Shown here piece by piece: positions 1 through 64,000 of a DNA stretch of 64,000 bases. The notes beneath the pieces are model-generated. The model did not search any database. It was not told where the DNA came from and worked only from the letters and a program-made list of their open reading frames with translations. The stretch is taken from the NCBI GenBank assembly GCA_040218735.1, contig JAVJQW010000011.1:1-64000 (forward strand). Reading direction: 5' to 3'. Source of the stretch: Deltaproteobacteria bacterium. GTDB taxonomy: Bacteria > Myxococcota > Kuafuiibacteriia > Kuafuiibacteriales > Kuafuiibacteriaceae. Numbering within the stretch: the stretch's first letter is position 1; each line of letters opens with the position of its first letter. A program made the translations under genes and the position numbers.

Positions 1-60
1 CGCGATCCCCGCGCCGGACGGTCGCCCGGCAAGCCGAACCGAGGTCGCCGCGCCCGATGT

Positions 61-380
61 CGGAGCGGAGTGGGAGCCTGGGCAGCGCGTCGCATTGGCG
101 GGGCGTTGGGTCGAAGCTCCACGGGTCACCCCACTCATCAGATCGCTGGCGAGCGGCAACTCGAGAAGCGGAGCGATGGCGGCGGGCGGGGACCTCTCCG
201 TAGGGAATCAGTTCGGCTCGCCCACCGCGGCAGTCAGCGAAGCCGAAGGGCCACACCCGGCGAGACGAACGGCTTCTGACCGGAGGGGAGGTCCCCGGCC
301 GTCGCCGAAAGCGAAGCCGAGCCTGGGCACTCCCACCCCGGCTAATCTGATACGGCCTCCTAGACCATAACGCCGCTCCG
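61..380. repeat. Highly self-complementary non-coding element (possible MITE/IS end or structured RNA)
   Basis: Imperfect long inverted repeat 178-222 vs 259-306. Outer pairing 70-83 vs 321-337. CGGAGCGG at 61-68 vs CCGCTCCG at 373-380. Segment 341-363 reads GCTAATCTGATACGGCCTCCTAG. No credible ORF. Confidence 0.5.
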
Positions 381-438
381 CTTCGCGGACCGCCTTGGCA
401 CAGTCTTCGGACCGGCCGCGTTCGCGACCGGCCTCAGC

Positions 439-1962
439 CTAGTACGCGATGTTCGCGAGGGACTTGAGGGCGAGGTCGGTCACGTCGAGCCAGGTGCTCG
501 GGGCGATGCCCAGCACCAACACCGCGACCGTCGACAGCACGAGGCCGATCGTCAGCTCCGTGGAGCGCGTCGCCTGGGGCGTCGGGCCGGCGTCCGGGAC
601 GTCGCGCATGTAGAACGCCACGATCACCCGCAGGTAGTAGTAGACACTCACCACGGACCCGAAGATGCCGACGAGCGCCAGCGTCGTCTCGCCGGCGCGC
701 AGCGCGCTCGAGAACACGTAGAGCTTTCCGAAGAAGCCCCCCGTCGGCGGCATCCCGGCGAGCGCCACCATGAACAGCGCCATCGCGATCGAGAGCGCCG
801 GGTGTTTGTACCCGATCCCCGCGAAGGCGCCGAAGCGCTCCGACTCCACGCCACCGTCTTCGCGCTCGAGGTACGTGAGCACGCCGAAGGCGCCGAGCGT
901 CATGAACGTGTACGTCGTCAGATAGAACAACACGGCGCGTCCCGCGCCTGCCTCGCCCTGCGCAGCCGCGACCACGCCGATCAGCGCGTAGCCCGCGTGG
1001 GACACGGACGAGTACGCGAGCATCCGCTTGATGCTCTGCTGCACGATCGCGATCGCGTTGCCGACGAGGATCGTCACGACCGCGAGGCCCGAGAGGAAGT
1101 CGACCCAGATCGCGTCCGCGCCGCCCTCCTGTGCCGACAGGCCCACGATGACGATGCGAAGCAACCCGAGGAACGCCGCGGCCTTCACGCCCACCGCCAT
1201 GAACCCGGTGACCGGTGTCGGCGCGCCCTCGTACACGTCGGGCGCCCACATGTGGAACGGCACCGCCGCGATCTTGAACGCAAAGCCGATCAGGATGAGC
1301 ACCAACCCGATGCCGAGGAGCGGCCTCGACATCACGGCGTCGTTGCTCGCGGCGATCGTACGCGCGAGATCCGACAGCGAGACGGACCCCGTCGAGCTCG
1401 CGCCGTAGACGAGCGCGATGCCGAACAGCAAGAAGCCGGTCGCAAACGCGCCCATCAGGAAGTACTTGAGCGCCGCCTCCGACGCCCGCGGGTCGCGTGC
1501 GCGCAACCCGGTCAGCGCGTACACCGCGATCGACATCGTCTCGAGCCCGATGAAGAAGGTGAACAGGTCACCGGACATGACCATCACCATCATCCCGACG
1601 ACCGCGAACAGGATCAGCGAGTAATACTCACCGAAGTCGTGCCCCTGGTTCTTCGCGTAGGCCGGCGACAGCAGGCACGCGATCAGCGCCCCCGCCATCA
1701 TCACCAACGACGACGCCCGCGCGAACGCATCGACGACGATCGGCGCGGCACGAACGTTCGAAGCAAACAGCGCGCGCGTCGGCGCGGCGATGTCCTTCGC
1801 GACGAAGTACATCGCGACCAACAACCCGATCGCCGCGATGCGCGCGTGGTACCGACGGTCGAGCTGGTCCGAGAACACCTCGTACATCAGCAGCAGGAGC
1901 GCCGTGGCGATCACGATGCCCATGCCGAGCAAGGGGGTCAGGTCGGGGAGCGAGACACTCAC
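439..1962 (-). CDS. nuoN: NADH-quinone oxidoreductase subunit N
   Basis: Multi-TM antiporter-like protein with EAALKYFLMG, FKIAAVPFHMWAPDVYEGAP and KRMLAYSS motifs. GTG start overlaps the nuoM stop (GTGA); the ORF-track start at 2367 is too long. Confidence 0.95.
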   Translation of the reverse strand: MSVSLPDLTPLLGMGIVIATALLLLMYEVFSDQLDRRYHARIAAIGLLVAMYFVAKDIAAPTRALFASNVRAAPIVVDAFARASSLVMMAGALIACLLSPAYAKNQGHDFGEYYSLILFAVVGMMVMVMSGDLFTFFIGLETMSIAVYALTGLRARDPRASEAALKYFLMGAFATGFLLFGIALVYGASSTGSVSLSDLARTIAASNDAVMSRPLLGIGLVLILIGFAFKIAAVPFHMWAPDVYEGAPTPVTGFMAVGVKAAAFLGLLRIVIVGLSAQEGGADAIWVDFLSGLAVVTILVGNAIAIVQQSIKRMLAYSSVSHAGYALIGVVAAAQGEAGAGRAVLFYLTTYTFMTLGAFGVLTYLEREDGGVESERFGAFAGIGYKHPALSIAMALFMVALAGMPPTGGFFGKLYVFSSALRAGETTLALVGIFGSVVSVYYYLRVIVAFYMRDVPDAGPTPQATRSTELTIGLVLSTVAVLVLGIAPSTWLDVTDLALKSLANIAY

Positions 1963-3659
1963 TTCAGTTCCCTCTTCGGCACGAGCGTGGGCGCCACGCG
2001 GAGCGGCTGGCCGTCGGCGGGCGCACGGAACATGGGTTTGCCGGTCGGCAGCTGCAGCTTGTTCGGCAGCCGGCGAGGCAGCACCACGGCGGGCCGGCTC
2101 GGCGCCTTCGACGGCGCAGAACGTGGACGGAACCGCCCGGAGTCCGCCGCGTAGCTCGGACGCCGCTGCGCGCGTTCGTGCAGGTTCACGACGAACACCT
2201 CGACGGCCGGCTCGATCTTGTCGAGCACGATGCCCGGCTTCACGCCGAGCACCACCGCGAACACCATGAGCGGCGCGAGCACGCAGATCTCCCGGAGGTT
2301 CATGTCCGCGAGCTTCTCGTTCGCAGCGTTCGACAGCGGCCCGAAGAGCACCCGCTGCACCATCCACAGCAGGTACACCGCCGCGAGGATGACGCCGGAT
2401 GCGGCGACGATCGCCCAGATGCGCTGCGAGGCACCGGCCGTGTACGTCCCGAGCAGCACCAAGAACTCACCCGGGAACCCGGAGAGCGCCGGGAGACCCG
2501 CGCTCGCCATCACGGTCATGACCAGGAAGAACGCGAAGATCGGAACACGCCGCGCGATGCCGCCGTAGTCCGCGAGCACCCGCGTGTGGCGACGCTCGTA
2601 GAGCACCCCGACCAGGAGGAACAGCGCGCCGGTCGACACGCCGTGCGCGATCATCACGAAGATCGCGCCGGACACCCCTTCGATCGTCAGCGCCGCGAGC
2701 CCGAGCATGCAGAACCCGAGGTGGCTCACCGAGGAGTAGGCCACGAGCTTCTTCATGTCCGGCTGCACCCACGCGACGAGCGCGCCATACACGATCCCGA
2801 TCACCGACAACCACGCGATGATCGGCAGCGCGTCCATCGCGGCGTCCGGGAACAGCGGGAACGCGAAGCGGATGAAGCCGTACACGCCGAGCTTCAGCAG
2901 CACGCCGGCGAGGATGACGGAGCCGGCGGTCGGCGCCTCGACGTGCGCGTCGGGCAACCAGGTGTGCACCGGGAACATCGGCACCTTGATCGCGAACGCG
3001 ATCGCAAACGCCCAGAACAGGTACTTCGCGACCTCCGGGTCGAAGCTCCGCAGAAGCGCGTGCGAGAGCTGGAAGTTCCACCCGCCCTCGGGCTGGCTCG
3101 CGACGAAGAGGATCGCGAGGAGCATGAGCAGCGACCCCGCCATCGTGAAGATGAAGAACTTCACCGCAGCGTAGACCCGACGCTGGCCGCCCCAGATCCC
3201 GATGAGGAAGTACATCGGGATGAGCATCGCCTCCCAGAAGACGTAGAAGAGGAAGAGGTCGAGCGCGACGAAGGCGCCGAGCATCCCCGTCTCGAGGACG
3301 AGGACGGCGATGACGAACTCCTTGGTCCGGTGCTCGATGGCCGACCACGCGCCGAGCAACGTCAGCGGGACGATCATCGTCGTCAGCATGATCAGGACGA
3401 GCGAGATGCCGTCGATGCCGATCGTGTACGTGATCCCGAACGCCGGAACCCACGCGACCGAGTCGTAGAACTGGTAGCCGACGCGCGTCTCGACGAAGCC
3501 CCGCCACAGGCCGATCGACAACAGGAACGTCGCCGTCGACACCGCGATGGCGGAGCCCTTGAGGTTTCGGTCGTCCCCCGTGGGGAACAAGGCGAGGATC
3601 AGCGCCCCGAACGCGGGGAGAAACACCACCGCGGTCAAAAGCTGGGCCGACTCCAGCAT
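1959..3659 (-). CDS. nuoM: NADH-quinone oxidoreductase subunit M (Pro/Arg-rich C-terminal tail)
   Basis: FYVFWEAMLIPMY, KVPMFPVHTWLPDAHVEAP and KKLVAYSSVSH motifs. Confidence 0.95.
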   Translation of the reverse strand: MLESAQLLTAVVFLPAFGALILALFPTGDDRNLKGSAIAVSTATFLLSIGLWRGFVETRVGYQFYDSVAWVPAFGITYTIGIDGISLVLIMLTTMIVPLTLLGAWSAIEHRTKEFVIAVLVLETGMLGAFVALDLFLFYVFWEAMLIPMYFLIGIWGGQRRVYAAVKFFIFTMAGSLLMLLAILFVASQPEGGWNFQLSHALLRSFDPEVAKYLFWAFAIAFAIKVPMFPVHTWLPDAHVEAPTAGSVILAGVLLKLGVYGFIRFAFPLFPDAAMDALPIIAWLSVIGIVYGALVAWVQPDMKKLVAYSSVSHLGFCMLGLAALTIEGVSGAIFVMIAHGVSTGALFLLVGVLYERRHTRVLADYGGIARRVPIFAFFLVMTVMASAGLPALSGFPGEFLVLLGTYTAGASQRIWAIVAASGVILAAVYLLWMVQRVLFGPLSNAANEKLADMNLREICVLAPLMVFAVVLGVKPGIVLDKIEPAVEVFVVNLHERAQRRPSYAADSGRFRPRSAPSKAPSRPAVVLPRRLPNKLQLPTGKPMFRAPADGQPLRVAPTLVPKRELK

Positions 3660-3770
3660 CGCGACGGCGGGTACTACGGCTTCAGGAGGCGGTCAATCAC
3701 AGCCGAATTCGGGCGGTTCGCTCCGGACGACGGTTGACTCGGGCGGATCGCCCTGGCGGATGGGCGGGCC

Positions 3771-5030
3771 ATGGCCTGGGCCTTTCTCACGCGCGCCGGC
3801 AGCGAGGCCGATCTCGTGGAAGAGCTCGGTACGGCGTGTGATGCGCGGCGTATCGCACCCGGGGTGGTCCTCGCCGAGAAGCGCCCCCGCGGCCCCGACG
3901 GGGCGTTCCGGGAGGTCTGCTTCGCGCGCCAGGCGATGCGCGCCGAGCGGGAGGTCGAAGCCGATCCCGAAGCCGTGGTGAAGACCCTCGCGGCGCTCAT
4001 GAAGCAGCACCGCCCCCGTCAGAAGAACGCCAAGCCCTGGACGTGGGCGCTGCAGCTCGTCGCACCCGACGCGTCCGACCCCAAGGATCCCCGCCGCGCC
4101 GAGCTGCGCGCGCTCGAGGAGGCGGGGCTCGAGGAGCGGCTGGTCGCGTCGCTCCCAGAGGCCGTCGCGTCTCGGCGGGTGCCCGCCGAGGAGGCGGATC
4201 GGATCGTCCAGGCCTGGATCGTGGACGGGCGCGACCTGCTCGTCGGCGTGACGTCCGCCCTACAGGTCCTCTCGCGGTGGCCGGGCGGCAAGATGCGCCT
4301 GCGACGCCCCGACGATGCGCCGTCGCGGTCCGGGCTGAAGCTCGAGGAAGCGATGCACTGGGTGGGCGTCGGTCCGGAGCGTGGCGACCTCGTCGCCGAC
4401 CTCGGGGCAGCGCCGGGCGGTTGGAGCCAGGTCGCGCTGGAGCGAGGCGCCGTCGTCATCGCGGTCGATCCCGCGAAGATGAAGATCCCCGCGCAGAAGA
4501 AGAAGTTCGAGCACCTGCAGCAGAGCGCCTTCGACTACACGCCGCAGGAGACCCTCGACTGGGTCATCTGCGACATGGCGTGGCGCCCGCGAGAGGTCGC
4601 AGCCCTCCTCGCGAAGTGGGGCCGCCGCGCGTGGGCCCGTCAGCTCTTCGTCAACTTCAAGCTCCCGATGAAGAAGAAGGCCGCCATCCTGAAGGAGCTC
4701 CTCGCGACGCTCACGGAGGCCGGCTGGGAGGGCGTTCGGGCGCGGCAGCTCTACCACGACCGCGACGAAGTCACGGTCTTCGGCTGGCTCAACGCCGGGC
4801 TCGTCGCGCGCGGGATGCTCGCCCCCTTCGAGCTCAACTCGAAGAAAGCCAAGCCGAAGCGCGGACGCTCCACGGACCGCGGCGCCGCCGGGCGCAAGTC
4901 GCAGGACAAGAAGGCCGCGGGCCGGGCGCGCGGGCGCGGACGTTCCGGAGGACGCGGGGGTCGCTCGGGCGGACGCGCCGGCGGACCGCGCGGACGCTCA
5001 GGCGGACCACGCGGACGCGGACGACGCTAG
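3771..5030 (+). CDS. rlmM: RlmM-like (FtsJ family) 23S rRNA 2'-O-methyltransferase with RGG-rich tail
   Basis: APSRSGLKLEEA, DLGAAPGGWS, ICDMA, NFKLPMKK and RQLYHDRDEVT motifs. Confidence 0.8.
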   Translation: MAWAFLTRAGSEADLVEELGTACDARRIAPGVVLAEKRPRGPDGAFREVCFARQAMRAEREVEADPEAVVKTLAALMKQHRPRQKNAKPWTWALQLVAPDASDPKDPRRAELRALEEAGLEERLVASLPEAVASRRVPAEEADRIVQAWIVDGRDLLVGVTSALQVLSRWPGGKMRLRRPDDAPSRSGLKLEEAMHWVGVGPERGDLVADLGAAPGGWSQVALERGAVVIAVDPAKMKIPAQKKKFEHLQQSAFDYTPQETLDWVICDMAWRPREVAALLAKWGRRAWARQLFVNFKLPMKKKAAILKELLATLTEAGWEGVRARQLYHDRDEVTVFGWLNAGLVARGMLAPFELNSKKAKPKRGRSTDRGAAGRKSQDKKAAGRARGRGRSGGRGGRSGGRAGGPRGRSGGPRGRGRR

Positions 5031-5464
5031 GCGGGCGAACGCGCCAACCCGGCCGGGACTCACCGCGGCCTACGCGCAACGACGCTCCACAACGCGTCTT
5101 CGGACGGACCCATCCGATTCCGCCCGCGCAAGACGCGCGTCGCGCTCGAAGCCCCCCGCAATGACGAGGGCGGCTCGACCGCGGTAACCCCGCGAGCACG
5201 CCAAGCCGCCGCCCGCCGCCAAACTCACTCGAACCGGATATATTTTTTCGATATTTTCATATGAGTTCAAACAGCACGACTCGCCGAGATTCAAACGTAG
5301 CGCACCCCAACGGCAACGTCACTTTCAGCGCCCTGAAAGCGCTCGAATAGCCGATTTAGCAATCGAATTCGCACGATCCGCAACTCGCGCCACTCGAACA
5401 TCTCCGCAACAAAAGAACCACGAACGATTCCGCGAAGGACCACGAAATGCATGAGTTCGTACTC

Positions 5465-7141
5465 ATGAAAATCACCCATCGTCGACGCGACGACAACCAC
5501 ATCATCACGCCTCGCACCCCCCTGCGAAACACGGAGCGGCTGACGCCTTCGAAGGACGGCGGCGCCCTCCCACTCTCCTGGACCGAGCGAAAGACGACGT
5601 CGACCGTCGGCACCCCGCTCACGGTTCAGGATCGACCGGAGGCCGCGACGACGTTCCGGGGTCGCGTCGGCGCGGACGGCCACCCCGATCCGGGGACCGC
5701 GCCTCATCCCCCGTCGACCGCGGAGAGCTTCGCGACGCTCCCCCTCCCGGACGACGTGCCGCTCACCGCGCTCAACACGGATCAGGCGTGGGCGCTCGCG
5801 GACCACGTCGGCCGGCCGCAGGCGACGCGCACGGGGATCCACGGCTCGACGCGGTCGACCCGCAGCGTCGCGGTGCAGAGCCCGCCGACGGATCGTTCGC
5901 AGCAGATCGAGGACCAGTACCTCGGGCTCTGGGACGGCTCCCGGGACGCCAACGCCGCGCTCGACGCCGTGCTCGCGCTCGGCGATCCGGACTTCAAGGA
6001 CACGGTCGAGGCGATGGCCCGCAAGGGGACGCTCACCACGATGCTGACGCGCATCGGGGAGCGGGCGCGGTCCGGGGAGTTCCTCCGCGCCGTGGGTGCG
6101 AGGACGGACGACGCGACGATCGAGAAGGTCTTCCAGGGCATCCCGCTCATGCAGCTGAGCCCGGACGCCGGGGTCATCGCATACATGCAGCAGCACACCG
6201 CGCACTTCGGCACGCGTCGCCTGGCGTCACCGGCGGCGAACGCGACGGTCAACACCGGCGCGACCGAGCCCTTCTCGGGCGGAGGAGCCCAGGGCTCGCT
6301 CGCGTCCGATGCGCCGATGAGCTTCGCTCAGATGTGGCGTCTCAAACGCCACGCCGCACACGCCGAGGAGGTCGCGAGCGTGGACGAAGCCAAGTATCGC
6401 CGCATCACCGGCGCCGAGATGGTGTTCGACTGGTCCAACCCCATCAAGGGTGGGCTCGTCGGCGCGAGCGGCTACCTCGGCACGCTCTCCACCTCGGAGC
6501 GACACCTTCAGGCCGAGGCGCTGTTCCTCCAGCCGGTCCAGACCCACGTCCCGGAGGCGTACGGATCGACGATCCCCACGCGGGCGCAGGTCATCCGGGC
6601 CGCCGCGCACGCCTACGACCTGGAGCCCGAGCTGGTCGCGGCCGTGATCCTCGCGGAGCAGCGCGATCAGTCGCGAAACGAAGACGCCGCCGACTACCAA
6701 GCGGCCGTGTGGGCCGGGCGCTCGTCCTCGGTCGGGCTCGGCCAGGTGACGACGCGGACGGCGCAGCGTTCGAACCTCTTCGCCGACCTGGTGCACGCCC
6801 CCTACGAAGCGCGGCTGACCGGCGGTGACGTGTCCAACGGCGACGTCGCACGTCTGCTGTCTTCCGACGAGCTCAACATCTTCGCGACGGCGCGCTACAT
6901 CCGCGAGGTCGCCGACCTCGCCGCGTCGAAACGCGCCGGCTCGCTCCCCCACACCGAAGCCATGCTGGGCTCGACGCCGCTGTCCAACTACGCCAACCAC
7001 TCCAGCACGTGGACCGACGCGCAGATCCTGTTGCTCGGCTCCGAGTACACGTCGAGCCCATTCGACGATCGCATCTTCGCGGGCTGGGGCGAGTTCGTGT
7101 TGGAGGCGTACCGCGACGTCCAGGGGTCGTCGACGTTCTAG
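5465..7141 (+). CDS. Hypothetical protein with disordered N-terminus and C-terminal lysozyme/SLT-like domain
   Basis: AYDLEPELVAAVILAE...SSVGLGQV...NIFATARYI resembles lytic transglycosylase motifs. No Sec signal. Start MKITH at 5465 (or 5447). Confidence 0.6.
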   Translation: MKITHRRRDDNHIITPRTPLRNTERLTPSKDGGALPLSWTERKTTSTVGTPLTVQDRPEAATTFRGRVGADGHPDPGTAPHPPSTAESFATLPLPDDVPLTALNTDQAWALADHVGRPQATRTGIHGSTRSTRSVAVQSPPTDRSQQIEDQYLGLWDGSRDANAALDAVLALGDPDFKDTVEAMARKGTLTTMLTRIGERARSGEFLRAVGARTDDATIEKVFQGIPLMQLSPDAGVIAYMQQHTAHFGTRRLASPAANATVNTGATEPFSGGGAQGSLASDAPMSFAQMWRLKRHAAHAEEVASVDEAKYRRITGAEMVFDWSNPIKGGLVGASGYLGTLSTSERHLQAEALFLQPVQTHVPEAYGSTIPTRAQVIRAAAHAYDLEPELVAAVILAEQRDQSRNEDAADYQAAVWAGRSSSVGLGQVTTRTAQRSNLFADLVHAPYEARLTGGDVSNGDVARLLSSDELNIFATARYIREVADLAASKRAGSLPHTEAMLGSTPLSNYANHSSTWTDAQILLLGSEYTSSPFDDRIFAGWGEFVLEAYRDVQGSSTF

Positions 7142-7218
7142 CCGCACCACGCACCGTCACCACGCTCTCGCTGTCGCTGGTTGCCAACGCGATCGCGCGC
7201 GAGCGATGGTCCGATGGC

Positions 7219-9069
7219 TTGCGACGCATCGCACTTCTCGTCATCCCCCTTACGGCCTGCGGCACTCCGGACCGCCCACCGAGCGCATCGACGCGCGACG
7301 TCGGTCCCTTCGAGACCATCGAACGCGATGCGGGCGCCCTCGACGCGGGACCATCGACCCGGGATGCGGGGGGTACGCGAGAGCCGGATCGTGATGGCGG
7401 CGCGCAGGGTCACCCGATCTGGCTCGATGTCACGCCAGCGGGGAGTGAGACGACGATCGAGGGCGACGCGCGCACGCTCGACTACGTCTACGCCCTCCCC
7501 TCGACGGCAAACGCCCAGGCGCGCGTATTTACGAGCGCGTTCGTCCCTGAGCTGGTTCGGGTCGAGTACCGGACCACGGGCGATCGTCTCGTGGCCTTCG
7601 TCGACGAGACCACAGTGGTGCTCCACGAGGCCGAAGTGCCGGGGACCGGCGGCGAGGTGACCGGCGAGGTCCTCCTCGACTTCGTCGGTCACGAGACGTT
7701 CGGCTTCATCGTCAGCGGAGGCGTCGAAACGATGGGGGGTCGCGTCGAGGGCACGTTGTCCGCACGCGTCGTGCCCTGGGCGCCGCAGATCGCACCGATG
7801 CGCGGCGGGCAGCGTTACGTGGAAGCCGACGGTGTGCTCCCCATGGGCGACGGCACGGTGCAGACCTACCACCTGCACGTGCAGGCGTTACGCCGGATCG
7901 ACGGGCAATGGCACGAGGAACCCTTCGTGTACGACGACGGGCGAACGCCGACCGAGGTCCTCGTGGACAGCGCCGATCTCTGGATTCGGTTCTATCGCAG
8001 CATGATCGCGCGCGGCACCGCTCGGTCCGAGATCCGAAAGCTCGCGCAGGGCATCCAGTCGGACCAGGACGACTCCGGCGTCTACGTCGAGACGAACCTG
8101 AGCGCGTGCGGCTACAACGGGTCGGCACGAACCATCACCTGTGGCCCCGGTACCAGCCGCCACCTCGAAGGGACCATGGCCCATGAGAGCATCCACGGCT
8201 GGGAGTGGCTCACGTTCGAAGGTGACCCCGCGCTGAGCATCGTGTTCCGCGACGCGTTCACCCGGTACGCCAACCTCGTCTACCACACGCGACTCGACGA
8301 GCCCGAGAAGCTGATGGGCGACGGGTGGCGGCTCACCTACCTCAACTACGGCCTCCAGAACTCGATCGAGTGGGGATCGGAGATGTTCCGCGACTGGCTC
8401 TACGGGCCGCCCGGTGGCGGCTGGCCCGGAAACTGGCAGTTCACCCGTCTGCACCTACCGGAGTACGCCGAGTTCTTCGACTGCCTGTGGCTCGACGGCG
8501 ACGCCCTCTTCGACTGCAAGGCGCGCGCGTTCGGGGACGGACCGCTGATCGCGCGTCCCGAGGTGAGGCCGCAGGACACCTCGATCGCCGTCGCCGGGTT
8601 CACGGCCGCGGAGTCGGCGGCCATCTGGAACGTCTGCGCGCGTACGGACGACGCCGCGCAGTACACCGCCCAGTTCGACGCCATCGTGCGCCGGGTCGCG
8701 CCGAACCTCCCCGGCTCTCCCGCCGCCGCCTACGAGCTCGCGGTCGGAGACTGCAACCACGACGGCATCGAGGACTGGCTGTGCTGGTATACCGGACGCG
8801 GCCCCGAAGGCGTCGGCAACGGCAACTACCGCTGGAACGTCGACAACACCGAGGGCGCCTATACGTTCGTGGTCAGCGGCAAGGCCGGCGACGACTACGC
8901 CGAGTACCTTCAGGACCCCTACCTCACCCTCCCCTCGATCAACGGGTCCCTCGCGCAGCCCATGTTCCGCGAGTGGCAGGGCCAGTACGGCAGCTGCAAC
9001 GGAGCGCTGCGCATTTGGCCGATGGGAGACACCTGGATCCGCGCGTACTTCGGCGCGCTGCTCGACTGA
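7219..9069 (+). CDS. Lipoprotein with putative zinc metallopeptidase domain
   Basis: TTG start MRRIALLVIPLTAC (lipobox). HESIH motif with downstream YGLQNSIEW. Ca-binding-like DCNHDGIED. Confidence 0.6.
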   Translation: MRRIALLVIPLTACGTPDRPPSASTRDVGPFETIERDAGALDAGPSTRDAGGTREPDRDGGAQGHPIWLDVTPAGSETTIEGDARTLDYVYALPSTANAQARVFTSAFVPELVRVEYRTTGDRLVAFVDETTVVLHEAEVPGTGGEVTGEVLLDFVGHETFGFIVSGGVETMGGRVEGTLSARVVPWAPQIAPMRGGQRYVEADGVLPMGDGTVQTYHLHVQALRRIDGQWHEEPFVYDDGRTPTEVLVDSADLWIRFYRSMIARGTARSEIRKLAQGIQSDQDDSGVYVETNLSACGYNGSARTITCGPGTSRHLEGTMAHESIHGWEWLTFEGDPALSIVFRDAFTRYANLVYHTRLDEPEKLMGDGWRLTYLNYGLQNSIEWGSEMFRDWLYGPPGGGWPGNWQFTRLHLPEYAEFFDCLWLDGDALFDCKARAFGDGPLIARPEVRPQDTSIAVAGFTAAESAAIWNVCARTDDAAQYTAQFDAIVRRVAPNLPGSPAAAYELAVGDCNHDGIEDWLCWYTGRGPEGVGNGNYRWNVDNTEGAYTFVVSGKAGDDYAEYLQDPYLTLPSINGSLAQPMFREWQGQYGSCNGALRIWPMGDTWIRAYFGALLD

Positions 9070-9114
9070 CCCTTCGTGTGTCGAATCGGAGCCGGCACCC
9101 GCCAGCGCCGACGG

Positions 9115-9900
9115 TCACTTGCCCTTGAACTCGGCCTTGCGCTTCTCGACGTAGGCGCGGATGCCTTCCTTCGCGTCCTCGGAGGTGAAGAGCTGCTGCT
9201 GGAGCTCGCGCTCGAGCGCGAGGCCGGACTCGAAGCTCACCTCGCCGCCGGCGACGACGCTGCGCTTGATGAGGCCGACCGCCTTCGACGCCTTGTTCGG
9301 CGGGACGAACTGCTGCGCGTACTTCTTCACGGCGTCCATGAAGCCTTCGGCCTCGAACACCTCGTTCACCAGGCCGAGCGCGTGCGCGTCGTCCATCGAG
9401 AAGGTCGCGCCCTTCGTCATCAGCTCGAGCGCCTTCGACTTGCCGACGACGCGCAACAGACGTTGCGTCCCGCCGGTCCCCGGGAGCACGCCGAGCGCGA
9501 CCTCGGGGAGGCCGACCTTGCCGCCATCCTTCTTGCCGATACGAAGGTCCGCCGCGAGCGCGACCTCGAGGCCACCGCCGACGGTGTGGCCATTCATCGC
9601 CGCGATGACGAGCTTGGGGGTGTTCTCGAGGCGGTTGAGCGTCTCGTTGGCGTGCAGGCAGAAGTAGTATTTGAAGGACGGCGTGACGTCGTCGAGCATG
9701 TTGATGTTCGCGCCGGCGCAGAAGAACTTCTCGCCGTCGCCGGTCAACACGATGACGTGGACGGCGTCGTCCATGCGGGCTTCGAGCACGCGCGCGTCGA
9801 GCTGCTGGAGCATCTCGTAGGTGTACGTGTTGGCGGGCGGGTCACAGAGCGTGAGCGTCGCGACGCCAGCGTCGACTTCGTAGCGGATCAGTTCGGCCAT
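9115..9900 (-). CDS. Enoyl-CoA hydratase/isomerase family protein
   Basis: FCAGAN, GGGLEVALAAD and GLPEVALGVLPGTGGTQRL crotonase motifs. Confidence 0.93.
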   Translation of the reverse strand: MAELIRYEVDAGVATLTLCDPPANTYTYEMLQQLDARVLEARMDDAVHVIVLTGDGEKFFCAGANINMLDDVTPSFKYYFCLHANETLNRLENTPKLVIAAMNGHTVGGGLEVALAADLRIGKKDGGKVGLPEVALGVLPGTGGTQRLLRVVGKSKALELMTKGATFSMDDAHALGLVNEVFEAEGFMDAVKKYAQQFVPPNKASKAVGLIKRSVVAGGEVSFESGLALERELQQQLFTSEDAKEGIRAYVEKRKAEFKGK

Positions 9901-9935
9901 GGCCGCGCCTCATACCACGCGGGCCGCAAGGATGA

Positions 9936-11033
9936 TCAGTCGGCGTCCTTCGCGACGCCGTACGCCATCTCCCGGTTCGCCGCGACGCCCCACCCCGCGC
10001 GGTCCACCGCGATCAGGCCGACCGACGAGTCCTCCGGGAAGTCGGACGCCGCGCGGTGGACGGCCGCGCGCGCCGACACCCCCGACGCGATCTGCTCGTA
10101 CACCGTGCGCGCCAGCGCCTCGCGGATGATCACCTCGCCGTGCCCGGTGCAGGCCACGGCGCCGGCCGGGCCGGCGTACAGACCCGCGCCGTAGACGGGG
10201 ACGTCGCCGACGCGCCCGTAGAGCGTGACACTCGTACCCCCGGTCGACAGCGTCGCCGCGAAGCCGCCTTCGACGTCGCGCACGACCGTGCCCACCGTGT
10301 CGCCGCCGTGCCGCCACGCCTCCATGTCCGCGGGGAGCTCGTTCGGGAAGTTCCAGTACTTCTTCCAGTCGAACTCCAGCGTGCCCGCGGACTGGTACTG
10401 CGAGCGCAGCCTTTCGAGGCGCGCCTCGTACTTCGTCTGCGCCTCCGGCGAGACCGGCACCTCGTCGGGGAGTCCCGCGCGGTGTGCGAAGACCGTCGCG
10501 CCCTCGCCCGCCATCAACACGTGCGGCGAATCGAGCACGAGCCGCGCGGCGCGGATCGGGTTCTTCACGCGCTCGATGACCGCGACGGCCGCGAAGGCTC
10601 CGTCGTCGGTCATCAGCGACGCGTCCATCTGGATCGTCTTGCCGTCGAGCCGGATGTTGGCGCCGGTCCCCGCGTTGTAGCGGGGGTCGTCCTCGAGCAC
10701 GACGGTCCCCGCCACCGCGGCCTCCAGCGCGGGCTGGCGAGCGAGCAAGACCTGACGCGCCGCGATCGCCGCCCGCAGCGCGCCGTCGGCGAGGTCCGGG
10801 GGCGTCCCCACGCCCGCGTGGGTGACCGCGAGCGGCCCCGCCTGGGGACCGCCGGCGAGGGTGGGGAGCGCGTCCGGCTCGTCGAGCGACCGCGTGGGGC
10901 GCACCAGCGGAGGCGGGCAGTCGGCGGTCTTGTAGATGACCGGCCGCGTCGGCACGCCGAACGGGTCGTCGGCGGGGGGCGCCGCCGCGCACCCCACCAG
11001 CAAGAGGACCCCACCGAACCCAAACCTCGACAT
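9936..11033 (-). CDS. Isoaspartyl peptidase/L-asparaginase (Ntn hydrolase) with lipoprotein signal
   Basis: HAGVG, LEDDPRYNAG, MDAS, DTVG (nucleophile Thr), STGG and GRVGD motifs. Starts MSRFGFGGVLLLVGC. Confidence 0.9.
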   Translation of the reverse strand: MSRFGFGGVLLLVGCAAAPPADDPFGVPTRPVIYKTADCPPPLVRPTRSLDEPDALPTLAGGPQAGPLAVTHAGVGTPPDLADGALRAAIAARQVLLARQPALEAAVAGTVVLEDDPRYNAGTGANIRLDGKTIQMDASLMTDDGAFAAVAVIERVKNPIRAARLVLDSPHVLMAGEGATVFAHRAGLPDEVPVSPEAQTKYEARLERLRSQYQSAGTLEFDWKKYWNFPNELPADMEAWRHGGDTVGTVVRDVEGGFAATLSTGGTSVTLYGRVGDVPVYGAGLYAGPAGAVACTGHGEVIIREALARTVYEQIASGVSARAAVHRAASDFPEDSSVGLIAVDRAGWGVAANREMAYGVAKDAD

Positions 11034-11136
11034 CGCCTGGTGTTTACCGCTGACCCCGGGTCCAGTCACGCCGTGACGCCCCCCTCGCCCATCATCCGAC
11101 GCCGCGACTGTGGACCCGCTGTTACACCTACCTTCG

Positions 11137-12090
11137 ATGCGCCGCCTTGCCCTCGCCCTCGTCGTCACCGCGCTCGCCGCGGGCTGCGACACCGGGCGCA
11201 TCGGCGGACCGCTCCGGCTCGGCGCCTGCGGCGACGGCGTGTGCGCCGGCACCGAGGACTGCGGATCGTGCACCGCCGACTGCGGTGCGTGTGACGCGTG
11301 CGGCGACGCCACCTGCGACGCCAACGAGTCCTGCTCCGCGTGCCCCGACGACTGCGGCGCGTGCGGCCCCTGCGGCGACATGATCTGCGAAGGCACCGAG
11401 ACCTGCGCGACCTGCGCCGACGACTGCGGCGCGTGCGGCATGTGCGGCGACGGCACCTGCGACAGCAACGAAGGCTGCGACACCTGCAACCAGGATTGCG
11501 GGGTCTGCGAACCGATGTGCGGCGACGGCACCTGCGACGCCGGCGAAACGTGCGACACTTGCAACCTGGATTGCGGTGCCTGCCCGACCTGCGGCGACGG
11601 CACCTGCAACGGCGACGAGAACTGCGAGACGTGCACGGCCGACTGCGGCGCGTGCACCTGGCCCCCGGAGCTCGAAGCCACCGAAGACGCGCTCCTCGTC
11701 CTGATGAACGAGCTCCGCGCGAAGGGCGCGACCTGCGGCGGCCAGGCCTACCGCGCCGTCCCCCCGCTCGCGATGCACGAGGCCCTCCGCGAAGCCGCGC
11801 GCCTGCACTCGCAGGACATGGGCGAGCAGAACTACTTCGACCACACGTCCCTCGACGGACGCAGCCCCTGGCAGCGCATCCGCGACGCCGGCTACCCGGG
11901 CTCCGGCGCCGCCGAGAACATCGCCGCGGGCAACAACTCCGCTCAGGCGACCTTCAACCAGTGGCTCACGTCCCCCGGCCACTGCCGCAACATGATGACG
12001 GCCAACGCCAACGAGGTCGGGATCGGACACGCGGAGGTGCCCGGTTCGCGCTATCGACACTACTGGACGCAGGCCTTCGGGCGCCGATGA
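11137..12090 (+). CDS. CAP/SCP-domain lipoprotein with Cys-rich repeats
   Basis: Lipobox AAGC. HSQDM..YFDH, AENIAAG, WLTSPGHCRN and YWTQAF CAP motifs. Confidence 0.9.
   Translation: MRRLALALVVTALAAGCDTGRIGGPLRLGACGDGVCAGTEDCGSCTADCGACDACGDATCDANESCSACPDDCGACGPCGDMICEGTETCATCADDCGACGMCGDGTCDSNEGCDTCNQDCGVCEPMCGDGTCDAGETCDTCNLDCGACPTCGDGTCNGDENCETCTADCGACTWPPELEATEDALLVLMNELRAKGATCGGQAYRAVPPLAMHEALREAARLHSQDMGEQNYFDHTSLDGRSPWQRIRDAGYPGSGAAENIAAGNNSAQATFNQWLTSPGHCRNMMTANANEVGIGHAEVPGSRYRHYWTQAFGRR
11224..11658 (+). repeat. Six tandem ~72-bp repeats encoding CGDxxC..E.C..C..DCG.C
   Basis: Directly visible in the protein and DNA. Confidence 0.85.
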
Positions 12091-12150
12091 CGTGATCCGG
12101 GCGACACGCTCGACGCCGGCCCCCTTCTTCCCGCACGATGAAACGACCGC

Positions 12151-13440
12151 ATGGGTCGTGTCGCCGCCGCCTTGCTCTCCCTCGGCCTCGTCGCCGCGTG
12201 CACCCGACCATCGCTCCACGCGAAGCTCCCCGCCGACCACTGCCGCACCGCCTGGTGCGCGACGGTCGAACCCGACGGAGACGTCGTCGACGTCACCCTG
12301 AGCATCCCGCCGCGCGCGGGCGCCGGGCGCGCCCACGTCGAGCTGGCGTTCGTCGAAGGCCTCCTCGGGCGCGGCTTCACGGCGCGCTCGGTGCGCCTGC
12401 TCGACGACGGCGACGAGCGGCCCTGGCCCGGACACTTCGAGCGTTCGGACCGACCGCAGACCATCCGCTACCGCGTCCGACTCGAACAGAGCGCTCGCCT
12501 GGAGGTGCTCCGCGAGCTGAGCTTCGAACACACGCGCGGGTGGCACTTGAAGGGGTACAGTTTCCTCCCCCACCCGGCCGCCACCACCGGCGACGATCCC
12601 CCCGCGCTCCTGCGGTTCGTCCTGCCGGAGGGGCAGCGCGCGCTGAGCTCCGTCGTCGCGACGGAGAGCACCTTCCACGGCCGGAGCCTGACCGAGCTCG
12701 TGCGTGCGACGTACGAGATCGGCGACCCTCACCACCACTGCCTGCGGGCCGAGCACGGTCTGGTGTGCGTCGCGTCGTCGACCGACGAGGCCCTCGAGGA
12801 GACGGCGCGCTTCGTACGCACCGCGATGGAGGAGACCGCTTCGCTCCTCGGTCCGCTCGACGAGCCGAACGTGTTGATCTCGATTCACCCCGCGTCGCTG
12901 CCGACGCCGCTCGGGCTGTCGGTCGGGTCCGGCGTGTTGGTGCTCGCGGACGGCCCGCCGCTCGAGACGAGCCCGACGAGCTTCGCGCTCGTCCACGAGA
13001 TCGTTCACCTGTGGCACCCCGGCGGCCGTCGTGTCGCGTCGCTGTGGTTGCGGGAGGGGCTCGCCGAGTACTTCGCGCACCAGATCATCGCGCGTATGTC
13101 GACACAGGGGCAGGACGAGTTCCTCGCGCGTGTCCTCGAGGCGCACCGGCGCACGCGGGGCCACGGACCGTTCGAGGTCGCGAGCGGGGACGACGTGTAC
13201 GCCGTGGGCGTGATGGCCGGCTTCTGCCTCGACAAGCTCCTCGCGCCCTCCGGGGCGTCGACCGCGAAGGTCGTGAAGCGGCTCCTGGATCAGGTGCCCG
13301 CCAACACGCCGGCGGCGGTGACCGACGACTGGTTCTTCGCAGAGGTCGCGAAGGCCTCCGCGAGCTCCGCGGGTTACTTCCGCCTGATGATGCAGGAGCC
13401 CGAGTTCGACTTCTCGAAGTGCCTGACCACGAGGCTGTGA
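12151..13440 (+). CDS. Gluzincin metallopeptidase lipoprotein (M61/M1-like)
   Basis: Lipobox VAAC. HEIVH plus WLREGLAEY. Confidence 0.75.
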   Translation: MGRVAAALLSLGLVAACTRPSLHAKLPADHCRTAWCATVEPDGDVVDVTLSIPPRAGAGRAHVELAFVEGLLGRGFTARSVRLLDDGDERPWPGHFERSDRPQTIRYRVRLEQSARLEVLRELSFEHTRGWHLKGYSFLPHPAATTGDDPPALLRFVLPEGQRALSSVVATESTFHGRSLTELVRATYEIGDPHHHCLRAEHGLVCVASSTDEALEETARFVRTAMEETASLLGPLDEPNVLISIHPASLPTPLGLSVGSGVLVLADGPPLETSPTSFALVHEIVHLWHPGGRRVASLWLREGLAEYFAHQIIARMSTQGQDEFLARVLEAHRRTRGHGPFEVASGDDVYAVGVMAGFCLDKLLAPSGASTAKVVKRLLDQVPANTPAAVTDDWFFAEVAKASASSAGYFRLMMQEPEFDFSKCLTTRL

Positions 13441-14078
13441 CGTTGGGCCCCGACACCGCGTGGCTGTCGCGAAAGTGGCGCGACGAGCTCGGCTACGGCA
13501 GCGCGCTCGTCCCGCGGCGGGCGGCGATGGTCTTGCCCGCGCTCGAGCCTCCGAGGGACATCGTCGTGACCTCCGAGAAGGCGCTCAAGATCGACGCCGC
13601 AAGACAACTTGCGCTCGACCTCTTCGGTGCCGAAGTGCCCGTCGAAGGCGTGAAGACGGTGTCGGGGGTCCCGGAGCAACCGGTGGACGACGAAGCGCTC
13701 CGCGGAGCCCACCACCGCACCGAGGGCGTCGACGCCGAGTGCGTCGTATCGTTCGAGAACGGCTTGTTCTTCGAAACCGTGGACGCCCCCGAAGCGTGGA
13801 CCGCGGTGGAAGACTACGTCGGGCCGCGCGGCGTCGCGGTGGACCGCGCCGCGGTGGTCGTCGTCGTCCGAGGCACGCGCTACGAAGGCGTCGGCGCGGG
13901 CGTCCTGGTGCCGCGTCGCTTCGCGGAGGCGTCCGAGGCGTCGGAGTGGGCGCTCACCGCCGGCAAGGCGATGGCCGCGGCGTGGGGCGTGCCGCACGAC
14001 GACTGGCATGCGGCGCTCGTCGGTGTGGACCGCGCGGCGCTGATTCGCTCCGTGTGGTGGCCACGCGAATCGACGTGA
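13437..14078 (+). CDS. YjjX/DUF84-like non-canonical purine NTPase
   Basis: VVTSEKALKIDA, SGVPEQP and EALRGAHHR motifs. GTG start overlaps the upstream TGA. Confidence 0.7.
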   Translation: MTLGPDTAWLSRKWRDELGYGSALVPRRAAMVLPALEPPRDIVVTSEKALKIDAARQLALDLFGAEVPVEGVKTVSGVPEQPVDDEALRGAHHRTEGVDAECVVSFENGLFFETVDAPEAWTAVEDYVGPRGVAVDRAAVVVVVRGTRYEGVGAGVLVPRRFAEASEASEWALTAGKAMAAAWGVPHDDWHAALVGVDRAALIRSVWWPREST

Positions 14079-14080
14079 GC

Positions 14081-14527
14081 TCAGGCCGGCGGCACCAGCG
14101 TCCGGATCATCGCGCTCGCGATCTGGCCGTTCGGCCCGCGGACGACGAGCCGCCCCCGCTCCTTCACCTTGTCCTCGGAGGTCGACTGGTTCCACTCGAG
14201 CGACCCCTTGCGGCGCTCGACCTCGGTGCGCGCGACGACGTCTTCATCCACGTCGACCTCCGCGAGGAGGACCTCCCCGTCCGCGTCGGTCCGATCGGCG
14301 CTCCCGCCCGAGGCGTAGATGCAGCCCGTCGTGAAGTCGACCGCAAGACAGATTGCACCCGGAAGTAGTCCGGGTAGCAGCCACAGCAGGTCGATGACCA
14401 GCACCGCGAGATCGATGCGCCCGCCGACCGTCCCGCGACGCTCGGGGTACAGCAAGTACCCGCACCCGGGCGTACCAGCGGCGGCGGCGAGCACGGCGGA
14501 GGACTTCAGGAAACGTCGGCGCTGCAT
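14081..14527 (-). CDS. Small Tat-exported lipoprotein
   Basis: MQRRRFLK twin-arginine signal followed by TPGC and a hydrophobic hairpin. Confidence 0.7.
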   Translation of the reverse strand: MQRRRFLKSSAVLAAAAGTPGCGYLLYPERRGTVGGRIDLAVLVIDLLWLLPGLLPGAICLAVDFTTGCIYASGGSADRTDADGEVLLAEVDVDEDVVARTEVERRKGSLEWNQSTSEDKVKERGRLVVRGPNGQIASAMIRTLVPPA

Positions 14528-14562
14528 GGTCGAGCCATGCCACAGGCCGCGTCAGCGCGCCA

Positions 14563-15285
14563 TCAACGGCCGCCGAGGGACTTCGCGCGCTGCGCGAACC
14601 GTTTCAGCAGCGCGGCGTCGTTCTTGTCTGCGAACGCGCCCTTCTTCTCCTTCGCGATCAGCGCGCGGATCGCCTTGGCGTGTGTTTTGTCCCCCGTCGC
14701 CGTCACGGCTTCGACGGCGACCTCGCGCACCTTGGCCTGCGGCGCGTCGAGCATCTCGACCGCAGCGGCGCCCGCGTCTTTCTTGGTCGCGTCGTCGGCG
14801 CCGGTCAGGCCGGGGCCGATCGCGTAGGTCAGCCAGACACACACCTCGGTCTTCGCGGCGTCGAGACCACCCGCGAGGCACTTCGGCTTCTTGGCCGCGA
14901 GGACGTCGAGCAGCGGCGGCACCGTCAGCGGCGACTCGAGCCGTGCGCCAACCTCGGCGGCGTACGCGATCATGGCGTCGTCGTCGCCGCGGAGGTTCGG
15001 CTCGATCAGCGCCATCATCTTCTTGGGCGTGAAACACCGGAACAGATCCAACGCAGCCTTGCGCTCGCCGTTGGAGCGCGTCGTCGCGATGCGCTTCGCC
15101 TCGGCGTGAAGCGCGGGGTGATCACGCAGCGAGTGCCGCAGCTTGCCGCGACACGCACCGGTCACGTCCTTCACGGCCGCCTTCATCCCGGCCTCCCCCT
15201 TCGCGGCACGCAGGCGCGCGACGGCCTGCGGCGGCGACTGGATCGCGGGCGCAGCGGCGAGCAGCAGCAAGAGCGGGAGCGTCAT
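14563..15285 (-). CDS. Secreted HEAT-repeat-like protein
   Basis: Signal peptide and helical repeats (PLLDVL; KVREVAVEAV). Confidence 0.6.
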   Translation of the reverse strand: MTLPLLLLLAAAPAIQSPPQAVARLRAAKGEAGMKAAVKDVTGACRGKLRHSLRDHPALHAEAKRIATTRSNGERKAALDLFRCFTPKKMMALIEPNLRGDDDAMIAYAAEVGARLESPLTVPPLLDVLAAKKPKCLAGGLDAAKTEVCVWLTYAIGPGLTGADDATKKDAGAAAVEMLDAPQAKVREVAVEAVTATGDKTHAKAIRALIAKEKKGAFADKNDAALLKRFAQRAKSLGGR

Positions 15286-15317
15286 GGCCGTCGTCTACCA
15301 GCCCCGCTGCCGCGAAG

Positions 15318-16748
15318 TCACGGGCGCGTTGGCAGGTACACCCCGGTCTCGACGCGACGCCACCACGCGCCGATCCGATCGTGTTCCTCGCGCGACGTGA
15401 ATCGGTAGTCGAACATCCGCGCGCGCACGTACCGCGGAGGTGCGCCGTCGAACGGTGGATCGTCGAACAACCCCATCACCTGCGGCGAGCCCTCCAACAT
15501 CCGGTCGAGGAGGCTCGACACCCAGGCTTCGCGTCGCGGGTAGGTGAGCGCGGCGAACCACATCTGCCAGTCGAGCCGCGGCTGGTGCGGCGCGACGAAC
15601 GGCGGGACACGGTCGGTGCGACCGGGCTTCGCCGGCAGCTCGTACGCGAGCCATCGCTCGCCGTCCTGACTCCCCTCGATCACGATCTCCGGACGCTCCG
15701 TGGTCATCACCGCGAACAGGCCGTACCCGTTCACGAGCCGGAACGAACGCACCTTCTCCACGACCGGGTCGAACACCTCGGGCAGCGCGCCGTAGCCGTA
15801 GATCAGATCACTGAGCGGGATGACGTTCAGCGCGATCACGACCCCGATCGTCGCCCGTCGCGCCGTGAACCAGCGATCGAGCTTCGGCAACGGCGGTGTT
15901 CGGAACACGACGCGCTTCGGTAACAGCGCACGCACCGTGCGATCGTCGAGCGCTCCGACGCACAACGCGAGCGCCAGGAGGTTGAAGAAGCAGTAGTTCC
16001 CGGTGAGCGCGATCAGGATCTGCAGCGCCGCGAGCAGCGCGATGGCCACGGCACGAACGCGGCCCGGCACGAAGACGAAGAACGGCACGACGAGCTGGAT
16101 GAAGAACACGCCGACGACCGACGCGCGGTGAAACCACAGCGGCAGGTGGTGCGCGAACCACGCGAGCGGAGTCGGCAGCGGCTGCGTCTCGTAGTGCACG
16201 AACATCGCGCCGAGCTCGCGCCACGCGACGTCGCCGCTCGCGAGCTTCGCCCAGCCCGAGGAGAACATCAGCTTGAACAGCACCAGGCGGACGAGCCACT
16301 TCGCGACCGGCGGCGCCACGCGGTTCGACGGCGCGACGAGCGCGGCGACGATCAGCACCTCCAGCAGGAGGATGTCCCACTGGTACGCGAGGAAGTTGCG
16401 TCCCGCGATGCTGATCGACAGGTAGAGCAACCAGCACACGATGAGCGCGGGGCGCTCGAAGCGCCCGCTCATCACGACGATCGATGTGAAGGCGCCGAGC
16501 CAACACACCACGACGAGCGCGGTGTCACTCGCGCCGAAGTAGAAGAGCGTGGGGAGGCGCCACCACCGGTCGGCGCCGAGGTTCTGGGAGACGAGGTCGA
16601 GCCACGGCGCCGCGGGGAGGATGCCCTGCGCGCCGACGAGCCCTTCGATCTGGGTGGCCAGCGAGGCGAACGCAAAGAAGGTGCTCAGTCCGACGAGCGC
16701 GACGAACAGGCGACGCGCAACGTGGTCCGTGGGCGGGGCGATCGTCAC
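15318..16748 (-). CDS. Lipase maturation factor (LMF1) family membrane protein
   Basis: FLAYQWDILLLE, HYETQPLPTP, TGNYCFFN, NGYGLFAVMT and HQPRLDWQMWF motifs. Confidence 0.93.
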   Translation of the reverse strand: MTIAPPTDHVARRLFVALVGLSTFFAFASLATQIEGLVGAQGILPAAPWLDLVSQNLGADRWWRLPTLFYFGASDTALVVVCWLGAFTSIVVMSGRFERPALIVCWLLYLSISIAGRNFLAYQWDILLLEVLIVAALVAPSNRVAPPVAKWLVRLVLFKLMFSSGWAKLASGDVAWRELGAMFVHYETQPLPTPLAWFAHHLPLWFHRASVVGVFFIQLVVPFFVFVPGRVRAVAIALLAALQILIALTGNYCFFNLLALALCVGALDDRTVRALLPKRVVFRTPPLPKLDRWFTARRATIGVVIALNVIPLSDLIYGYGALPEVFDPVVEKVRSFRLVNGYGLFAVMTTERPEIVIEGSQDGERWLAYELPAKPGRTDRVPPFVAPHQPRLDWQMWFAALTYPRREAWVSSLLDRMLEGSPQVMGLFDDPPFDGAPPRYVRARMFDYRFTSREEHDRIGAWWRRVETGVYLPTRP

Positions 16749-17491
16749 TTCTTCGCGGCGAACAGTCGCTGGGCGAGCTGCATCATGAGGTCCGGATTCT
16801 TCCAGACGGCCTCACGTCGGTTCTTCGCCTCCTCCGACTCGTTCCTGCAGCGCTCGATCGCCGGCTCCAGGAAGAGGCGTTTGTTCTCGGCGTACGCGAT
16901 CGCCGGGATGTCGGCGTACCGCTTCGCGGTCGCGTGCACCGTCTCGTCGAGCGCCTCCGGAGCGACGACCTCGTGGACGTAGCCGAGGGTCTTCGCCTCC
17001 TCGGGACCAAAGAGCCCCGCGCCGAGGATCGTCGGACCAAACGTCGCGGGCGCGAGACCGTGCCTCGCGATCTCGAACGCGCCGCGCGGGAACGGCAGGC
17101 CGATCGCGGTCTCGTTGAGGCCGATCTTCTTGGGCGAAGACGACGCGATGCGAACGTCGCAGACCAACGCGAGGATCGCGCCGCCCGCGATCGCGTGCCC
17201 CGCCACCGCGGCGATGGTCGGCTTCTCGAGCATCCACAGGTCCGCGATGCCGTCGCCCCAGCCGAAGTTGATCACGTCGTCGGGCCCGTTCGCGGCGAGC
17301 GCTTTGAGGTCGAGGCCGGCGGAGAAGAAACGTTCGTTGCCGCGGAGGACGACGCATCGCACGTCGTCGTCGGCCTGCGCCGCCGCGGCGGCGTCGCCGA
17401 TGGCTTTCACCAGGTTTCCGTCGATGGCGTTGGCGGGGGGTCGGTCGAGCGTCCAGGTCTGGACGTGTTCGGCGGTGTCTATCCGGAGCAC
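16745..17491 (-). CDS. Enoyl-CoA hydratase/isomerase family protein
   Basis: FSAGLDL, GHAIAGG and IGLNE motifs. Confidence 0.9.
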   Translation of the reverse strand: MLRIDTAEHVQTWTLDRPPANAIDGNLVKAIGDAAAAAQADDDVRCVVLRGNERFFSAGLDLKALAANGPDDVINFGWGDGIADLWMLEKPTIAAVAGHAIAGGAILALVCDVRIASSSPKKIGLNETAIGLPFPRGAFEIARHGLAPATFGPTILGAGLFGPEEAKTLGYVHEVVAPEALDETVHATAKRYADIPAIAYAENKRLFLEPAIERCRNESEEAKNRREAVWKNPDLMMQLAQRLFAAKK

Positions 17492-17500
17492 CCGGAGACG

Positions 17501-18427
17501 CTACTCGTCCTCGCCGGTCAGGGGGAAGAGCTGGAAGCCCACGTGGTAGATCTTCCGCGGCTCGACGGAGTCCGGCGCGGGGCGGCTCTCCTCGTCGATG
17601 AAGTCGAAGAGGTCCTGCCGGAAGGCGTCGATGCGCTTCTTCACCTGCGCGTACTGCGACTCGGTGAGGCTCACGGTCAGCGCCGTGATCTCACGCTCGT
17701 CGGCGCTCACGCGATCCAACGAGCCGGCCGCGAGGTCGAGCATCGCGCGGTGGAAGTTCCGCACCGCGAGCGACTTCACGCTCGGCCCCGTGGAGATCTT
17801 GTTGTTGGCCGGCATCAGCTTGCCGTTGTCGTCGCGAACGACGAGGCCGATCTCTTGGAGCAGCTCGAGCGCTTGCCGCACCTCGGCCGCGCGAACCTGC
17901 GGACGAAGCTGCCGACCGATCCACGCGGGGTCTTCCTCGAAGTCGGGGTGCAGGAGGAGCTCGCGGATCGGGAGCGCGTACCACAGCGAGTAGACGCGGT
18001 ACTGCGCTTCCTCGAGCCGCGTCGTCGACGACGTGTGGTTCGCGCGGCGCCGCAGCTGTTGGTAGTGCCGGTTGCGGTCCGCGTCCGTCTGCGCCTGGCC
18101 GAGCAGCACGAGCGTCTCGAACGTGTCGGCTTCCCGCGGGTCGAGTCCTAGTCCGCGGGCGAACTTGGGTATCGACTTGTGCGAAATGTTCCGCTTGCCC
18201 TCGGCAACGAGCTTCAAGAAGTTCGGCGAGGAGAACCCCGCTTGCTTCGAGAAGTACCGATAGGAGAACTGCGGGCGGGTCTGTTTCAGAAACGAAATCA
18301 TCGCACGCAGGTACGCTCGGTAGTCGTCGAACGACTCGGGCGCGGGACGGGTGAGCTCGTCATGTGCTTTGGCCACCAAGGCGTCCAGGATTACTGGGAT
18401 ATTCTGCGCCGTCAAACCCCTCTTCAT
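17501..18427 (-). CDS. TIGR02147/DUF4423 family protein (predicted HTH regulator)
   Basis: DYRAYLR, FSYRYFSKQAGFSSPNFLKLV, VRNFHRAML and YHVGFQLFPL are typical of this family. Start uncertain. Confidence 0.85.
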   Translation of the reverse strand: MKRGLTAQNIPVILDALVAKAHDELTRPAPESFDDYRAYLRAMISFLKQTRPQFSYRYFSKQAGFSSPNFLKLVAEGKRNISHKSIPKFARGLGLDPREADTFETLVLLGQAQTDADRNRHYQQLRRRANHTSSTTRLEEAQYRVYSLWYALPIRELLLHPDFEEDPAWIGRQLRPQVRAAEVRQALELLQEIGLVVRDDNGKLMPANNKISTGPSVKSLAVRNFHRAMLDLAAGSLDRVSADEREITALTVSLTESQYAQVKKRIDAFRQDLFDFIDEESRPAPDSVEPRKIYHVGFQLFPLTGEDE

Positions 18428-18674
18428 CCGGGATACATACCTAGACGATGAATCTTGAAACGAGACAAGTCGAACGAAGCCGCGCCGAGGATGAAAACCG
18501 AGTGAATGTGCGGAGTTTCACATCGGCCAAGCGGAATACTGAGAGAACACAATTTGAAACACGCGAAGATCGGGACGGGGATTCGTATTCTTGGACAAAT
18601 CTCCCAGATGACCCACTCGGCTGACAGGGTCTGACCATCATCCGATGTCGTCCGTCGCGATCGACCGTTAGGGA

Positions 18675-21659
18675 GTGACCATGCGCACGCGTTGGGCCCG
18701 GGGCACGTACGCCCTCCTTTTGATCCTGGTCGTGAACGGCTGTAACTGTGACGAAGGGGGGCTCGTCGACGCGAGCTCCGTCCTCCTGATCGAACCGGCC
18801 GAAGTCGACTTCCTGAAGGTCCCCGTCGGGACGGAGCGCGTGCGCGGGCTGAAGCTGACGAACGACGGGCAGTCGATCATTCGCTTCGACTCGGTGACGC
18901 TCGCGTCCGACGGCACGGAGCTCGCGCTCGCGTCGACACCGCCCGAGCAGATCCTCCCCGCGCAGTCGATCGACCTTCTGCTGGTCTACCAGCCGAACGA
19001 CGTCGGCGAAGACCTCGGCACGCTCACGATCGTCTCCGACGAACGTGAAGAGCCCCACGTCGTTCCGGTGCGCGGTGAAGGTGTCGTCGCAGACGCCGCC
19101 GTCTCGCACGGCGCCCCCGCGTGCACGGACGCCGAAGGGTCGCTGTCGTTCGGCGGCGTCGTCCCCGGCCAAACCAAGGACGAGACGATCACGATCACCG
19201 CGCAGGGCACCGCGCCCGTCACGATCGTCTCCGTCGTCACCGAGCCCGGCACGTCACCGGAGTTCACGATCGAAGATGCGGTCGACGTCGTCCTCGATCC
19301 CGGCGGCACGCTCGACCTCGTCGCGACCTACGCGCCCGTCGACGGCGGCCCCGACTCCGGCGTCTTCGTCGTCACCACCGACATCCCCAGCACGATTCGC
19401 ATCCCCGTCTGCGGACAGGGCGTCGCCCCCGCCGTCTGCGCGAGCCCGGTGCCGCTCGACTTCGGCGCGATGGCGGTCGGCCAGACGCGCGTCGAGACGA
19501 TCACCCTCGAGAGCTGCGGCGGCGAGGACGTCACGATCTCGGGCGTCGAGATCGCCAACACGGCGATGTACATGAGCAACGCCGGTTACCGCCTCCCGAT
19601 GGCCGTCTCGACCCCCGTGACGCTCGCGCCCGGCGAGACCGTCGACGTCGAAGTCGAAGTCACCATCAGCCAGCTCGGCGTCGCCGAGGGGTGGCTCCAC
19701 GTGCAGTCCGACGCGCTCAACGCCACCGACAACTACTTCCCGCTCAGCGCCCGCGGCGCGCAGCCCTGTGACCTGCAGGTGCTCCCCGATCGCCTCACGT
19801 TCACGAACGTGATGGTCGGCAGCACGCTACCGAAGCAGGTCTTCCTCGCCAACCTCGGCGCGCGCGACTGCACCGTGAACCGCGCGGAGATCACCACGGG
19901 CGCGACGGTCTTCTCGGTGCGCAACGTGACGGTGCCGTTCACGATCGCTTCGGGCGGCAGCGTCCCGGTCGAGGTCGTGTACGCGCCGACCGCCGCCGGC
20001 ATGCCGGACATGGGCATCCTCGAGGTCGAGGAAGGCGGCGTCCCGCGACAGATCGAGCTGCTCGGCAACCCGGACACCTCCGACGGTTGTTTCGTCGACA
20101 TCGCGCCCACCGCGCTCAACTACGGCGCGGTCCCGCCCGGCCAGACGAAGACCCTCGGCGTCGTGGTCACGAACGTCGGCCAGGACCCGTGCCTGCTCCG
20201 GAGCGTCGAGCTCGCGCCCGGCACGTCGCCGGACTTCCTCGAGACCTCGCCGAGCTTCGGCCTGATCATCCCCGGCCGCGACAAGACGCTGACCGTCACG
20301 TATACGCCGACGTCGCCCGGCACCGCCTCGGGCTCGGTGAACATCGGCGTGTCCGAGGTCGGCGGCTCCGCGACGATCTACAACGTCCCCCTCGTCGCGG
20401 TGAGCGCCGCGGCCGGGCTCTGCGTCATGCCGCGGCAGATCGACTTCGGCCCCACGCAGACGCAGGCGACCCAGTCGTTCAACATCATCGCGTGCGGCTC
20501 GAACCCGGTCACGGTGACCGCCCTCGACTGGACGATGCCGGACCCCGAGTTCACGCTCACGCCGGGCGCTGCCCTCCCCTTCACGCTGATGCCCGGCAAC
20601 GCGCAGGCCGTCGACGTGACGTACACGCCGACCGACGCGATGGGTGACACCGGTGAGGTCACGGTGCGCTCGAACGACCCGGCGGCGCCGGCCATCCCGG
20701 TGACGATCACCGGCGGCCCCGAGCTCGTCCCGCCGAGCGCGGGCCGGTTCCTCTACTACTGGCAGATCCCGAGCCCCGTGCAGAGCGACGTCATGCGCCT
20801 CCCCCTGCAGGGCAACACGGCCCCGTCCCCCTGGTGGGGCTCGCGCACCGGCAAGGCATGCTCCGGCTGCCACTCGGTGTCGCCGGACGGCCGCTACGTC
20901 GCGGTGATCGAAGCGAGCGCGTTCCGCATGGTCGACACCACGACCGACATCGCGCTGTCGGTGCCGAACAGCTCGATCTCGCCGGCCTACGTGTCCTGGA
21001 AGCCGGACATCAACACCAACCCGCCGTACCAGTACGCGTACGACACCGGCGCGGGCGACATCGCGATCGCCGGGCTCTTCGTCGGCACCCTCCGCGAGCT
21101 GCAAGGCGCGAACGACTCCGCCTACGCCGAGCTCATGCCGTCGTGGGGCCCGAACGGTCAGATCGCCTACGCGCGCGGCACGCAGACCACCGGTGGCCAG
21201 GGGGGCACCTCGTTCGGGTTCCAGGGCCCGGCGGACATCATGATCATCGACGAAAACGGCGGCACGCCCGTCCCGCTCGCCGGCGCGAGCGGCGGCACCG
21301 GCGCGAACTACTACCCGCGCTACTCCCCGAACGGGCAGTGGATCGCGTACACGTACAGCGCGATGGCGAGCTCGACGATCGCCGCCGCCGACGCCGTCGT
21401 CCTGCTCGCGGCCGCCGCGAACAACAACACGATCCTCCCGCTGAACAACCTCAACAGCCCGGGCTCCGCGTCGAGCTACCCGACGTGGTCCGTCGACGGT
21501 CAGTTCCTGAGCTTCTCGAGCAACCGAGCCGGCGGCCAGGGTGACTGGGACATCTACCTCGCGCCGATCGATCCGATGACCGGCGCCGACAGCGCAGCGA
21601 CGAACCTCACCGCCGCCAACTCGCCGGCGTTCGAGCACTCGGCGCAGTGGAGCCCGTGA
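18675..21659 (+). CDS. Large lipoprotein: repeated choice-of-anchor-D/Ig-like domains plus C-terminal TolB-like (PD40) propeller with CxxCH
   Basis: Lipobox VNGC. About six DFG..V..Y.P..G Ig-like repeats. PSWGPNG, PRYSPNG and PTWSVDG repeats. CSGCH. Confidence 0.85.
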   Translation: MTMRTRWARGTYALLLILVVNGCNCDEGGLVDASSVLLIEPAEVDFLKVPVGTERVRGLKLTNDGQSIIRFDSVTLASDGTELALASTPPEQILPAQSIDLLLVYQPNDVGEDLGTLTIVSDEREEPHVVPVRGEGVVADAAVSHGAPACTDAEGSLSFGGVVPGQTKDETITITAQGTAPVTIVSVVTEPGTSPEFTIEDAVDVVLDPGGTLDLVATYAPVDGGPDSGVFVVTTDIPSTIRIPVCGQGVAPAVCASPVPLDFGAMAVGQTRVETITLESCGGEDVTISGVEIANTAMYMSNAGYRLPMAVSTPVTLAPGETVDVEVEVTISQLGVAEGWLHVQSDALNATDNYFPLSARGAQPCDLQVLPDRLTFTNVMVGSTLPKQVFLANLGARDCTVNRAEITTGATVFSVRNVTVPFTIASGGSVPVEVVYAPTAAGMPDMGILEVEEGGVPRQIELLGNPDTSDGCFVDIAPTALNYGAVPPGQTKTLGVVVTNVGQDPCLLRSVELAPGTSPDFLETSPSFGLIIPGRDKTLTVTYTPTSPGTASGSVNIGVSEVGGSATIYNVPLVAVSAAAGLCVMPRQIDFGPTQTQATQSFNIIACGSNPVTVTALDWTMPDPEFTLTPGAALPFTLMPGNAQAVDVTYTPTDAMGDTGEVTVRSNDPAAPAIPVTITGGPELVPPSAGRFLYYWQIPSPVQSDVMRLPLQGNTAPSPWWGSRTGKACSGCHSVSPDGRYVAVIEASAFRMVDTTTDIALSVPNSSISPAYVSWKPDINTNPPYQYAYDTGAGDIAIAGLFVGTLRELQGANDSAYAELMPSWGPNGQIAYARGTQTTGGQGGTSFGFQGPADIMIIDENGGTPVPLAGASGGTGANYYPRYSPNGQWIAYTYSAMASSTIAAADAVVLLAAAANNNTILPLNNLNSPGSASSYPTWSVDGQFLSFSSNRAGGQGDWDIYLAPIDPMTGADSAATNLTAANSPAFEHSAQWSP

Positions 21660-21662
21660 GCC

Positions 21663-22454
21663 TCAAGCGCTGAGGCGCAGCTTCCCGCCCCGCCACTCGC
21701 GATACCAACGCGGCACACGCTCGGCCGCGAGCTTCGGCGAGACCTGCGGCCCCCGAGCGAAGTCACACCGCTTCTTCTGAAGGAAAGCGAGCTGCTCGCG
21801 CGTCGCGACGTTCGGCGCGACGACGGCGACACCGAGCGCGTGCGCCATCGCGATCACCGCACCCACCACCGCACGCGCTCCGGGGTCGCGCGTCACACGC
21901 TCGACCAGGCACGGATCCAGCTCGAGCGTGTGGACGCCGCTGGCCTCCAGCGCGGCGATGCGCGTCGGCGCGGTCCCGAACGGTCCGACCGCGACCCGAC
22001 ACCCGAGCCGAGCGAACCCCGCGACGTCGCGCCGGACCACACCTCCGGCCGTGAGCCCCTGCTCCTCCACCGTGATCTGAAGGAGCGACGCCGGAACACC
22101 GGTTACGCCGAGCGCCTCCGCGATGCGGTCGAGGGTCTCGCCCGTCGTGAGCTCCGAGAAGGAGACGTGGACGTTGAGGCGGACGTGCGGAAAGTCGCTC
22201 GCCAACCACTCGCCGAGGTCTTCACAGGCGCGACCGACCAGCCACGCGCCGCGGGTCGCGACGCCGTCGTCGGCCGCGATGAGGTCGGTGCTCGCCACCG
22301 ACCCCTGCGAAGACTCGAGCGACACGGCGAAGCCGACGAGCTTCCCGGTCGCGAGGTCGACCTCCGGGGCGTAGGACACCTGCGGATCGGTGACGATCGC
22401 ACCGAGATCAACGACATTTCGAACCGTGACGGCTTCTGCGTCGGTACGCGACAT
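21663..22454 (-). CDS. Degenerate stand-alone EAL-domain protein
   Basis: EAL-fold framework (Y.P.VDLATG..VG, LNVHVS, LQITVEE, LELD, MAHALG..VVA) without the EAL or DDFG motifs. Confidence 0.8.
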   Translation of the reverse strand: MSRTDAEAVTVRNVVDLGAIVTDPQVSYAPEVDLATGKLVGFAVSLESSQGSVASTDLIAADDGVATRGAWLVGRACEDLGEWLASDFPHVRLNVHVSFSELTTGETLDRIAEALGVTGVPASLLQITVEEQGLTAGGVVRRDVAGFARLGCRVAVGPFGTAPTRIAALEASGVHTLELDPCLVERVTRDPGARAVVGAVIAMAHALGVAVVAPNVATREQLAFLQKKRCDFARGPQVSPKLAAERVPRWYREWRGGKLRLSA

Positions 22455-22599
22455 GGAGGCCTCCGGGCTCTCGCATCGGCCCCGGGGCGTGCAAATCAAG
22501 CCCCGAATACCCAAACAGCCCCGCGCGCCTCGCGATCGAACGCCGAGCCTCGCCGGCGACTTGATTTGTGGCCGCGACCCGGGTTCAGTCCCGCCCACG

Positions 22600-22878
22600 A
22601 TGATCATCAGCACGAAGTTCGCCCAGGGCCAGCAGGTCCGCTTCGTCCGGCGATGTGTCCTCGCCTCCAACGTTCCGCGCAACTCGCAGGGCTACAAGTA
22701 CGCCGCCCTCCGCGCCAAGGACGGCGACACCTACGATGGCGAAGGCGTCATCGAGCCCGGCACCCGCGCGGTCGTCGTCGACTACGCGAGCCACGGCACC
22801 GGTAGCCACGACAACCCCATCGTGCGCGTCAACGGGCACCTCGCCCGCACCCACCAGACCAACCTCGAGATGGCCTGA
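22600..22878 (+). CDS. Small beta-rich hypothetical protein (SH3-like?)
   Basis: Good codon bias; FAQGQQVRF...GTRAVVVD. Confidence 0.55.
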   Translation: MIISTKFAQGQQVRFVRRCVLASNVPRNSQGYKYAALRAKDGDTYDGEGVIEPGTRAVVVDYASHGTGSHDNPIVRVNGHLARTHQTNLEMA

Positions 22879-22915
22879 TGGCCCGCGGCGCCGAGGCGCC
22901 GTACAGTGCCGCTCG

Positions 22916-24010
22916 ATGAAGCGGATCGCGATCCTCACCAGCGGCGGCGACGCCCCGGGGATGAACGCCGCCGTGCGCGCGGCGACCCTCCTCGGCATCG
23001 GCAACGGCCTAGAGGTCTTCGGCGTCCAGCACGGCTACCAAGGCCTGCTCGACGACACCCTCGTCGCGCTCGAGCCCCAACAGGTGCAGAGTGTCATCCG
23101 CGACGGCGGGACGATGCTCGGCTCCGCGCGCTGCCTCGACTTCCACAAGAAGGAGCGACGCGACGAAGCCCGCGCGGTGCTGAAGAACCGCGGCATCGAG
23201 GGGCTGATCGTCATCGGCGGCAACGGTTCACTCACCGGCCTCCTCGCGCTCACGGATCCGGCGGAGTGCGACATTCCACTCAAAGGAATCGGCATCCCGG
23301 CGTCGATCGACAACGACCTCGCGATCACGCGCCTCGCGATCGGCGTCGACACCGCCATCAACACGATCGTCGACGCCTGCGACAAGATCTCCGACACCGC
23401 CTCCGCCCACGACCGCACGTTCATCGTCGAAGTCATGGGTCGACAGTGCGGCTACCTCGCGATGACCTCCGCGATCGCGAGCGCCGCGAACGCCGTCCTC
23501 TTCCCCGAGATGGGCAAGTCCGAGGAGGAGGTCGTCGAGACCGTGGTGCGCGCCGTCGTGCGCGCGCAGCAACGCACCGAGCGCTCCAAACGTGTCCTGG
23601 TGATCAAGGCCGAAGGGGTCGGTATCCCGATCGAACGCCTGAAACAGCGCGTCGACGAACGCGTCCGCGAAGAGACCGGCCGCGACACCATCGAGACCCG
23701 CGTCACGGTGCTCGGCCACGTCGTGCGCGGCGGTCGCCCGTCGGCGCTCGATCGCATGATCGCGAGCCGCCTCGCGAACACCGCCGTCGAAGGCCTCCTG
23801 GCCGGGCACACGCGCATGATGACGGCGTGGACCCCGCCCGCGGCCGTCCCGCCCGATCACGTGCAGCGGACGCGCAATGACCCGCAGGTCTGCCTCGTCG
23901 ACCTCGCCTACACGCTGCAGGAGACACGCGCGATGCTCGACGGCACCAGCAACTTCGTGAAGTGGCGCAAGAAGGTCTTCGCGGAGATCGAGGAGGTCCT
24001 CTCACTCTGA
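22916..24010 (+). CDS. pfkA: 6-phosphofructokinase
   Basis: LTSGGDAPGMNA, GGNGS, SIDND, EVMGR and LGHVVRGG motifs. Confidence 0.95.
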   Translation: MKRIAILTSGGDAPGMNAAVRAATLLGIGNGLEVFGVQHGYQGLLDDTLVALEPQQVQSVIRDGGTMLGSARCLDFHKKERRDEARAVLKNRGIEGLIVIGGNGSLTGLLALTDPAECDIPLKGIGIPASIDNDLAITRLAIGVDTAINTIVDACDKISDTASAHDRTFIVEVMGRQCGYLAMTSAIASAANAVLFPEMGKSEEEVVETVVRAVVRAQQRTERSKRVLVIKAEGVGIPIERLKQRVDERVREETGRDTIETRVTVLGHVVRGGRPSALDRMIASRLANTAVEGLLAGHTRMMTAWTPPAAVPPDHVQRTRNDPQVCLVDLAYTLQETRAMLDGTSNFVKWRKKVFAEIEEVLSL

Positions 24011-26062
24011 CGGCGGCAGGCGCGACGCGAGATCGTCGTCCTTCACCTCCGCCAGATACCGCTCCAGGTGCGCGGCCGCCGCCGGGTCGTTCGTCAGCGA
24101 CAGAATCGCCGCGAGGGTGCGGTGACACTCGGCGAGGTCGGCGATCTCGATGCAGATCCCCAGCGCCCGCTCCGCCTCGTCTACACGGTTCTCTTCGAGC
24201 GCCCGTCGCGCACGCGCATAGTAGTTCCGCGCGCGCCGAACGACCTGCGGCTCGACCGGCACCTGACCGTAGAACCGATAGCGCGCCGGCCCGCGCGTGG
24301 TGAGCGGCATGACGTCGGGGAGCGTCGAGGCGCGCTCGACGCGCTCGTAGAGCAGTCGCCCGCCCCACACCGCCGCGACCGCGACGACGAGCCCGACGAA
24401 GAACGCGCCCCACCTGAACCGCGGACGCGCGGTCGCGCCCAACACCGGCACCGGCGCCGTGACCAGCACCGCCGACTCCGGCGGCGGCATCACCGGCTCG
24501 TCCGCTCCGATCGTTTCGAGGTGATCGTCATCGGCCGGGGCGCGCGGCGGCGCGGTGTCGTCGCGCGGCGCCGGCGTCGCGTCCGGGACGGTGTCCGAGC
24601 GCGCCGGCAGGTCGGGCTGCGTATCCGGTCGAGCAGGTGGGGCCGCTGGGGCCGGTCCGGTTGATCGCGCCGGTCGGGGCGGCCGCTGCGAGAGCGTGTC
24701 CTCCGCGCTCGCGTGCTCGGGCATCGGCGTGGGTGTGGTGGGCGGCCCCGCGAGCGGCGTCGGCCCCGTGCCGGGCACGATCGTCTCGAGCTTGTCGTCG
24801 AAGAGCGCCTCACGCCGCGACGGGAGCCGAGCGTTCGGTATCGTGTCCGACGCGTTGAGCACCTGTAGCCCAGAGAGGTCGCGGTCGGGCCCGACCGTCT
24901 CCGCGGCGTCGTCCGGGGTCAGGCGCTGGCGCACCGTCGCCGGCTCGGCCCCTTCGCTGCCGACGGGGAGCGCGGCGTGACTCGACAACTCCACGGAGCC
25001 CCGCTCGGCCAAGTGCCGTTCGGCCTGCGTCCGTAGGCTGGGCAGGATGCGATGCGACGCGGTGGTCTCGGCGAGCGGTTGGTAGTCCTCGACCTCGAGC
25101 TCCAACCCACCGCCCGACGACACCACGATGCTGCGCGTCCGCGAGACGCTCGGCGCCGGTGCGGTGGGCGCCGAGACCGGCGGCATGGGCATCGTGCGAT
25201 CTTCGACGAGCTCCTCGGCCGGCTCAGAGTGCAGCGCGAGCTCGACGAGCTGCGCGAGCGCCTCGTCCATCGTCGGGTAGCGCTCGGCCGCGCGCGACGC
25301 GGTCAGGCGCTGCACGATCGGGAACAGCGCATCGAACCCTTCGTCGTCCGTCGGGTAGCGAGACCAGTCCACGGTCGGCTCCGACAGCTGCGCCTTCAGC
25401 GGCTTGCTGCGATCGATGTCGATGGGCCGATTCGTTCCGGCGAGCGTGAGCAGGAGACGCCCGAAGCTGAACTGGTCCGACAGCGGTGACGGGCTGAGCC
25501 CGAGCAACAGCTCCGGCGCCACGTACCCCGGAACGCCGAGGACTTGTTGGCCGCCCTGCAGCCGCGTCAACGCGGACAGCGCCACGCCGCCGATCACCGC
25601 TCGACCGCGCTGATCGATCACCACGTTGGCCGGCTCGAGGTCGCGCACCGTGACGTTCACATCGTGCAGGCGCGCCAGTGTGTCACCGACCTCCAGGGCG
25701 ATCGCGAGGAGCGTCCCGAAGTCGGTCGCGATCACGTCGTCGAGCAACCGGTCCAGCGTGCATCCGTCGACGCGCTGGAGCACGAGGTAGTAACAGTCGT
25801 CCGTGACGCCGGCGTCGAGGATCGGGACCAGCCCCGGGTGATCGAGCGCGCGGAGCTCGGCGACCTCCGCCAGGAAACGCTCGGCGCGCAGGGGATCGGG
25901 ATCGACGCCCTTGGGCTTGGGGACGACCTTGACGATCCCGTCGCCACCGCGCAGGTCGCGCGCCACGAACATCGCCGTCCGGCCGGCGGCGTCGACAGCC
26001 GTCTCGACCATGAAGCGCCCTACGCGCCCCGGCCATGAGTCGCGCTGCGTCACCCTGGGCAC
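24002..26062 (-). CDS. Membrane-anchored Ser/Thr pseudokinase with C-terminal Cys-TPR-like domain
   Basis: Kinase fold with VRDLEPAN (HRD variant), no DFG (GGV) and no Gly loop. APE retained. Pro-rich linker and TM helix. Confidence 0.8.
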   Translation of the reverse strand: MPRVTQRDSWPGRVGRFMVETAVDAAGRTAMFVARDLRGGDGIVKVVPKPKGVDPDPLRAERFLAEVAELRALDHPGLVPILDAGVTDDCYYLVLQRVDGCTLDRLLDDVIATDFGTLLAIALEVGDTLARLHDVNVTVRDLEPANVVIDQRGRAVIGGVALSALTRLQGGQQVLGVPGYVAPELLLGLSPSPLSDQFSFGRLLLTLAGTNRPIDIDRSKPLKAQLSEPTVDWSRYPTDDEGFDALFPIVQRLTASRAAERYPTMDEALAQLVELALHSEPAEELVEDRTMPMPPVSAPTAPAPSVSRTRSIVVSSGGGLELEVEDYQPLAETTASHRILPSLRTQAERHLAERGSVELSSHAALPVGSEGAEPATVRQRLTPDDAAETVGPDRDLSGLQVLNASDTIPNARLPSRREALFDDKLETIVPGTGPTPLAGPPTTPTPMPEHASAEDTLSQRPPRPARSTGPAPAAPPARPDTQPDLPARSDTVPDATPAPRDDTAPPRAPADDDHLETIGADEPVMPPPESAVLVTAPVPVLGATARPRFRWGAFFVGLVVAVAAVWGGRLLYERVERASTLPDVMPLTTRGPARYRFYGQVPVEPQVVRRARNYYARARRALEENRVDEAERALGICIEIADLAECHRTLAAILSLTNDPAAAAHLERYLAEVKDDDLASRLPPSE

Positions 26063-26128
26063 TCTGCCACGTTCTGCGCGCCGGGGTTACCGCCGGAACA
26101 CGCAGCCCGTTATGCTCGCGGCGTTGTC

Positions 26129-27610
26129 GTGACGATGGACTGGGGTACCTCCGACCTCGGCGCGACGAACGCGCCGCTGCCCGACCGCATCGGGCCGTAC
26201 CGCATCGTACGCAAGATCGGACGGGGCGGGATGGGCGTCGTCCTCGAGGCGGAGGACGACGAGGGCCAGCGCGTCGCCCTCAAGTTGATTCGCCCCCTCG
26301 GCACCGAAGACGACAAGGAGCAGCTCGTCGCGCGACTGCTTCGCGAAGCCGCGGCCATCCAGCGCGTCGATCACCCGGGCGTCGTGCGCCTGCAGCGCTA
26401 CGGCAACGTCGACGGCGCCGTCTACCTCGCGATGGACTACGTCACCGGCGTGACGCTCAAGGCGATCCAGCGCCGAACGTCGCTCGACCCCGCCACCCTG
26501 CTCTCCCTCGCGATGCAGCTGCTCAACACACTCCAGCACCTGCACACCGCGGGCATCGTTCACCGCGACGTCAAACCGGACAACGTCCTGATCGACACCA
26601 CGGGGCGTGCGGTCCTCGCCGACTTCGGCATCGCGTGGGTCGCCGACTCCGCGGGCATCACGCGCCCCGGGGAGATCGTCGGGAGCGTCGGATACCTCGC
26701 GCCCGAGTGTTTCGAAGGTGAGCCCCCTTCGGCGCGCTCGGACCTCTTCGCGCTCGGCCGCACCTTGTTCGAGATGGCGGCCGTCCTCCCGCGCGCGCGC
26801 CTCCCGGCGGAGCTCCCGGTGCTCATGCAGTTCGAGCGCCGTCTGCGCGTGGACTGGCGCCGCTTCCCGACGCAGTCCCCCTGGCCGAGCGTCCGCGTCC
26901 TGATCGAGCGGCTCGTCGCGATCGATCCCGAGCTGCGTTACGCCTCCGCAGAGTCCGCGTTCGCGGCGGCGGCGCAGCTGCACGCCGAGCTGCTCGGCCC
27001 ACCCCCCGAGAACGCACACCCGACGCGACCGGACGTCTTCCACGAGCTCACGTGTTACGAGCCCGACGCGACGCTCTCGGCCTTCGTCGAGCAGCTCGAC
27101 CTCCCCGCGCGTTCGTTCTGGGCGCAGGCGCGCGACGACGAGTCACGCTTCGAGGCCGTCACGGTGCCTCCCGAAGGACCGCGCGGGGGCGCCGGGTTGA
27201 AGGCGCCGAACACCGCGCAGACGCCGCCGAGCAACACACACACGCCGCCGACCCCGCCCGTCGTACAGCGCGAGCCGCCGTCGCAGGAGACCGTCGCATC
27301 GGGCGCCCCCGACGCCGCACCGACGCTCCCCCACGAGCCACCGCGTCGCTCCGGCGCACGCGCAGCAGCCCTGGGCGCCGTGATCGGCCTCGCCCTCGGC
27401 GCCGCCTCGATGTTCGCGTACGCCCGCCGCCCCATGCCCCCGGTGGTCCTGGATCCCAGTCGAGCGGCCGAAGCCCGCACCCGCGCCGACCAGGCGCTCG
27501 GCGCCGGCGACCTCGCCCGCGCCGAAGCCGAGCTGTCCGCCTGCGTAGAAGCCGGCGGCGCGGCGTGTGAGCGCCCGCTCGAGATCGTCCGCGCCCTGCG
27601 GGGACGCTGA
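26129..27610 (+). CDS. Membrane-anchored Hanks-type Ser/Thr kinase
   Basis: GRGGMG, VALK, HRDVKPDN, DFG and APE motifs. TM helix plus short helical C-terminal domain. Confidence 0.92.
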   Translation: MTMDWGTSDLGATNAPLPDRIGPYRIVRKIGRGGMGVVLEAEDDEGQRVALKLIRPLGTEDDKEQLVARLLREAAAIQRVDHPGVVRLQRYGNVDGAVYLAMDYVTGVTLKAIQRRTSLDPATLLSLAMQLLNTLQHLHTAGIVHRDVKPDNVLIDTTGRAVLADFGIAWVADSAGITRPGEIVGSVGYLAPECFEGEPPSARSDLFALGRTLFEMAAVLPRARLPAELPVLMQFERRLRVDWRRFPTQSPWPSVRVLIERLVAIDPELRYASAESAFAAAAQLHAELLGPPPENAHPTRPDVFHELTCYEPDATLSAFVEQLDLPARSFWAQARDDESRFEAVTVPPEGPRGGAGLKAPNTAQTPPSNTHTPPTPPVVQREPPSQETVASGAPDAAPTLPHEPPRRSGARAAALGAVIGLALGAASMFAYARRPMPPVVLDPSRAAEARTRADQALGAGDLARAEAELSACVEAGGAACERPLEIVRALRGR

Positions 27611-27614
27611 CCCG

Positions 27615-28043
27615 TCAGTCCGACATCTTCGGCGGCTTCCGCATCGCCTTCTTCTCGGCGTTCTTCTTCTTATCCGCCAAGCGTCGCCGCTTCGCGCCCT
27701 TGCCGGGGCGGGTCTTCGTCCGTTTCTTCTGCTCGACGAGGGCGGCGTCCATGATCGCCTTCAGGCGCCGCCGCGCCTCCGACTGGTTCTTGGGGCGCTC
27801 GCGGTGGCGGTCCGCGGAGACCAGCAGCTCGCCGTCGTTCGTGAGCCGCGACGCGAGGCGCGCGAGGAGCTTCTCGCGGATGTGCTCGGGGAGGGACGGT
27901 GAATTTGCCACGTCGAAGCGCAGCGTCACGCGGGTCTCGGTCTTGTTGACGTGTTGTCCGCCCGGCCCCCCGGAGCGGGAGAACGTCATCTCGAGCTCGG
28001 ACTCGGGGATCTCGACGCCGCGGCCGATGACGATCGGCTCCAC
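27615..28043 (-). CDS. arfB: Alternative ribosome rescue peptidyl-tRNA hydrolase ArfB
   Basis: RSGGPGGQHVNK and a basic C-terminal tail. Confidence 0.95.
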   Translation of the reverse strand: MEPIVIGRGVEIPESELEMTFSRSGGPGGQHVNKTETRVTLRFDVANSPSLPEHIREKLLARLASRLTNDGELLVSADRHRERPKNQSEARRRLKAIMDAALVEQKKRTKTRPGKGAKRRRLADKKKNAEKKAMRKPPKMSD

Positions 28044-28052
28044 GACGCGAAC

Positions 28053-28697
28053 CTAGTGCGCGTGTTCGTAGCCGCCGGCCGCGCCACCCGCGCCACCGTC
28101 GCCGTCCTTGCGGTCCACGCGGCCCTTGCCGGCCGCCGTCGCAGGCGGCAACGCCGGGTCGCGCTTGCCGCCGGACTTCGCTTCGTCGCGGCCGAGGACC
28201 GCAAGCAGATCCGACTTCCCGAAGTCCGCGTCGTCGCGCGAGTACACGGGCTTGGGGTGAAAGCCGCTGTCCATGCGAATCGCGTCGCACGGGCACGCCT
28301 CCACGCAGAGGCCGCACACCACGCAGCGAAGCTCGTCGATCTCGAACACCACCGGGAACTTCTCGATCGACTCGTCCTCGGTCTCACCCGCGACGATGTG
28401 GATGCACCGCGCCGGGCACGCCGTCTGGCACATGAAACACGCCACACACCGCGGCGCGCCGTCGTCGCGCGGCACCAGACGATGCATCCCGCGGAAGCGG
28501 TGCGGATACTCCACCTTCACGTCCGGGTACTGGATCGTCTGCGTGTACTTCTCCTTGCCGCCGAAGACGTTCTTGAAGAAGTGGCGCACCGTCGCGCCGA
28601 GGCCCTCGACGATGCCGGGGACGAACAGCCGCTCCTCCGGAGGAATCTCGCGGGAGACCGAATGGATACCGACTTTGCCCTGCTTCACTTCACCCAT
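28053..28697 (-). CDS. nuoI: NADH-quinone oxidoreductase subunit I
   Basis: RFRG.H and two CxxCxxCxxxCP motifs. Confidence 0.95.
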
Positions 28698-28716
28698 GGC
28701 GTCCTCACTCGGTCCG

Positions 28717-29844
28717 TCATTGTAACGCCAACACGGCGGCCGCCGTCACGACGAGATTCACCAGCGACAGGGGCAGCAGGCGCCGCCACCCCAGCACCAT
28801 CACCTGGTCGTAGCGGAACCGCGGCAGCGTCCAGCGGAGCATCAGCTGGAACCAGCAGAAGAACAGGAGCTTGAACACAAACGCGCCGAACCGCAGGACC
28901 GTCGCCGCGATGTCGCCGATCTGCCACACCGCCCCCCACGGGAGCACGAAGCCCGCCTCGGTGAGCGCCGCGTGGGCGTTGGCGTCCATCAGGAACGGCA
29001 CCTGCCAGCCACCGAAGAACAGCGTGGTCGTCAGCCCGGCGATCACGATGACCTCGATGTACTCCGCCATGAAGAACATCCCGAACTTCATCCCCGAGTA
29101 CTCGACGAAGTAACCGACGATCTCCGACTCACCCTCCGCGAGGTCGAACGGCACACGTTTGTTCTCCGCGATCGCCGCCGTCAGGAAGATGATGAACGAC
29201 AGCGGCTGCACGAAGATGCCCCACGCGGGCAGCCACCCGCCGAAGTGGTGGCCCTGCTCGACCACCATCGCGTTCGGCTCGAGCGTCCCGTAGATGAGCA
29301 CGAGCCCCATCACCGACAGGCCCATCGTGACCTCGTAGGAGATCATCTGCGCCGACGCGCGCAGCCCACCGAGCATCGCGAGCTTCGACGCCGACGCGTA
29401 CCCCGCGAGCGTCACGCCGAACACCGCGAGGGAGCTCACCGCGAAGATGTAGACGATGCCGGCGTCGACGCGCGCGACCTGCATCCCGTAGCGCTCGCCG
29501 TCGATGACGACGTCCGGTCCGAACGGGATCACCGCGAAGGTGACCAGCGCGGGGAGCAACGCCACGAAGGGCGCGATGTTGTAGAGGAACCGATCCGCGC
29601 GCGCGTTGATCGTGTCCTCTTTCGTGATCATCTTGATCGCGTCGGCCAGCGGGTGGAGCAGACCGAACGCGGTGTAGTTGCGACCGAAGAGCGCGAGCCC
29701 CGCGCGGTTCGGGCCGACGCGGTCCTGGATCATCGCGGACTGCCGCCGCTCCGCCCAGGTCAGCGGGCCGGCGAGGCCCACACACAACAAGAGCATCACG
29801 CCGATGCAGAGCAGCTGCCAGAGGTACGGAAAGTAGGCGCCCAT
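28717..29844 (-). CDS. nuoH: NADH-quinone oxidoreductase subunit H
   Basis: [30 protein letters not shown] and [11 protein letters not shown] motifs. Confidence 0.95.
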
Positions 29845-29848
29845 CACT

Positions 29849-31477
29849 TCAGCTCGCCTTCGCGACTTCCGGGGTCGGCACCGGCGCGTCCTCCTCGGAC
29901 TCCAGCGCCACGCCCCACGGCCCCAGCTCGAGCGGACGCACATCCGCCAGCAGGTTGGTGTGTTTCTTCAGCTCGTTGAACGCGGTGACCCAGTTCTTGA
30001 TGCGCCACTGCGCCTGGCCGCCCACCGCGGTCGCCGTGAACGTCGCCGCGTCGATCGCCGAGCGCCGCCCTTCGATCGGTTTGATCGCCCGGTTCACGCG
30101 CTGCATCCGGCCGTCGTGGTTCACGAACGTGCCGTCCTGCTCCGCGAACGACGCGAGCGGGAGCACCAGGTCCGCGGCGCGCGAGCTCGCGTCCAAGTTG
30201 GAGGTCCACGCGACCACCGTGATCTTCTCGAGCGCCGCGAGCCACGCTTCGTTCGGCTCCGGGTAGTCGCTGCCGACCATCAGCAGCGTCTTCACCGCGC
30301 CCTTGTCGATCCCCCGGCGGAGGAGCTGCGGCCCCTCGTCGAAGATCGAGTAGCCCTCGAGCACCAGCTCGGCGCCCGCGCGGTTCGGGTTCTGGTCGGC
30401 GACGCGCAGCAGCTTGTCCGCCTCCCAGTCCTCGCGCCCGAGGATCGCGTACGTGTCGACCTGGAGGACCTGCTCCGCGAGCTCCACGAACGCCGTCACG
30501 CCCTCCGTGGTGAGCTGCGCCGACAGCGACATGCCGAGCGTGCCGTCCGTCTCCCCGACGTACCCGCCGAGCAGCTCCGCGAGCTTCGTCTGCGCCTGCT
30601 CCCAGGTGATCGGGACGAGCTTGCCCTCCGCGTCCTTGGCGAGGGGGACGGTCACCTGCGTGTCCTTGTCGTGGATGCGTTTGTAGCTCAGGCGGCCGGC
30701 GTCGCAGAGCCAGCCCTGGTTCACGTGTTCGTTGTCGCGCGAGCGGTAGCGCTGCACGGCGTCGTTGTAGTGGTCGACGATGATCGAGCAGCCCCGCGCG
30801 CAGCCCGCGCACACGCTGTCCGCCGACTTGAGGAACCAGGAGCGCACCTTGAACCGGAAGTCGCGGCTCGTGAGCGCGCCGACCGGGCAGATCTCCACGG
30901 TGTTCATGCTGTAGGGGTCGTCGAGCGGCTGCCCCGGGAACGCGCCGATGACCGCCCGGTCGCCGCGGTCGAACTGACCGAGCTGCGGGTTTTGGGCGAC
31001 CTCCTCCATGAACCGGACGCAGCGCGTACAGTTGATGCAGCGCTCCTCGTCGAGGACGACCTGCGGGCCGAGGTTCACGGCCTTCTTCTTCACGACCTTG
31101 GTCATCCCGAAGCGGGTGCCGGTGCGATCGTGCGCCATGTAGTAGTTCTGGAGCTTGCACTCGCCCGCCTGGTCGCAGATCGGGCAGTCGATCGGGTGGT
31201 TGACGAGGAGGAACTCCATGACGGCCTCGCGGGCCTCCAGGACCTTCTCGGAGGCCGTCTGGACCACCATCCCGTCGCGCACCACGACCTCGCAGGCGGG
31301 GAGCAGCTTCGGCGCCTTTTCGACCTCCACGAGGCACATGCGGCAGTTCGCCGCGACGGAGAGCCGCGGGTGCCAGCAGTAGTACGGGACGTCGATCCCC
31401 GCGCCGAGGGCCGCGCGGATGATGGTCGTGCCGTTTTCGACCTCGAGCTCCGTGCCGTCGATCGTGACCTTGGGCAT
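29849..31477 (-). CDS. nuoG: NADH-quinone oxidoreductase subunit G (short form)
   Basis: CWHPRLSVAANCRMC, HPIDCPICDQAGEC, CINCTRC and CAGCARGC motifs. Confidence 0.9.
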   Translation of the reverse strand: MPKVTIDGTELEVENGTTIIRAALGAGIDVPYYCWHPRLSVAANCRMCLVEVEKAPKLLPACEVVVRDGMVVQTASEKVLEAREAVMEFLLVNHPIDCPICDQAGECKLQNYYMAHDRTGTRFGMTKVVKKKAVNLGPQVVLDEERCINCTRCVRFMEEVAQNPQLGQFDRGDRAVIGAFPGQPLDDPYSMNTVEICPVGALTSRDFRFKVRSWFLKSADSVCAGCARGCSIIVDHYNDAVQRYRSRDNEHVNQGWLCDAGRLSYKRIHDKDTQVTVPLAKDAEGKLVPITWEQAQTKLAELLGGYVGETDGTLGMSLSAQLTTEGVTAFVELAEQVLQVDTYAILGREDWEADKLLRVADQNPNRAGAELVLEGYSIFDEGPQLLRRGIDKGAVKTLLMVGSDYPEPNEAWLAALEKITVVAWTSNLDASSRAADLVLPLASFAEQDGTFVNHDGRMQRVNRAIKPIEGRRSAIDAATFTATAVGGQAQWRIKNWVTAFNELKKHTNLLADVRPLELGPWGVALESEEDAPVPTPEVAKAS

Positions 31478-31581
31478 CGCGCGCACCCTGGCCTCAAATC
31501 CTACCCGTCGCAAGGGGTTATGGCGGCCCCCGCACGATTGGGGCGCCCATGCGGGCGGATCGGGTGTAAATAGGGCCCGTC

Positions 31582-33804
31582 ATGACACGATTCGCCCTGG
31601 CGCGCGCCGGCGCCCTCTCGTTCCTCCTCATCGGATCCGCGTGCAGCGGCGGCAGCGACGACGACGGCGGCGACGACAACGTTCAGCAGACCGCTCCGGT
31701 CATCAACGCGTTCACCGTCAGCAGTGACTTCGTGCAGGCGAACGACGCGGTCATCGTGAGCTGGGACGTGTCGCGCGCGACCGAAGTGTCCATCAGCCAG
31801 AACGACGGACGCGACCTCGCACCCGTGACGTCGATGACGGTCGTCGGCTCCCAGAGCTTCGTCATCGTGCGCGACACGGAGTTCGTCATCGTCGCCACCA
31901 ACGCCATGGGTGAGACGGCGATGGCCACCGCCACCGTGGACGTCGACGGCATCCGGATCGACGCCTTCACGGCCTCCGCCACCAGCGTGAACCGCCTCGA
32001 CCGCGTCGACCTCAGCTGGATGATCGGCGGCGAGGACCCGAGCTCCGTCAGCATCGACGACGATCAGGGCAACAACGTGTACCAGGGCACGATGGCGCAG
32101 GGCTCCCTGGAGGTTCGTCCGGCCGCGACCGTCACCTACACGCTGACCGCCGAGGGCTCCACCGGGACGGAGACCGCCGAGGTCACCATCACCGTCGCGT
32201 CCAACCGCCCGACGATCGTGCGCTTCGTGGTCGAGCCCGACAACGTCGTGCAGATCAACGTCGAGGAAGCGAACCTGGTCTGGGAGACCACGGCCGACGA
32301 GGTGCAGGTTCTGCAGGACGGCGTCGCGGTGCGCCCGTGGAACTCGTTCGGCGCGTCGGCGGGCAACCTGCAGCGCCCGGTGACGACCGAGATGACGGTC
32401 TTCACGCTCCAGGCGCGCAACACGGCGGACCCGGAGGACATCGTCGAGGAGTCGGTCACCGTTACGGGCCTCGCGACGCCGACGATCGTGTCGTTCACCG
32501 TGACGCCGCTCGAGTACACCGAGAGCAGCACGATGGCGACGATCAGCTGGGAGGTCGAGACGACCGACACCGTCGAGATCCGGCTGAACAACACGGTGCT
32601 CCCCGGCTTCCCGAGCACGGACGCCACCGGCAGCGTCACGGTCCCGATCACCGGCGAGCCGCGCGTGCGGCTGCTCGCGACGAACCCGGTGACGACCGTC
32701 GAGCAGACGCAGCAGATCGTCTTCGGCTTCGACGAGCGCGAGCCGAACGACAGCGCGATCGACGCGATCCCGATCGAAGGCAACGGCATGGCGCTGCGCG
32801 GGACGATCTCCGATCCGACCGACGTCGACTGGTACGTGGTCGACGTCCCGCAGGACGTCCAGCTGAACGCGCGCGTCGGCATCGTGCAGGTGATGGGCAT
32901 CGACGTGTGCAGCTTCGACACGTTCGTGCGCGTCTACACCTCGACGCTCGCGGAGATCGGCAGCAACGACAACGGGCCGACGTCGATCTCGCCGTGCTCC
33001 GAGATCAGCCCGATCGCCAACGCGTTCGCGGAGCAGATGGACGCCGGGACGTACTACATCGCGGTCTCCGGCACCGGGACCACGCCGCAGGGGCAGTACT
33101 CGATCGTCGTGGAGTTCTCGCCGGTCGCGCCGCCTGCGCTCCCGCTGACGAACGTCACCGCGGTCGGCAACCCGACGTGGAGCGTGACCGGGCTGCAGAT
33201 GTGGGAAGGCCCGGTCGGAGCCACGGGTGAGCTCGTGCCCCCGGACTTCGACATGACGTTCGCGGACTACCACGCGTTCGCCGCGTTCGGGCTCATCTCG
33301 ATCCTGTCGCAGCCGCTGTCGCCGCTCCCGCGGAGCAACTACGACAACGTCCTCGCGCTGTTCCTCCACCGCGCGGGGTACACGGCGACCACGACGTTCC
33401 CGACGACTTCGCTGCTGAACGGGAACGCGATCTACATCGGCATGACGCTGGTCCCGAACGGCACCGCGCCCGTCGGTCCGTCCTTCGACTCGGTGAGCGG
33501 CCCGATCATCCCGAACGCCGCGTTCCCCATCGTCGTGAACATGACGATCCGAAACGGCGCGGCCGACTACCTCCCGGTCGATCCGCTGGACCTCCCGAGC
33601 TACGCCGGCTACGCCGCCGCGGGGCTCCCCCCGGTGCCGAACCCCGGCAACGGCGACGGCCACCGCCACCTGATCTCGCTGATCGCGGACTCCATCGCGC
33701 CGACGCCCGGCGGCAACCTGGTGGGGAGCTACACCTGGAACTACCAGCTCCGCGACGCGACCAACGCCGGCTACGACATCGTCGTGCCTTTCACAGTCCA
33801 GTAG
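31582..33804 (+). CDS. Lipoprotein with Ig-like repeats and a PPC-type domain
   Basis: Lipobox GSAC. Repeated P.I..F....W units. EREPND, DVDWY, SNDNG and AGTYYIAV motifs. Confidence 0.8.
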   Translation: MTRFALARAGALSFLLIGSACSGGSDDDGGDDNVQQTAPVINAFTVSSDFVQANDAVIVSWDVSRATEVSISQNDGRDLAPVTSMTVVGSQSFVIVRDTEFVIVATNAMGETAMATATVDVDGIRIDAFTASATSVNRLDRVDLSWMIGGEDPSSVSIDDDQGNNVYQGTMAQGSLEVRPAATVTYTLTAEGSTGTETAEVTITVASNRPTIVRFVVEPDNVVQINVEEANLVWETTADEVQVLQDGVAVRPWNSFGASAGNLQRPVTTEMTVFTLQARNTADPEDIVEESVTVTGLATPTIVSFTVTPLEYTESSTMATISWEVETTDTVEIRLNNTVLPGFPSTDATGSVTVPITGEPRVRLLATNPVTTVEQTQQIVFGFDEREPNDSAIDAIPIEGNGMALRGTISDPTDVDWYVVDVPQDVQLNARVGIVQVMGIDVCSFDTFVRVYTSTLAEIGSNDNGPTSISPCSEISPIANAFAEQMDAGTYYIAVSGTGTTPQGQYSIVVEFSPVAPPALPLTNVTAVGNPTWSVTGLQMWEGPVGATGELVPPDFDMTFADYHAFAAFGLISILSQPLSPLPRSNYDNVLALFLHRAGYTATTTFPTTSLLNGNAIYIGMTLVPNGTAPVGPSFDSVSGPIIPNAAFPIVVNMTIRNGAADYLPVDPLDLPSYAGYAAAGLPPVPNPGNGDGHRHLISLIADSIAPTPGGNLVGSYTWNYQLRDATNAGYDIVVPFTVQ

Positions 33805-33908
33805 GCCATTCCGAGTCCGGGTCCTCGAGAACCGACGGATCCGGACGCCAGCTCATTACTTCGTCCGTGAAAGCGACAAGTGTCGGCGAGTCGTTGGAAC
33901 CTCGCTGC

Positions 33909-34814
33909 ATGACGTCGATGTCGCCGTTCGAGCTCCTCAACTTTGGCGCCATTACGCCGAGGTGGGGACCGCAGCCCTTCATCGCGGCGCAGTCCGAACC
34001 GGTTCCTCCGGATCTCGAAGCGCTGTTCGGGACCGACGGCTTCCAAAGCGAGGCGTTTGCCCGACTCTTCACGGATCCCTGGCTGGCCTCAGCGGCCCTG
34101 AACCTCAATCTGGACCTCCCCGGGTTACTCGTCGCGCTGGTGCTGCACGAGCTCAATCGGCGGGACCCGCGGCCGAGCCGTGATGTCGGGACGTTGCCTC
34201 GCCACCACGGTCGCCCGCAGCGCGCAGCGCCTTGGACTCACCTCGCGGGCTCGAACGGAGGCGGTGCATCGAATGGGTCCGCAACCCAGCCCGCCGGCCC
34301 GGCCCCGTCTGCAAGTGCTCCCGCTGCGCCCGTCACGGCCAACGTCGCGACCGACCGGGCCCAGGTGCAAACGGCGCTCGACTTCGCCCTGAGCCACCAA
34401 GGTGCGCCCTACGTCGGCGGCGGCAGCCCCTTCCGTTTCGGCCAGCCGGGCGACGGCGGCACGTACCAAATGGCCGGGCAGAACGCCTATGTGTCACCGC
34501 GAGGCGTCGTTGGATTCGACTGCTCCGGTTTCGTCGTCGCCATGTACCGCCAGGCGGGCATCGACCTCGCCGCGCAGGGCATCGCCAACACCCGCAGCAT
34601 GCACGCCAACCTCCCCGCGGTCGGCCGAGGGGACCTGCAGCCCGGCGACCTCTTGGTGAAGCCGGGTTCGCATGTCGTGGTGTTCTTGGGCGACGTCACC
34701 GGCGACGGTCGACCCGATGTCATCGAATCCAAACCCGGCGGCGTCGCCGTCGGTGATGCGAGCAAGTTCTTGGACAATCCGGCCTACGAAGGCCGGCGCG
34801 TTCCCACGGGATGA
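33909..34814 (+). CDS. NlpC/P60 family peptidoglycan hydrolase with disordered N-terminus
   Basis: PYVGGG, GFDCSGFV, LQPGDL and HVVVF motifs. Start uncertain (33867-33918). Confidence 0.85.
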   Translation: MTSMSPFELLNFGAITPRWGPQPFIAAQSEPVPPDLEALFGTDGFQSEAFARLFTDPWLASAALNLNLDLPGLLVALVLHELNRRDPRPSRDVGTLPRHHGRPQRAAPWTHLAGSNGGGASNGSATQPAGPAPSASAPAAPVTANVATDRAQVQTALDFALSHQGAPYVGGGSPFRFGQPGDGGTYQMAGQNAYVSPRGVVGFDCSGFVVAMYRQAGIDLAAQGIANTRSMHANLPAVGRGDLQPGDLLVKPGSHVVVFLGDVTGDGRPDVIESKPGGVAVGDASKFLDNPAYEGRRVPTG

Positions 34815-34870
34815 AGCGTCGCCGCGAGCGGTGAAGGCCAAGCGCAAAGCGAGGATGCCCAACTGGCGCG

Positions 34871-35968
34871 TTAGCTGGCGCGGAGGGCTTGGTAGCGGAT
34901 GCGGTCGATGTGCTGGCGGGCGGCGAGGTCGGCTTCGAGCGGGGCGGCCCAGGCGGCGGCCTTCGCGGCGGGGCCGGCCGTGAGCTCGAAGAGCTCGGCG
35001 CCGAAGCCGCTGCCGTAGGAGAACGCGACGACGCTCTCGCCGCGCTCGGCGCCCGCGAGGGCGCGCGCGACGGCGAACCACAGGCTGCCCGTGTAGCTGT
35101 TGCCGATCTCGGTGTTCCAGGACATCGCGGGGGCGACCTTCTCGGCGAAGAGGCGCTCCGTCTCGTCGGCGCTCCACCCGAACGTCTCCCCGACGCGGCG
35201 CACCGCCTTCTTCACCATCTTCGGGAACGGCGCGTGGAGGCACGCGGCCGAGAGGGCTTCGATCTTCGCGCGCGCGTCGTCTTCGCCGACCCACGACGAA
35301 AAACACGCCGCCGCCGCGCGCATGTAACACTCCAGGCTGAACTTCCCGTCGACGCGCGGGAACGACTCACCGACCGGACGCCAGAAGTCGAACGCCGGCT
35401 CGGAGAACGCGTGCGCGTCGATGCCGACCGCCGCGACCGCCGGGTCGTGCACGATCATCGCGACCGCCCCTGCGCCCTGCGTCGCCTCGCCCGGATCCTC
35501 GGGCGCGTACAGCGCGACGTCGGCCGCGATCACCAGCGCCGCCTTGTCGCGAGCGGCTCCCGAGGCGCGCCACTCGACGGCCTGCCGCAGCGCGAGCGTG
35601 CCGCCGTAGCAGGCGTGTTTGACCTCGTACGAGCGGACCGAGCCGCGCACGCCGAGGCGGTCCGCGACGAACGCCGACAAGGGTCGGCTCATGTCCAACG
35701 CCGACTCGGTGCCGACCGCGATCAACCCGATATCCTCCGCGCTGCCGCCCCAGCTCTCGAGCGCGCGGCGCGCCGCCGTCTCGGCGAGGTCCACGACGCC
35801 GTACCCCTCGGGGCACAGCGCCATCGTTCGGCAGCCGAGGCCGACCGTGTACTTGTCGGGGTCGACGCCGCGGAGCGCAGCGAGCTCGGTGACGTCCATC
35901 GCGAGCGGAGGAACGGCGAGGCCGAGCGCAGCGATGCCAGTGGATTCGGGGCGGTGGTCTTCACGCAT
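34871..35968 (-). CDS. mvaS: Hydroxymethylglutaryl-CoA synthase family protein
   Basis: GTES, KHACYGGT, EATQGAGAVA, HAPFPKM, GNSYTGS and FSYGSG motifs. Confidence 0.9.
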   Translation of the reverse strand: MREDHRPESTGIAALGLAVPPLAMDVTELAALRGVDPDKYTVGLGCRTMALCPEGYGVVDLAETAARRALESWGGSAEDIGLIAVGTESALDMSRPLSAFVADRLGVRGSVRSYEVKHACYGGTLALRQAVEWRASGAARDKAALVIAADVALYAPEDPGEATQGAGAVAMIVHDPAVAAVGIDAHAFSEPAFDFWRPVGESFPRVDGKFSLECYMRAAAACFSSWVGEDDARAKIEALSAACLHAPFPKMVKKAVRRVGETFGWSADETERLFAEKVAPAMSWNTEIGNSYTGSLWFAVARALAGAERGESVVAFSYGSGFGAELFELTAGPAAKAAAWAAPLEADLAARQHIDRIRYQALRAS

Positions 35969-36142
35969 GGGTAGGATCTCGGGGTCGCGCGCTAACACGA
36001 CCCGCGAGGGTCGTCACGCCCGCGGTCACAACCAACGACCGTCGAGGCTGCTTCCCCAAACGCCTAGGGGCCCGTGCGGGAACAAGGTGGCCGTTCTCCG
36101 CGAGCGCCGCCGAGAACGGTCAGATTATCCCCGCACCGGCCC

Positions 36143-36379
36143 TTAGGTGCTGACGAGGCAATAGCGACCGTCGAGCTGCACCACGCGCCACCGCGCGCCG
36201 CGCCACTCGACGACCTGCTCCGCGCCGACTTCGAGCTCGGTACCCGTGAGCTTCACGCGAACGACCAAACCGTCCTCGACGACCGCGCCGTCGTGCACGT
36301 CGATCGCCGGGACGCCGCGCGGCGCCTCGTCCGCGACCGGTGTCGTGCCTTCCGAGAAACGATTCGTCTTCGGCTTCAC
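36143..36379 (-). CDS. Small beta-rich hypothetical protein, last gene of the AAA operon
   Basis: GTG start overlaps the upstream TGA. Leader MKPKTNRF. Confidence 0.65.
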   Translation of the reverse strand: MKPKTNRFSEGTTPVADEAPRGVPAIDVHDGAVVEDGLVVRVKLTGTELEVGAEQVVEWRGARWRVVQLDGRYCLVST

Positions 36380-38289
36380 AGGCGATCTTCTCCGCGCACG
36401 AACCCGTCGGCCCCCGACGAGAACGACGCGACGTCGAAGTCGAACCCTTCGTCCTTCGGCGTCACCCCGACGATGACGGTTCTGAACCCCGGGAACAAGG
36501 CGACCTCACCGCGCGCACCTTCGAGGTCCCCCTCGGAGAACAGCGGCGACTCGTCCGGGTGCGAGTGCACCTTTGCGCGGATGTCGAGGCCGAACGCCTG
36601 TACCAGCCGGTCGACGTGTTCGACGTCCTCCGGGTGCACCACGCCCATCGAGTGGCCCATGTCCGTCCCGTGCAGCAGGTTCCGCACCGGCAGGAAGCGG
36701 TGCGCCGCGCCGTCGTAGACGAGGTACCCCATCCCCTCGAACGGGAACGCCTCGGCCATCGCCGACTTCATGTCCGCGACCACGCCGGGCTCGAGCCCCA
36801 GCTCGTTCGCCCCCAGGTTGCGCTCCAGCGCCTCCGTCTCGCGCACCGTCTGACGCGCGGCGATCGAAGCCTGCGCGAGCGCGTCGACGTGACCCGCGAG
36901 CTCCTGCGCGACGACCTCGATGCCGTCACGCTGACACTCGGCGACGAGACCATCGACCACGGCGTCGAGCGCACCTTCACCGCGCGCCCACTGCGCGAGC
37001 GCGCCGAGGCGCTCGGACGCCTTGCCCTCTCCGGGCGGGCCATAGCGTTCCAGCAGCGCGACCGTCCCCTGCCGAACCGCCGCCGAACGCGGCCCCGCGT
37101 CGCGGAACATCCGCGCGACGGACGCGAGCTCGGGCCGGCGCCCGATCGCATCACGGAGATCATCACCGATGCGGCGCAAGCCATCTTGCAACAGACGCGC
37201 GTGCAAGTGCTCCGCCTTCGCGCCGATCGGCCCCGGCGCGTCGAGGTCCGCGAACACCCGGCTCCCGTGCCGCGGGTCTGCGAGTGACGCAATCGTCGCC
37301 GCGACGTCCACGTTCGACGTGACCTCGGCGGCGAGCTTCGGGCCGAGGTGTTTCTCGAGCGACTCGAACACCAGACCCAGACGATCTCCAGCCAAGCGTT
37401 GCCGGTTCACCATCGCGACGAACACGTCGTCGTGGGACGGGCCCGCGACCGGATCCGAGAGCCCCTCCGCGATCCGCTGGGCCTGCGCCTGGAGGACCTC
37501 GGAACCCTTGGGATCGATCGTGAGTGCGCGCAGCGAGGCACCGGTCGCAGAACCTCCGCGCCGCGCCTCGATGTCCTCCATCGTCGCGAAACGCTCGTGC
37601 GCGGACTGCATGAAGTTCGCGAAGCCCGCGAGGTCGGAGGCGTCCGCGCCCGCGAGCTCGGTGAGGAACGTCTCCGCGGAGTCGATGCCACACGCCTGCG
37701 CGAGGGCCCCCCACGCAAACGGGGACGCGCGCCCCACGCGATCGATCAGCATCGCGAGATTCGACGTGTCGTCCTCGGCGGTGTGTGAAGCCACGACCGC
37801 CGTCGCGATCGAACGCCCGAGCGCGAGCTGCGCACCACCGCTGGTGTCGACGTTGGGACGCGGCGCCGCCGCCCGCATCAGCGCGGCGAAGCTCGTGGTG
37901 ATGCTCGCGTCGTCGCGCGCGAGGAGCTGCTCCGCGGCCTCTTCGGCCGTCATCAGCGGCGAGTGACCGCACAGGGTGTGAGCGACGTCGAAGAGCGCGT
38001 CCGAGAACGCCTGCCGATTGACCGTGCCGTCCTTGCCAGCCGCCAGGACACTCGCGAGCTTCGCGGACCCACCGCCTTCGGCCATGCGTTGTCCGAGCAC
38101 CGCCTCGAGCGCCCACACAAATTCGGTCTTGGCGTTGCCCGAGAACGCGGCCTTCTCGAACTGCGCCGCGAGCTCCGGTCCGAGGAGGTCCGCCGGTGTG
38201 GTGCGCGGCGCTTCGGGCTCCTCGGTCTTCGCGGTCCGTCGAACCCGGTTGGTGTTGTCCGCCGCGCCGGGTCCGCCCAGCGGTTTCAT
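36376..38289 (-). CDS. Large protein with C-terminal JAB/MPN+ (JAMM) metallopeptidase domain
   Basis: AFPFEGMGYL...VHSHPDESPLFSEGD fits E...HxH-x7-S-xx-D. ATG overlaps the radical SAM stop (ATGA). Confidence 0.85.
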   Translation of the reverse strand: MKPLGGPGAADNTNRVRRTAKTEEPEAPRTTPADLLGPELAAQFEKAAFSGNAKTEFVWALEAVLGQRMAEGGGSAKLASVLAAGKDGTVNRQAFSDALFDVAHTLCGHSPLMTAEEAAEQLLARDDASITTSFAALMRAAAPRPNVDTSGGAQLALGRSIATAVVASHTAEDDTSNLAMLIDRVGRASPFAWGALAQACGIDSAETFLTELAGADASDLAGFANFMQSAHERFATMEDIEARRGGSATGASLRALTIDPKGSEVLQAQAQRIAEGLSDPVAGPSHDDVFVAMVNRQRLAGDRLGLVFESLEKHLGPKLAAEVTSNVDVAATIASLADPRHGSRVFADLDAPGPIGAKAEHLHARLLQDGLRRIGDDLRDAIGRRPELASVARMFRDAGPRSAAVRQGTVALLERYGPPGEGKASERLGALAQWARGEGALDAVVDGLVAECQRDGIEVVAQELAGHVDALAQASIAARQTVRETEALERNLGANELGLEPGVVADMKSAMAEAFPFEGMGYLVYDGAAHRFLPVRNLLHGTDMGHSMGVVHPEDVEHVDRLVQAFGLDIRAKVHSHPDESPLFSEGDLEGARGEVALFPGFRTVIVGVTPKDEGFDFDVASFSSGADGFVRGEDRL

Positions 38290-39575
38290 ACCCCGTACTC
38301 CGAGCGGTCCGCGCCCACGACGACGGCGAGCCCGGCGTCCTTGAAGCGCTGCTGGGTCGACTCCACCTCTTCCGCGGTCACCGGCCGATCGATCTCTGGC
38401 GAGCGGAACGTCGTGAACGTCGGCGTCCACTGGTCCATCAGGTGGACGCGCATGTCCTTCGACACGGACGCGAGGAAGTCGGCGATCTTGCCGGAGTCGG
38501 TGACGTCATCCGGCATGATGAGGTGCCGAACGAGGAGCCCCTCGTACGCGACGCCGCGGTCGTCCTTCTTGAGATCGCCGACCTGCCGGTGCATCTCGCG
38601 CACGGCCTCCTGCACGTTGTCCCAGTAACCCTTCGTACCGCCGTAGCGCTGCCCCGCGTCGTTGTTCCCGAACTTCACGTCGGGGAGGTAGACGTCGACG
38701 ATGCCGTCGAGCTCCTTCAGCGCGTCGAGGTCTTCGTAGCCGCCTGTGTTGTAGACGAGCGGGATCTTCAGCCCCTGGTCGGCCGCCATCTGCACCGCCT
38801 CCAGGATCTCGACGATGAAGTGGGACGGCGTCATCAGCTGGATGTTGTGCGCGCCGCGGTCCTGCAAATCGAGGAAGGTCTCGGCGAGCTCCTTCACCTT
38901 GATGTCGTCGCCGCCCTTCATGTGCGCGATGTCCGCGTACTGGCAGAACGAACACGCCATGCTGCAGCTCGAGAAGTAGACCGTGCCGCTCCCCTGCACG
39001 CCGGAGATCTCACGCTCCTCGCCGACGTTCAGGTTCTTGCCGCCGATGCGCAGCGGCACCTTCTTGCGGAACACGCCGTACTTGTCGGTGTCGCGGATGT
39101 CCTTCAGACGGTCGATGCGCTCCTTCAGCTCGCCGCTCTGCGCGAGCGCAACGTAGCTTGCGGGACGGAAGACGTCGTCCGCTCCGCCCGGCCAGTCGAC
39201 GCGGAACTCCGCGAGGCGCGCCTGCTGCTTTTCGTCCATGCAGATGGCCTGCGCGAGCGGCACCTGCTCCATGGTGAGGTCGAGGAACTCGAGCGTCCCG
39301 TCGTCCCGGATGTGCAGCGAACCCTGGTCGTAGCTGACGTCGCTCTTCGCAATCGTCCGCAGCGCGACCAGCGACTCCTTCTCCGCGGGGGTCGCCTTCT
39401 TGTACGGCGTCCGCTCCTGCGAGGACGTAGCCGCGCGTTCAAAACCGCCCTGCCCGGCCGGCGCCTTCGCCTTCTTCTTCGGCGCGGACGCAGACGACGC
39501 ATCGCCCGAGCCGCGCACCTGGGTGCCCGACTCGGTCGGCGTCGCCCCGCCGGTCTTGCGGCTCGCGCGGGTCAC
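38286..39575 (-). CDS. PflX-like (COG1313) radical SAM protein with N-terminal extension
   Basis: GEE..ISG..GSGTVYFSSCSMACSFCQ, GAHNIQLMTPSH, VYNTGGY, DVYLPDVK and LLVRHLIMP motifs. Confidence 0.88.
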   Translation of the reverse strand: MTRASRKTGGATPTESGTQVRGSGDASSASAPKKKAKAPAGQGGFERAATSSQERTPYKKATPAEKESLVALRTIAKSDVSYDQGSLHIRDDGTLEFLDLTMEQVPLAQAICMDEKQQARLAEFRVDWPGGADDVFRPASYVALAQSGELKERIDRLKDIRDTDKYGVFRKKVPLRIGGKNLNVGEEREISGVQGSGTVYFSSCSMACSFCQYADIAHMKGGDDIKVKELAETFLDLQDRGAHNIQLMTPSHFIVEILEAVQMAADQGLKIPLVYNTGGYEDLDALKELDGIVDVYLPDVKFGNNDAGQRYGGTKGYWDNVQEAVREMHRQVGDLKKDDRGVAYEGLLVRHLIMPDDVTDSGKIADFLASVSKDMRVHLMDQWTPTFTTFRSPEIDRPVTAEEVESTQQRFKDAGLAVVVGADRSEYGV

Positions 39576-39576
39576 G

Positions 39577-39858
39577 CTACTGCTTGGAGGCGTTGAGGCC
39601 GACCTCGCCGCGCACGACCTTGCCCGGATCGTCCGGCTTGTCCTCGAACCGATCCGTGTTGCGCGCCTCGGTGATCTCCAGCCCTGCGAGCGACTGGAGC
39701 GCCGCGTAGTGCAGCGCCGCGCACGCGTCGCCGATCCCCTGGCCGCTGTGGTCGCTGATCTCGACCTTGTCGCCCGTGATCGAGATGTTCATCTGGACGT
39801 CCACCACGTAGGTGCCGTCGGTCATCGCCTTGAAAGGCTTCGCTCGAATATCGCTCAT
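39577..39858 (-). CDS. DUF2997-like small protein
   Basis: ISITGDKVEI..GQGIGDACAALHYAAL..LAG..ITEARNTDRF resembles the DUF2997 pattern. GAGGAG RBS upstream. Confidence 0.55.
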   Translation of the reverse strand: MSDIRAKPFKAMTDGTYVVDVQMNISITGDKVEISDHSGQGIGDACAALHYAALQSLAGLEITEARNTDRFEDKPDDPGKVVRGEVGLNASKQ

Positions 39859-39868
39859 CTCGTGCTCC

Positions 39869-40540
39869 TCAGGTCTGGACCATGGCGCGACGCCGACGCG
39901 CCGCAACCGCCGCGCGCGTCCGCTCGGGCATCTTCAGATCCCCGGAGTGCTGCGCGATGACACCCGCCGCCTGGCTGGACGCCTTCGGGTTCACGACCAC
40001 CTTGGCGGTGAACTTGATGTCGAGGCCGCCGTCCGGACGGACGACGACGTTCGGCTCCACCATCATCTGCGGGTTCTTCTCGATGTGCGTGAGCACCTGC
40101 CCCGCGCGCGCGAGCTGCACGACCTTCTTGATCGCGGCTTCGACCTTCGCCTGCGTGAGCCCCACCGCGCTCGCGGTGATCGTCGCCTGGCCGTTCTCAC
40201 CGGCCTGGTACTGGAGCGTGAGCCCGTCGACGCTGATGTTGTTGCCGTTCACCTTCACGTCGAGGCTCGGGATGCGCGAGTCGGAGAGCGCCTTGTTCAC
40301 GTCCTCGAGGTTCACGCTCATCTGCGCCTGCACGCGGTTGGGCTGCGGAGCGCGGTACACGACCTGCGTGTAACCGTACGTCCGCCGCGACTGCACCGCG
40401 CCCGAGAAAGCCGCGAACGCCGCACCGGCCTCCGCTCCGACCCCCTCGGTCGTCGACGCCGCCTGCGTCGCCTGCGCCGCCGGCTGACCGCTCTCGACCT
40501 CACCGGCCGCGAATCGTCCGTTGTCGTTCTTGATCTTCAT
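39869..40540 (-). CDS. DUF1257/Ycf35-like protein with N-terminal leader
   Basis: NLEDVNKALSD...IKKVVQLARAGQVL...RPDGGLDIKF resembles the DUF1257 architecture. GGAG RBS. Start MKIKNDNGRF. Confidence 0.5.
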   Translation of the reverse strand: MKIKNDNGRFAAGEVESGQPAAQATQAASTTEGVGAEAGAAFAAFSGAVQSRRTYGYTQVVYRAPQPNRVQAQMSVNLEDVNKALSDSRIPSLDVKVNGNNISVDGLTLQYQAGENGQATITASAVGLTQAKVEAAIKKVVQLARAGQVLTHIEKNPQMMVEPNVVVRPDGGLDIKFTAKVVVNPKASSQAAGVIAQHSGDLKMPERTRAAVAARRRRAMVQT

Positions 40541-40544
40541 GCCA

Positions 40545-43043
40545 TCACTCCTGCGGCGGCGCCGCGTCATTCTCGACGACGTTCACCGGTACGCCTTCGC
40601 CGACATCCGGGGCCGACGCATCCTTCTTGATCGTGCGCGACTTGCCTTCGAGCGCGTCGCGAATCCCTGCGCTGTCGATCTGCTTGAGGACCTCCGCGAT
40701 GAGGTCCTTCGGCACGTGCGAGCGCACGAGCCGCAGCACCTCGCGGTCCCCCTTGTCGGCGGCGGCGCGAACCAGGCCGACCATCGCTTTCTCGGTCATC
40801 AGGTTCGGCACGGCGAGCCTCAGCGCCGCCTCCAACCGAACCATCGCCTGGTGCTGCCCCGCGTCCATGTCCTTGACGTCCGTCCCGACGGTGTCGTCCG
40901 CCATCTGGACGATCGCGTCGCGCGCCAGCTTCGTCGTCTCGACAGAACCCGCGAACGCGAGCGCGATGGACGACGGGTCCTGCTTCAGGTCGACCATGTT
41001 CCCGAGCTCTTCGCGGTTCGCGAACTTCCCGAGATCACCGATCGCGCGCGCGAGGCTCACGTGCCCCTGCGGCTGCCGAAGCACCAGCTCCGCGACGCGC
41101 CGCACGCTCCCCGAGAGCAGCTCGACATTCGATACGGTCTTCAGCGCTGCGAGCGCGTCGGCCGCGCCGTTGACCGAGACGTTCGCGCCGCCCCACTGCA
41201 CGTTCTGCGGTCCGTTGGCCTGCGGGACCTCCTCGACCAGCTTGTCGAGGAGCTCGTTGGCCTTGTTCATCGAGCCGATGTCGTCACCGTGCCGCGCGAG
41301 CACGCCGACGAGCCCGGCGACGAACGGCGACAACCTGAAGCCCGCCCCTTCGACCGCGGTCTGGACCTTCGACACGAGGTCCTCGGTCTGCTCGGGCGAA
41401 AGCGGCGCGTCCGCGTTCGTCAGCGCGTTGAGGATGCGCTGCGCGGCCGGGAGCTGCATCGGTTTGTTGGGATCCAGCGCGACCTCGATGCCGCGGAGGT
41501 AGCTCTGGCCGATCCACTCCTCGGTCGGCTTCTTGCCGAGCTTGCCCCCCTCGGCGAGCGCTTCGAGGCCCGCGTCCGTCGCCGCGGCGAACATCCGCGC
41601 CTGGCGCGCCGGGTTCTGACCGTCGTCGATCTCGTCCCACAGCTCGTCGAAGAACAGCTCGTACGCCTTGTCGAACTGACCGTGCTCCAGGAAGCCGGTG
41701 ACGGCCGCCTCGAGCGCGTTGAGCTTCGTCGTCGCGTTCGTGATGAACTCACGAATCATCTCGACGGCCTTGTCCGCCACGGCGGGATCCCGCGTGAGCT
41801 GACCGACGAGCGACTGCATCGGCCCGTCCTGGTCCATCGCGGCCGCCTGCAGCATGAGCGCCTGGCCCATCTCACACGCGGCGCGGTGCCCCTCCTTCGC
41901 GTCCTTGCTCTCGAGGTCGGGGTAGACCGTCCCGATCAGCTTCACGAAGCGCGCGACGTTCTGGTTGAACGCCGTCACCTCGGTCTTGTGCGCCTTGTAG
42001 GGCGTGCCGTCCTCCTGCGCCTTCGCCTCCGTCAGGACGCCGAGCGCCTCGGGCATGCGCGCGAACAGCTCCGCGTCCTTCTGCGACACCTCTAGCGCCG
42101 AGCCGAAGGCGGCGATCGCCGGAGCGTCGAGCGGCGCCGTCCGCTTCGTCGCCCCCTCGATCATGTTGTCGAGGTGCGCCGCGATACGGCCGCGCGCGGC
42201 CTTGACGTCCGTCGCCTTGCTCGACCCGAGGAAGATCGCGTCGACCTCGATCTGCTTGGCGCGACCGGTCTCGCCGTCGATCTCCTTCGCGAGGCGAGTC
42301 GCCTCGCGGTTGTACTCCATGACCTCGGACTTGGTGGAGCCGAGGTCCGTGAGCTTCGTCAGCGCTTCTTTCAGGACGTTGAGCGCCGCCTCGCGGTTCT
42401 CCGGCGTGCGGTTCTCCGCGACCTGCACCGACTGCACCGCCGCCTTCGCCATGCGCACCAGGAACTCACTCTGCGCCTCGGGCGCGAGGCCGGGCGTCGC
42501 CGCCATCTGGCGGAGCGTCCCGATCAGCTGCATCGGCTCGTCGAGGTACGCCTGGATGTCGGTGTTGCGCTCGATGATCTCGAGGCCCAGCCGCGTCATG
42601 TCGACCTCGGCCGAGTCACGCAGCTCACGCATCTCGCCGAGGTGTTTGTCGAACTCGTCGAGGAAGTCGACGACGAGGGTCCGCTGCAGCACCACGTCCG
42701 CGTCGGCCTTCTTCTGCGCCGACGCCTTCGCGCTGCCCGACGCGATCATCGCGAGGTAGCCCTTGAACGCCATCAACAGCAGCGGGTCCTGCAGGACCTT
42801 CTCCTGGAACGCGACGTCGAGCCGGTCGGCGCCGACGATCGCCTCCTTCGCCTCGCGCAGCTTCTCTTGGAACTGCTCGGTGGTGATGCGCTTCGAGAAC
42901 ACCCCCGAGTCGTTGCCGAACAAACGCGTCGCCGCCTTGTCGACGACCGCGGTGAGGTCCGAGAGGCCCACGCGCTGGGTCGACGCCGCCTCGGACGTGA
43001 CGTTGGCGCCGGGTGAGAACCGGTTTCCGTTCTGAATCTTCAT
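40545..43043 (-). CDS. 832-aa all-helical hypothetical protein
   Basis: Strong codon bias, amphipathic or coiled-coil helices, GGGGAGAG RBS. No recognised domain. Confidence 0.8.
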   Translation of the reverse strand: MKIQNGNRFSPGANVTSEAASTQRVGLSDLTAVVDKAATRLFGNDSGVFSKRITTEQFQEKLREAKEAIVGADRLDVAFQEKVLQDPLLLMAFKGYLAMIASGSAKASAQKKADADVVLQRTLVVDFLDEFDKHLGEMRELRDSAEVDMTRLGLEIIERNTDIQAYLDEPMQLIGTLRQMAATPGLAPEAQSEFLVRMAKAAVQSVQVAENRTPENREAALNVLKEALTKLTDLGSTKSEVMEYNREATRLAKEIDGETGRAKQIEVDAIFLGSSKATDVKAARGRIAAHLDNMIEGATKRTAPLDAPAIAAFGSALEVSQKDAELFARMPEALGVLTEAKAQEDGTPYKAHKTEVTAFNQNVARFVKLIGTVYPDLESKDAKEGHRAACEMGQALMLQAAAMDQDGPMQSLVGQLTRDPAVADKAVEMIREFITNATTKLNALEAAVTGFLEHGQFDKAYELFFDELWDEIDDGQNPARQARMFAAATDAGLEALAEGGKLGKKPTEEWIGQSYLRGIEVALDPNKPMQLPAAQRILNALTNADAPLSPEQTEDLVSKVQTAVEGAGFRLSPFVAGLVGVLARHGDDIGSMNKANELLDKLVEEVPQANGPQNVQWGGANVSVNGAADALAALKTVSNVELLSGSVRRVAELVLRQPQGHVSLARAIGDLGKFANREELGNMVDLKQDPSSIALAFAGSVETTKLARDAIVQMADDTVGTDVKDMDAGQHQAMVRLEAALRLAVPNLMTEKAMVGLVRAAADKGDREVLRLVRSHVPKDLIAEVLKQIDSAGIRDALEGKSRTIKKDASAPDVGEGVPVNVVENDAAPPQE

Positions 43044-43070
43044 GACTGTTCGCTCTCCCTGACCTCGGCG

Positions 43071-45308
43071 TCAGACCGAATCCATGGCCGACGGGTTCAC
43101 CCCCGCGCGCCGCGCCGGACGCTCCGCCGAGGGCGCCTCGCCCTGCTGCGCCGCCGGTGCCACCGGTGCCTCGCCCGTGCTCGGGTCGAGGATCGCCTTC
43201 CCGCTCGCCGACTCGTACGCCGACGCCTGCGCCAGGATGACCTGCGCTCGGAACGGGTCCTTCTGGTAATCCGTGCGGTACCCCTCGAGGCCCTTCTCGA
43301 TGTCCTTCAGCGAGATGACCTCGTCCTGGTCCGGACGATCCACCAGCGCGACTTCGCGGGCCGCGTTGATCGCGTGGTAGACCTCGCGACCCGAGATCGT
43401 CGGGAACGCCTCCACCAGCTTCTTGATCTGCGCCGGCTTGAGATCGTGCCCGTCCGTGAGCGCGTCGAGGTTCGACTTCCAGATGTCGGCGAGCCCCTCG
43501 GCGTCCTGGTAACCGACGAAGTACTTCGCCGGCGAACGGCTGACGAACGCGCTCGACAGCTTCTGCGGCTCGTTGCACGTGCCGAGCAGGAGGATGTCGC
43601 TCTTGTGCTCCTCGATCCACGTGAGGAGCAGGCCGTGCACGCGGTCGGTCACGCCGCCGTCGTGCGCGCTCGTGCCCTCCGCCGAACCGCCGAGCGCCTT
43701 CTCGATCTCGTCGAGCCACACCACGCAGGGCGCGAGCGACTCGAGCAGCTCGAACATCCGCGCGAAGTTCGACTCCGACTCTCCGACGAACTTGTTGAAG
43801 AGCTTCGCGAGGTCGACCTTCACGAGCGGCATGTCGAGCTTCGACGCCGCGCTCTTCGCGACGAGTGACTTACCCATGCCGGGCACACCGGCGAGGAGCA
43901 TCATCTTCGCGGCCTGCAGCGGCTTCTTGCGGGTCTGACCGGCCTTGAAGACCGCGCGCAGGCGGTCGAGCTTGTTCATCACCGCGCCGAGGCCCATCGG
44001 CTCCGGCATGTTCGGGTCGTGGCGGACGAGCTCGATGTTGAAGTTCTTCTTCAACATGTCGAAGCGACGCCGCGAGATGAACTCGAAGTCGATGCGCCGG
44101 TCCGAGCTCCCCGACGCGCGGCTCACGGCCTCACCCATGAGGTCCTTCGCCTGGTGCGTCGTGAAGCCGATCAGCTGCTGCGAGAGATCCGGGAGCGTCT
44201 TGCCCTCGGGCAGGAACTCCTTGAACTGGTCGAGCGTGATCCCGTCCGCGATCGCGTTCCGGATCATGCCTTCCTTGAGGTCGTCGCCGACGACCTCAAG
44301 CCAGGCGCCGATCTCCTTGTCGGTGACGTCCTCGGGCGCCTTCTCCTCGCCCGCCGCGCGACCCCACAGGTAGCCGGTGACGGAGCCGAACACGAGCCCG
44401 GCCATCATCCGCTTGGTGGGCATCGGCATCGAGTAACCCGAGCCGAGCTCCGCGGCGGTCGTCGGCATCATCGACGGACCGTCGTTGAAGATGATGTGTT
44501 TCGTCGTCGACGTGGTGTCCATGCGACCGCGCATGTCGACGAGCTGCTGGTAGATGCGCCCGTTGCCGACGGCGCCGTCGAGGTCCGCGCGCAGGTGCGG
44601 CCCCATACCGTTGAGCGTGAAGATGATGCGACCGCGTTTGTCCTGGTTGCCGGCCTGGACCCGGTCCACGGCCTGGAGCGTCTCGTTGGGGCTGAGCAGA
44701 TCGTTGATCGCGTCGGTGCCGTCGCTGCCGTACAGGAGGCGCTGCAGCCCCTTGTTGTTGTACGTGCTGCGCTCGGTCTCGTCCGTGAGGTCCTTGTACG
44801 GGACGACCGTACCGTTGTCGTCCGAGTACGCGACCGGCGTGCCGTCCTGCGGGTACAGCTCGAGCCACCCGCCCGCCGAGGACCAGGTGATGAGGCGGAC
44901 CGGCCCCGCGTCGACGTCTTCACGCGCGAACGTCCCGGCGACCTTGACCGAGGCCGCGAGCACGCGGTCGGGCTGCGTGCCTTCGCTGAAGATGTACGGC
45001 TGGCCGCCGTGCACGTGGTAGTAAAGCTCGGCCGACGGGTTCTCCGCCGCGGACTTGCTGCACACCGCGCCGATGGAAGCGAGGCGCCCCTCGAAAGCGT
45101 CGAGCGTCTTCTGCATCGCCGCCGCGATCGCGCCCAGCGCACCGCCCTGCTTGCGGGTGGGGTTGAACCGGCCGCCCTGCGGATCCGGTAGACCGCTCGC
45201 GGCCTGGAAGCCGAGTTGCTCGGCGCCGCGCTGTTGGGTCTCGGCGACCGGCGTGGCTTCGTTCGCCCCGCCGGCATTCGTCTTCAGGCCGTCGTTCTTC
45301 AGCTTCAT
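43071..45308 (-). CDS. Ycf46-family AAA+ ATPase with N-terminal leader
   Basis: GVPGMGKSLVAK, VGESES, APCVVWLDEIEK and DGGVTDRVHGLLLTW are Ycf46-type motifs. Confidence 0.88.
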   Translation of the reverse strand: MKLKNDGLKTNAGGANEATPVAETQQRGAEQLGFQAASGLPDPQGGRFNPTRKQGGALGAIAAAMQKTLDAFEGRLASIGAVCSKSAAENPSAELYYHVHGGQPYIFSEGTQPDRVLAASVKVAGTFAREDVDAGPVRLITWSSAGGWLELYPQDGTPVAYSDDNGTVVPYKDLTDETERSTYNNKGLQRLLYGSDGTDAINDLLSPNETLQAVDRVQAGNQDKRGRIIFTLNGMGPHLRADLDGAVGNGRIYQQLVDMRGRMDTTSTTKHIIFNDGPSMMPTTAAELGSGYSMPMPTKRMMAGLVFGSVTGYLWGRAAGEEKAPEDVTDKEIGAWLEVVGDDLKEGMIRNAIADGITLDQFKEFLPEGKTLPDLSQQLIGFTTHQAKDLMGEAVSRASGSSDRRIDFEFISRRRFDMLKKNFNIELVRHDPNMPEPMGLGAVMNKLDRLRAVFKAGQTRKKPLQAAKMMLLAGVPGMGKSLVAKSAASKLDMPLVKVDLAKLFNKFVGESESNFARMFELLESLAPCVVWLDEIEKALGGSAEGTSAHDGGVTDRVHGLLLTWIEEHKSDILLLGTCNEPQKLSSAFVSRSPAKYFVGYQDAEGLADIWKSNLDALTDGHDLKPAQIKKLVEAFPTISGREVYHAINAAREVALVDRPDQDEVISLKDIEKGLEGYRTDYQKDPFRAQVILAQASAYESASGKAILDPSTGEAPVAPAAQQGEAPSAERPARRAGVNPSAMDSV

Positions 45309-45387
45309 CTGGGTATGGTCCTACGCATCAGGGTGTGGTGTTCGTCCACGATGTGACCACCGGTTCGGCACCGGGGCCATCCGTCGT

Positions 45388-45393
45388 ATTATA
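45388..45393 (-). promoter_or_regulatory. Candidate -10 box (TATAAT) for the AAA operon
   Basis: Perfect TATAAT 80 bp upstream of the 45308 start, in an AT-enriched intergenic stretch. No clear -35. Confidence 0.45.
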
Positions 45394-45455
45394 CGTGCGT
45401 CTCTTACATTCCTACCATGGAGAAATGCTGAGTCACTAGCGATCCCGGAGGTCGG

Positions 45456-46814
45456 TCAACGATCCGAGGCGTGACCTTTGGGGGTGACCGGGAGCACGAT
45501 CGTGAACCGCGCGCCGCCCTCCGGGCGATCGTCGACGCCCACCCAACCGCCGTGGGCCGTGACGATGCGATCCACGAGGGCCAACCCCAGTCCGAGGGAG
45601 CCCCGCTCGCTCGCGCCCTTCTGCAGCGGGGCGAAGATCCGGTCGCGGTCCTCGCCCGGCACGCCCGGCCCGGCGTCCTCGACGGAGAAGGCCACGCCGT
45701 CGTCCGCCTCCGCGACCCGCACTGCCGTCACCCCGCCCCCGTGACGCTCCGCGTTGTCGAGGAGGTTGGCGAGCGCGCGTGCGAGGAGCGTCGCGTCCGC
45801 TACGAGATGGGGGTCCCCCTGAACCTCGAGCAGCGTGGACGCGAGGGCCCGTCGTTCGAGCGCGGCGGCGGCGACGTCCTTCGCGACGAGGCGCTGCGGG
45901 TTCACCACGCCGAAGTCGAGCTTGCTGCTCGCGAGCAGCTCGCCGACCAAGCGATCGATCTCCGCGATCTCCGACTCCATCCCGTCGAGCGACTTCGCGA
46001 GCTTCTCGGGCGCGGCCTGCCGCTGCCGCACCAACTCGATCAACACCCGCAGGTGGCCGAGCGGCGTCCGCAGCTCGTGGGACACCGCCGCGAGGAGCTC
46101 GCGTTGATCCTCGAGCTGTTTTTCGAGGCGCTCCGCCATGTCGTCGATCGCGTCCGCGAGCACCGCGACTTCTTCGGTGCGGTGCCGCGACAGGTGCGTG
46201 CGTCGCGACAGATCGCCCTGCCCGATCCCCTCCGCGACCGACGCGACGTGGGAGAGCGAGCGCGTGATCCGGCGCGCGATCATCAGCGACGCCATCCAAA
46301 GCACGAACCCGACGAGCACCAGCACGAAGAACACCTTGAAGAGCCCGCCGGGGGGGTGGAGGTTTTGGCGACACAGCGCGAGGTGCCCGAACACCACGCC
46401 GTCCTTCGCGAGCGGGACGTCCATGCGGTGCGGGATGAAACACTCCGACGGACCGACCTCGGAGAGGAGGCGGCGGTCCCCGTCGAGCACCTGGATCGAC
46501 AGGTCGAAGTCATCTGCAAGTTGTCTTGCGTACGCGTCCCGCGCGGCCGGATCGGCCCAGGCGTCGGAGAAGTTCCGCGACAGGTGCGTCGACAGGCGAT
46601 CGATGTCGCGGCTCCACTCGGACCCGAACACCCGCCCGAGCCCCCACACCGCGAGCGTCGCCATCACCACCGTGAAGAGGATCGACGCGCCGAACCAGTG
46701 AAAGATCCGTCGCGCGAGAGGACGCGCCGACCGCATCCGCCGGTGACGCGCCCACGGCGGCCCGTGGCCGTGGTGCCACCCACGCCGGTGGTGGTGGTGC
46801 GGCGAGCACTTCAT
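45456..46814 (-). CDS. HAMP-HisKA sensor histidine kinase with His-rich N-terminus
   Basis: VSHELRTPL, NLLDNA, DAGPG and GLGLGL motifs. Two TM helices. Confidence 0.95.
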   Translation of the reverse strand: MKCSPHHHHRRGWHHGHGPPWARHRRMRSARPLARRIFHWFGASILFTVVMATLAVWGLGRVFGSEWSRDIDRLSTHLSRNFSDAWADPAARDAYARQLADDFDLSIQVLDGDRRLLSEVGPSECFIPHRMDVPLAKDGVVFGHLALCRQNLHPPGGLFKVFFVLVLVGFVLWMASLMIARRITRSLSHVASVAEGIGQGDLSRRTHLSRHRTEEVAVLADAIDDMAERLEKQLEDQRELLAAVSHELRTPLGHLRVLIELVRQRQAAPEKLAKSLDGMESEIAEIDRLVGELLASSKLDFGVVNPQRLVAKDVAAAALERRALASTLLEVQGDPHLVADATLLARALANLLDNAERHGGGVTAVRVAEADDGVAFSVEDAGPGVPGEDRDRIFAPLQKGASERGSLGLGLALVDRIVTAHGGWVGVDDRPEGGARFTIVLPVTPKGHASDR

Positions 46815-47485
46815 ACGCCGTCCTTGACCAGCAGGTAGCCGACGCCGCGCACCGTCTTGATGCGTTTGGCCGCGCCGAGCTTCGAGCGCAGATGTGAGAT
46901 GTGCACGTCGACCGTGCGCTCGCCGACGACGACGTCGTTGCGCCCGGCTTCCTCGAGCAGCGCGTCGCGCGGGATGACGCGCCCGGCGCGCCGCGCGAGG
47001 GCGTGGAGGATGTCGAACTCGATACCGGTGAGATCGATCGCCGCGCCTTCGACGATCACCTCGCGTGCGTCGGGATCGATCGTGAGGCCGTTGATCTCGA
47101 TCGTCTGCGTAGTGAGCTCGCCGCCGGCGCGTCGCAGCACGGCGCGGATGCGCGCGAGGAGCTCGCGCGGGCCGAACGGCTTCGGGACGTAGTCGTCGGC
47201 GCCGAGCTCGAGCCCGACGACACGGTCCGTCTCGTCGCCCTTCGCGGTGAGCATGATGACCGGGATGGCGCTCTTCTCGCGGACGCGGCGGAGCACCTCA
47301 AGGCCGTCCATCCCCGGCATCATCATGTCGAGAAGGACGACGTCGTAGGCGCCCGCGGCCAGCGCGGCGAGGCCGCGTCCTCCGTCGGGCGCGTGCGACA
47401 CCTGACAGCCGTTGTCCCCGAGGTAGTCGTCGAGGAGCTCGTACAGTCGGTGGTCGTCGTCGACCAGGAGGACGCGGTGCGCCAT
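46811..47485 (-). CDS. OmpR-family response regulator
   Basis: LLVDDD, LLDMMMPG, KPF and winged helix (RTVDVHISHLR, TVRGVGY). Confidence 0.96.
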   Translation of the reverse strand: MAHRVLLVDDDHRLYELLDDYLGDNGCQVSHAPDGGRGLAALAAGAYDVVLLDMMMPGMDGLEVLRRVREKSAIPVIMLTAKGDETDRVVGLELGADDYVPKPFGPRELLARIRAVLRRAGGELTTQTIEINGLTIDPDAREVIVEGAAIDLTGIEFDILHALARRAGRVIPRDALLEEAGRNDVVVGERTVDVHISHLRSKLGAAKRIKTVRGVGYLLVKDGV

Positions 47486-47498
47486 CGTCGAGGTGAGC

Positions 47499-47972
47499 CT
47501 ACCAGCCGCCGTCGATCATGTCGGCGAGCTGTGCGCGCTGCCGCGGCTCGAGGACCTCGTGCACACGCTGCAGTGCGGTGAGGACCGCCATCCGGGCCTT
47601 CTCCAGCGCCTCGTCCTGTTCGGTCCAGGCCTGGCCGACAGCTTCGTGATCGAAGCTCTCCCCGCGCAGGATGTCACCGAGGTCGCGGCGCTGCTTCTTG
47701 CCGAGGCCCCGCGCCCCGCGGACGGCGTCTTCCACCTCGCGCGCGGCGTCGAGGATCACCTTCTCCTGTCCGTGCGTCGTGTCGAGGCGCGTGAAGAGCC
47801 AGTCCATCCAGTGGCGACGACGCCGCTCGAACCGCCGCCCGTGGCCATGGCCGTAGCCGTGATGATGACGGAACCGCCGGTGATGCCCACCGCAGCCCCC
47901 CAAGTGATGTCGATGTGATGCCACCTTGAACACGATCAGCGCCCCCAACAGTCCGAAGAAGAATCCACACAT
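47499..47972 (-). CDS. Spy/CpxP-like (heavy-metal sensor type) accessory protein, His-rich
   Basis: N-terminal hydrophobic anchor, His/Gly/Arg-rich segment, LDTTHGQ and LEPRQRAQL (LTxxQ-like) motifs. Confidence 0.75.
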   Translation of the reverse strand: MCGFFFGLLGALIVFKVASHRHHLGGCGGHHRRFRHHHGYGHGHGRRFERRRRHWMDWLFTRLDTTHGQEKVILDAAREVEDAVRGARGLGKKQRRDLGDILRGESFDHEAVGQAWTEQDEALEKARMAVLTALQRVHEVLEPRQRAQLADMIDGGW

Positions 47973-48099
47973 GGTCGAAATCTCGACTCCTTTCCTCGGG
48001 AGCCTAGAGACGGTCTTTGTGGGTTCGGTCGCGTGAACGTGAAGAAGTGTTGCGACGCGCTGGATGACTCGACGGCGTTGCTGCGTTAGCGAGGGGGCG

Positions 48100-48375
48100 A
48101 TGGGCCGCATGACGGAGAAGCAGAGCGGGCTGCACCGGCTACAGCCCGCGATCGGCACGCTGATCCTCGCGCTCGGGCTCACCGTGCTCGCGCTCGTCGT
48201 GCAGAAGGGCCTCGACAGCAAGTCACTCCCGACCGCGGGCATGAGCGGGATGATGACGATGGGCGGCCTCAGCCTGCTGTTCCGCGCGCGCATCTCCCGC
48301 GGGCGCGCCGGGCTGTGGGCGCTCGGCGGCGTCATCGTCGCGGCCGTCGCCGTGTCGCTCGCCACGATCCCCTGA
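48100..48375 (+). CDS. Small 3-TM membrane protein
   Basis: Three hydrophobic segments; GAGGGGG upstream. Confidence 0.6.
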   Translation: MGRMTEKQSGLHRLQPAIGTLILALGLTVLALVVQKGLDSKSLPTAGMSGMMTMGGLSLLFRARISRGRAGLWALGGVIVAAVAVSLATIP

Positions 48376-48415
48376 TTCGCGCGCAACGCGCGCGGCGATC
48401 TCACGATAACGAACC

Positions 48416-49525
48416 ATGAAGACGACAACTTCGAGTTGTCTGGGTTTCGTGTGTCCGGCGCTGCTGTGGTGCGCGTGTGTCTCCACCCCGACGCCGCCCG
48501 TCGCGCTCACCCAGGTCGACCTCGGCCTCACGTACCTCGCGCAGGGCCAGTGCGACCAGGCCTACGCGCGGCTGACCCACGCGCTGGAGTTCGATCCGGA
48601 TCTCGCGCACGCCCACAACGGGCTCGGGCTGATCGCGATGCAGTGCGACGGTGATCTCCTGCGCGCCGCGCAGCACTTCAAGGACGCGCTCGCGATCGAC
48701 GTCGACTTCGTCGCCGCGCGCACCAACCTCGGCGTGACGTTCCTGGAGCGCACCCCGCCCGAGCTCGACGCTGCGTGTGAGCTCTTCGAGAGCGCGCTGG
48801 AGATCGCCCCGTCCGCGATCGAGCCACGCGAGAACCTCGTGCGCTGCAAGCTCCGGCAGGCCATCACCGGCGACGACGACGCGCTCGAGACCGCCTACCG
48901 GCACGCGATGATCTTCGTGGAGATCGCCCCGAACGTCGCCGCCGCCCACGAGCTGCTCGGTGCGATTCGGCTGCGACGCGAAGAACCGGCGCTCGCCGCA
49001 CGGCGCCTCGCCCACTGCATCGACATCGACCCGCGGCGGGCGCGCTGCCACTACTACCTCGCGCACGCGCACCTCGCGCGCGAGCAGTGCGCCGACGCGA
49101 TGGCCTCGTTCGTCGCGGCGCTCACGAACGGCGACACGATCGAAGTCGAGGTTCGCCGCGACCTCGCCGCCGCTTCGTTCCGATGCGCGCTCGCCGACGA
49201 AGCGATGCGCCGCGCGCTCGACACGATCGCCAAGGCCCCCTCCGACCCGCAGTCGCACGTGAGCCTCGCGCGCATCTTCGAGGACAAGGGTTGGTACGCG
49301 CAGGCGGAGCACTCGTGGCAGACGGTGCTCCAGCTCGCGCCCGACTGGTGCCCGGCGCACTTCGCGCTGTTCCGCGCGGCCGACCGACGCCTCGACACGC
49401 GCGGGGTCATCGAGCACTGCGGCGCCTACGCACGGTGCGGCGAACGCGAAGCCGACGCCGAGCAAGTCTGCAACGAGCGGGTGCGCGGGCTGACGACCGA
49501 GCCGAATCGGTTCACTTCGAGGTGA
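48416..49525 (+). CDS. TPR-repeat (lipo)protein, Cys-rich
   Basis: Multiple TPR consensus repeats and a signal-like N-terminus with WCAC. Confidence 0.8.
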   Translation: MKTTTSSCLGFVCPALLWCACVSTPTPPVALTQVDLGLTYLAQGQCDQAYARLTHALEFDPDLAHAHNGLGLIAMQCDGDLLRAAQHFKDALAIDVDFVAARTNLGVTFLERTPPELDAACELFESALEIAPSAIEPRENLVRCKLRQAITGDDDALETAYRHAMIFVEIAPNVAAAHELLGAIRLRREEPALAARRLAHCIDIDPRRARCHYYLAHAHLAREQCADAMASFVAALTNGDTIEVEVRRDLAAASFRCALADEAMRRALDTIAKAPSDPQSHVSLARIFEDKGWYAQAEHSWQTVLQLAPDWCPAHFALFRAADRRLDTRGVIEHCGAYARCGEREADAEQVCNERVRGLTTEPNRFTSR

Positions 49526-51185
49526 GCTCGATCAGGTTCTTCGCGCCCGGCGTCGCGCGGCGGAGGTTGGCGTCCAGGAGGCGCCGCGGACCGTCTGTCT
49601 CGGGGAGCGCATCGACGAGCGTGCGCGCGCGCTCCAGGTCGCCGGCTTCGAACGCCGTCGTCGCTTCCTCGTAGGTCGACCACACGTCTTCGGGCTCGGT
49701 CGCGAGCTGGTGGAGCACGACAGCGTCGTCGATCCCCACGACCCGCACCGCGCCGATGCGGCGGGTGGCGACCGCGTCCCCGACGAGCGCACGCGTCGCC
49801 TCGGAGAGGAGGATCGAGACCCCGGCGTGTTTCGTCGCGCCCTCGATGCGGCTCGCGAGGTTTACGGTGTGCCCGCGCGGACCGTACTTCTGGCGCTTCT
49901 TGCTGCCGGCGTTGCCGACGCGCGCCGGTCCGGTGTGTACGCCGACGCCGATCGCGAGCGGCGTGCCGAGACGCTCGCGCCACTTCGCATCGAGCGCGCG
50001 CAGGTCTTCTTGCATGCCAATCGCCGCGCGGCAGGCGCGCACGGCGTGGTCGTCGTACTCGATCGGTGCGTTCCACATCGCGGCCATGCCGTCGCCGTAG
50101 TAGTCGATGATGACGCCACTCTCCTGGAGCACACGCTCCGTGAGCACGTCCATCACCTCGCCCACGAGCTGAAACGTGGACGCCCCGTCGAGCTGTTCGG
50201 ACAGCCGCGAGAATCCGCGCAGGTCTGAGAACAACACGGTGATGACGCGGTCCGCGGGCTCCAGCATCTTCGGGTTGCGCTGCAGCTCGCGGACGAGCTC
50301 CTGCGAGAACACCCGCTCGAACTGCACGCGCAGGCGGCTCGCCTCCGCGGCCTGCTCCTGGCGAGCGAGCCCCGCCGACACCGCAGCGGCGAGCACCCGC
50401 ACGACCTGCGCTTCGAGGGGCATGATCGCCGGCGACGGGACGCCGGGTCGCCGGTCGCGTGCGCCGAACACCGCGCCAATCACTTCGTTGTCACCGTCGA
50501 GGATCGGAGAAGCGACGAACGCGTCCACGGCGGCGAGGCTCGCGACGGTGGTGTCGGGCGCCTCGAACACCGTCTGCTTCGTGGTCTGCAGCTGCGCGAG
50601 GACCGTCTGACTGTACTCGGCCTGGCCCGCAGGATGTGCAGCGGCGACGGTCCATTCGTCGGCGCGTCGCAGCAGGACGATCCCGCGGTCGAGGCCGATG
50701 AGATCGACGATCGCCCGCGCGGTCTGGTCGTAGAACTCCGCGGACCCGGCGGCGGCCTGCTGCACCGAGACCAGCGTCGTGAACCACTCCGCGAGCTGCT
50801 CGGGCGTGGGGGTGCGCTCCAGGACGATCGCGCGGGTCTGCAGCTGGATCGTCTGCATCCGCGCGGAGGCCTTCGCGGGCGACGCGGTGACGTGGGCGCG
50901 GACCTCGATCTTGGTGGTCCCGGTCTGGACCGCGATGGGCAGCGCGTAGACCTCGCTCCCGTTGGTGGCGAGGGGCTGACCGTTCACGGTGATCGGCTGG
51001 CCGTAGTTGGTCACGCGCGCGCCGCCGCCGGCCTCCTCGACCGACAGCTGCGTCCGCGACACGTGCGGGTCTTCGATCACGAAGCTGCGCCCGATCCCCT
51101 TCGGTGCACGGCCGAAGATCATGGGGCCGCGGTCGTTCCGGAACGTGTGGTTCTGCTGCGCGTTGCCGACCGTGAACTCGAGCAT
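49512..51185 (-). CDS. Class III adenylate/guanylate cyclase with FHA and GAF domains
   Basis: FGR..VSR (FHA), VLFSDLRGFSRLSE, YYGDG and GHTVNLASRIE motifs. Confidence 0.9.
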   Translation of the reverse strand: MLEFTVGNAQQNHTFRNDRGPMIFGRAPKGIGRSFVIEDPHVSRTQLSVEEAGGGARVTNYGQPITVNGQPLATNGSEVYALPIAVQTGTTKIEVRAHVTASPAKASARMQTIQLQTRAIVLERTPTPEQLAEWFTTLVSVQQAAAGSAEFYDQTARAIVDLIGLDRGIVLLRRADEWTVAAAHPAGQAEYSQTVLAQLQTTKQTVFEAPDTTVASLAAVDAFVASPILDGDNEVIGAVFGARDRRPGVPSPAIMPLEAQVVRVLAAAVSAGLARQEQAAEASRLRVQFERVFSQELVRELQRNPKMLEPADRVITVLFSDLRGFSRLSEQLDGASTFQLVGEVMDVLTERVLQESGVIIDYYGDGMAAMWNAPIEYDDHAVRACRAAIGMQEDLRALDAKWRERLGTPLAIGVGVHTGPARVGNAGSKKRQKYGPRGHTVNLASRIEGATKHAGVSILLSEATRALVGDAVATRRIGAVRVVGIDDAVVLHQLATEPEDVWSTYEEATTAFEAGDLERARTLVDALPETDGPRRLLDANLRRATPGAKNLIELTSK

Positions 51186-51198
51186 CGAAGTACGGTAT

Positions 51199-53049
51199 AT
51201 GCGATGCGTGGACCGCACGCACTTCGACGTCACGCCGGGCGTGCAGATCGGTGAGTACGTCGTCGAGAAGGAGCTCGGGAGCGGGACCTTCGGCAACGTC
51301 TACAAGGCCGTCCACCCGCTGATCGCGAAGAAGGTCGCGATCAAGGTGCTCTCCGCCGACTACTCGAAGAACGAGGAGGTGGTGTCTCGGTTCGTGACAG
51401 AGGCGCGCGTCGTCAACGAGATCGGCCACAAGAACATCATCGACACGTTCTCGTTCGGCGAGCTCCCCGATGGGCGCCAGTACTTCGTGATGGAGTACAT
51501 CGACGGCGAGCCGCTCGACGAATACATGGCGCGCTTCGACGGCCAGGTCCCGCGGGCCGACACCCTCGCGATCCTCGAAGGGGTCGCCGCCGCGCTCGAC
51601 GCCGCGCACGCCGCGGGGGTCACCCACCGCGACCTGAAACCGGCGAACGTGTTCGTCGCGAACGACGACGGTCGCCCCTTCGCGAAGCTCCTCGACTTCG
51701 GCATCGCGAAGCTGCGCTCCGACGAGATGGAGCAGAAACACCGCACGGCGACGGGCATGGCGCTCGGCACGCCGGCGTACATGGCGCCGGAGCAGTGCCA
51801 GGGCCACGCGGTGGATCACCGCGCGGACATCTACGCGCTGGGGGTGATGACGTACCAGCTGCTGACCGGGGAGCTCCCGTTCGACGGGACCGCGTTCGAG
51901 ATCCTGATGCACCACGTGCAGACGCCGCCGCCGTCGATCGGCGACGCGACGCTGCCCGGGACGCTCGTCCCGATCGTGAACGGGATGTTGGAGAAGGATC
52001 CGGCGATGCGGCCGCCCTCGGCGGGGTTCGCGATCGAGCGCCTCGTCGAGATGCTCGGGAGCCAGCAGAACACCGCAGCGTCCGTCGCGACCGCGGCGCT
52101 GCCGGCCGTCACGGCGACGATGACGCCCGCCCCCGCCGTCGCCGCGCCGTCCGAGCCGGAGCCGAAGCGTCGTACGGGGATGATCGTCGGCGCGCTCGGC
52201 GTGTTCGCCTTGGTCGGCGTCGGTGCCTTCGCGCTGACGCCCAAGGATCCGCCGCCGCCGCCCGAGAAGAAGCCGGCCGCCATCGAGCCGCTCGCAGCCG
52301 CGATGCACGCGGTCCCCGCCGGCGACTTCCTGATGGGCTGCAACGCCGAGGTCGACGCCGAGTGTGACGAGGACGAGCCCAAGCTACGCTCGACGCCCGT
52401 CGCCGCGTTCGAGATCGACGAGACCGAGGTGACGGTCGAGGCGTACGCGAAGTGCGTCGACGCGGGCGCGTGTGACGCGGAGGGCCTCGACACCCCGTTC
52501 TGGAAGGAAGGCGACGAGCCGGAGAAGGCGCACCCCGAGTGGGCGCACGCCTGCAACTGGGGCAAGGACGGCCGGAAGAGACGGCCGATCAACTGCATCA
52601 CCTGGGCGCAGGCGGACACGTTCTGCCGGTGGCAGGGCAAGCGCCTCCCCACCGAGGCGGAGTGGGAGAAGGCTGCGCGCGGAACGACCGGCAAGAAGTA
52701 TCCGTGGGGCAACGACGGCTTCGACAAACTCTCCGCCCCCGTCGCGAACATCGCGGACGTCGCGATGAAGAAGGCGCGCGACGTCGCCTGGGCACACGCG
52801 ACCTACGACGATGGCGCGGAGCTGTCCGTCGACGCCGGACAGCTCACCGCGGGCGCGTCGCCCTACGGCGCGCTCGACATGATCGGCAACGTCTCCGAGT
52901 GGACCGCCGACTGGCACGACCCCGGCAAGACCCGGGTCACCCGCGGCGGCTCCTACGACAAACCGGCACAGATGGCCCGCGCGTCGTTCCGCAACGCGTC
53001 GTTCCCGACCTGGCGCCAAGACGACGTGGGGTTTCGGTGTGTCCGATGA
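51199..53049 (+). CDS. Ser/Thr kinase with TM helix and extracytoplasmic FGE-sulfatase (SUMF1) domain
   Basis: GSGTFG, VAIK, HRDLKPAN and DFG motifs. RLPTEAEWEKAARG, DMIGNVSEW and VGFRCV. Start 51199 or 51208. Confidence 0.92.
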   Translation: MRCVDRTHFDVTPGVQIGEYVVEKELGSGTFGNVYKAVHPLIAKKVAIKVLSADYSKNEEVVSRFVTEARVVNEIGHKNIIDTFSFGELPDGRQYFVMEYIDGEPLDEYMARFDGQVPRADTLAILEGVAAALDAAHAAGVTHRDLKPANVFVANDDGRPFAKLLDFGIAKLRSDEMEQKHRTATGMALGTPAYMAPEQCQGHAVDHRADIYALGVMTYQLLTGELPFDGTAFEILMHHVQTPPPSIGDATLPGTLVPIVNGMLEKDPAMRPPSAGFAIERLVEMLGSQQNTAASVATAALPAVTATMTPAPAVAAPSEPEPKRRTGMIVGALGVFALVGVGAFALTPKDPPPPPEKKPAAIEPLAAAMHAVPAGDFLMGCNAEVDAECDEDEPKLRSTPVAAFEIDETEVTVEAYAKCVDAGACDAEGLDTPFWKEGDEPEKAHPEWAHACNWGKDGRKRRPINCITWAQADTFCRWQGKRLPTEAEWEKAARGTTGKKYPWGNDGFDKLSAPVANIADVAMKKARDVAWAHATYDDGAELSVDAGQLTAGASPYGALDMIGNVSEWTADWHDPGKTRVTRGGSYDKPAQMARASFRNASFPTWRQDDVGFRCVR

Positions 53050-53137
53050 ACGAGCAGGCAGCGCTCAGCCTTCAGTCCGCAGCCAGACCGCCGCGCGTGC
53101 TCCGGCTGCAAGCTACCCGCTGCGAGCTGTCGGCTCC

Positions 53138-54349
53138 CTAGAGCGTCAGGTTCAGCTCGCGCCCGCGTGAGGAACGCACGTCCATCGTCTTGAGCGGCGC
53201 GACCTTCTCCGAGGCCTGCAGGACCGCCGCCTCCAGGTGCGTGATGTCGAAGGCGGCCTTGTAGAAGACCTCCAGCTCCATGCGCCCCTCCGCGAACGTC
53301 AGCTGCTTCACGAGCTTCACGTCCGGGAGCTTGCCGAGCATCTCGATGAAGCGGAGGCCCTGCCGCTTCTTGCTCTTCACCTCGTAGAGGCGAACCGTGT
53401 AGCGGATGCCGTTTTCGGTGTCGCGGTCCCAGGACTGCACGATGCGATCGATGAACGGCTCGATCATCTTGTCGGAGAGGACCTTCACGGTTTTGTTCCG
53501 CATCGTGCCCTCGTCGTAGCAGTTGGGCGGCGAGTTGCCGTCCTGGTTCGTGCTGTGGACGAGCGCGCCGGTCGAAGCGTCGATCGCCTGGACCGCGATC
53601 TCCGCGCGGCCGCGGTGGGCCTTCAAACCCATCGCGTCGAAGCTGGTGTGCGCGACCTTCACGTCCGCGACGACGAGATACTCCGCGCCGTAGCTGCTCG
53701 CATGCTGGATTGCGGCTTCGTTCGGTTTGTCGAGGAGGCTCGCGAAGACCTTCGCGTCCTGCGCGCGCAGCCGCTCCACGACCTCCTTCGACACGAGGTC
53801 GAACCCGCGCGCGATCAGCGCGTCCTGCATCACCGATCGGAACACCGGCGAATCGATCGTGACCACTTCCCCCGCCTGGTTCGTGTACTGCTCCTTCACC
53901 AGGAACATGATCTTCGGGAACCGCGCCTCCGCGATGCGCCGGTCGAGGAGCGACATCATCCTCAGCATCCCCGGGCCGTCGACCTCCATCACCACGTCGG
54001 CGCTCACGACACCGTTCGCGAGGTCTGCGCTCGTGAGGTTCGCGGTGCGGAAGAACGGCGCGGGGTCGCGGTCGATCGCTTCGTAGGCTTCGCGCTCGAA
54101 CCGAGCGCGGTCGCGCTTCACGCCCACGAAGCCAGGCGTCGCGGCGAGCACGTCGAGCTTTTCGTGCACGAGCTTCTTGAGCTCGAGGACCTGGGCCTTG
54201 CGCACCAGCTTCTTCTTCGTCGCCGCGTCCGCCTTCGGGGCGTTCACGGTGACCTTGGTACGGATCTTCGACTTGATGCCGAACGGGTTACCGGCCCGCG
54301 CCACGCCGGGCGCGCCGACGAGGAGCGCGATGAAGAGGAGATGTCGCAT
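53138..54349 (-). CDS. Secreted protein with FlgT-middle/CsgG-like alpha-beta domain
   Basis: Signal peptide. PKIMFLVKE..LIARGFDLV..GAEYLVV..AIDASTG pattern. Confidence 0.6.
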   Translation of the reverse strand: MRHLLFIALLVGAPGVARAGNPFGIKSKIRTKVTVNAPKADAATKKKLVRKAQVLELKKLVHEKLDVLAATPGFVGVKRDRARFEREAYEAIDRDPAPFFRTANLTSADLANGVVSADVVMEVDGPGMLRMMSLLDRRIAEARFPKIMFLVKEQYTNQAGEVVTIDSPVFRSVMQDALIARGFDLVSKEVVERLRAQDAKVFASLLDKPNEAAIQHASSYGAEYLVVADVKVAHTSFDAMGLKAHRGRAEIAVQAIDASTGALVHSTNQDGNSPPNCYDEGTMRNKTVKVLSDKMIEPFIDRIVQSWDRDTENGIRYTVRLYEVKSKKRQGLRFIEMLGKLPDVKLVKQLTFAEGRMELEVFYKAAFDITHLEAAVLQASEKVAPLKTMDVRSSRGRELNLTL

Positions 54350-54362
54350 CGTCAACTTGGGT

Positions 54363-54378
54363 TGCAGCGCACGTGCCA
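54363..54378 (-). promoter_or_regulatory. sigma54 -24/-12 promoter
   Basis: TGGCACGTGCGCTGCA directly upstream of the 54349 start. Confidence 0.7.
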
Positions 54379-54422
54379 TGGAGGTCATCGATGTTTCCCG
54401 TCGCGTGTCACAGGCCGTGTCA

Positions 54423-55700
54423 CTACGGGCGCAGCGGCGCCACTAAGAAGTCAACGTCGACACGACCGTTCTGCGGCGCGCGGTTCGCGACGATCAGCGT
54501 CGCCGTCAGCCCCACGACCACCGCGCCGCCGACGGCCGTCCACACCCACCACTTCTCGTACCACTGCTCCGGTCGCCGCTCGAGCTCGGCCCACACCGCG
54601 GTGGTGTCTCCCGGCTCGACGTAGGCGTCCTGTTGCCAGTCGAAGTACCCGCCCTTCACGAGGCGGACGCTGTGCCGCCCGCTCTTCAGCTCGGGGATCG
54701 GCGGCAGCGGCAGCTCGCCGACGCGCTCGTTGTCGACGTACACCTCGGCGGCTTCTTGCGACGCCGTCACGACGAGCGCACCGCCGCTCGACGCTTCGAG
54801 GCCGAGGAGCGATCGCGCCGCGTGATTGATCGCGCGGATGAGTTGGTCCTCGGTCCCCTTGAACGACTCGGTGATGCGGTTGTCCGTCTTCACCTCGTTC
54901 GGATCGATCAAACGCAACGAGATGAAGTACGTCTCGCCGAGCGTCCCGACGCTCCCGCTGATGAGTTTGTCGACGCCCAGCGCGCCGCCCAGCTCCGCGA
55001 CGCAGGACGTGTCGCAGTCCTCGCCGACCATCTGGTTGAGCTTGTCGAGCGAGAGGAGCGCGACGAGGTCGTCGCGGCTGATCACCGTCGCGCCTTCGAC
55101 GCGTTTGATCGCCGCGGAGAGGAGCTGCGTGAGGTTGGCCGTGACCTTCGCGTCGACGCCCGTCGCTTGAAGGTCCAACACGGCGAAGGAGAGCTTCGTA
55201 CCCTGCGGGAGGTGGTACGCGACCTTGGTCTCGGCGCCCTCCAACCCGAGCAGCCGCGCGACGGCGACCTTCAGCTGGGCGTCGAGCTTCTCGAGGTTCG
55301 GGACGTTCACACTCTCGCGCCCGAGGGGCGCCGCCTGATCCGGCGACACGAGCGTCAGCGTCGCGACGAACGTCTTGCCGACGCGCCCCACGGTCGTCGC
55401 GATGACGAGATCGGTCTTCGACGCCTTGGTGACTTCGGCGACACACGCCGCGTCTTCTTCGCAGCCGACGAGGCCCTTGGTCTTCTCGAGATCGAGGACC
55501 CCCTGCAGCTCCTCGGGCGTCACGACGCGCACCTCTTCGCGCGCACCGAGGGCCTCCGCCATGCTCGCGATCGCCCGGACCCCGACGCTCTCTTCGACGC
55601 CGATGACGTTCGGCTTCGCAAGGAAGACGGAGCGCGTCCCTTCCGCGAGCGCGTCGGCGCTCACGAGGGTGAGCGCGAGCAGGATGCAGGAGCCTTTCAT
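54423..55700 (-). CDS. PEGA-domain secreted protein with two CsgG/DUF2380-like domains
   Basis: Signal peptide, two C..CVAE modules, AEVYVD..VG..P..GRHSVRLVK.GY and a PEQWYEKWWVW tail. Confidence 0.85.
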   Translation of the reverse strand: MKGSCILLALTLVSADALAEGTRSVFLAKPNVIGVEESVGVRAIASMAEALGAREEVRVVTPEELQGVLDLEKTKGLVGCEEDAACVAEVTKASKTDLVIATTVGRVGKTFVATLTLVSPDQAAPLGRESVNVPNLEKLDAQLKVAVARLLGLEGAETKVAYHLPQGTKLSFAVLDLQATGVDAKVTANLTQLLSAAIKRVEGATVISRDDLVALLSLDKLNQMVGEDCDTSCVAELGGALGVDKLISGSVGTLGETYFISLRLIDPNEVKTDNRITESFKGTEDQLIRAINHAARSLLGLEASSGGALVVTASQEAAEVYVDNERVGELPLPPIPELKSGRHSVRLVKGGYFDWQQDAYVEPGDTTAVWAELERRPEQWYEKWWVWTAVGGAVVVGLTATLIVANRAPQNGRVDVDFLVAPLRP

Positions 55701-55757
55701 TCGTGTTTCATCCTACCTCAGAGTAGACGCGCGCGCCGCCCTCGACATTCGGTTCGA

Positions 55758-56216
55758 TCAGCACCCGTCGGTCAGCACACTCTCCGATCGGATCACCTCG
55801 CCGTTGGCGATCTGAGACTCGAACCGGATCGTGGTGAGGCCCCCGTTGAAGTCCACGCAGCTCTTCAGGTGCATCCGAACGATGCCGGCGCCATCGCTCA
55901 TGTAGTTCCGGCGTTCGGACGTGGAGACCTCCGTGACGGTGGTTCCGCCGAGGACGAGCCGCTGCGTTCGGGTCCCGTTGAAGACGAAGTGCAAGCGGCC
56001 GCGGCCGTCGGTGTTCTGGTGCGAAACCCCCTCGAGCGCGACGCAGGACAGGTAGGGTCCGGACGGCGAGCAGGTCTCGCTGCCGTCGTGGACGGTCGTC
56101 TCGGACTGAGCGAGTCCGCTCGTGTCGAGATCGTAAGCGACCTCTTCGTCGGGGCCGCCGCAGGCCACGAGGAGCGACGCGGACAGGAGGGTTGCGGTGA
56201 GCGCTGGTTGGTTCAT
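55758..56216 (-). CDS. Hypothetical lipoprotein
   Basis: Lipobox LVAC; four further Cys. Confidence 0.7.
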   Translation of the reverse strand: MNQPALTATLLSASLLVACGGPDEEVAYDLDTSGLAQSETTVHDGSETCSPSGPYLSCVALEGVSHQNTDGRGRLHFVFNGTRTQRLVLGGTTVTEVSTSERRNYMSDGAGIVRMHLKSCVDFNGGLTTIRFESQIANGEVIRSESVLTDGC

Positions 56217-56228
56217 GCCCTCGTCCAA

Positions 56229-56244
56229 AGCAGGCGTCGTGCCA
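56229..56244 (-). promoter_or_regulatory. sigma54 -24/-12 promoter
   Basis: TGGCACGACGCCTGCT upstream of the 56216 start. Confidence 0.7.
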
Positions 56245-56351
56245 CCGCTTCGAACACCGCCGAGGCGCGCGCGTCACCGCGCAGGGCCTGCGTTGATCGT
56301 GTCATGACACCGGTCGCGGGCGCATTCGCTCGCTCTGGACGGCCCTCGTGC

Positions 56352-56367
56352 TGGCACGTAAGACGCA
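56352..56367 (+). promoter_or_regulatory. sigma54 -24/-12 promoter
   Basis: TGGCACGTAAGACGCA with correct GG-N10-GC spacing, upstream of the 56382 start. Confidence 0.6.
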
Positions 56368-56381
56368 ACTGGGGCCTGTCG

Positions 56382-59300
56382 TTGTTCGCCCGTTCCCGCC
56401 TGCTCGGCGCGCTCGGCGCGCTACTGATGTGCGTCGCGTGCCGATCCGAAGGGCGCGTTGGGCTGCGTTTCTCGCTCGAGGATCTCCCGGCGGAGCTCAC
56501 CGGCCTCTTCCTCCACGTGCGCGTCCAGGACGAAGCGGGTGACGTCCTCGGAGGCAGCATCACCGAAGCCGACCGCGACGTTCAGCTCGGGCTGTCCGTA
56601 CCGCACGGCGACGATCGGCGCGCCGTCGTCGAGCTGCGCGACAGCGCGTCGCCGACGAGCTCCAACGTGATCGCGTACGGCGTCTCCGCGCCGTTCTCCC
56701 TGCATCCGAACGACAACCGCGTCGTCGAGGCCGTCGTCGTGATGCGACGGGTACCCGCGATCGTCGACCTCGTCGCGCCGTCCGTCGTGAACACCTCCGA
56801 CGTCCCCGTCTCGGTCACCGCCGATCGAGGCGGCGTCGTGCAGCTCGTCCTCGCGCAGGACCCGAGCCTCACGTTCGGGCGCCAGGTCTTCGACTTCACG
56901 GAGGACCTCGACGTCACCTACGACATCGACGCCGCGTGCCGCGCGACGAACACCTGCACCGACGGGCGACGCAACGTGTTCGCGCGGTTGATCGACGAAG
57001 CCGGCTACAGCTCGACGTCGACGTCGACGCCGGTGGTCGTGGACACGCAGCCCCCGCGTGTCCTCGCGGGCGCAGGCTCGGTACGTTTCGTAGCGCCCGC
57101 GGGCCTCCTCACCCCCACCGCGGCGAGCGCCGGCGTGACGGTGCGGTTGTCCTTCGTGTTCGACGAGCCGGTCACGAGCACGCCGTCCGTCACGCTGGAG
57201 TCCGGGCTCGACTTCACCCTCGTGAGCGAAGCCGCGGGCGCGTACATCTTCGAACGTATCGTCGTGGCGACGGATCCGGAGGGCGTGCAACGGCCACGCG
57301 TTCAGGCGCGCGACGAAGCGGGCAACGAAGCGCCCGTGGTCGCCCCCGACCTGGCGTATGTCGTGGACCACGTGCCCCCCGATGCGCCGCGCGTCGACGT
57401 CCCGGGGGCGATCGTCTACCGACGCATCCCCTACCGCGACGCGTCCGAAGGCGGCGCGTCCTTCACCGTGGTCGGCGCGCCCGGCGCGGTCGAAGGCGGC
57501 GCGCGGGTCGTCGTCTACGACCGCCCCGACGCGTTCCTCGACGGCCTTGAGGTCGCCACGCGCGCGGGCGCAGCGACCGCCGACGACGACGGGAGCTTCG
57601 TCGTTCAGCTCGCGCCGGTGGACCGCGCGCAGGTCTACGTCCTGGTCCTCGACGCCGCCGGCAACCCCCACACCACCGACCGCTCCGCGGCGCGCGTGCG
57701 TGACGTCGAGTGGCGCCTCCCGGCCGGGGTGCGCTCGGGCAGCCAGCCCCCGGTCGAGGTGTTGACGCTCGACCGCCTCCACGACTCGGCGCGCCTGGAT
57801 CACGCCGGCGTCACGACCGTCGACGCGTCGCCGCTCGCGCTCGCGGACGGGCTCGCGGTCGAGTCGCACTACGATCCACGGTGGACCGAGCGGCTCCCGG
57901 CGCCGACGGCGCTGCCCGACGCGCTCCGCTTCGCGGCGATCGCGAACGACCCGGCGCGCGATCGCGTCGTTCTGTACGGCGGGCGCTCCGCGGGCGACGT
58001 CGTGCGCGGTGAGACGTGGGAGTGGGACGGGCGCCAGTGGGAGTCGATCGCAACGAGCGGCGTCCTGCCGTCGTGCGACGACGGCTCCGCGGACGGCGAC
58101 GATCCGTTCGGGGCGATGAGCTACCACGGGGCGCTGGGGCTCTCGATCCTGATCTGCCGATCGCTCACGCCCAACCAGGCGCCGCCCCTCCCCGCCGGTG
58201 GCGTCGACGCGATGCACGCGTTCGGTTGGGACGGCGCGCGGTGGCGAAGTGTCACGCTCGAGGGCGCACCCGGCGGGCGTTCGGGCGCGGCGTTCGCCTA
58301 CGACCCGAACCACGGGCGCACCGTCATGTTCGGCGGCAACTCCGCCGCGCTCGTGCTCCCGGGCGCGAGCGCGAGCACGCTCGGTGACACGTGGGAGCTC
58401 GAAGCCGTCCCGACCACCACCATCGGCGCACGCGCGCGGCTGCGCTGGATCGAACGGAGCCCCGGGCCCCCCGCCCGCGATCGACACGCGATGGTCTACG
58501 CGCCGAGCCTCGGCGGCGTCGCGATGTTCGGCGGCATCTCGAACGCGCCCGATCGCCACCCCCTCGACGACCTGTGGATCTGGGACGGTACGACCTGGAC
58601 CGAGATCGAGAAGAGCGGCGCGTGGCCTCCGGCGCGCGCGCTGCACGCGCTCGTCTACGACGAACGGAGCGGACACCTCGGCGTGATCGGTGGCGTCGCG
58701 AACGAGCCCATCTCGACGCGCATCGATCAGCTCGACGCCGGCTTCGACGACGCGTGGTGGTTCGACGGCGCCACCTGGACCCGAACCGCGACCGCCGCGA
58801 ACACCCCGCGCGGCCCCGGCCTCGCCGCCACCGGGATGCGAAGCGAGGCCGACGTCTACGTGCTCTCGGGCGCGGCCCCCGGCGCGGCGCCGGCCTCGGC
58901 GCAGACGTTCGTCGCCGACGCGACCCGCTGGTCCGACCGCACGCCGTCCGGCGCGGTCCCCCCGCAGACGGAGCTTCAGTCGTTGCTCTACGATCCGGGG
59001 CGCGACCTGTTCTGGCTGTACGCCGCGCCACGAGGTCCGAGTGGTAGACCCGAAGGTGAAACCTGGTTCTGGTCCGAGAGCGGCTGGCGAATCGTCGACC
59101 AGAACCCGGCGACCGGAAGGGCGTGGGCGGCCGTGTTCGACGTCCGCCGCAACGAAGCGTTGCTGCTCGCCGACTCCGGCGGCCCACTGATCCCGGGAGA
59201 GCTGGCCCCCCGGAAGTACTACTTCGTCAATCGAGGCGCCGGATGGACGGCCACGTCGAGTACGGCCAAGGTCCAGCCTCGACGCCACATCCTTGGGCTA

Positions 59301-60260
59301 CCGGGCAACGCGCTCTTCTACGATCGTGTGCGGTCGCGGCCCGTCTCCTTGGCGCACGACGACTTGGGTGGCCCGATTGGTACCGCGCACTTCGCGACCC
59401 AGGAGCTATACGAATGGACCGCGCCCACGTGGACCCGTGTGGACCGACGCGACACTTTGGACACCGAGCTCCGCTCCGCCACCATGATCTTCGATGACCG
59501 GACGGCGCTCTATTTCCTCCAGTTCTCGAACTCGGCCCGCTGGAAGACGTTCACCTTCGACGGCAACGACTGGGCGGAGCACACCGGGACGGAAGGCAGC
59601 TGGTCGCACCTGCGCGGCATCGTCGCGGACAGCACGCGTCAGGACATCCTCGTCGTCGGTGCCGTGGCCGGTCGCGCCCGCACGTGGTCCTGGGACGGCG
59701 CGAGCTACCGCGATCGGGTCACCACCGGGACGCCGCCGCCCCGGGCGGTGAGCCGAGGCATCGCCTACGACCACCGCCGCCGCCGGGTGGTGGTCGCGGA
59801 AGCCCCGGAGCAACGCGCCTCCACCGGACTGGAGGCCCCTGCGGGCGCCGTCTACCTCCTCGACCTCGACCCCGACGCCGCACCCGCCGTCGCCGTGCGC
59901 GCGCGACTGGCCGAAGGCGGCGTCGCGCCCGCGCTCGTCGAGCGAATCACCGTCACGGTCGACGCGGGCGGCGTCGGGTTCGCCACGACGAGCACGTCCG
60001 CCACGCCCGGCGCCGTGCTCTCTGCGTTCGACCGCCGCGCCGGGCGCTGGTCCCAGCTCGCCGTGAGCACCGCCGGCGTCACGAACCCCGCGCGGCTCGC
60101 GATCGACCTCGACGCGGAGGACGTCGCACCGCTGCTCTTCGCCGACGACGCCGAGCTGCTCCTCGCCGTCCACTCGAGCGAAGGCCTGGGCGCGGGCGCC
60201 GAACCCGCGAGGGTCGTGGTGGACCGCGCCGAGGTCGTCGTGTGGTATCGACTGCCGTGA
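56382..60260 (+). CDS. Large lipoprotein with Ig-like domains and kelch-like beta-propeller (paralog 1)
   Basis: Lipobox CVAC. Repeated YD...FGG...DTWxWDG..W blades. TTG start estimated. Confidence 0.85.
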   Translation: MFARSRLLGALGALLMCVACRSEGRVGLRFSLEDLPAELTGLFLHVRVQDEAGDVLGGSITEADRDVQLGLSVPHGDDRRAVVELRDSASPTSSNVIAYGVSAPFSLHPNDNRVVEAVVVMRRVPAIVDLVAPSVVNTSDVPVSVTADRGGVVQLVLAQDPSLTFGRQVFDFTEDLDVTYDIDAACRATNTCTDGRRNVFARLIDEAGYSSTSTSTPVVVDTQPPRVLAGAGSVRFVAPAGLLTPTAASAGVTVRLSFVFDEPVTSTPSVTLESGLDFTLVSEAAGAYIFERIVVATDPEGVQRPRVQARDEAGNEAPVVAPDLAYVVDHVPPDAPRVDVPGAIVYRRIPYRDASEGGASFTVVGAPGAVEGGARVVVYDRPDAFLDGLEVATRAGAATADDDGSFVVQLAPVDRAQVYVLVLDAAGNPHTTDRSAARVRDVEWRLPAGVRSGSQPPVEVLTLDRLHDSARLDHAGVTTVDASPLALADGLAVESHYDPRWTERLPAPTALPDALRFAAIANDPARDRVVLYGGRSAGDVVRGETWEWDGRQWESIATSGVLPSCDDGSADGDDPFGAMSYHGALGLSILICRSLTPNQAPPLPAGGVDAMHAFGWDGARWRSVTLEGAPGGRSGAAFAYDPNHGRTVMFGGNSAALVLPGASASTLGDTWELEAVPTTTIGARARLRWIERSPGPPARDRHAMVYAPSLGGVAMFGGISNAPDRHPLDDLWIWDGTTWTEIEKSGAWPPARALHALVYDERSGHLGVIGGVANEPISTRIDQLDAGFDDAWWFDGATWTRTATAANTPRGPGLAATGMRSEADVYVLSGAAPGAAPASAQTFVADATRWSDRTPSGAVPPQTELQSLLYDPGRDLFWLYAAPRGPSGRPEGETWFWSESGWRIVDQNPATGRAWAAVFDVRRNEALLLADSGGPLIPGELAPRKYYFVNRGAGWTATSSTAKVQPRRHILGLPGNALFYDRVRSRPVSLAHDDLGGPIGTAHFATQELYEWTAPTWTRVDRRDTLDTELRSATMIFDDRTALYFLQFSNSARWKTFTFDGNDWAEHTGTEGSWSHLRGIVADSTRQDILVVGAVAGRARTWSWDGASYRDRVTTGTPPPRAVSRGIAYDHRRRRVVVAEAPEQRASTGLEAPAGAVYLLDLDPDAAPAVAVRARLAEGGVAPALVERITVTVDAGGVGFATTSTSATPGAVLSAFDRRAGRWSQLAVSTAGVTNPARLAIDLDAEDVAPLLFADDAELLLAVHSSEGLGAGAEPARVVVDRAEVVVWYRLP

Positions 60261-63200
60261 AGGTGCGGTCCATTCGCCTGCTTTCGGCGCTCCTGGGAGT
60301 GGGGCTCGCGATCGCGTGTCGGTCGGAAGGAAGCGTCGCGCTGCGGTTTCAGATCGAGGACCTCCCCGCGGACCTGTCGGGGCTCTTCCTCCACGTCCAG
60401 GTCCGCGACGCCGACGGCGACGTGCTCGGAGGCAGCGTCACCGCGGCCGCACGCGAGATCCAGCTCGCGCTGTCCGTGCCCCACGGCGACGACCGCGTAG
60501 CCGTCGTCGAGCTCCGCGACGGCGCGTCGTCGAGCGCCTCGAACGTGATCGCCTATGGCGTCTCTGCGCCGTTCTCGTTGACCGTCGGCGAGGACACCAT
60601 GGTCGACGCCGTCGTGGTGATGCAGCGGGTGCCCGCGCTCCTCTCCATCACCGCACCCGACGTCGTGCGCGACCCGACCATCACGGTCACCCTCACCGCC
60701 GACCGGAGCGACGTCGCATCCATCGTGCTCGCGCAGGATCCGAGCCTCACGTACGGGCGCCAAGTCTACGACGCCGACGCGGACCTCACCGTCACCTACG
60801 ACCTCGACGCCCCGTGCCGCCCGACCAACACCTGTACCGACGGACGCCGCAACGTCTTCGCGCGCCTCGTCGACCGCGCCGGGTACAGCTCCACCGCGAC
60901 GTCCGCGCCCGTGTTCGTCGACACCGAAGCGCCGCGTGTCCTCCCCGGCTCGGGCACCGTGCAGTTCCTCGCCCCCGCCGGGCTCCTCACCCCGACCGCC
61001 GCCGGCGCGGGCGTGACGGTGCGGCTCGCGTTTGTGCTCGACGAAGCCGTCACGAGCACGCCGACCGTCGTGCTCGCCGACTCCGGCTTGCCCTTCGAGC
61101 TCGTGCGCACCGAGCTCGGCGCGTACATCTTCGAGCGCACCGTCGCGGCGACCGACCCGACCGGCCCGCAACGCCCGCTCGTCACTGCGCGGGACGTCGC
61201 CGGCAACGAAGCGCCCCGCCTCGCCCCGCAGCTCGAGTACGCCGTCGAGCACGAGGCCCCTGGGGCGCCGGCGGTCGACGTGCCCGGCGCCGTCGTCTAC
61301 CACCGCGACCCCTACCGCGTCGCCTCGGAGGGCGGCGCGTCGTTCCGCGTCGTCGGGGCGGCGGGCGCCGTGGAGGGAGGCGCGCGCGTCGTCGTCTACG
61401 ACCGCGCCGAAGCGTTCGTCGACGGGGTCGAGGTCGCCACCCGATCGGGCGCCGCGACCGCGGAGCCGGACGGCAGCTTCGTCGTCCCGCTCGCACCGGT
61501 CGACCTCGAAGCGGTCTACATCCTCGCGCTCGACACCGCCGGCAACTTCGACGCGCAGGGCACCGCAACGCGGGTGCGCGACGTCGAGTGGCGCATCCCC
61601 GCGGGCTCCAGCTCAGGCGCGCGCCCGCCGATCGACGTGTTCACGGTCGACCGACTCGACGACACCACGCGGCTCGATCGCGAAGGCACCTTCGAGGTCG
61701 ACCCGTCCGTCATCGATGGCGGCGTCGAAGCCCACTACGACCCGCGATGGAGCGAGCTGCTCCCCACCGCGTCCCCCCTCCCCGACGCGCTGCGTTTCTC
61801 CGCCGTCGCCAACGACACTGCGCGCGGCCGCCTCGTCGTCCACGCCGGGCGCTCCGCCGGCGACGTCGTACGCAGCGACACCTGGGAGTGGGACGGCCGA
61901 ATGTGGCAGAACCTCGGGTCGCTCGGGACACCGCCCGCCTGCGACGACGGCACCGCGGACGGCGACGACGCATTCGGGCTCGCGACCTACGACGGCGCGC
62001 TGGGCCTCTCCCTCGTCGTGTGTCGTCACCTCGACCCGCGCCAAGCGCCGCCGCTCCCGGCAGGCGGCGTCGACGTGATGCGCGCGTACGGTTGGGACGG
62101 CGCGCGGTGGCGCACCGTCGACATCGAGGCCGCGACCGCACCGGGCGGACGCACGGGCGCGGCGCTCGCGTACGATCCCACCCGCGGACGCACGGTGATG
62201 TTCGGCGGCAACCGCGCTTCGCTCGTCCTCCCCGGCGCGAGTGCGACGACGCTCGGCGACACGTGGGAGCTCGAAGCCGTCCCCGCCGTGTCGGTCGGCG
62301 CACGCGCACGCATGCGATGGATCGAACGCACCGGCGGGCCGCCCGCCCGCGACCGCCACGCGATGGTCTACGCGCCCGGCCTCGGCGGCGTCGCGATGTT
62401 CGGCGGGATCTCCGCGGCGCCGGACCGACACGCGCTCGACGACCTGTGGATCTGGGACGGCACCACCTGGACCGAGGTGGCGAAGACCGGCGCGTGGCCG
62501 CCCGCCCGCGCGCTCCACACGCTCGTCTACGATCCGCGGAGCCAGAGCGTGGGGGTGCTCGGCGGCGTCGCCGAAGAACCAGCGTCCACGGACGTCGACC
62601 TCGTCGGCGAGGGCCTCGACGACGCGTGGTGGTTCGACGGCGCGACGTGGACGCAGACCGGGACCATCGCCGGCGCCGCGCGCGGCCCGGGGCTCGTCGC
62701 GTCCGGGATGCGGAGCCGCAGCGACGTCTACGTGGTGTCGGGGGTGACGCCCGGTGCCGCGCCGTCGGCTTCACGCACCTTCGTGGTCGACCCGGTGCGC
62801 TGGTCGGACCGGACGCCGTCGAGCGCGGTTCCGCCGCAGAACATTCGCAGCGACCTGACGTACGACCCGATCCGCGACCTCGTCTGGTACTCCACGTACC
62901 AGGTCGTATCGGAAGCGACCACGGCGAGCGAAACGTGGCTGTGGAGCGAAAGCGGGTGGCGCGTCATCGACCGCGACGCCCGGCTCCAAGACCCTATTGC
63001 GTGTGTCTTCGACCGCCGCGACAGCGTGATGTTCCAGCTCAGCGGCGCGCCGGTGATTCGCATACCGGACCAGACACCCAGCCTGCGGATCCCGCCCCCA
63101 TTCACCGCCGTGAACGGAGGCGCTGGCTGGTCGATTACGTCCACGACGGTACCGGTCTTGGGCGCGGGGAACGCGGGCACCTTCGTCCTGGACGACCTGC

Positions 63201-64000
63201 TCTTCGACCACGCGCGGATGCGTCCCGTCGTCCTGAACACGGCGGGCCAGGTGCAGCTGCCGAATGGCACCTTCGGCCCACCCACGTCGCAGGAGCTCCA
63301 CGTGTGGGTTCCGCCCGAGTGGGTCCGCATCGATCAGACCGACCTCCTCGTCGGCGGCCCGAACGAGGCCGTTCTCCCGAACCGTCGGTTCGTCGAAGAG
63401 CGTTGGACCGGGCGCTACTTCCTCCAAACCACCGACGGCGAGGGACGACGCACGTTTACGTTCGACGGCGCCGAATGGACCGAGCGCTCCGGGACCGAGG
63501 GCTCGTGGAGCGTGAGCCGAGGCGTCGTCGCCGTCGACGCGCGTCGACACATCCTGACCTTCGGCGGGACGAGCAGACGCGCCGCGACGTGGTCCTGGAA
63601 CGGCGACCGCTACCGCCCACAGACGACGGCGGGTCCCGCACCGCCCGCGGTCGTGGGCCGCAGCCTCGCCTACGACGAACGCCGCCGACGTGTCGTCGTC
63701 GTCGAGCCGCGCCTGCCGACGCAGTCCCTCGACGCCCCCGCCGGGGCCGCGTTCCTGCTCGATGTCGACCCCGACGCCACCCCCGCGATCGTCGTACGCG
63801 CGCGTCTCGACGTCGGCGGCGTCGCCCCCGGCCTCGTCCAAGGTGTCCGCGTTCGCACCGTCGCGGGCGGCGTTGGGTTCGCTTCGACGAGCTCCGCCGC
63901 CTCCGACGGCGTCTCACTCTCGGCCTACGACCGGCGCGGCACCCGCTGGGAACCGCTCGCCGCGAGCGCGTCTGCGATCGAGTCTCCGAGTGAGATCGAC
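60257..64000 (+). CDS. Tandem paralog of the kelch-like lipoprotein (paralog 2, runs off window)
   Basis: GTG overlaps the upstream TGA. MKVRSIRLLSALLGVGLAIACRSEG... is colinear with paralog 1. It is absent from the ORF track, consistent with no stop in the window. Confidence 0.85.
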   Translation, partial: MKVRSIRLLSALLGVGLAIACRSEGSVALRFQIEDLPADLSGLFLHVQVRDADGDVLGGSVTAAAREIQLALSVPHGDDRVAVVELRDGASSSASNVIAYGVSAPFSLTVGEDTMVDAVVVMQRVPALLSITAPDVVRDPTITVTLTADRSDVASIVLAQDPSLTYGRQVYDADADLTVTYDLDAPCRPTNTCTDGRRNVFARLVDRAGYSSTATSAPVFVDTEAPRVLPGSGTVQFLAPAGLLTPTAAGAGVTVRLAFVLDEAVTSTPTVVLADSGLPFELVRTELGAYIFERTVAATDPTGPQRPLVTARDVAGNEAPRLAPQLEYAVEHEAPGAPAVDVPGAVVYHRDPYRVASEGGASFRVVGAAGAVEGGARVVVYDRAEAFVDGVEVATRSGAATAEPDGSFVVPLAPVDLEAVYILALDTAGNFDAQGTATRVRDVEWRIPAGSSSGARPPIDVFTVDRLDDTTRLDREGTFEVDPSVIDGGVEAHYDPRWSELLPTASPLPDALRFSAVANDTARGRLVVHAGRSAGDVVRSDTWEWDGRMWQNLGSLGTPPACDDGTADGDDAFGLATYDGALGLSLVVCRHLDPRQAPPLPAGGVDVMRAYGWDGARWRTVDIEAATAPGGRTGAALAYDPTRGRTVMFGGNRASLVLPGASATTLGDTWELEAVPAVSVGARARMRWIERTGGPPARDRHAMVYAPGLGGVAMFGGISAAPDRHALDDLWIWDGTTWTEVAKTGAWPPARALHTLVYDPRSQSVGVLGGVAEEPASTDVDLVGEGLDDAWWFDGATWTQTGTIAGAARGPGLVASGMRSRSDVYVVSGVTPGAAPSASRTFVVDPVRWSDRTPSSAVPPQNIRSDLTYDPIRDLVWYSTYQVVSEATTASETWLWSESGWRVIDRDARLQDPIACVFDRRDSVMFQLSGAPVIRIPDQTPSLRIPPPFTAVNGGAGWSITSTTVPVLGAGNAGTFVLDDLLFDHARMRPVVLNTAGQVQLPNGTFGPPTSQELHVWVPPEWVRIDQTDLLVGGPNEAVLPNRRFVEERWTGRYFLQTTDGEGRRTFTFDGAEWTERSGTEGSWSVSRGVVAVDARRHILTFGGTSRRAATWSWNGDRYRPQTTAGPAPPAVVGRSLAYDERRRRVVVVEPRLPTQSLDAPAGAAFLLDVDPDATPAIVVRARLDVGGVAPGLVQGVRVRTVAGGVGFASTSSAASDGVSLSAYDRRGTRWEPLAASASAIESPSEID

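Follow-up and report, generated by a model that had tools for sequence, protein, structure and literature searches.

A rare seven-gene cassette with a predicted, divergent Ycf46-type AAA+ ATPase in a deltaproteobacterium

Seven co-oriented genes (g1 to g7) of Deltaproteobacteria bacterium (GCA_040218735.1, contig JAVJQW010000011.1, positions 1 to 64,000; this whole stretch of 64,000 nt is called the window) constitute a real, self-contained and rare cassette, a very divergent relative of the Ycf46/Ycf35 gene set. The reading favored on balance is that of a single accessory cassette encoding an enlarged and highly divergent member of the Ycf46-type AAA+/DUF1257/DUF2997/radical-SAM module family, whose biological role could be in stress proteostasis or in inter-genomic conflict. 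The ORF coordinates placed all seven genes on the minus strand between 36143 and 45308, and the spacings computed from them (gaps of 27, 4, 10 and 1 bp and two 4-bp overlaps) were identical to those of the original prediction, which had likewise described the genes as co-oriented.

45309-45482, minus strand: non-coding upstream region specific to the cassette, containing TATAAT at ~45388-45393
43071-45308, minus strand: g1, 745 aa, putative divergent Ycf46-type two-domain AAA+ ATPase
40545-43043, minus strand: g2, 832 aa, orphan with no family match
39869-40540, minus strand: g3, 223 aa, DUF1257 slot
39577-39858, minus strand: g4, 93 aa, DUF2997 slot
38286-39575, minus strand: g5, 429 aa, GTG start, radical SAM enzyme of the PflA/NrdG-like branch
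36376-38289, minus strand: g6, 637 aa, Ala-rich N-terminal region of ~500 aa followed by a C-terminal JAB/MPN+ metalloprotease
36143-36379, minus strand: g7, 78 aa, GTG start, N-terminal tag followed by a strand-rich domain of ~55 aa

The GC3 values of g1 to g7 (0.83–0.93) were coding-like. Pfam recognized AAA in g1, Radical_SAM in g5 and Prok-JAB in g6 and no family in g2, g3, g4 or g7, while hydrophobic signal or transmembrane segments were found in none of the seven proteins. The genes had been proposed to lie behind one TATAAT box: the hexamer is indeed present, about 80 nt ahead of the ATG of g1, but no full -35/-10 pair was called on the minus strand by the promoter scan, and the count of terminator-like sites in the promoter/terminator scan was not above that of shuffles.

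All seven genes were present in identical order at a locus (L004) of a genome from another genus (G011), with identities of 48, 38, 35, 60, 60, 29 and 33% for g1 to g7, respectively, the match of the g7 pair being weak (E 0.04). Since the same genes recur there in the same order, the arrangement is more than chance; none of the nine flanking window proteins matched this locus, and the gene co-conservation proposed as a check was thus borne out next to unrelated flanks. In a genome of the same genus as the window (G001), the orthologs of the flanking HK and HMG-CoA synthase genes adjoin each other with the cassette absent between them, and positions 45309-45482 and 35944-36142 of the window stand in place of ~120 bp of its intergenic DNA, while a 47.8-kb contig from an independent sample carries the cassette with identical flanks. 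The seven genes stay together and are found, or are missing, as a single block; the cassette is an indel of very rare and patchy distribution.

The sequence of g1 identifies it as a divergent but true AAA+ ATPase of Ycf46 type with two domains; the original prediction had assigned it to the same type. Its recognizable motifs are the following:

43866-43889, minus strand: Walker A, GVPGMGKS
43773-43793, minus strand: aromatic pore loop, KFVGESE
43701-43724, minus strand: Walker B
43617-43661, minus strand: family signature, DGGVTxRVxGxxLTW
43518-43550, minus strand: arginine pair of the second region of homology, diverged

Comparison of g1 and its G011 ortholog (h1) with five canonical ATPases by hhalign gave a probability of 99.9% (E 5e-32), with g1 residues 93-657 aligning with the entire canonical two-domain protein (canonical positions 10-460), so that both the degenerate N-domain and the active classical AAA domain were alignable, while residues 1-92 form a private N-terminal extension. 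The top family was phrog_8638 for g1 (142 bits), h1 (170 bits) and all four canonical module ATPases (435–503 bits), the score of g1 being far below the canonical ones. Against canonical ATPases g1 scored 110–128 bits, compared with 77–89 bits against the best paralog of its own genome, and in the tree g1/h1 formed the sister group of the canonical clade, the split from four other AAA proteins of the same genome having 98/97 support. The closest solved ATPase domains were those of Cdc48/p97 D2 (E 5e-29). In the alignment with four canonical ATPases, Walker A, Walker B, the aromatic pore loop and the DGGVTxRxxGxxLTW signature were kept in g1 and h1, but the canonical LRKGRFDE arginine pair was not, being replaced by V--SRSPAK in g1 and L--SRMNSK in h1 with a two-residue deletion and loss of the second arginine. 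Because g1 was also placed on a long branch in the tree, the mechanics of this ATPase may differ.

The co-occurrence of Ycf46-type ATPases with DUF1257 and DUF2997 was corroborated: their genes are neighbors both in loci of Myxococcota and on a plasmid of Nostoc. Two canonical modules of the same phylum (L040 and L039) have the order AAA, DUF1257, DUF2997, radical SAM. Compared with the gene order of L039–L042, g3 follows the ATPase and precedes the DUF2997 slot, matching the DUF1257 position, while g4 lies downstream of the DUF1257 slot and directly upstream of the radical SAM gene, as in L040 and L039.

40001-40360, minus strand: g3 alpha+beta core, residues 61-180
39872-39901, minus strand: g3 basic C-terminal tail, ARRRRAMVQT
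39721-39753, minus strand: g4 invariant loop, DHSxQxIGDAC
39634-39660, minus strand: g4 NTDRFxxKP

The first ~60 residues of g3 are disordered, and g4 is the most conserved of the seven proteins, with 99, 78 and 60% identity to its three known relatives. Of the earlier designations "DUF1257-like" and "DUF2997-like" only the gene position stood. Neither protein had a Pfam match even at E <= 10, the PF06868 and PF11211 models did not match the locus (PF06868 had no match across the whole genome), and local HMMs gave E 0.6 for g3 (DUF1257, 20 members) and E 0.77 for g4 (DUF2997). With hhalign, g3 aligned to DUF1257 over just 38 columns covering the C-terminal helix and a DG hairpin (P 0.066, probability <1%), and g4 to DUF2997, whose hallmark residues are G..C, L..G and T..[FY], over 54 collinear columns (22-79 against 6-60; P 0.098, probability 0.6%). 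No solved structure was found for DUF1257. The two proteins are therefore not assignable to these families from sequence, and their labels are positional only.

An unlikely alternative is that the cassette represents a reduced or aberrant FtsH-ternary conflict system (Kaur, Burroughs, Iyer and Aravind 2020, eLife). Such systems are described in excerpts of that paper (PMC7159879) as combining a two-domain FtsH-type AAA, inactive-plus-active and sometimes with a private N-terminal domain, with a peptide-modifying radical SAM of Memo-AMMECR1 type, JAB and unique, private alpha-helical proteins; they are linked to programmed cell death/immunity in multicellular bacteria and enriched in deltaproteobacteria. 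The cassette resembles them in its inactive-plus-active classical AAA (the two-domain build of g1 was seen with hhalign and likened to the published description, not to sequences), its radical SAM, JAB and private alpha-helical components, its host group and its patchy distribution as an indel. However, family-profile searches of the seven proteins and 37 further window ORFs found neither of the defining components MoxR and vWA, although a very divergent vWA in g2 might escape them, Pfam detected no E1, E2, RING or zincin peptidase among the seven, and the excerpts of Kaur et al. make no mention of DUF1257 or DUF2997. The original prediction that no described system combines these genes stands insofar as no description of the seven-gene cassette was found in the published literature, but several component types are shared with the FtsH-ternary systems.

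The "MKIK..RF" N-terminal peptide common to g2, g3 and g7 is a new observation:

43017-43043, minus strand: g2 tag, MKIQNGNRF
40511-40540, minus strand: g3 tag, MKIKNDNGRF
36356-36379, minus strand: g7 tag, (M)KPKTNRF

In these proteins and in their three G011 orthologs, the RF peptide falls inside the N-terminal 13 residues; it is the sole RF in four of the six and one of two in g2. Among full-length g3 relatives, eight of 10 had the RF tag and the other two had AF. The base rate in the genome was 4.65% for RF within the first 14 residues and 0.16% when a M[KR][ILVP] start was included, for a pattern defined post hoc, after it had already been seen. In high-GC genomes, AT-rich codon choice at gene starts also predicts Lys/Asn/Ile-rich starts. 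Among distinct canonical ATPase tails, 8 of 16 end in ...A[AST]RFG, and in 12 zinc-ribbon partners 32 of the 45 Phe residues ahead of the ribbon follow Arg.

The core of the radical SAM enzyme g5 is 40–48% identical to a widespread family of ~310–350 aa in the PflA/NrdG branch; this range was found with stand-alone genes, compared with 31–37% for two DUF2997-linked ones. A radical SAM gene adjoins DUF2997 in just 2 of 36 genomes. Both observations count against the reading as an enlarged Ycf46-type module.

39051-39422, minus strand: g5 private N-terminal domain, residues 52-175 (~120 aa)
38943-38966, minus strand: g5 CX3CX2C motif

The latter motif (CSMACSFC) was invariant in all eight aligned sequences, while the N-terminal CxxCx3C...C motif present in the six other aligned relatives was missing from g5. 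None of the curated NCBIfam cut-offs was passed (the best, NrdG2, gave 22.9 bits vs 131), relatives of g5 matched TIGR04337 weakly, and Pfam revealed no glycyl-radical enzyme partner in the cassette. It is decidedly unlikely that g5 is a RiPP-type maturase, binding the RF leader of a g4 or g7 precursor via its private N-terminal domain, with g6 as leader peptidase and g1 as accessory chaperone. The neighborhood of small conserved proteins, radical SAM and protease, the 120-aa domain and the leader-like appearance of the common peptides would fit, but no SPASM or PqqD/RRE signal was detected (the PF05402 model misses the locus, as did Pfam on the seven proteins), the tagged set includes proteins of 832 and 223 aa, g5 belongs to a protein-activase-like branch, and there is neither an exporter nor a transmembrane segment.

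The JAB protease of the original prediction was confirmed in g6, which exceeded the Pfam Prok-JAB cut-off of 25 with 33.4 bits and, like its G011 counterpart h6, has a complete Glu ... HxH x7 S xx D JAMM motif; the catalytic motifs of both g5 and g6 are intact in the window genome and G011.

36721-36747, minus strand: g6 catalytic Glu, within FPFEGMGYL
36526-36567, minus strand: g6 HSHPDESPLFSEGD

The gene is translationally coupled to g7, of which two sequences are known, the window protein and its G011 counterpart h7b; they have QLDGR in common, followed by unrelated variable tails. The orphan g2 is represented by only five clusters among 5.8 billion proteins. The coupling and the QLDGR ahead of diverging tails could suggest non-canonical ubiquitin-like tagging, in which JAB would trim g7 (or g4) after QLDG and the g1 unfoldase would receive the tagged proteins; an AAA unfoldase together with a JAMM protease is reminiscent of the proteasome lid. 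This is nevertheless very improbable: Pfam found no E1, E2 or ubiquitin-like family among the seven proteins, in agreement with the earlier statement that E1/ThiF and Ubl genes are lacking, there is no Gly-Gly, g7 looks all-beta without a helix segment when read by eye, and its only two sequences match weakly. Delivery of effectors into prey or host cells, as originally proposed, is hardly credible: a predatory lifestyle is assumed for such bacteria and a gene for a Tse3-like muramidase is located at a distance of 30 kb, but the cassette proteins have no signal peptides or transmembrane segments, the flanks have no secretion, tail or injection genes and the tags look like the module's own internal motifs. 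The other role suggested originally, in conflict or defense, may apply.

As an enlarged Ycf46-type module, the cassette may work as follows. The g1 ATPase would form a ring that unfolds proteins or pulls them apart, and the shared 'M-K-I-K-x(2-5)-R-F' peptide would address g2, g3 and g7 to this machine, possibly as a local variant of the short RF motifs seen in the tails of canonical ATPases and in zinc-ribbon partners. The g3 and g4 proteins would stand in for DUF1257 and DUF2997, the substrate of g5 would be a partner protein, with g4, which is small and highly constrained, or a tagged client as the likeliest candidates, and the g6 JAMM protease might cut off a peptide, for example a tag or an extension at the C-terminus, g7 being one possible target.

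Among known systems, the AAA core of g1 matched models of IetA from the IetA/IetS anti-phage pair (E 4e-20 to 8e-20); its assignment as IetA was rejected, since the match covered the AAA core only (71 bits vs a cut-off of 510) and canonical Ycf46-type ATPases matched equally, and no IetS-type protease and no PADLOC match were found in g2–g7. With the proteasome 19S lid/base (Rpn11 JAMM on an AAA ring) and Cdc48-Npl4 the cassette has in common, in logic only, an aromatic-pore-loop unfoldase paired with an MPN-family protein, but no proteolytic core or ubiquitin-like tag was identified in it. The PflA and NrdG activases and AmmeMemoRadiSam have a single CX3CX2C cluster as in g5, whose best, though weak, NCBIfam matches were NrdG2, PFLA and hydroxyproline dehydratase activase; in contrast to these, g5 scored far under the cut-offs, and genes for a glycyl-radical enzyme, Memo or AMMECR1 are lacking from the cassette. 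The Ycf46/Ycf35 (DUF1257, PF06868)/DUF2997 (PF11211) set occurs in cyanobacteria, plastids, plasmids and phages, frequently with a radical-SAM neighbor; according to excerpts of PMC13683863, stress and ppGpp induce the ycf46 operon of S. elongatus, whose Ycf46 ATPase interacts with KaiC. The cassette shares with this set the ATPase family, the AAA-small-small-radical SAM order of L040/L039 and RF-type motifs on partners. It differs in that g3 and g4 are unrecognizable as DUF1257 and DUF2997, g1 has the 92-aa extension, several insertions and the altered arginine-finger region, and the N-terminal Cys motif has disappeared from g5, which has gained a private domain, while the 832-aa g2, the JAMM protein g6 and g7 are added and the tags are placed at N-termini.

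The cassette occupies a single stretch of the window, with g1 as its first and g7 as its last gene:

36143-45308, minus strand: seven genes, g1 to g7, with ORFs of 745, 832, 223, 93, 429, 637 and 78 aa, respectively

The layout given in the original prediction (seven co-oriented genes with spacings of 27, 4, 10 and 1 bp and two 4-bp overlaps) was reproduced exactly, and the TATAAT hexamer that it placed in front of the operon is present about 80 nt upstream of g1; a consensus promoter scan called no complete promoter on the minus strand and a terminator scan revealed no excess of terminators. All seven genes had a GC3 of 0.83-0.93. Pfam recognized AAA, Radical_SAM and Prok-JAB domains in g1, g5 and g6 (E 1.6e-26, 9e-10 and 4.5e-8, respectively), and no family in g2, g3, g4 and g7. 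No candidate hydrophobic segment for a signal peptide or membrane helix was detected in any of the proteins (maximum 19-residue Kyte-Doolittle mean of 1.5). Outside the cassette, the window included several other loci:

5360-7141, plus strand: protein whose catalytic domain is that of a Tse3-type T6SS peptidoglycan muramidase (E 1.6e-41); next comes an ORF of 746 aa without a family
31582-33804, plus strand: 740-aa ORF without a Pfam family, adjoining an NlpC/P60-domain protein (33867-34814, plus strand), the pair being located between the nuo genes and HMG-CoA synthase
54447-60260 and 59498-64000, both plus strand: two open frames above 1500 aa with Kelch/beta-propeller repeats, whose coordinates overlap, so that the gene models there are uncertain

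The seven genes act as a discrete accessory block, as follows from their order in a second genome, the unrelated flanks there, an empty site within the genus and an independent contig. The operon was recovered complete and in the same order in G011, a member of another genus of the same family, with identities of 48, 38, 35, 60, 60, 29 and 33% for g1 to g7 (the g7 pair being weak, E 0.04). None of the nine flanking window proteins was matched at the G011 locus, where the upstream neighbour of the cassette has a divergent orientation. In G001, a 75% complete genome of the window's own genus, the orthologs of the histidine kinase upstream and the HMG-CoA synthase downstream of the cassette are located on one contig only ~90-120 bp apart, and this short spacer corresponds to ~9.5 kb in the window, from about 35944 to 45482; the underlying indel event may have been either an insertion or a loss. 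An independent sample yielded a 47.8-kb contig with the cassette between the same flanks and 105 differences in 12.6 kb. The reads contained no trustworthy joint skipping the cassette, the sides of all listed joints being 20-34 nt. No tRNA genes were found in the window, and no integrase or convincing flanking repeats at the cassette borders. The block is rare: the g2 protein was present in two of the 41 related genomes and formed five clusters among 5.8 billion proteins, a g2 search of 185,579 species genomes produced one locus (in G011), and searches of metagenome contigs with P0019, a relative of g3, or the g2 alignment as the query yielded no further loci. For each of g1, g2, g4, g5, g6 and g7, the known sequences number only two to five.

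Ycf46 and Ycf35 are reading frames conserved in cyanobacteria and plastids. Within the phylum, the DUF2997 model was positive in 36 of the 401 sampled genomes, and the fetched DUF2997 loci had the gene order AAA (about 520 aa), DUF1257, DUF2997, the same trio as in the RefSeq annotation of a Nostoc plasmid; a radical-SAM gene directly followed DUF2997 in two of the 36 genomes (G038, locus L040, and G041, locus L039). Judged by sequence, g1 belongs to the Ycf46-type ATPase family. A profile-profile alignment of g1 and its G011 counterpart h1 against five canonical ATPases, i.e., those from modules with recognizable DUF1257 and DUF2997, gave 99.9% probability (E 5e-32) and extended from residues 93-657 of g1 over residues 10-460 of the canonical profile, thus covering both domains. 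The top PHROG family of g1, h1 and all four canonical ATPases compared was phrog_8638, and g1 scored 110-128 bits against canonical ATPases of other genomes versus 77-89 bits against paralogs in its own 11.6-Mb genome. In the tree, g1/h1 formed a long-branched sister to the canonical clade, with 98/97 support for the split from four other AAAs, a placement to be read with the usual long-branch caveat. Walker A, Walker B, the KFVGESE pore loop and the family signature after Walker B are retained in g1, and the arginine-finger region has a two-residue deletion with the second Arg gone. The cassette as a whole very probably belongs to the Ycf46-type module family as a derived member. Relatives of its ATPase were found in 673 plasmid records (573 conjugative) and in 73 phage records.

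Several other loci with Ycf46-type ATPases were encountered. On contig C18 of the window's own genome (locus L054, 9283-10776 and 8086-9266, both minus strand), a second one (497 aa, 523 bits to the module HMM over the full length) is directly followed by three genes for bactofilins and three small uncharacterized ones, with no detectable DUF1257 or DUF2997 at this locus. Being a Ycf46-type ATPase beside bactofilins and not a MoxR-vWA system, this nearest own-genome paralog was discarded as a reference for the FtsH-ternary class. Another divergent module, in a 12.5-Mb genome (locus L043, contig G368:C1, 9096-17919, minus strand), comprises a Ycf46-type AAA, an SF1 helicase of 1108 aa, two orphan proteins (400 and 747 aa), a weak match to DUF2997 (E 3.5e-6) and a protein of 142 aa that no model recognizes but that has a DUF1257-like-looking tail. 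On a Treponema succinifaciens plasmid (locus L053, NC_015386.1, 61913-66137) an ATPase relative is flanked by a small 4Fe-4S cluster-binding protein on one side and by a gene annotated as phage baseplate assembly protein V on the other.

The original prediction's reading of the core is largely right, but unproven for g3 and g4, whose kinship to DUF1257 and DUF2997 is one of position only. Neither protein matched these families by Pfam at E <= 10 or by family models run over the genome, nor did local HMMs built from 20-22 phylum members of DUF1257 and DUF2997 match them. With hhalign, the g4 family aligned collinearly with DUF2997 over 54 columns, with G..C, L..G and T..F in register (P 0.098), and the enlarged g3 family aligned with DUF1257 only in the C-terminal helix and a DG hairpin (P 0.066). 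A HMMER search among 1.84 billion representatives recovered 12 relatives of g3, seven of them full-length, and the comparison set consisted of 10 full-length sequences with four previously known relatives counted in; the relatives P0013-P0022 include ones on a 153-kb and an 18-kb contig. The C-terminal tails of all 10 full-length sequences are basic and follow the pattern [KR][KR]R[TS]Q[LVI][VI]G. The AlphaFold2 model of g3 (12 sequences, mean pLDDT 67.8, core 76-89) had disordered residues 1-60 and a beta-alpha-beta4-alpha-beta2 core; no solved DUF1257 structure was found. An NCBIfam HrpD5 match of g3 (E 7e-4) was dismissed as noise, scoring 19 bits where the cut-off is 300. In the ESM Atlas, g4 had a model with pLDDT 0.42 and no match reaching 0.9, and g2 had no model and a top feature score of 0.78; no lead came from either.

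Both enzymes of the cassette keep their catalytic signatures. The CX3CX2C motif is retained in g5, whose core shares 40-48% identity with a stand-alone family (about 310-350 aa) that occurs in 60 of the 401 phylum genomes, and 31-37% with the two DUF2997-linked radical-SAM enzymes. Together with its relatives, g5 falls into the PflA/NrdG/AmmeMemo branch, with scores far below every curated cut-off, and a sequence search found no solved structure of a relative. The six other aligned enzymes carry an N-terminal CxxCx3C...C motif that g5 (38286-39575) and its G011 counterpart h5 (L004, 13386-14693) lack; in its place, both have a private domain (residues 52-175, about 120 aa). Reading this domain as an RRE was rejected as unsupported: the PqqD model gave no match at the locus. 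The hhalign comparison of the domain with DUF2997 reached P 0.036 over 11 columns. The full JAMM signature is present in g6 of the window and of G011, after an uncharacterized stretch of about 500 residues.

The proteins g2, g3 and g7 start with similar peptides, MKIQNGNRF, MKIKNDNGRF and (M)KPKTNRF, respectively, and their G011 orthologs have TRFQ inside the first 13 residues. In four of these six proteins this is the sole RF; g2 has a second one at residue 365. Eight of the 10 full-length g3 sequences start with M-[KRI]-[IV]-x(1-6)-RF and the other two have AF instead. Among 4985 coding-like ORFs of the own genome, RF occurred in the first 14 residues in 4.65% and, with the M[KR][ILVP] start added, in 0.16%; a loose tag pattern matched 87 of 407,924 candidate starts genome-wide, about 44 of them coding-like, and none outside the cassette was closely tag-like. 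Similar motifs are present in canonical modules (loci L019-L042), where eight of the 16 distinct ATPase tails read ...VPRPIA[AST]RFG, the other type being R-K-I-E-I-D. There, a zinc-ribbon protein is located between the ATPase and DUF1257, and in 12 such proteins Arg precedes 32 of the 45 Phe in the disordered stretch ahead of the ribbon, with 2-4 [DE]RF motifs apiece, TDRFRPP among them. The g4 family has an invariant NTDRFxxKP. The RF peptides may serve as a docking signal addressing g2, g3 and g7 to the machine, a reading for which we consider the case evenly balanced.

In functional terms, g1 is probably a ring-shaped protein unfoldase or segregase. That g5 acts on g4 or on a tagged client by modifying it is a tentative prediction. 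A role of the cassette in conflict or defence is similarly tentative; the patchy distribution, the block indel and the phage and plasmid relatives of the ATPase are compatible with it. Stress proteostasis appears a somewhat less likely role. Still less probable is that the whole cassette is a self-contained protein-modification machine working without ubiquitin-type chemistry. In such a machine, short RF peptides would direct clients to the Ycf46-type unfoldase, the radical-SAM enzyme would equip the small g4 or the clients with a radical-derived mark or cross-link, and the JAMM protease would reverse or mature this mark. If true, the RF docking code would also account for substrate choice by the unexplained Ycf46/Ycf35 module found in cyanobacteria, plastids, phages and plasmids.

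As a very probable derived member of the Ycf46-type family, the cassette can be considered an extreme natural variant, in which the ATPase and radical SAM are kept, the small partners are replaced or remoulded, and a predicted-active JAMM protease is added along with proteins that share an RF address peptide. It suggests three ideas for the whole family: that proteins are what the machine works on, that partners dock via short RF motifs, and that unfolding may be coupled with radical chemistry and proteolysis. Since the cassette is rare and its hosts are hard to grow, its practical value is mainly comparative.

A full-text literature search found no description of the cassette or of the four-gene core. 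In the excerpted texts, DUF2997-ycf35-fed7 is listed as a cyanobacterial gene cluster (PMC4284462), the ycf46 operon is reported to be induced by stress and ppGpp (PMC13683863), and the two DUFs are only noted as ecotype predictors (10.1101/2025.10.13.678797). The claim that no described system combines these components stands in so far as none describing the cassette was found, but the FtsH-ternary class (PMC7159879) has several parts in common with it. According to the excerpt of that source, the class is defined by MoxR and vWA, neither of which was found in 44 proteins of the window. With the ATPases compared by description and not by sequence, the FtsH-ternary class, as excerpted, is the nearest described system, resembling the cassette in having a two-domain AAA, a radical SAM and a JAB component as well as helical proteins of its own.

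Follow-up and report, generated by a model that had tools for sequence, protein, structure and literature searches.

Why should several proteins of one operon, most of them without a recognised family, begin with similar short hydrophilic peptides? The question is raised by a seven-gene block on the minus strand of the window, the whole 64,000-nucleotide stretch of DNA that was analysed. A sequence-only reading of this DNA had proposed that the operon proteins share a leader by which they are co-exported by a non-Sec route. The conservation of these N-termini was therefore compared among homologues and across the genome, and export was weighed against other roles that such a peptide might have.

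A rare and compact operon

The block and its seven genes are as follows.

36143-45308, minus strand: tightly packed seven-gene operon, gene order A, B, C, D, E, F, G
43071..45308, minus strand: gene A, 745-aa classical-clade AAA+ ATPase
40545..43043, minus strand: gene B, 832 aa, N-terminal tag and conserved C-terminal tail
39869..40540, minus strand: gene C, 223 aa, tag, about 57 disordered residues, alpha/beta core
39577..39858, minus strand: gene D, 93 aa, the best conserved of the seven
38286..39575, minus strand: gene E, 429-aa radical SAM enzyme
36376..38289, minus strand: gene F, 637 aa, a region of about 490 aa without a family, then a C-terminal JAB/JAMM domain
36143..36379, minus strand: gene G, 78 aa, tag, short linker, small domain reading as beta-rich
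45388..45393, minus strand: perfect TATAAT hexamer in an AT-richer 147-bp gap upstream of A

The operon is one unit, conserved and rare across the phylum. The block is present in two of 401 genomes of the phylum and in two of 41 relatives, and separate searches with F, with a profile of B and with the N-terminal region of A each returned the same two of the 401. These are the window genome (G000) and G011, the sole other full operon found, so that two full operons could be read. Conservation is confined to the seven genes, with different flanks in the two genomes, and the block contains no gene for secretion, a sheath or a shell. Identity to the G011 orthologues falls from 59% for D and 58% for E through 49% (A), 39% (G) and 38% (B) to 30% for F.

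All six of the translation starts quoted in the sequence-only reading exist as read, with ATG at 45308, 43043, 40540 and 38289 and GTG at 36379 and 39575. Shine-Dalgarno-like purine runs stand 7-13 nt upstream of the starts of B, C and D, and the starts of F and G overlap the preceding stop codon (ATGA/GTGA). Homologues further back three of the starts: that of B by their N-termini, that of C by 5/5 sequences beginning MKI[KQ], and that of G by the independently called homologue P0009. The TATAAT hexamer may be the promoter -10 box of the operon; a consensus scan, finding no matching -35 box upstream of A, left it unlisted.

The N-terminal tag of B, C and G

It is clear that three of the proteins carry the same N-terminal motif, a genuine one that far exceeds what chance would give. 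It has a hydrophobic residue near position 3, followed by [N/T/G]-R-F at residues 7-10 and usually by a Gly 1-5 residues past the Phe. The tags, and a word shared by two of the N-termini, lie at these positions.

43008..43043, minus strand: tag of B, MKIQNGNRFSPG, residues 1-12
40502..40540, minus strand: tag of C, MKIKNDNGRFAAG, residues 1-13
36347..36379, minus strand: tag of G, (M)KPKTNRFSEG, residues 1-11, its GTG start overlapping the stop codon of F
45240..45254, minus strand: TPVAE in the disordered N-terminus of A, residues 19-23
36329-36343, minus strand: TPVAD in G, the same word as TPVAE of A

The genome-wide search for such starts that had been suggested was run over the start codons of ORFs of at least 50 aa. 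The strict pattern.K[ILPVM][KQ][NT].{0,4}R[FV], which was written after the data had been seen, has three matches in the 11.6-Mb genome, and all three are B, C and G. Of 410,998 candidate starts, 15 match the shorter pattern MK[ILP][KQ][NT], also chosen post hoc; four of these are the starts of A, B, C and G, and the other matches are mostly at internal positions.

The tag is kept across homologues while adjacent residues drift. Eighteen homologues of B cover the N-terminal region, and 11 of these have [NT]RF at residues 7-12, down to 23-30% identity; elsewhere in these proteins of about 840 aa it occurs only once, and its background in crude coding ORFs is 0.22 per 1000 aa. In a 14-sequence alignment of B, NRF is the sole stretch before about residue 29 with majority-residue columns. 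Furthermore, the Arg is encoded by CGG, CGA, CGT and CGC across six copies in two genomes. Since 11/18 homologues keep the motif, NRF forms majority columns and the Arg codons vary, the tag is, as judged from these comparisons, selected as a peptide. The tag also appears to be dispensable in some B homologues: seven of the 18 have no [NT]RF, and three (P0010, P0013 and P0019) lack any Phe-containing variant, so it is not indispensable.

The tags read NRF in B, GRF in C and NRF in G of the window, and TRFQ in all three proteins of G011, where G has ...KPTRFQ with its Phe at residue 9. On two Logan-derived contigs, C homologues with ..AF are paired with B homologues that have lost the Arg (HTF, SLL). 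The tag copies of one genome thus appear to change together, on a comparison of very few independent lineages. All five C homologues (5/5) have a Phe at residue 8-10 after the MKI[KQ] start, and P0009 starts as the window G does. A Gly follows the Phe by 1-5 residues in 14/17 tag copies (RFTG, RFQG, RFSPG, RFAAG, RFSEG, RFSQG, RFRAG), where about half would be expected from composition on a rough estimate; in 3/17 it is missing within five residues.

The shared leader that had been seen throughout the operon does not extend to the enzymes. A shares MKLKN only, and its G011 orthologue begins MKTEAPGKKP; E begins MTRASRK... in the window and MSGTKK... in G011, and F begins MKPLGG...NTNRV and VKVRLPVAL..., respectively. 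All three have disordered N-terminal stretches that are not conserved between the two genomes. The claim therefore stands for B, C and G, with D as a possible fourth, and fails for A, E and F. D had been described as DUF2997-like and as the only leaderless protein. It starts MSDIRAKPF, both orthologues conform to M-[ST]-D-I-R-A-K-P-F, whose ninth residue is Phe, and it is thus not clearly leaderless; NTDRF at residues 67-71 is also invariant in both. As for DUF2997, D has no Pfam match, and when it was compared by hhalign with eight true DUF2997 proteins, the 53 aligned columns scored E 0.12, so that the assignment was not borne out. The words said to be shared fared differently. TPVA[ED] is rare, with nine occurrences among the 2.9 million residues of the crude coding ORFs (two of them in this operon), and has counterparts in SPIAE of the G011 A and TPIAD of P0009, whereas AAST is common (167 occurrences in the same ORFs) and already gone in 91%-identical homologues.

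From the sequences of two full operons and very few independent lineages, the tag appears to mark the proteins without a known enzymatic domain. B, with 19 homologue clusters among 1.84 billion representatives, C, with three homologues among 5.8 billion proteins in addition to that of G011, and G, with one homologue (P0009, 91% identical) beside the G011 orthologue, have no match in Pfam or NCBIfam. The description of a hydrophilic shared peptide followed by disorder, resembling a targeting or recognition peptide, was borne out for these proteins by the conserved motif and by a model of C, of low confidence (pLDDT 61), in which residues 1-57 are mostly below pLDDT 50 and so are modelled as disordered.

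Enzymes of the operon and alternative roles for the tag

The catalytic motifs of A, E and F are intact.

43866..43889, minus strand: Walker A of A, GVPGMGKS, residues 474-481, 8/8 invariant in the 3-sequence alignment A5
43782..43793, minus strand: pore-loop-1-like K-F-V-G of A, residues 506-509, read from sequence
38943..38966, minus strand: CX3CX2C cluster motif of E, C204, C208 and C211, all invariant in alignment A6
36526..36567, minus strand: JAMM motif of F, HSHPDESPLFSEGD, residues 575-588, with an upstream Glu at residue 518

A begins with a disordered stretch, continues with about 400 aa of no recognised fold and has its single AAA module at about residues 456-680 (PF00004, 93.7 bits, residues 470-599), whose best solved relatives are Cdc48/p97 D2 domains (E 5e-29). 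G509 and E512 are invariant in alignment A5. Given its Walker A and Walker B motifs, its KFVG and the Cdc48 D2 matches, A looks competent as an unfoldase. In the distant relative P0021 the pore-loop aromatic is replaced (GILG), which speaks against A as reader of the tag. The model of A is poor (pLDDT 53; below 50 for residues 1-112), and neither it nor that of C (pLDDT 61) is good enough to reveal a docking site for the tag. A is directly followed by B in both the window and G011, and in a distant relative the two frames are fused into one 1454-aa product with MKII...TNF at the junction.

E matches PF04055 with 39.4 bits (cut-off 29.5); about its first 55 residues show little conservation, and a conserved, unassigned stretch begins at about residue 57 and reaches to the radical-SAM core. 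Its nearest NCBIfam models are glycyl-radical-enzyme activases, with NrdG2 (22.9 bits, cut-off 131, E 4.5e-5) ahead of the PflA and hydroxyproline dehydratase activase models; the nearest solved chain, PflA, is not significant. There is no match to TIGR04337, nor to SPASM or a known leader-binding domain in Pfam and NCBIfam. In F, PF14464 covers residues 512-609 (33.4 bits, cut-off 25), the MPN family protein of PDB 2kcq matches at E 1.7e-4, and the residues E518, H575, H577, S585 and D588 do not differ between the window and G011. Among the 401 genomes, full-length F is found only in G000 and G011.

One possibility, which we consider distinctly unlikely, is that the tag directs export or cargo loading through a system whose genes lie elsewhere in the genome, be it type III, flagellar-type or a contractile injection system. 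A check for secretion loci did find six full and one partial FHIPEP (FlhA/SctV) genes and four sheath-like matches, and the leaders resemble the published composition rules for type III signals, being polar, with much Ser, Thr, Asn and Gln, and having either Pro or an aliphatic residue as residue 3. Type III signals, however, usually share no conserved sequence motif. Furthermore, none of the loci (0/7 FHIPEP, 0/4 sheath matches) is on the 520-kb contig of the window, FHIPEP occurs in 20/21 relatives as against 2/41 for the operon, G011 carries the operon and yet has no Phage_sheath_1 match, and the window genome gave no encapsulin shell match. The operon's flanks are not shared with G011, the enzymes A, E and F lack the motif, and genome-wide it is on no gene other than B, C and G. 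Payloads of the PVC system are reported to have N-terminal signals that act with an AAA ATPase. On the whole the proposed non-Sec co-export finds no positive support, and the tag probably serves another purpose than export. Selection at the level of the mRNA or of translation initiation, which in this genome of 69% G+C would favour A-rich early codons with little structure and leave the peptide without a function, is very improbable. MK starts are frequent in bacteria, Lys, Ile and Asn have A-rich codons, and GC3 is lower over the first 12 codons of B, C, D and G (0.67-0.75) than over the remainder of these genes (0.89-0.96); but such selection would at best account for MK[IL]K and not for N-R-F, whose Arg and Phe persist through synonymous codon changes and at 23-38% identity, and the motif is missing from the genome's other candidate starts.

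Alternatively, the tag may be the target site or recognition leader of E, which would bind this flexible peptide and modify a residue in R-F-x(1-4)-G before F or A processes the product, a RiPP-like logic applied to whole proteins; this too is unlikely. Glycyl-radical activases, the only family-level matches of E beyond its superfamily, target a Gly that sits in an R-V-x-G context within a protein loop. A Gly appears enriched after the tag Phe, and E is the second-best conserved protein, including the region ahead of its radical-SAM core. Against this, the activase matches are all far below their family cut-offs, the likeness to R-V-x-G is short, the Gly varies in position and is at times missing, and E has no SPASM or known leader-binding match. 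In related multi-component systems, Kaur et al. 2020 predict peptide modification by radical SAM enzymes, which favours such a role for E. Removal of the tag by F, with a cut after the Gly past NRF giving mature B, C and G, seems less probable still. The metal site (E...HxH...S..D) is intact in both genomes and F must therefore have a substrate; no ubiquitin-like protein, E1 or E2 was found in the block with Pfam and NCBIfam, so the usual JAB substrates are missing; and JAB enzymes cleave after a C-terminal Gly, which often follows the tag motif. However, known JAB peptidases recognise a folded ubiquitin-like body rather than a free 10-residue peptide, the Gly spacing is loose and F is the least conserved operon protein. 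It is also distinctly unlikely that the tag is a self-assembly strand inserting into a neighbouring B, C, D or G, by donor-strand exchange or head-to-tail, with A controlling assembly or disassembly. The hydrophobic residue near 3 and the Phe near 9, with an N/G-rich turn between, are strand- or hairpin-like, D carries its related start fused directly to its fold, and B has a conserved C-terminal tail motif as well; yet the models of C and A, both low in confidence, give no structural support for strand insertion. Assembly is favoured by the proposal of Kaur et al. 2020 that N-terminal adaptor domains common to the components of one operon couple them by homotypic contacts, although those adaptors are domains and the tag is a motif of about 10 residues.

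A proposed recognition tag within the system

The reading that we prefer, tentatively and with a probability of about 0.35, is that the tag is a recognition tag internal to the system, marking B, C and G and read by the AAA+ unfoldase A. The hydrophobic residue near position 3, [N/T]-R-F within residues 7-12, the usual Gly 1-5 residues later and a disordered linker of 15-55 residues would single out these non-enzymatic products as clients for the machinery that the operon itself encodes. The likeliest reader would be A, as an unfoldase of the Cdc48/FtsH type; it could dock the tag and use the neighbouring disordered stretch to engage, remodel or assemble the clients, while E (radical SAM) and F (JAMM peptidase) may also work on these proteins. 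All of this would take place in the cytoplasm. The binding of the tag, its reading by A and the fate of the clients are what we infer from this arrangement.

A tag at the extreme terminus followed by disorder is the layout read by AAA+ unfoldases, as in the substrates and adaptors of ClpX and Cdc48, and the tags of B, C and G have this same layout. In the PVC papers, the N-terminal signal peptides of payloads are likewise reported to work with the AAA ATPase of the operon, Pvc15.

Composition of the seven-gene operon

The window, about 69% G+C, comprises the opening 64 kb of a contig of 520 kb; the genome measures 11.6 Mb in 70 contigs. Seven minus-strand genes, A to G, are packed between 36143 and 45308, where they overlap or are separated by gaps of at most 27 bp; their third-position G+C of 0.87-0.94 indicates that all seven frames are coding.

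Genes of the operon, with coordinates, strand and length of the product
43071-45308, minus strand: A, AAA+ ATPase, 745 aa
40545-43043, minus strand: B, no known family, 832 aa
39869-40540, minus strand: C, no known family, 223 aa
39577-39858, minus strand: D, no known family, 93 aa
38286-39575, minus strand: E, radical SAM protein, 429 aa
36376-38289, minus strand: F, JAB/JAMM protein, 637 aa
36143-36379, minus strand: G, no known family, 78 aa

A is a classical-clade AAA+ ATPase, Cdc48-like and with its motifs intact, that bears a large N-terminal region without assignment. Its one classical AAA module scores 93.7 bits with PF00004 (cut-off 21.2) and, among solved structures, comes closest to the D2 domains of Cdc48/p97 (E 5e-29); A carries the motifs Walker A GVPGMGKS and Walker B D533-E534, both invariant, as well as a pore-loop-like K-F-V-G. 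Membership of the IetA/IteA anti-phage ATPases was rejected, since NF042959 matched just the AAA module, at 71.4 bits where the cut-off is 510, and the PADLOC IetA model gave 70.5 bits. Residues 227-455 gave no significant match, and the structure model (pLDDT 53) was of too low a confidence for a fold to be judged there or for the N-terminal region to be interpreted; a match of that region to a designed helical repeat was dismissed because it arose only in sum, each single stretch being insignificant.

E belongs to the radical SAM superfamily: it scores 39.4 bits with PF04055, whose cut-off is 29.5, and the cysteines of its CX3CX2C motif, C204, C208 and C211, are invariant; comparison with the PDB gave no significant match. 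Two narrower assignments were rejected. As a glycyl-radical-enzyme activase E scores only 22.9 bits against 131 with NrdG2 and 15.4 against 232 with PflA, the PDB entry for PflA being reached at E 0.11; as an AmmeMemoRadiSam enzyme it is missed by the TIGR04337 model at E <=0.01, although that model finds a true member elsewhere in the genome, on contig C21, at 596 bits. The C-terminus of F is a JAB/JAMM domain (PF14464, 33.4 bits against a cut-off of 25) in which E518, H575, H577, S585 and D588 are invariant in both genomes that carry the full operon.

None of the remaining products, B, C, D and G, could be placed in a Pfam, NCBIfam or PADLOC family, so that four of the seven lie outside any known family. 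An HrpD5 match for C (19 bits against a cut-off of 300) was dismissed as compositional, and no relationship between B and F was detected by hhalign. The AlphaFold model of C has a pLDDT of 61, with residues 1-57 mostly below 50; a wide fold search with it returned nothing at Z >=5, just generic two-layer alpha/beta matches. Look-alikes in the ESM Atlas gave no usable lead for D (best score 0.79, with a pLDDT of 0.42 for its own model) or for B (best 0.78, no model). Within the seven proteins no family match was found to MoxR, vWA, E1, E2 or ubiquitin-like components, though a very divergent vWA domain could escape such models, and no Clp-, Lon- or 20S-type partner protease is encoded with the operon.

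D had been described as DUF2997-like and as the one product that lacks a leader, and both descriptions are uncertain. The PF11211 model misses both D and its orthologue. D can be aligned with DUF2997 by eye, and alignment by hhalign against eight true DUF2997 proteins of the same phylum covers 53 columns at 25% identity, not significantly, with E 0.12 and a probability of 0.5%; what the two have in common is a G..G..C...LG pattern and a T-x-[ED]-[RY]-[FY] ending. Models of DUF2997 and DUF1257 matched neither D nor C; in the rest of the genome DUF2997 gave two weak matches, and DUF1257 gave none genome-wide. D is the best conserved product (59%), with an invariant NTDRF at residues 67-71 followed by a variable tail. 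It is not obviously leaderless, both orthologues starting M-[ST]-D-I-R-A-K-P-F with Phe at position 9, joined straight to the fold. This start and the NTDRF are both loosely similar to the tag of B, C and G described below.

A histidine kinase and response regulator pair lies immediately upstream of the operon, and an HMG-CoA-synthase-like gene lies downstream. The 147-bp gap between the histidine kinase gene and A is AT-richer and contains a perfect TATAAT at 45388-45393 on the minus strand, which is absent from the consensus scan's list for this strand. Elsewhere in the window, a single plus-strand ORF at 51007-53049 joins a Ser/Thr protein kinase domain to a C-terminal FGE-sulfatase (formylglycine-generating-enzyme-like) domain, and two more kinase genes are found at 24002-27610.

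An N-terminal motif in B, C and G

The sequence-only reading had held that the operon products, enzymes included, share an N-terminal leader. All of the starts it quoted are present in the sequence, and the leader stands for B, C and G, the only three genes in the genome to carry the strict pattern; it does not stand for the enzymes. B begins MKIQNGNRFSPG, C begins MKIKNDNGRFAAG and G begins MKPKTNRFSEG, and from these a tag can be defined with a hydrophobic residue near position 3, [N/T/G]-R-F at residues 7-10 and usually a Gly 1-5 residues later. A shares just MKLKN, and MKTEAPGKKP opens its orthologue in G011, the second genome with the full operon. E and F do not keep their N-termini in G011 either, though each protein has a low-complexity N-terminal extension in both genomes. 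The start codons of the three tagged genes are backed by homologues: those of C begin MKI[KQ] in five of five cases, those of B begin alike, and P0009, a homologue of G whose start was independently called, begins MKPKTNRF.

It is clear that the motif is common to B, C and G beyond chance. When the strict pattern was sought at the start codons of ORFs of at least 50 aa, three matches were obtained in the whole genome, and these are B, C and G. Of 410,998 candidate starts, 15 have the shorter MK[ILP][KQ][NT]; A, B, C and G account for four, and most of the others are internal codons and not gene starts. In a crude proteome of 2.9 million residues [NT]RF has a frequency of 0.22 per 1000 residues; about 0.02 would be expected in the first 14 residues of the seven proteins, and the number observed is three when C's GRF is taken together with the NRF of B and G, but the exact odds are inflated since the patterns were composed after inspection of the data. 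The evidence from homologues is independent of that choice.

Two words that had also been put forward as shared fared differently from each other. TPVA[ED] is rare, with nine occurrences in the crude proteome of which two are those of A and G, and it is retained as SPIAE in the A of G011 and as TPIAD in P0009. AAST is common (167 occurrences) and is already gone in homologues that are 91% identical. Residues 1-56 of A (45141-45308, minus strand) are disordered and contain two islands kept between two genera, [ST]P[VI]AE and LGF.AA.G.P.P; the former recurs in G as TPVAD.

The only N-terminal NTRF found beyond the operon is in an ORF at G000:C23:367769 on the plus strand of another contig of the same genome. 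It appears unrelated to the tag; the ORF resembles the flagellar assembly factor FliW, and the FHIPEP gene at C23:323241 is some 42 kb away.

Distribution of the operon and conservation of the tag

The block is rare and moves as a unit. Full-length F, a 14-sequence profile of B and the N-terminal region of A were each found in the same two of 401 genomes of the phylum, that of the window and G011. In the organism's class two of 20 genomes were positive, and searches of its order and class, 20 genomes each, gave no positives beyond the same two. The seven genes of G011 stand in the same order with different flanking genes, the identity between the two operons being 49% for A, 38% for B, 34% for C, 59% for D, 58% for E, 30% for F and 39% for G. 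C has three homologues among 5.8 billion clustered proteins, and an exhaustive profile search with B returned 19 representative clusters among 1.84 billion proteins. Among species-representative genomes the only further operon was that of G011; none was seen in JGI metagenome contigs (searched twice), in viral contigs or, by tblastn with B, on plasmids and phages. The whole operon was recovered on one 47.8-kb sponge-metagenome contig (X2) at around 99% identity (76 differences and one gap in 9301 bases, ~99.2%). Fragments were also seen in aquaculture, biofloc and other runs belonging to four or more further studies, and no RNA runs are listed among the public runs with operon sequence.

Across the homologues of B the tag is the conserved part of a variable N-terminus. 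[NT]RF is present at residues 7-12 in 11 of the 18 for which the N-terminal region is available, and elsewhere in these proteins of ~840 residues it is seen once only; in the 14-sequence alignment NRF is, before about residue 29, the sole stretch with columns that reach a majority residue. Of the B homologues without it, four have variants (HTF in P0007, QNF in P0012, TNF in P0021 and SLL in P0006), and P0010, P0013 and P0019 have no such motif. The Gly follows 1-5 residues after the Phe in 14 of 17 readable copies of the tag. Residues 1-57 of C, mostly modelled at pLDDT <50, suggest that the tag is carried on a flexible tether.

In the six copies of the two full operons Arg is encoded by CGG, CGA, CGT and CGC and Phe by TTC or TTT. 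These differences in codon usage point to selection on the peptide and not on the RNA; they also rule out gene conversion between the leaders as what keeps the copies alike. Furthermore, the copies change jointly within a genome: the window has NRF in B and G with GRF in C, G011 has TRFQ in all three, and on two Logan-derived contigs C homologues with ..AF are paired with B homologues with HTF and SLL, so that Arg is absent throughout. Such joint change, although the lineages are few, is the pattern that would be expected if all copies fit one receptor.

One of the variants, P0021, is a protein of 1454 aa on a 26-kb contig in which an A-like part (28% identity to A residues 227-736, E 4e-55) is in frame with the B-like part; the junction reads ...ELS-MKIIDSSTTNF... 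and so still has MKII...TNF. This is probably a read-through or a lost A stop codon rather than a designed fusion, and it shows only that A and B have long been adjacent. At the opposite end of B, the last ~20 residues (40545-40610, minus strand) have a conserved P-D-x-G-E-x-x-P-V-x-V-V...P-P-x-E in homologues, and B thus seems to carry a second linear motif there.

The operon has a real, conserved and operon-specific N-terminal linear motif on three, perhaps four, non-enzymatic products. Short linear motifs that join the products of one bacterial operon are rarely recognised from sequence alone, and the one found here connects an unfoldase, a radical SAM enzyme and a JAMM peptidase with three proteins that belong to no known family.

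Candidate roles of the tag and likeness to known systems

The leaders had originally been read as type III or flagellar-type export signals, or as cargo-loading signals. The genome does have machinery of this kind, with six full-length genes and one partial gene for FlhA/SctV (FHIPEP), all above the cut-off, and four phage-sheath-like matches on contigs C9 and C20; none of the seven FHIPEP or four sheath matches is on the contig of the window (C55), and no sheath, tube or baseplate gene is found among the seven genes or the flanking genes of the window. Nor do apparatus and operon occur together: FHIPEP is present in 20 of 21 relatives, whereas the operon is present in two of 41 relatives and two of 401 genomes of the phylum, and G011 has the operon with no Phage_sheath_1 match. 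The motif is on no other gene of the genome, and the three enzymes that were thought to be co-exported do not have it. With neither linkage nor co-occurrence and with untagged enzymes, the interpretation as type III or flagellar-type signals is unsupported; we regard export as unlikely, as we do loading of cargo. Were the tag to turn out to direct export, its sequence would be unusually well defined for such a signal. Other routes were discarded from the sequence of the leaders, which are polar throughout with a single Arg and have neither the hydrophobic stretch or twin arginine of Sec/Tat signals nor the hydrophobic segment that follows the Gly of prepilin-type leaders. The encapsulin shell (Linocin_M18) had no matches in this genome, which is 96.5% complete. 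The FHIPEP genes are on contigs C23, C59, C41, C70, C38, C9 and C16; this number of type III/flagellar export gates is unusual for one genome, and all 12 of the same-family genomes searched have FHIPEP matches, two to seven each.

The reading that we prefer, with a probability of roughly 35%, is that the tag is a recognition peptide internal to the system, which would be read most probably by A and would recruit B, C and G, and that E and F may act on the same clients. A short terminal motif followed by an unstructured stretch is the layout of the tags and tethering peptides that are read by AAA+ unfoldases, such as those on the clients and cofactors of ClpX and Cdc48. This reading was adopted because the tag is borne by the proteins with no recognisable enzymatic domain and not by the three enzymes, because its layout is that of a terminal tag and because A is Cdc48-like; A also directly precedes B in both operons. 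We infer binding of the tag, the identity of its reader and the fate of the clients: A would dock the tag of B, C and G and, driven by ATP, would remodel or assemble them, and E and F would act on these same clients. Complex prediction with A residues 57-455, E 76-429, F 480-637 and, as the partner, residues 1-32 of B scored 0.00 in both runs; with four chains and shallow alignments, this counts neither for nor against binding.

Alternatively, the reader could be one of the enzymes. That E recognises the tag as the target of its radical chemistry is doubtful; glycyl-radical activases target a Gly that stands in an R-V-x-G context, to be compared with R-F-x(1-4)-G in the tag, and beyond its superfamily the only matches of E are to glycyl-radical-enzyme activases, all far below their cut-offs (NrdG2 at 22.9 bits against 131), with PflA as its nearest solved chain at E 0.11. 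For F, an intact JAMM peptidase with no ubiquitin-like, E1 or E2 partner detected, the corresponding proposal is that it removes the tag after the Gly, which we think distinctly improbable. The two enzymes have also been combined into a single scheme in which the operon would be a maturation machine on the scale of whole proteins with a logic like that of RiPPs: E would use radical chemistry to modify the flexible N-R-F-x(1-4)-G tag of three otherwise unrelated proteins, with a glycyl radical as one possible product, after which these proteins would be processed or released by the JAMM peptidase and the Cdc48-like unfoldase. This too is improbable; if true, whole proteins would be modified under the guidance of a leader, which would constitute a new class. 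It may be, instead, that the tag mediates self-assembly by strand insertion, as its strand-like pattern and the related N-terminus of D hint, but we do not think this likely. A pure effect on the initiation of translation is very improbable: in B, C, D and G GC3 is 0.89-0.96 beyond the first 12 codons and falls to 0.67-0.75 within them, with no drop in A or E, and this is the one observation in its favour, while it leaves N-R-F unexplained.

The module of AAA+ ATPase, radical SAM enzyme and JAMM peptidase is rare and undescribed, and an internal recognition tag appears to be the best explanation of its motif. Should the enzymes locate their clients through the tag, what the whole system does would become directly accessible to experiment, and degron-like tags and leader-guided modification would be extended to a new machine.

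The only match in the literature to this combination of genes or to the motif was the work of Kaur, Burroughs, Iyer and Aravind (2020, eLife 9:e52696). The part of that paper available to us describes, as the published class of gene neighbourhood nearest to this operon, FtsH-type ternary conflict systems, present in deltaproteobacteria among other groups, that combine a classical-clade AAA+ protein with JAB, radical SAM and lineage-specific helical proteins; the radical SAM enzyme is predicted to modify a peptide, and shared N-terminal adaptor domains are proposed to couple the components of one operon. Set beside that description, the present operon is alike in having AAA+, JAB and radical SAM proteins, lineage-specific alpha-helical proteins and a shared N-terminal module. 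It differs in that the defining MoxR and vWA components are undetected, E is not of the Memo-AMMECR1 type and the shared element is a motif of ~10 residues and not a domain. The ATPase of that class also has an inactive AAA domain N-terminal to the active one; in A, residues 227-455 ahead of the AAA module gave no significant match. Because MoxR and vWA are undetected, E falls outside TIGR04337 and the motif is not a domain, we have not filed the operon under the FtsH-type ternary class as so described.

A second likeness is to PVC, an extracellular contractile injection system, where the N-terminal signal peptides of the payloads are reported to act together with Pvc15, the AAA ATPase of the operon, which offers a published precedent for the preferred reading; N-terminal leaders and a classic AAA ATPase encoded in the operon are found here also. 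Unlike in PVC, genes for sheath, tube or baseplate are missing from both block and window, the leader motif is conserved in sequence, and just one AAA module can be recognised in A. Type III and flagellar signals resemble the tag in being N-terminal, hydrophilic and disordered, and the genome has several FlhA/SctV paralogues, but the motif here is conserved in sequence, confined to one operon and unlinked to apparatus genes.

Finally, the tag may be compared with the tags and docking motifs of AAA+ proteins. ClpX recognises N- and C-terminal degrons and the tethering peptides of adaptors, and the N-domain of Cdc48/p97 is bound by short motifs of its cofactors. Whereas no Clp, Lon or 20S protease is present here and nothing in the N-terminal region of A detectably resembles a known substrate-binding domain, the operon is like these systems in having a short terminal peptide, a flexible stretch behind it, several unrelated bearers and a Cdc48-like AAA+ protein alongside.
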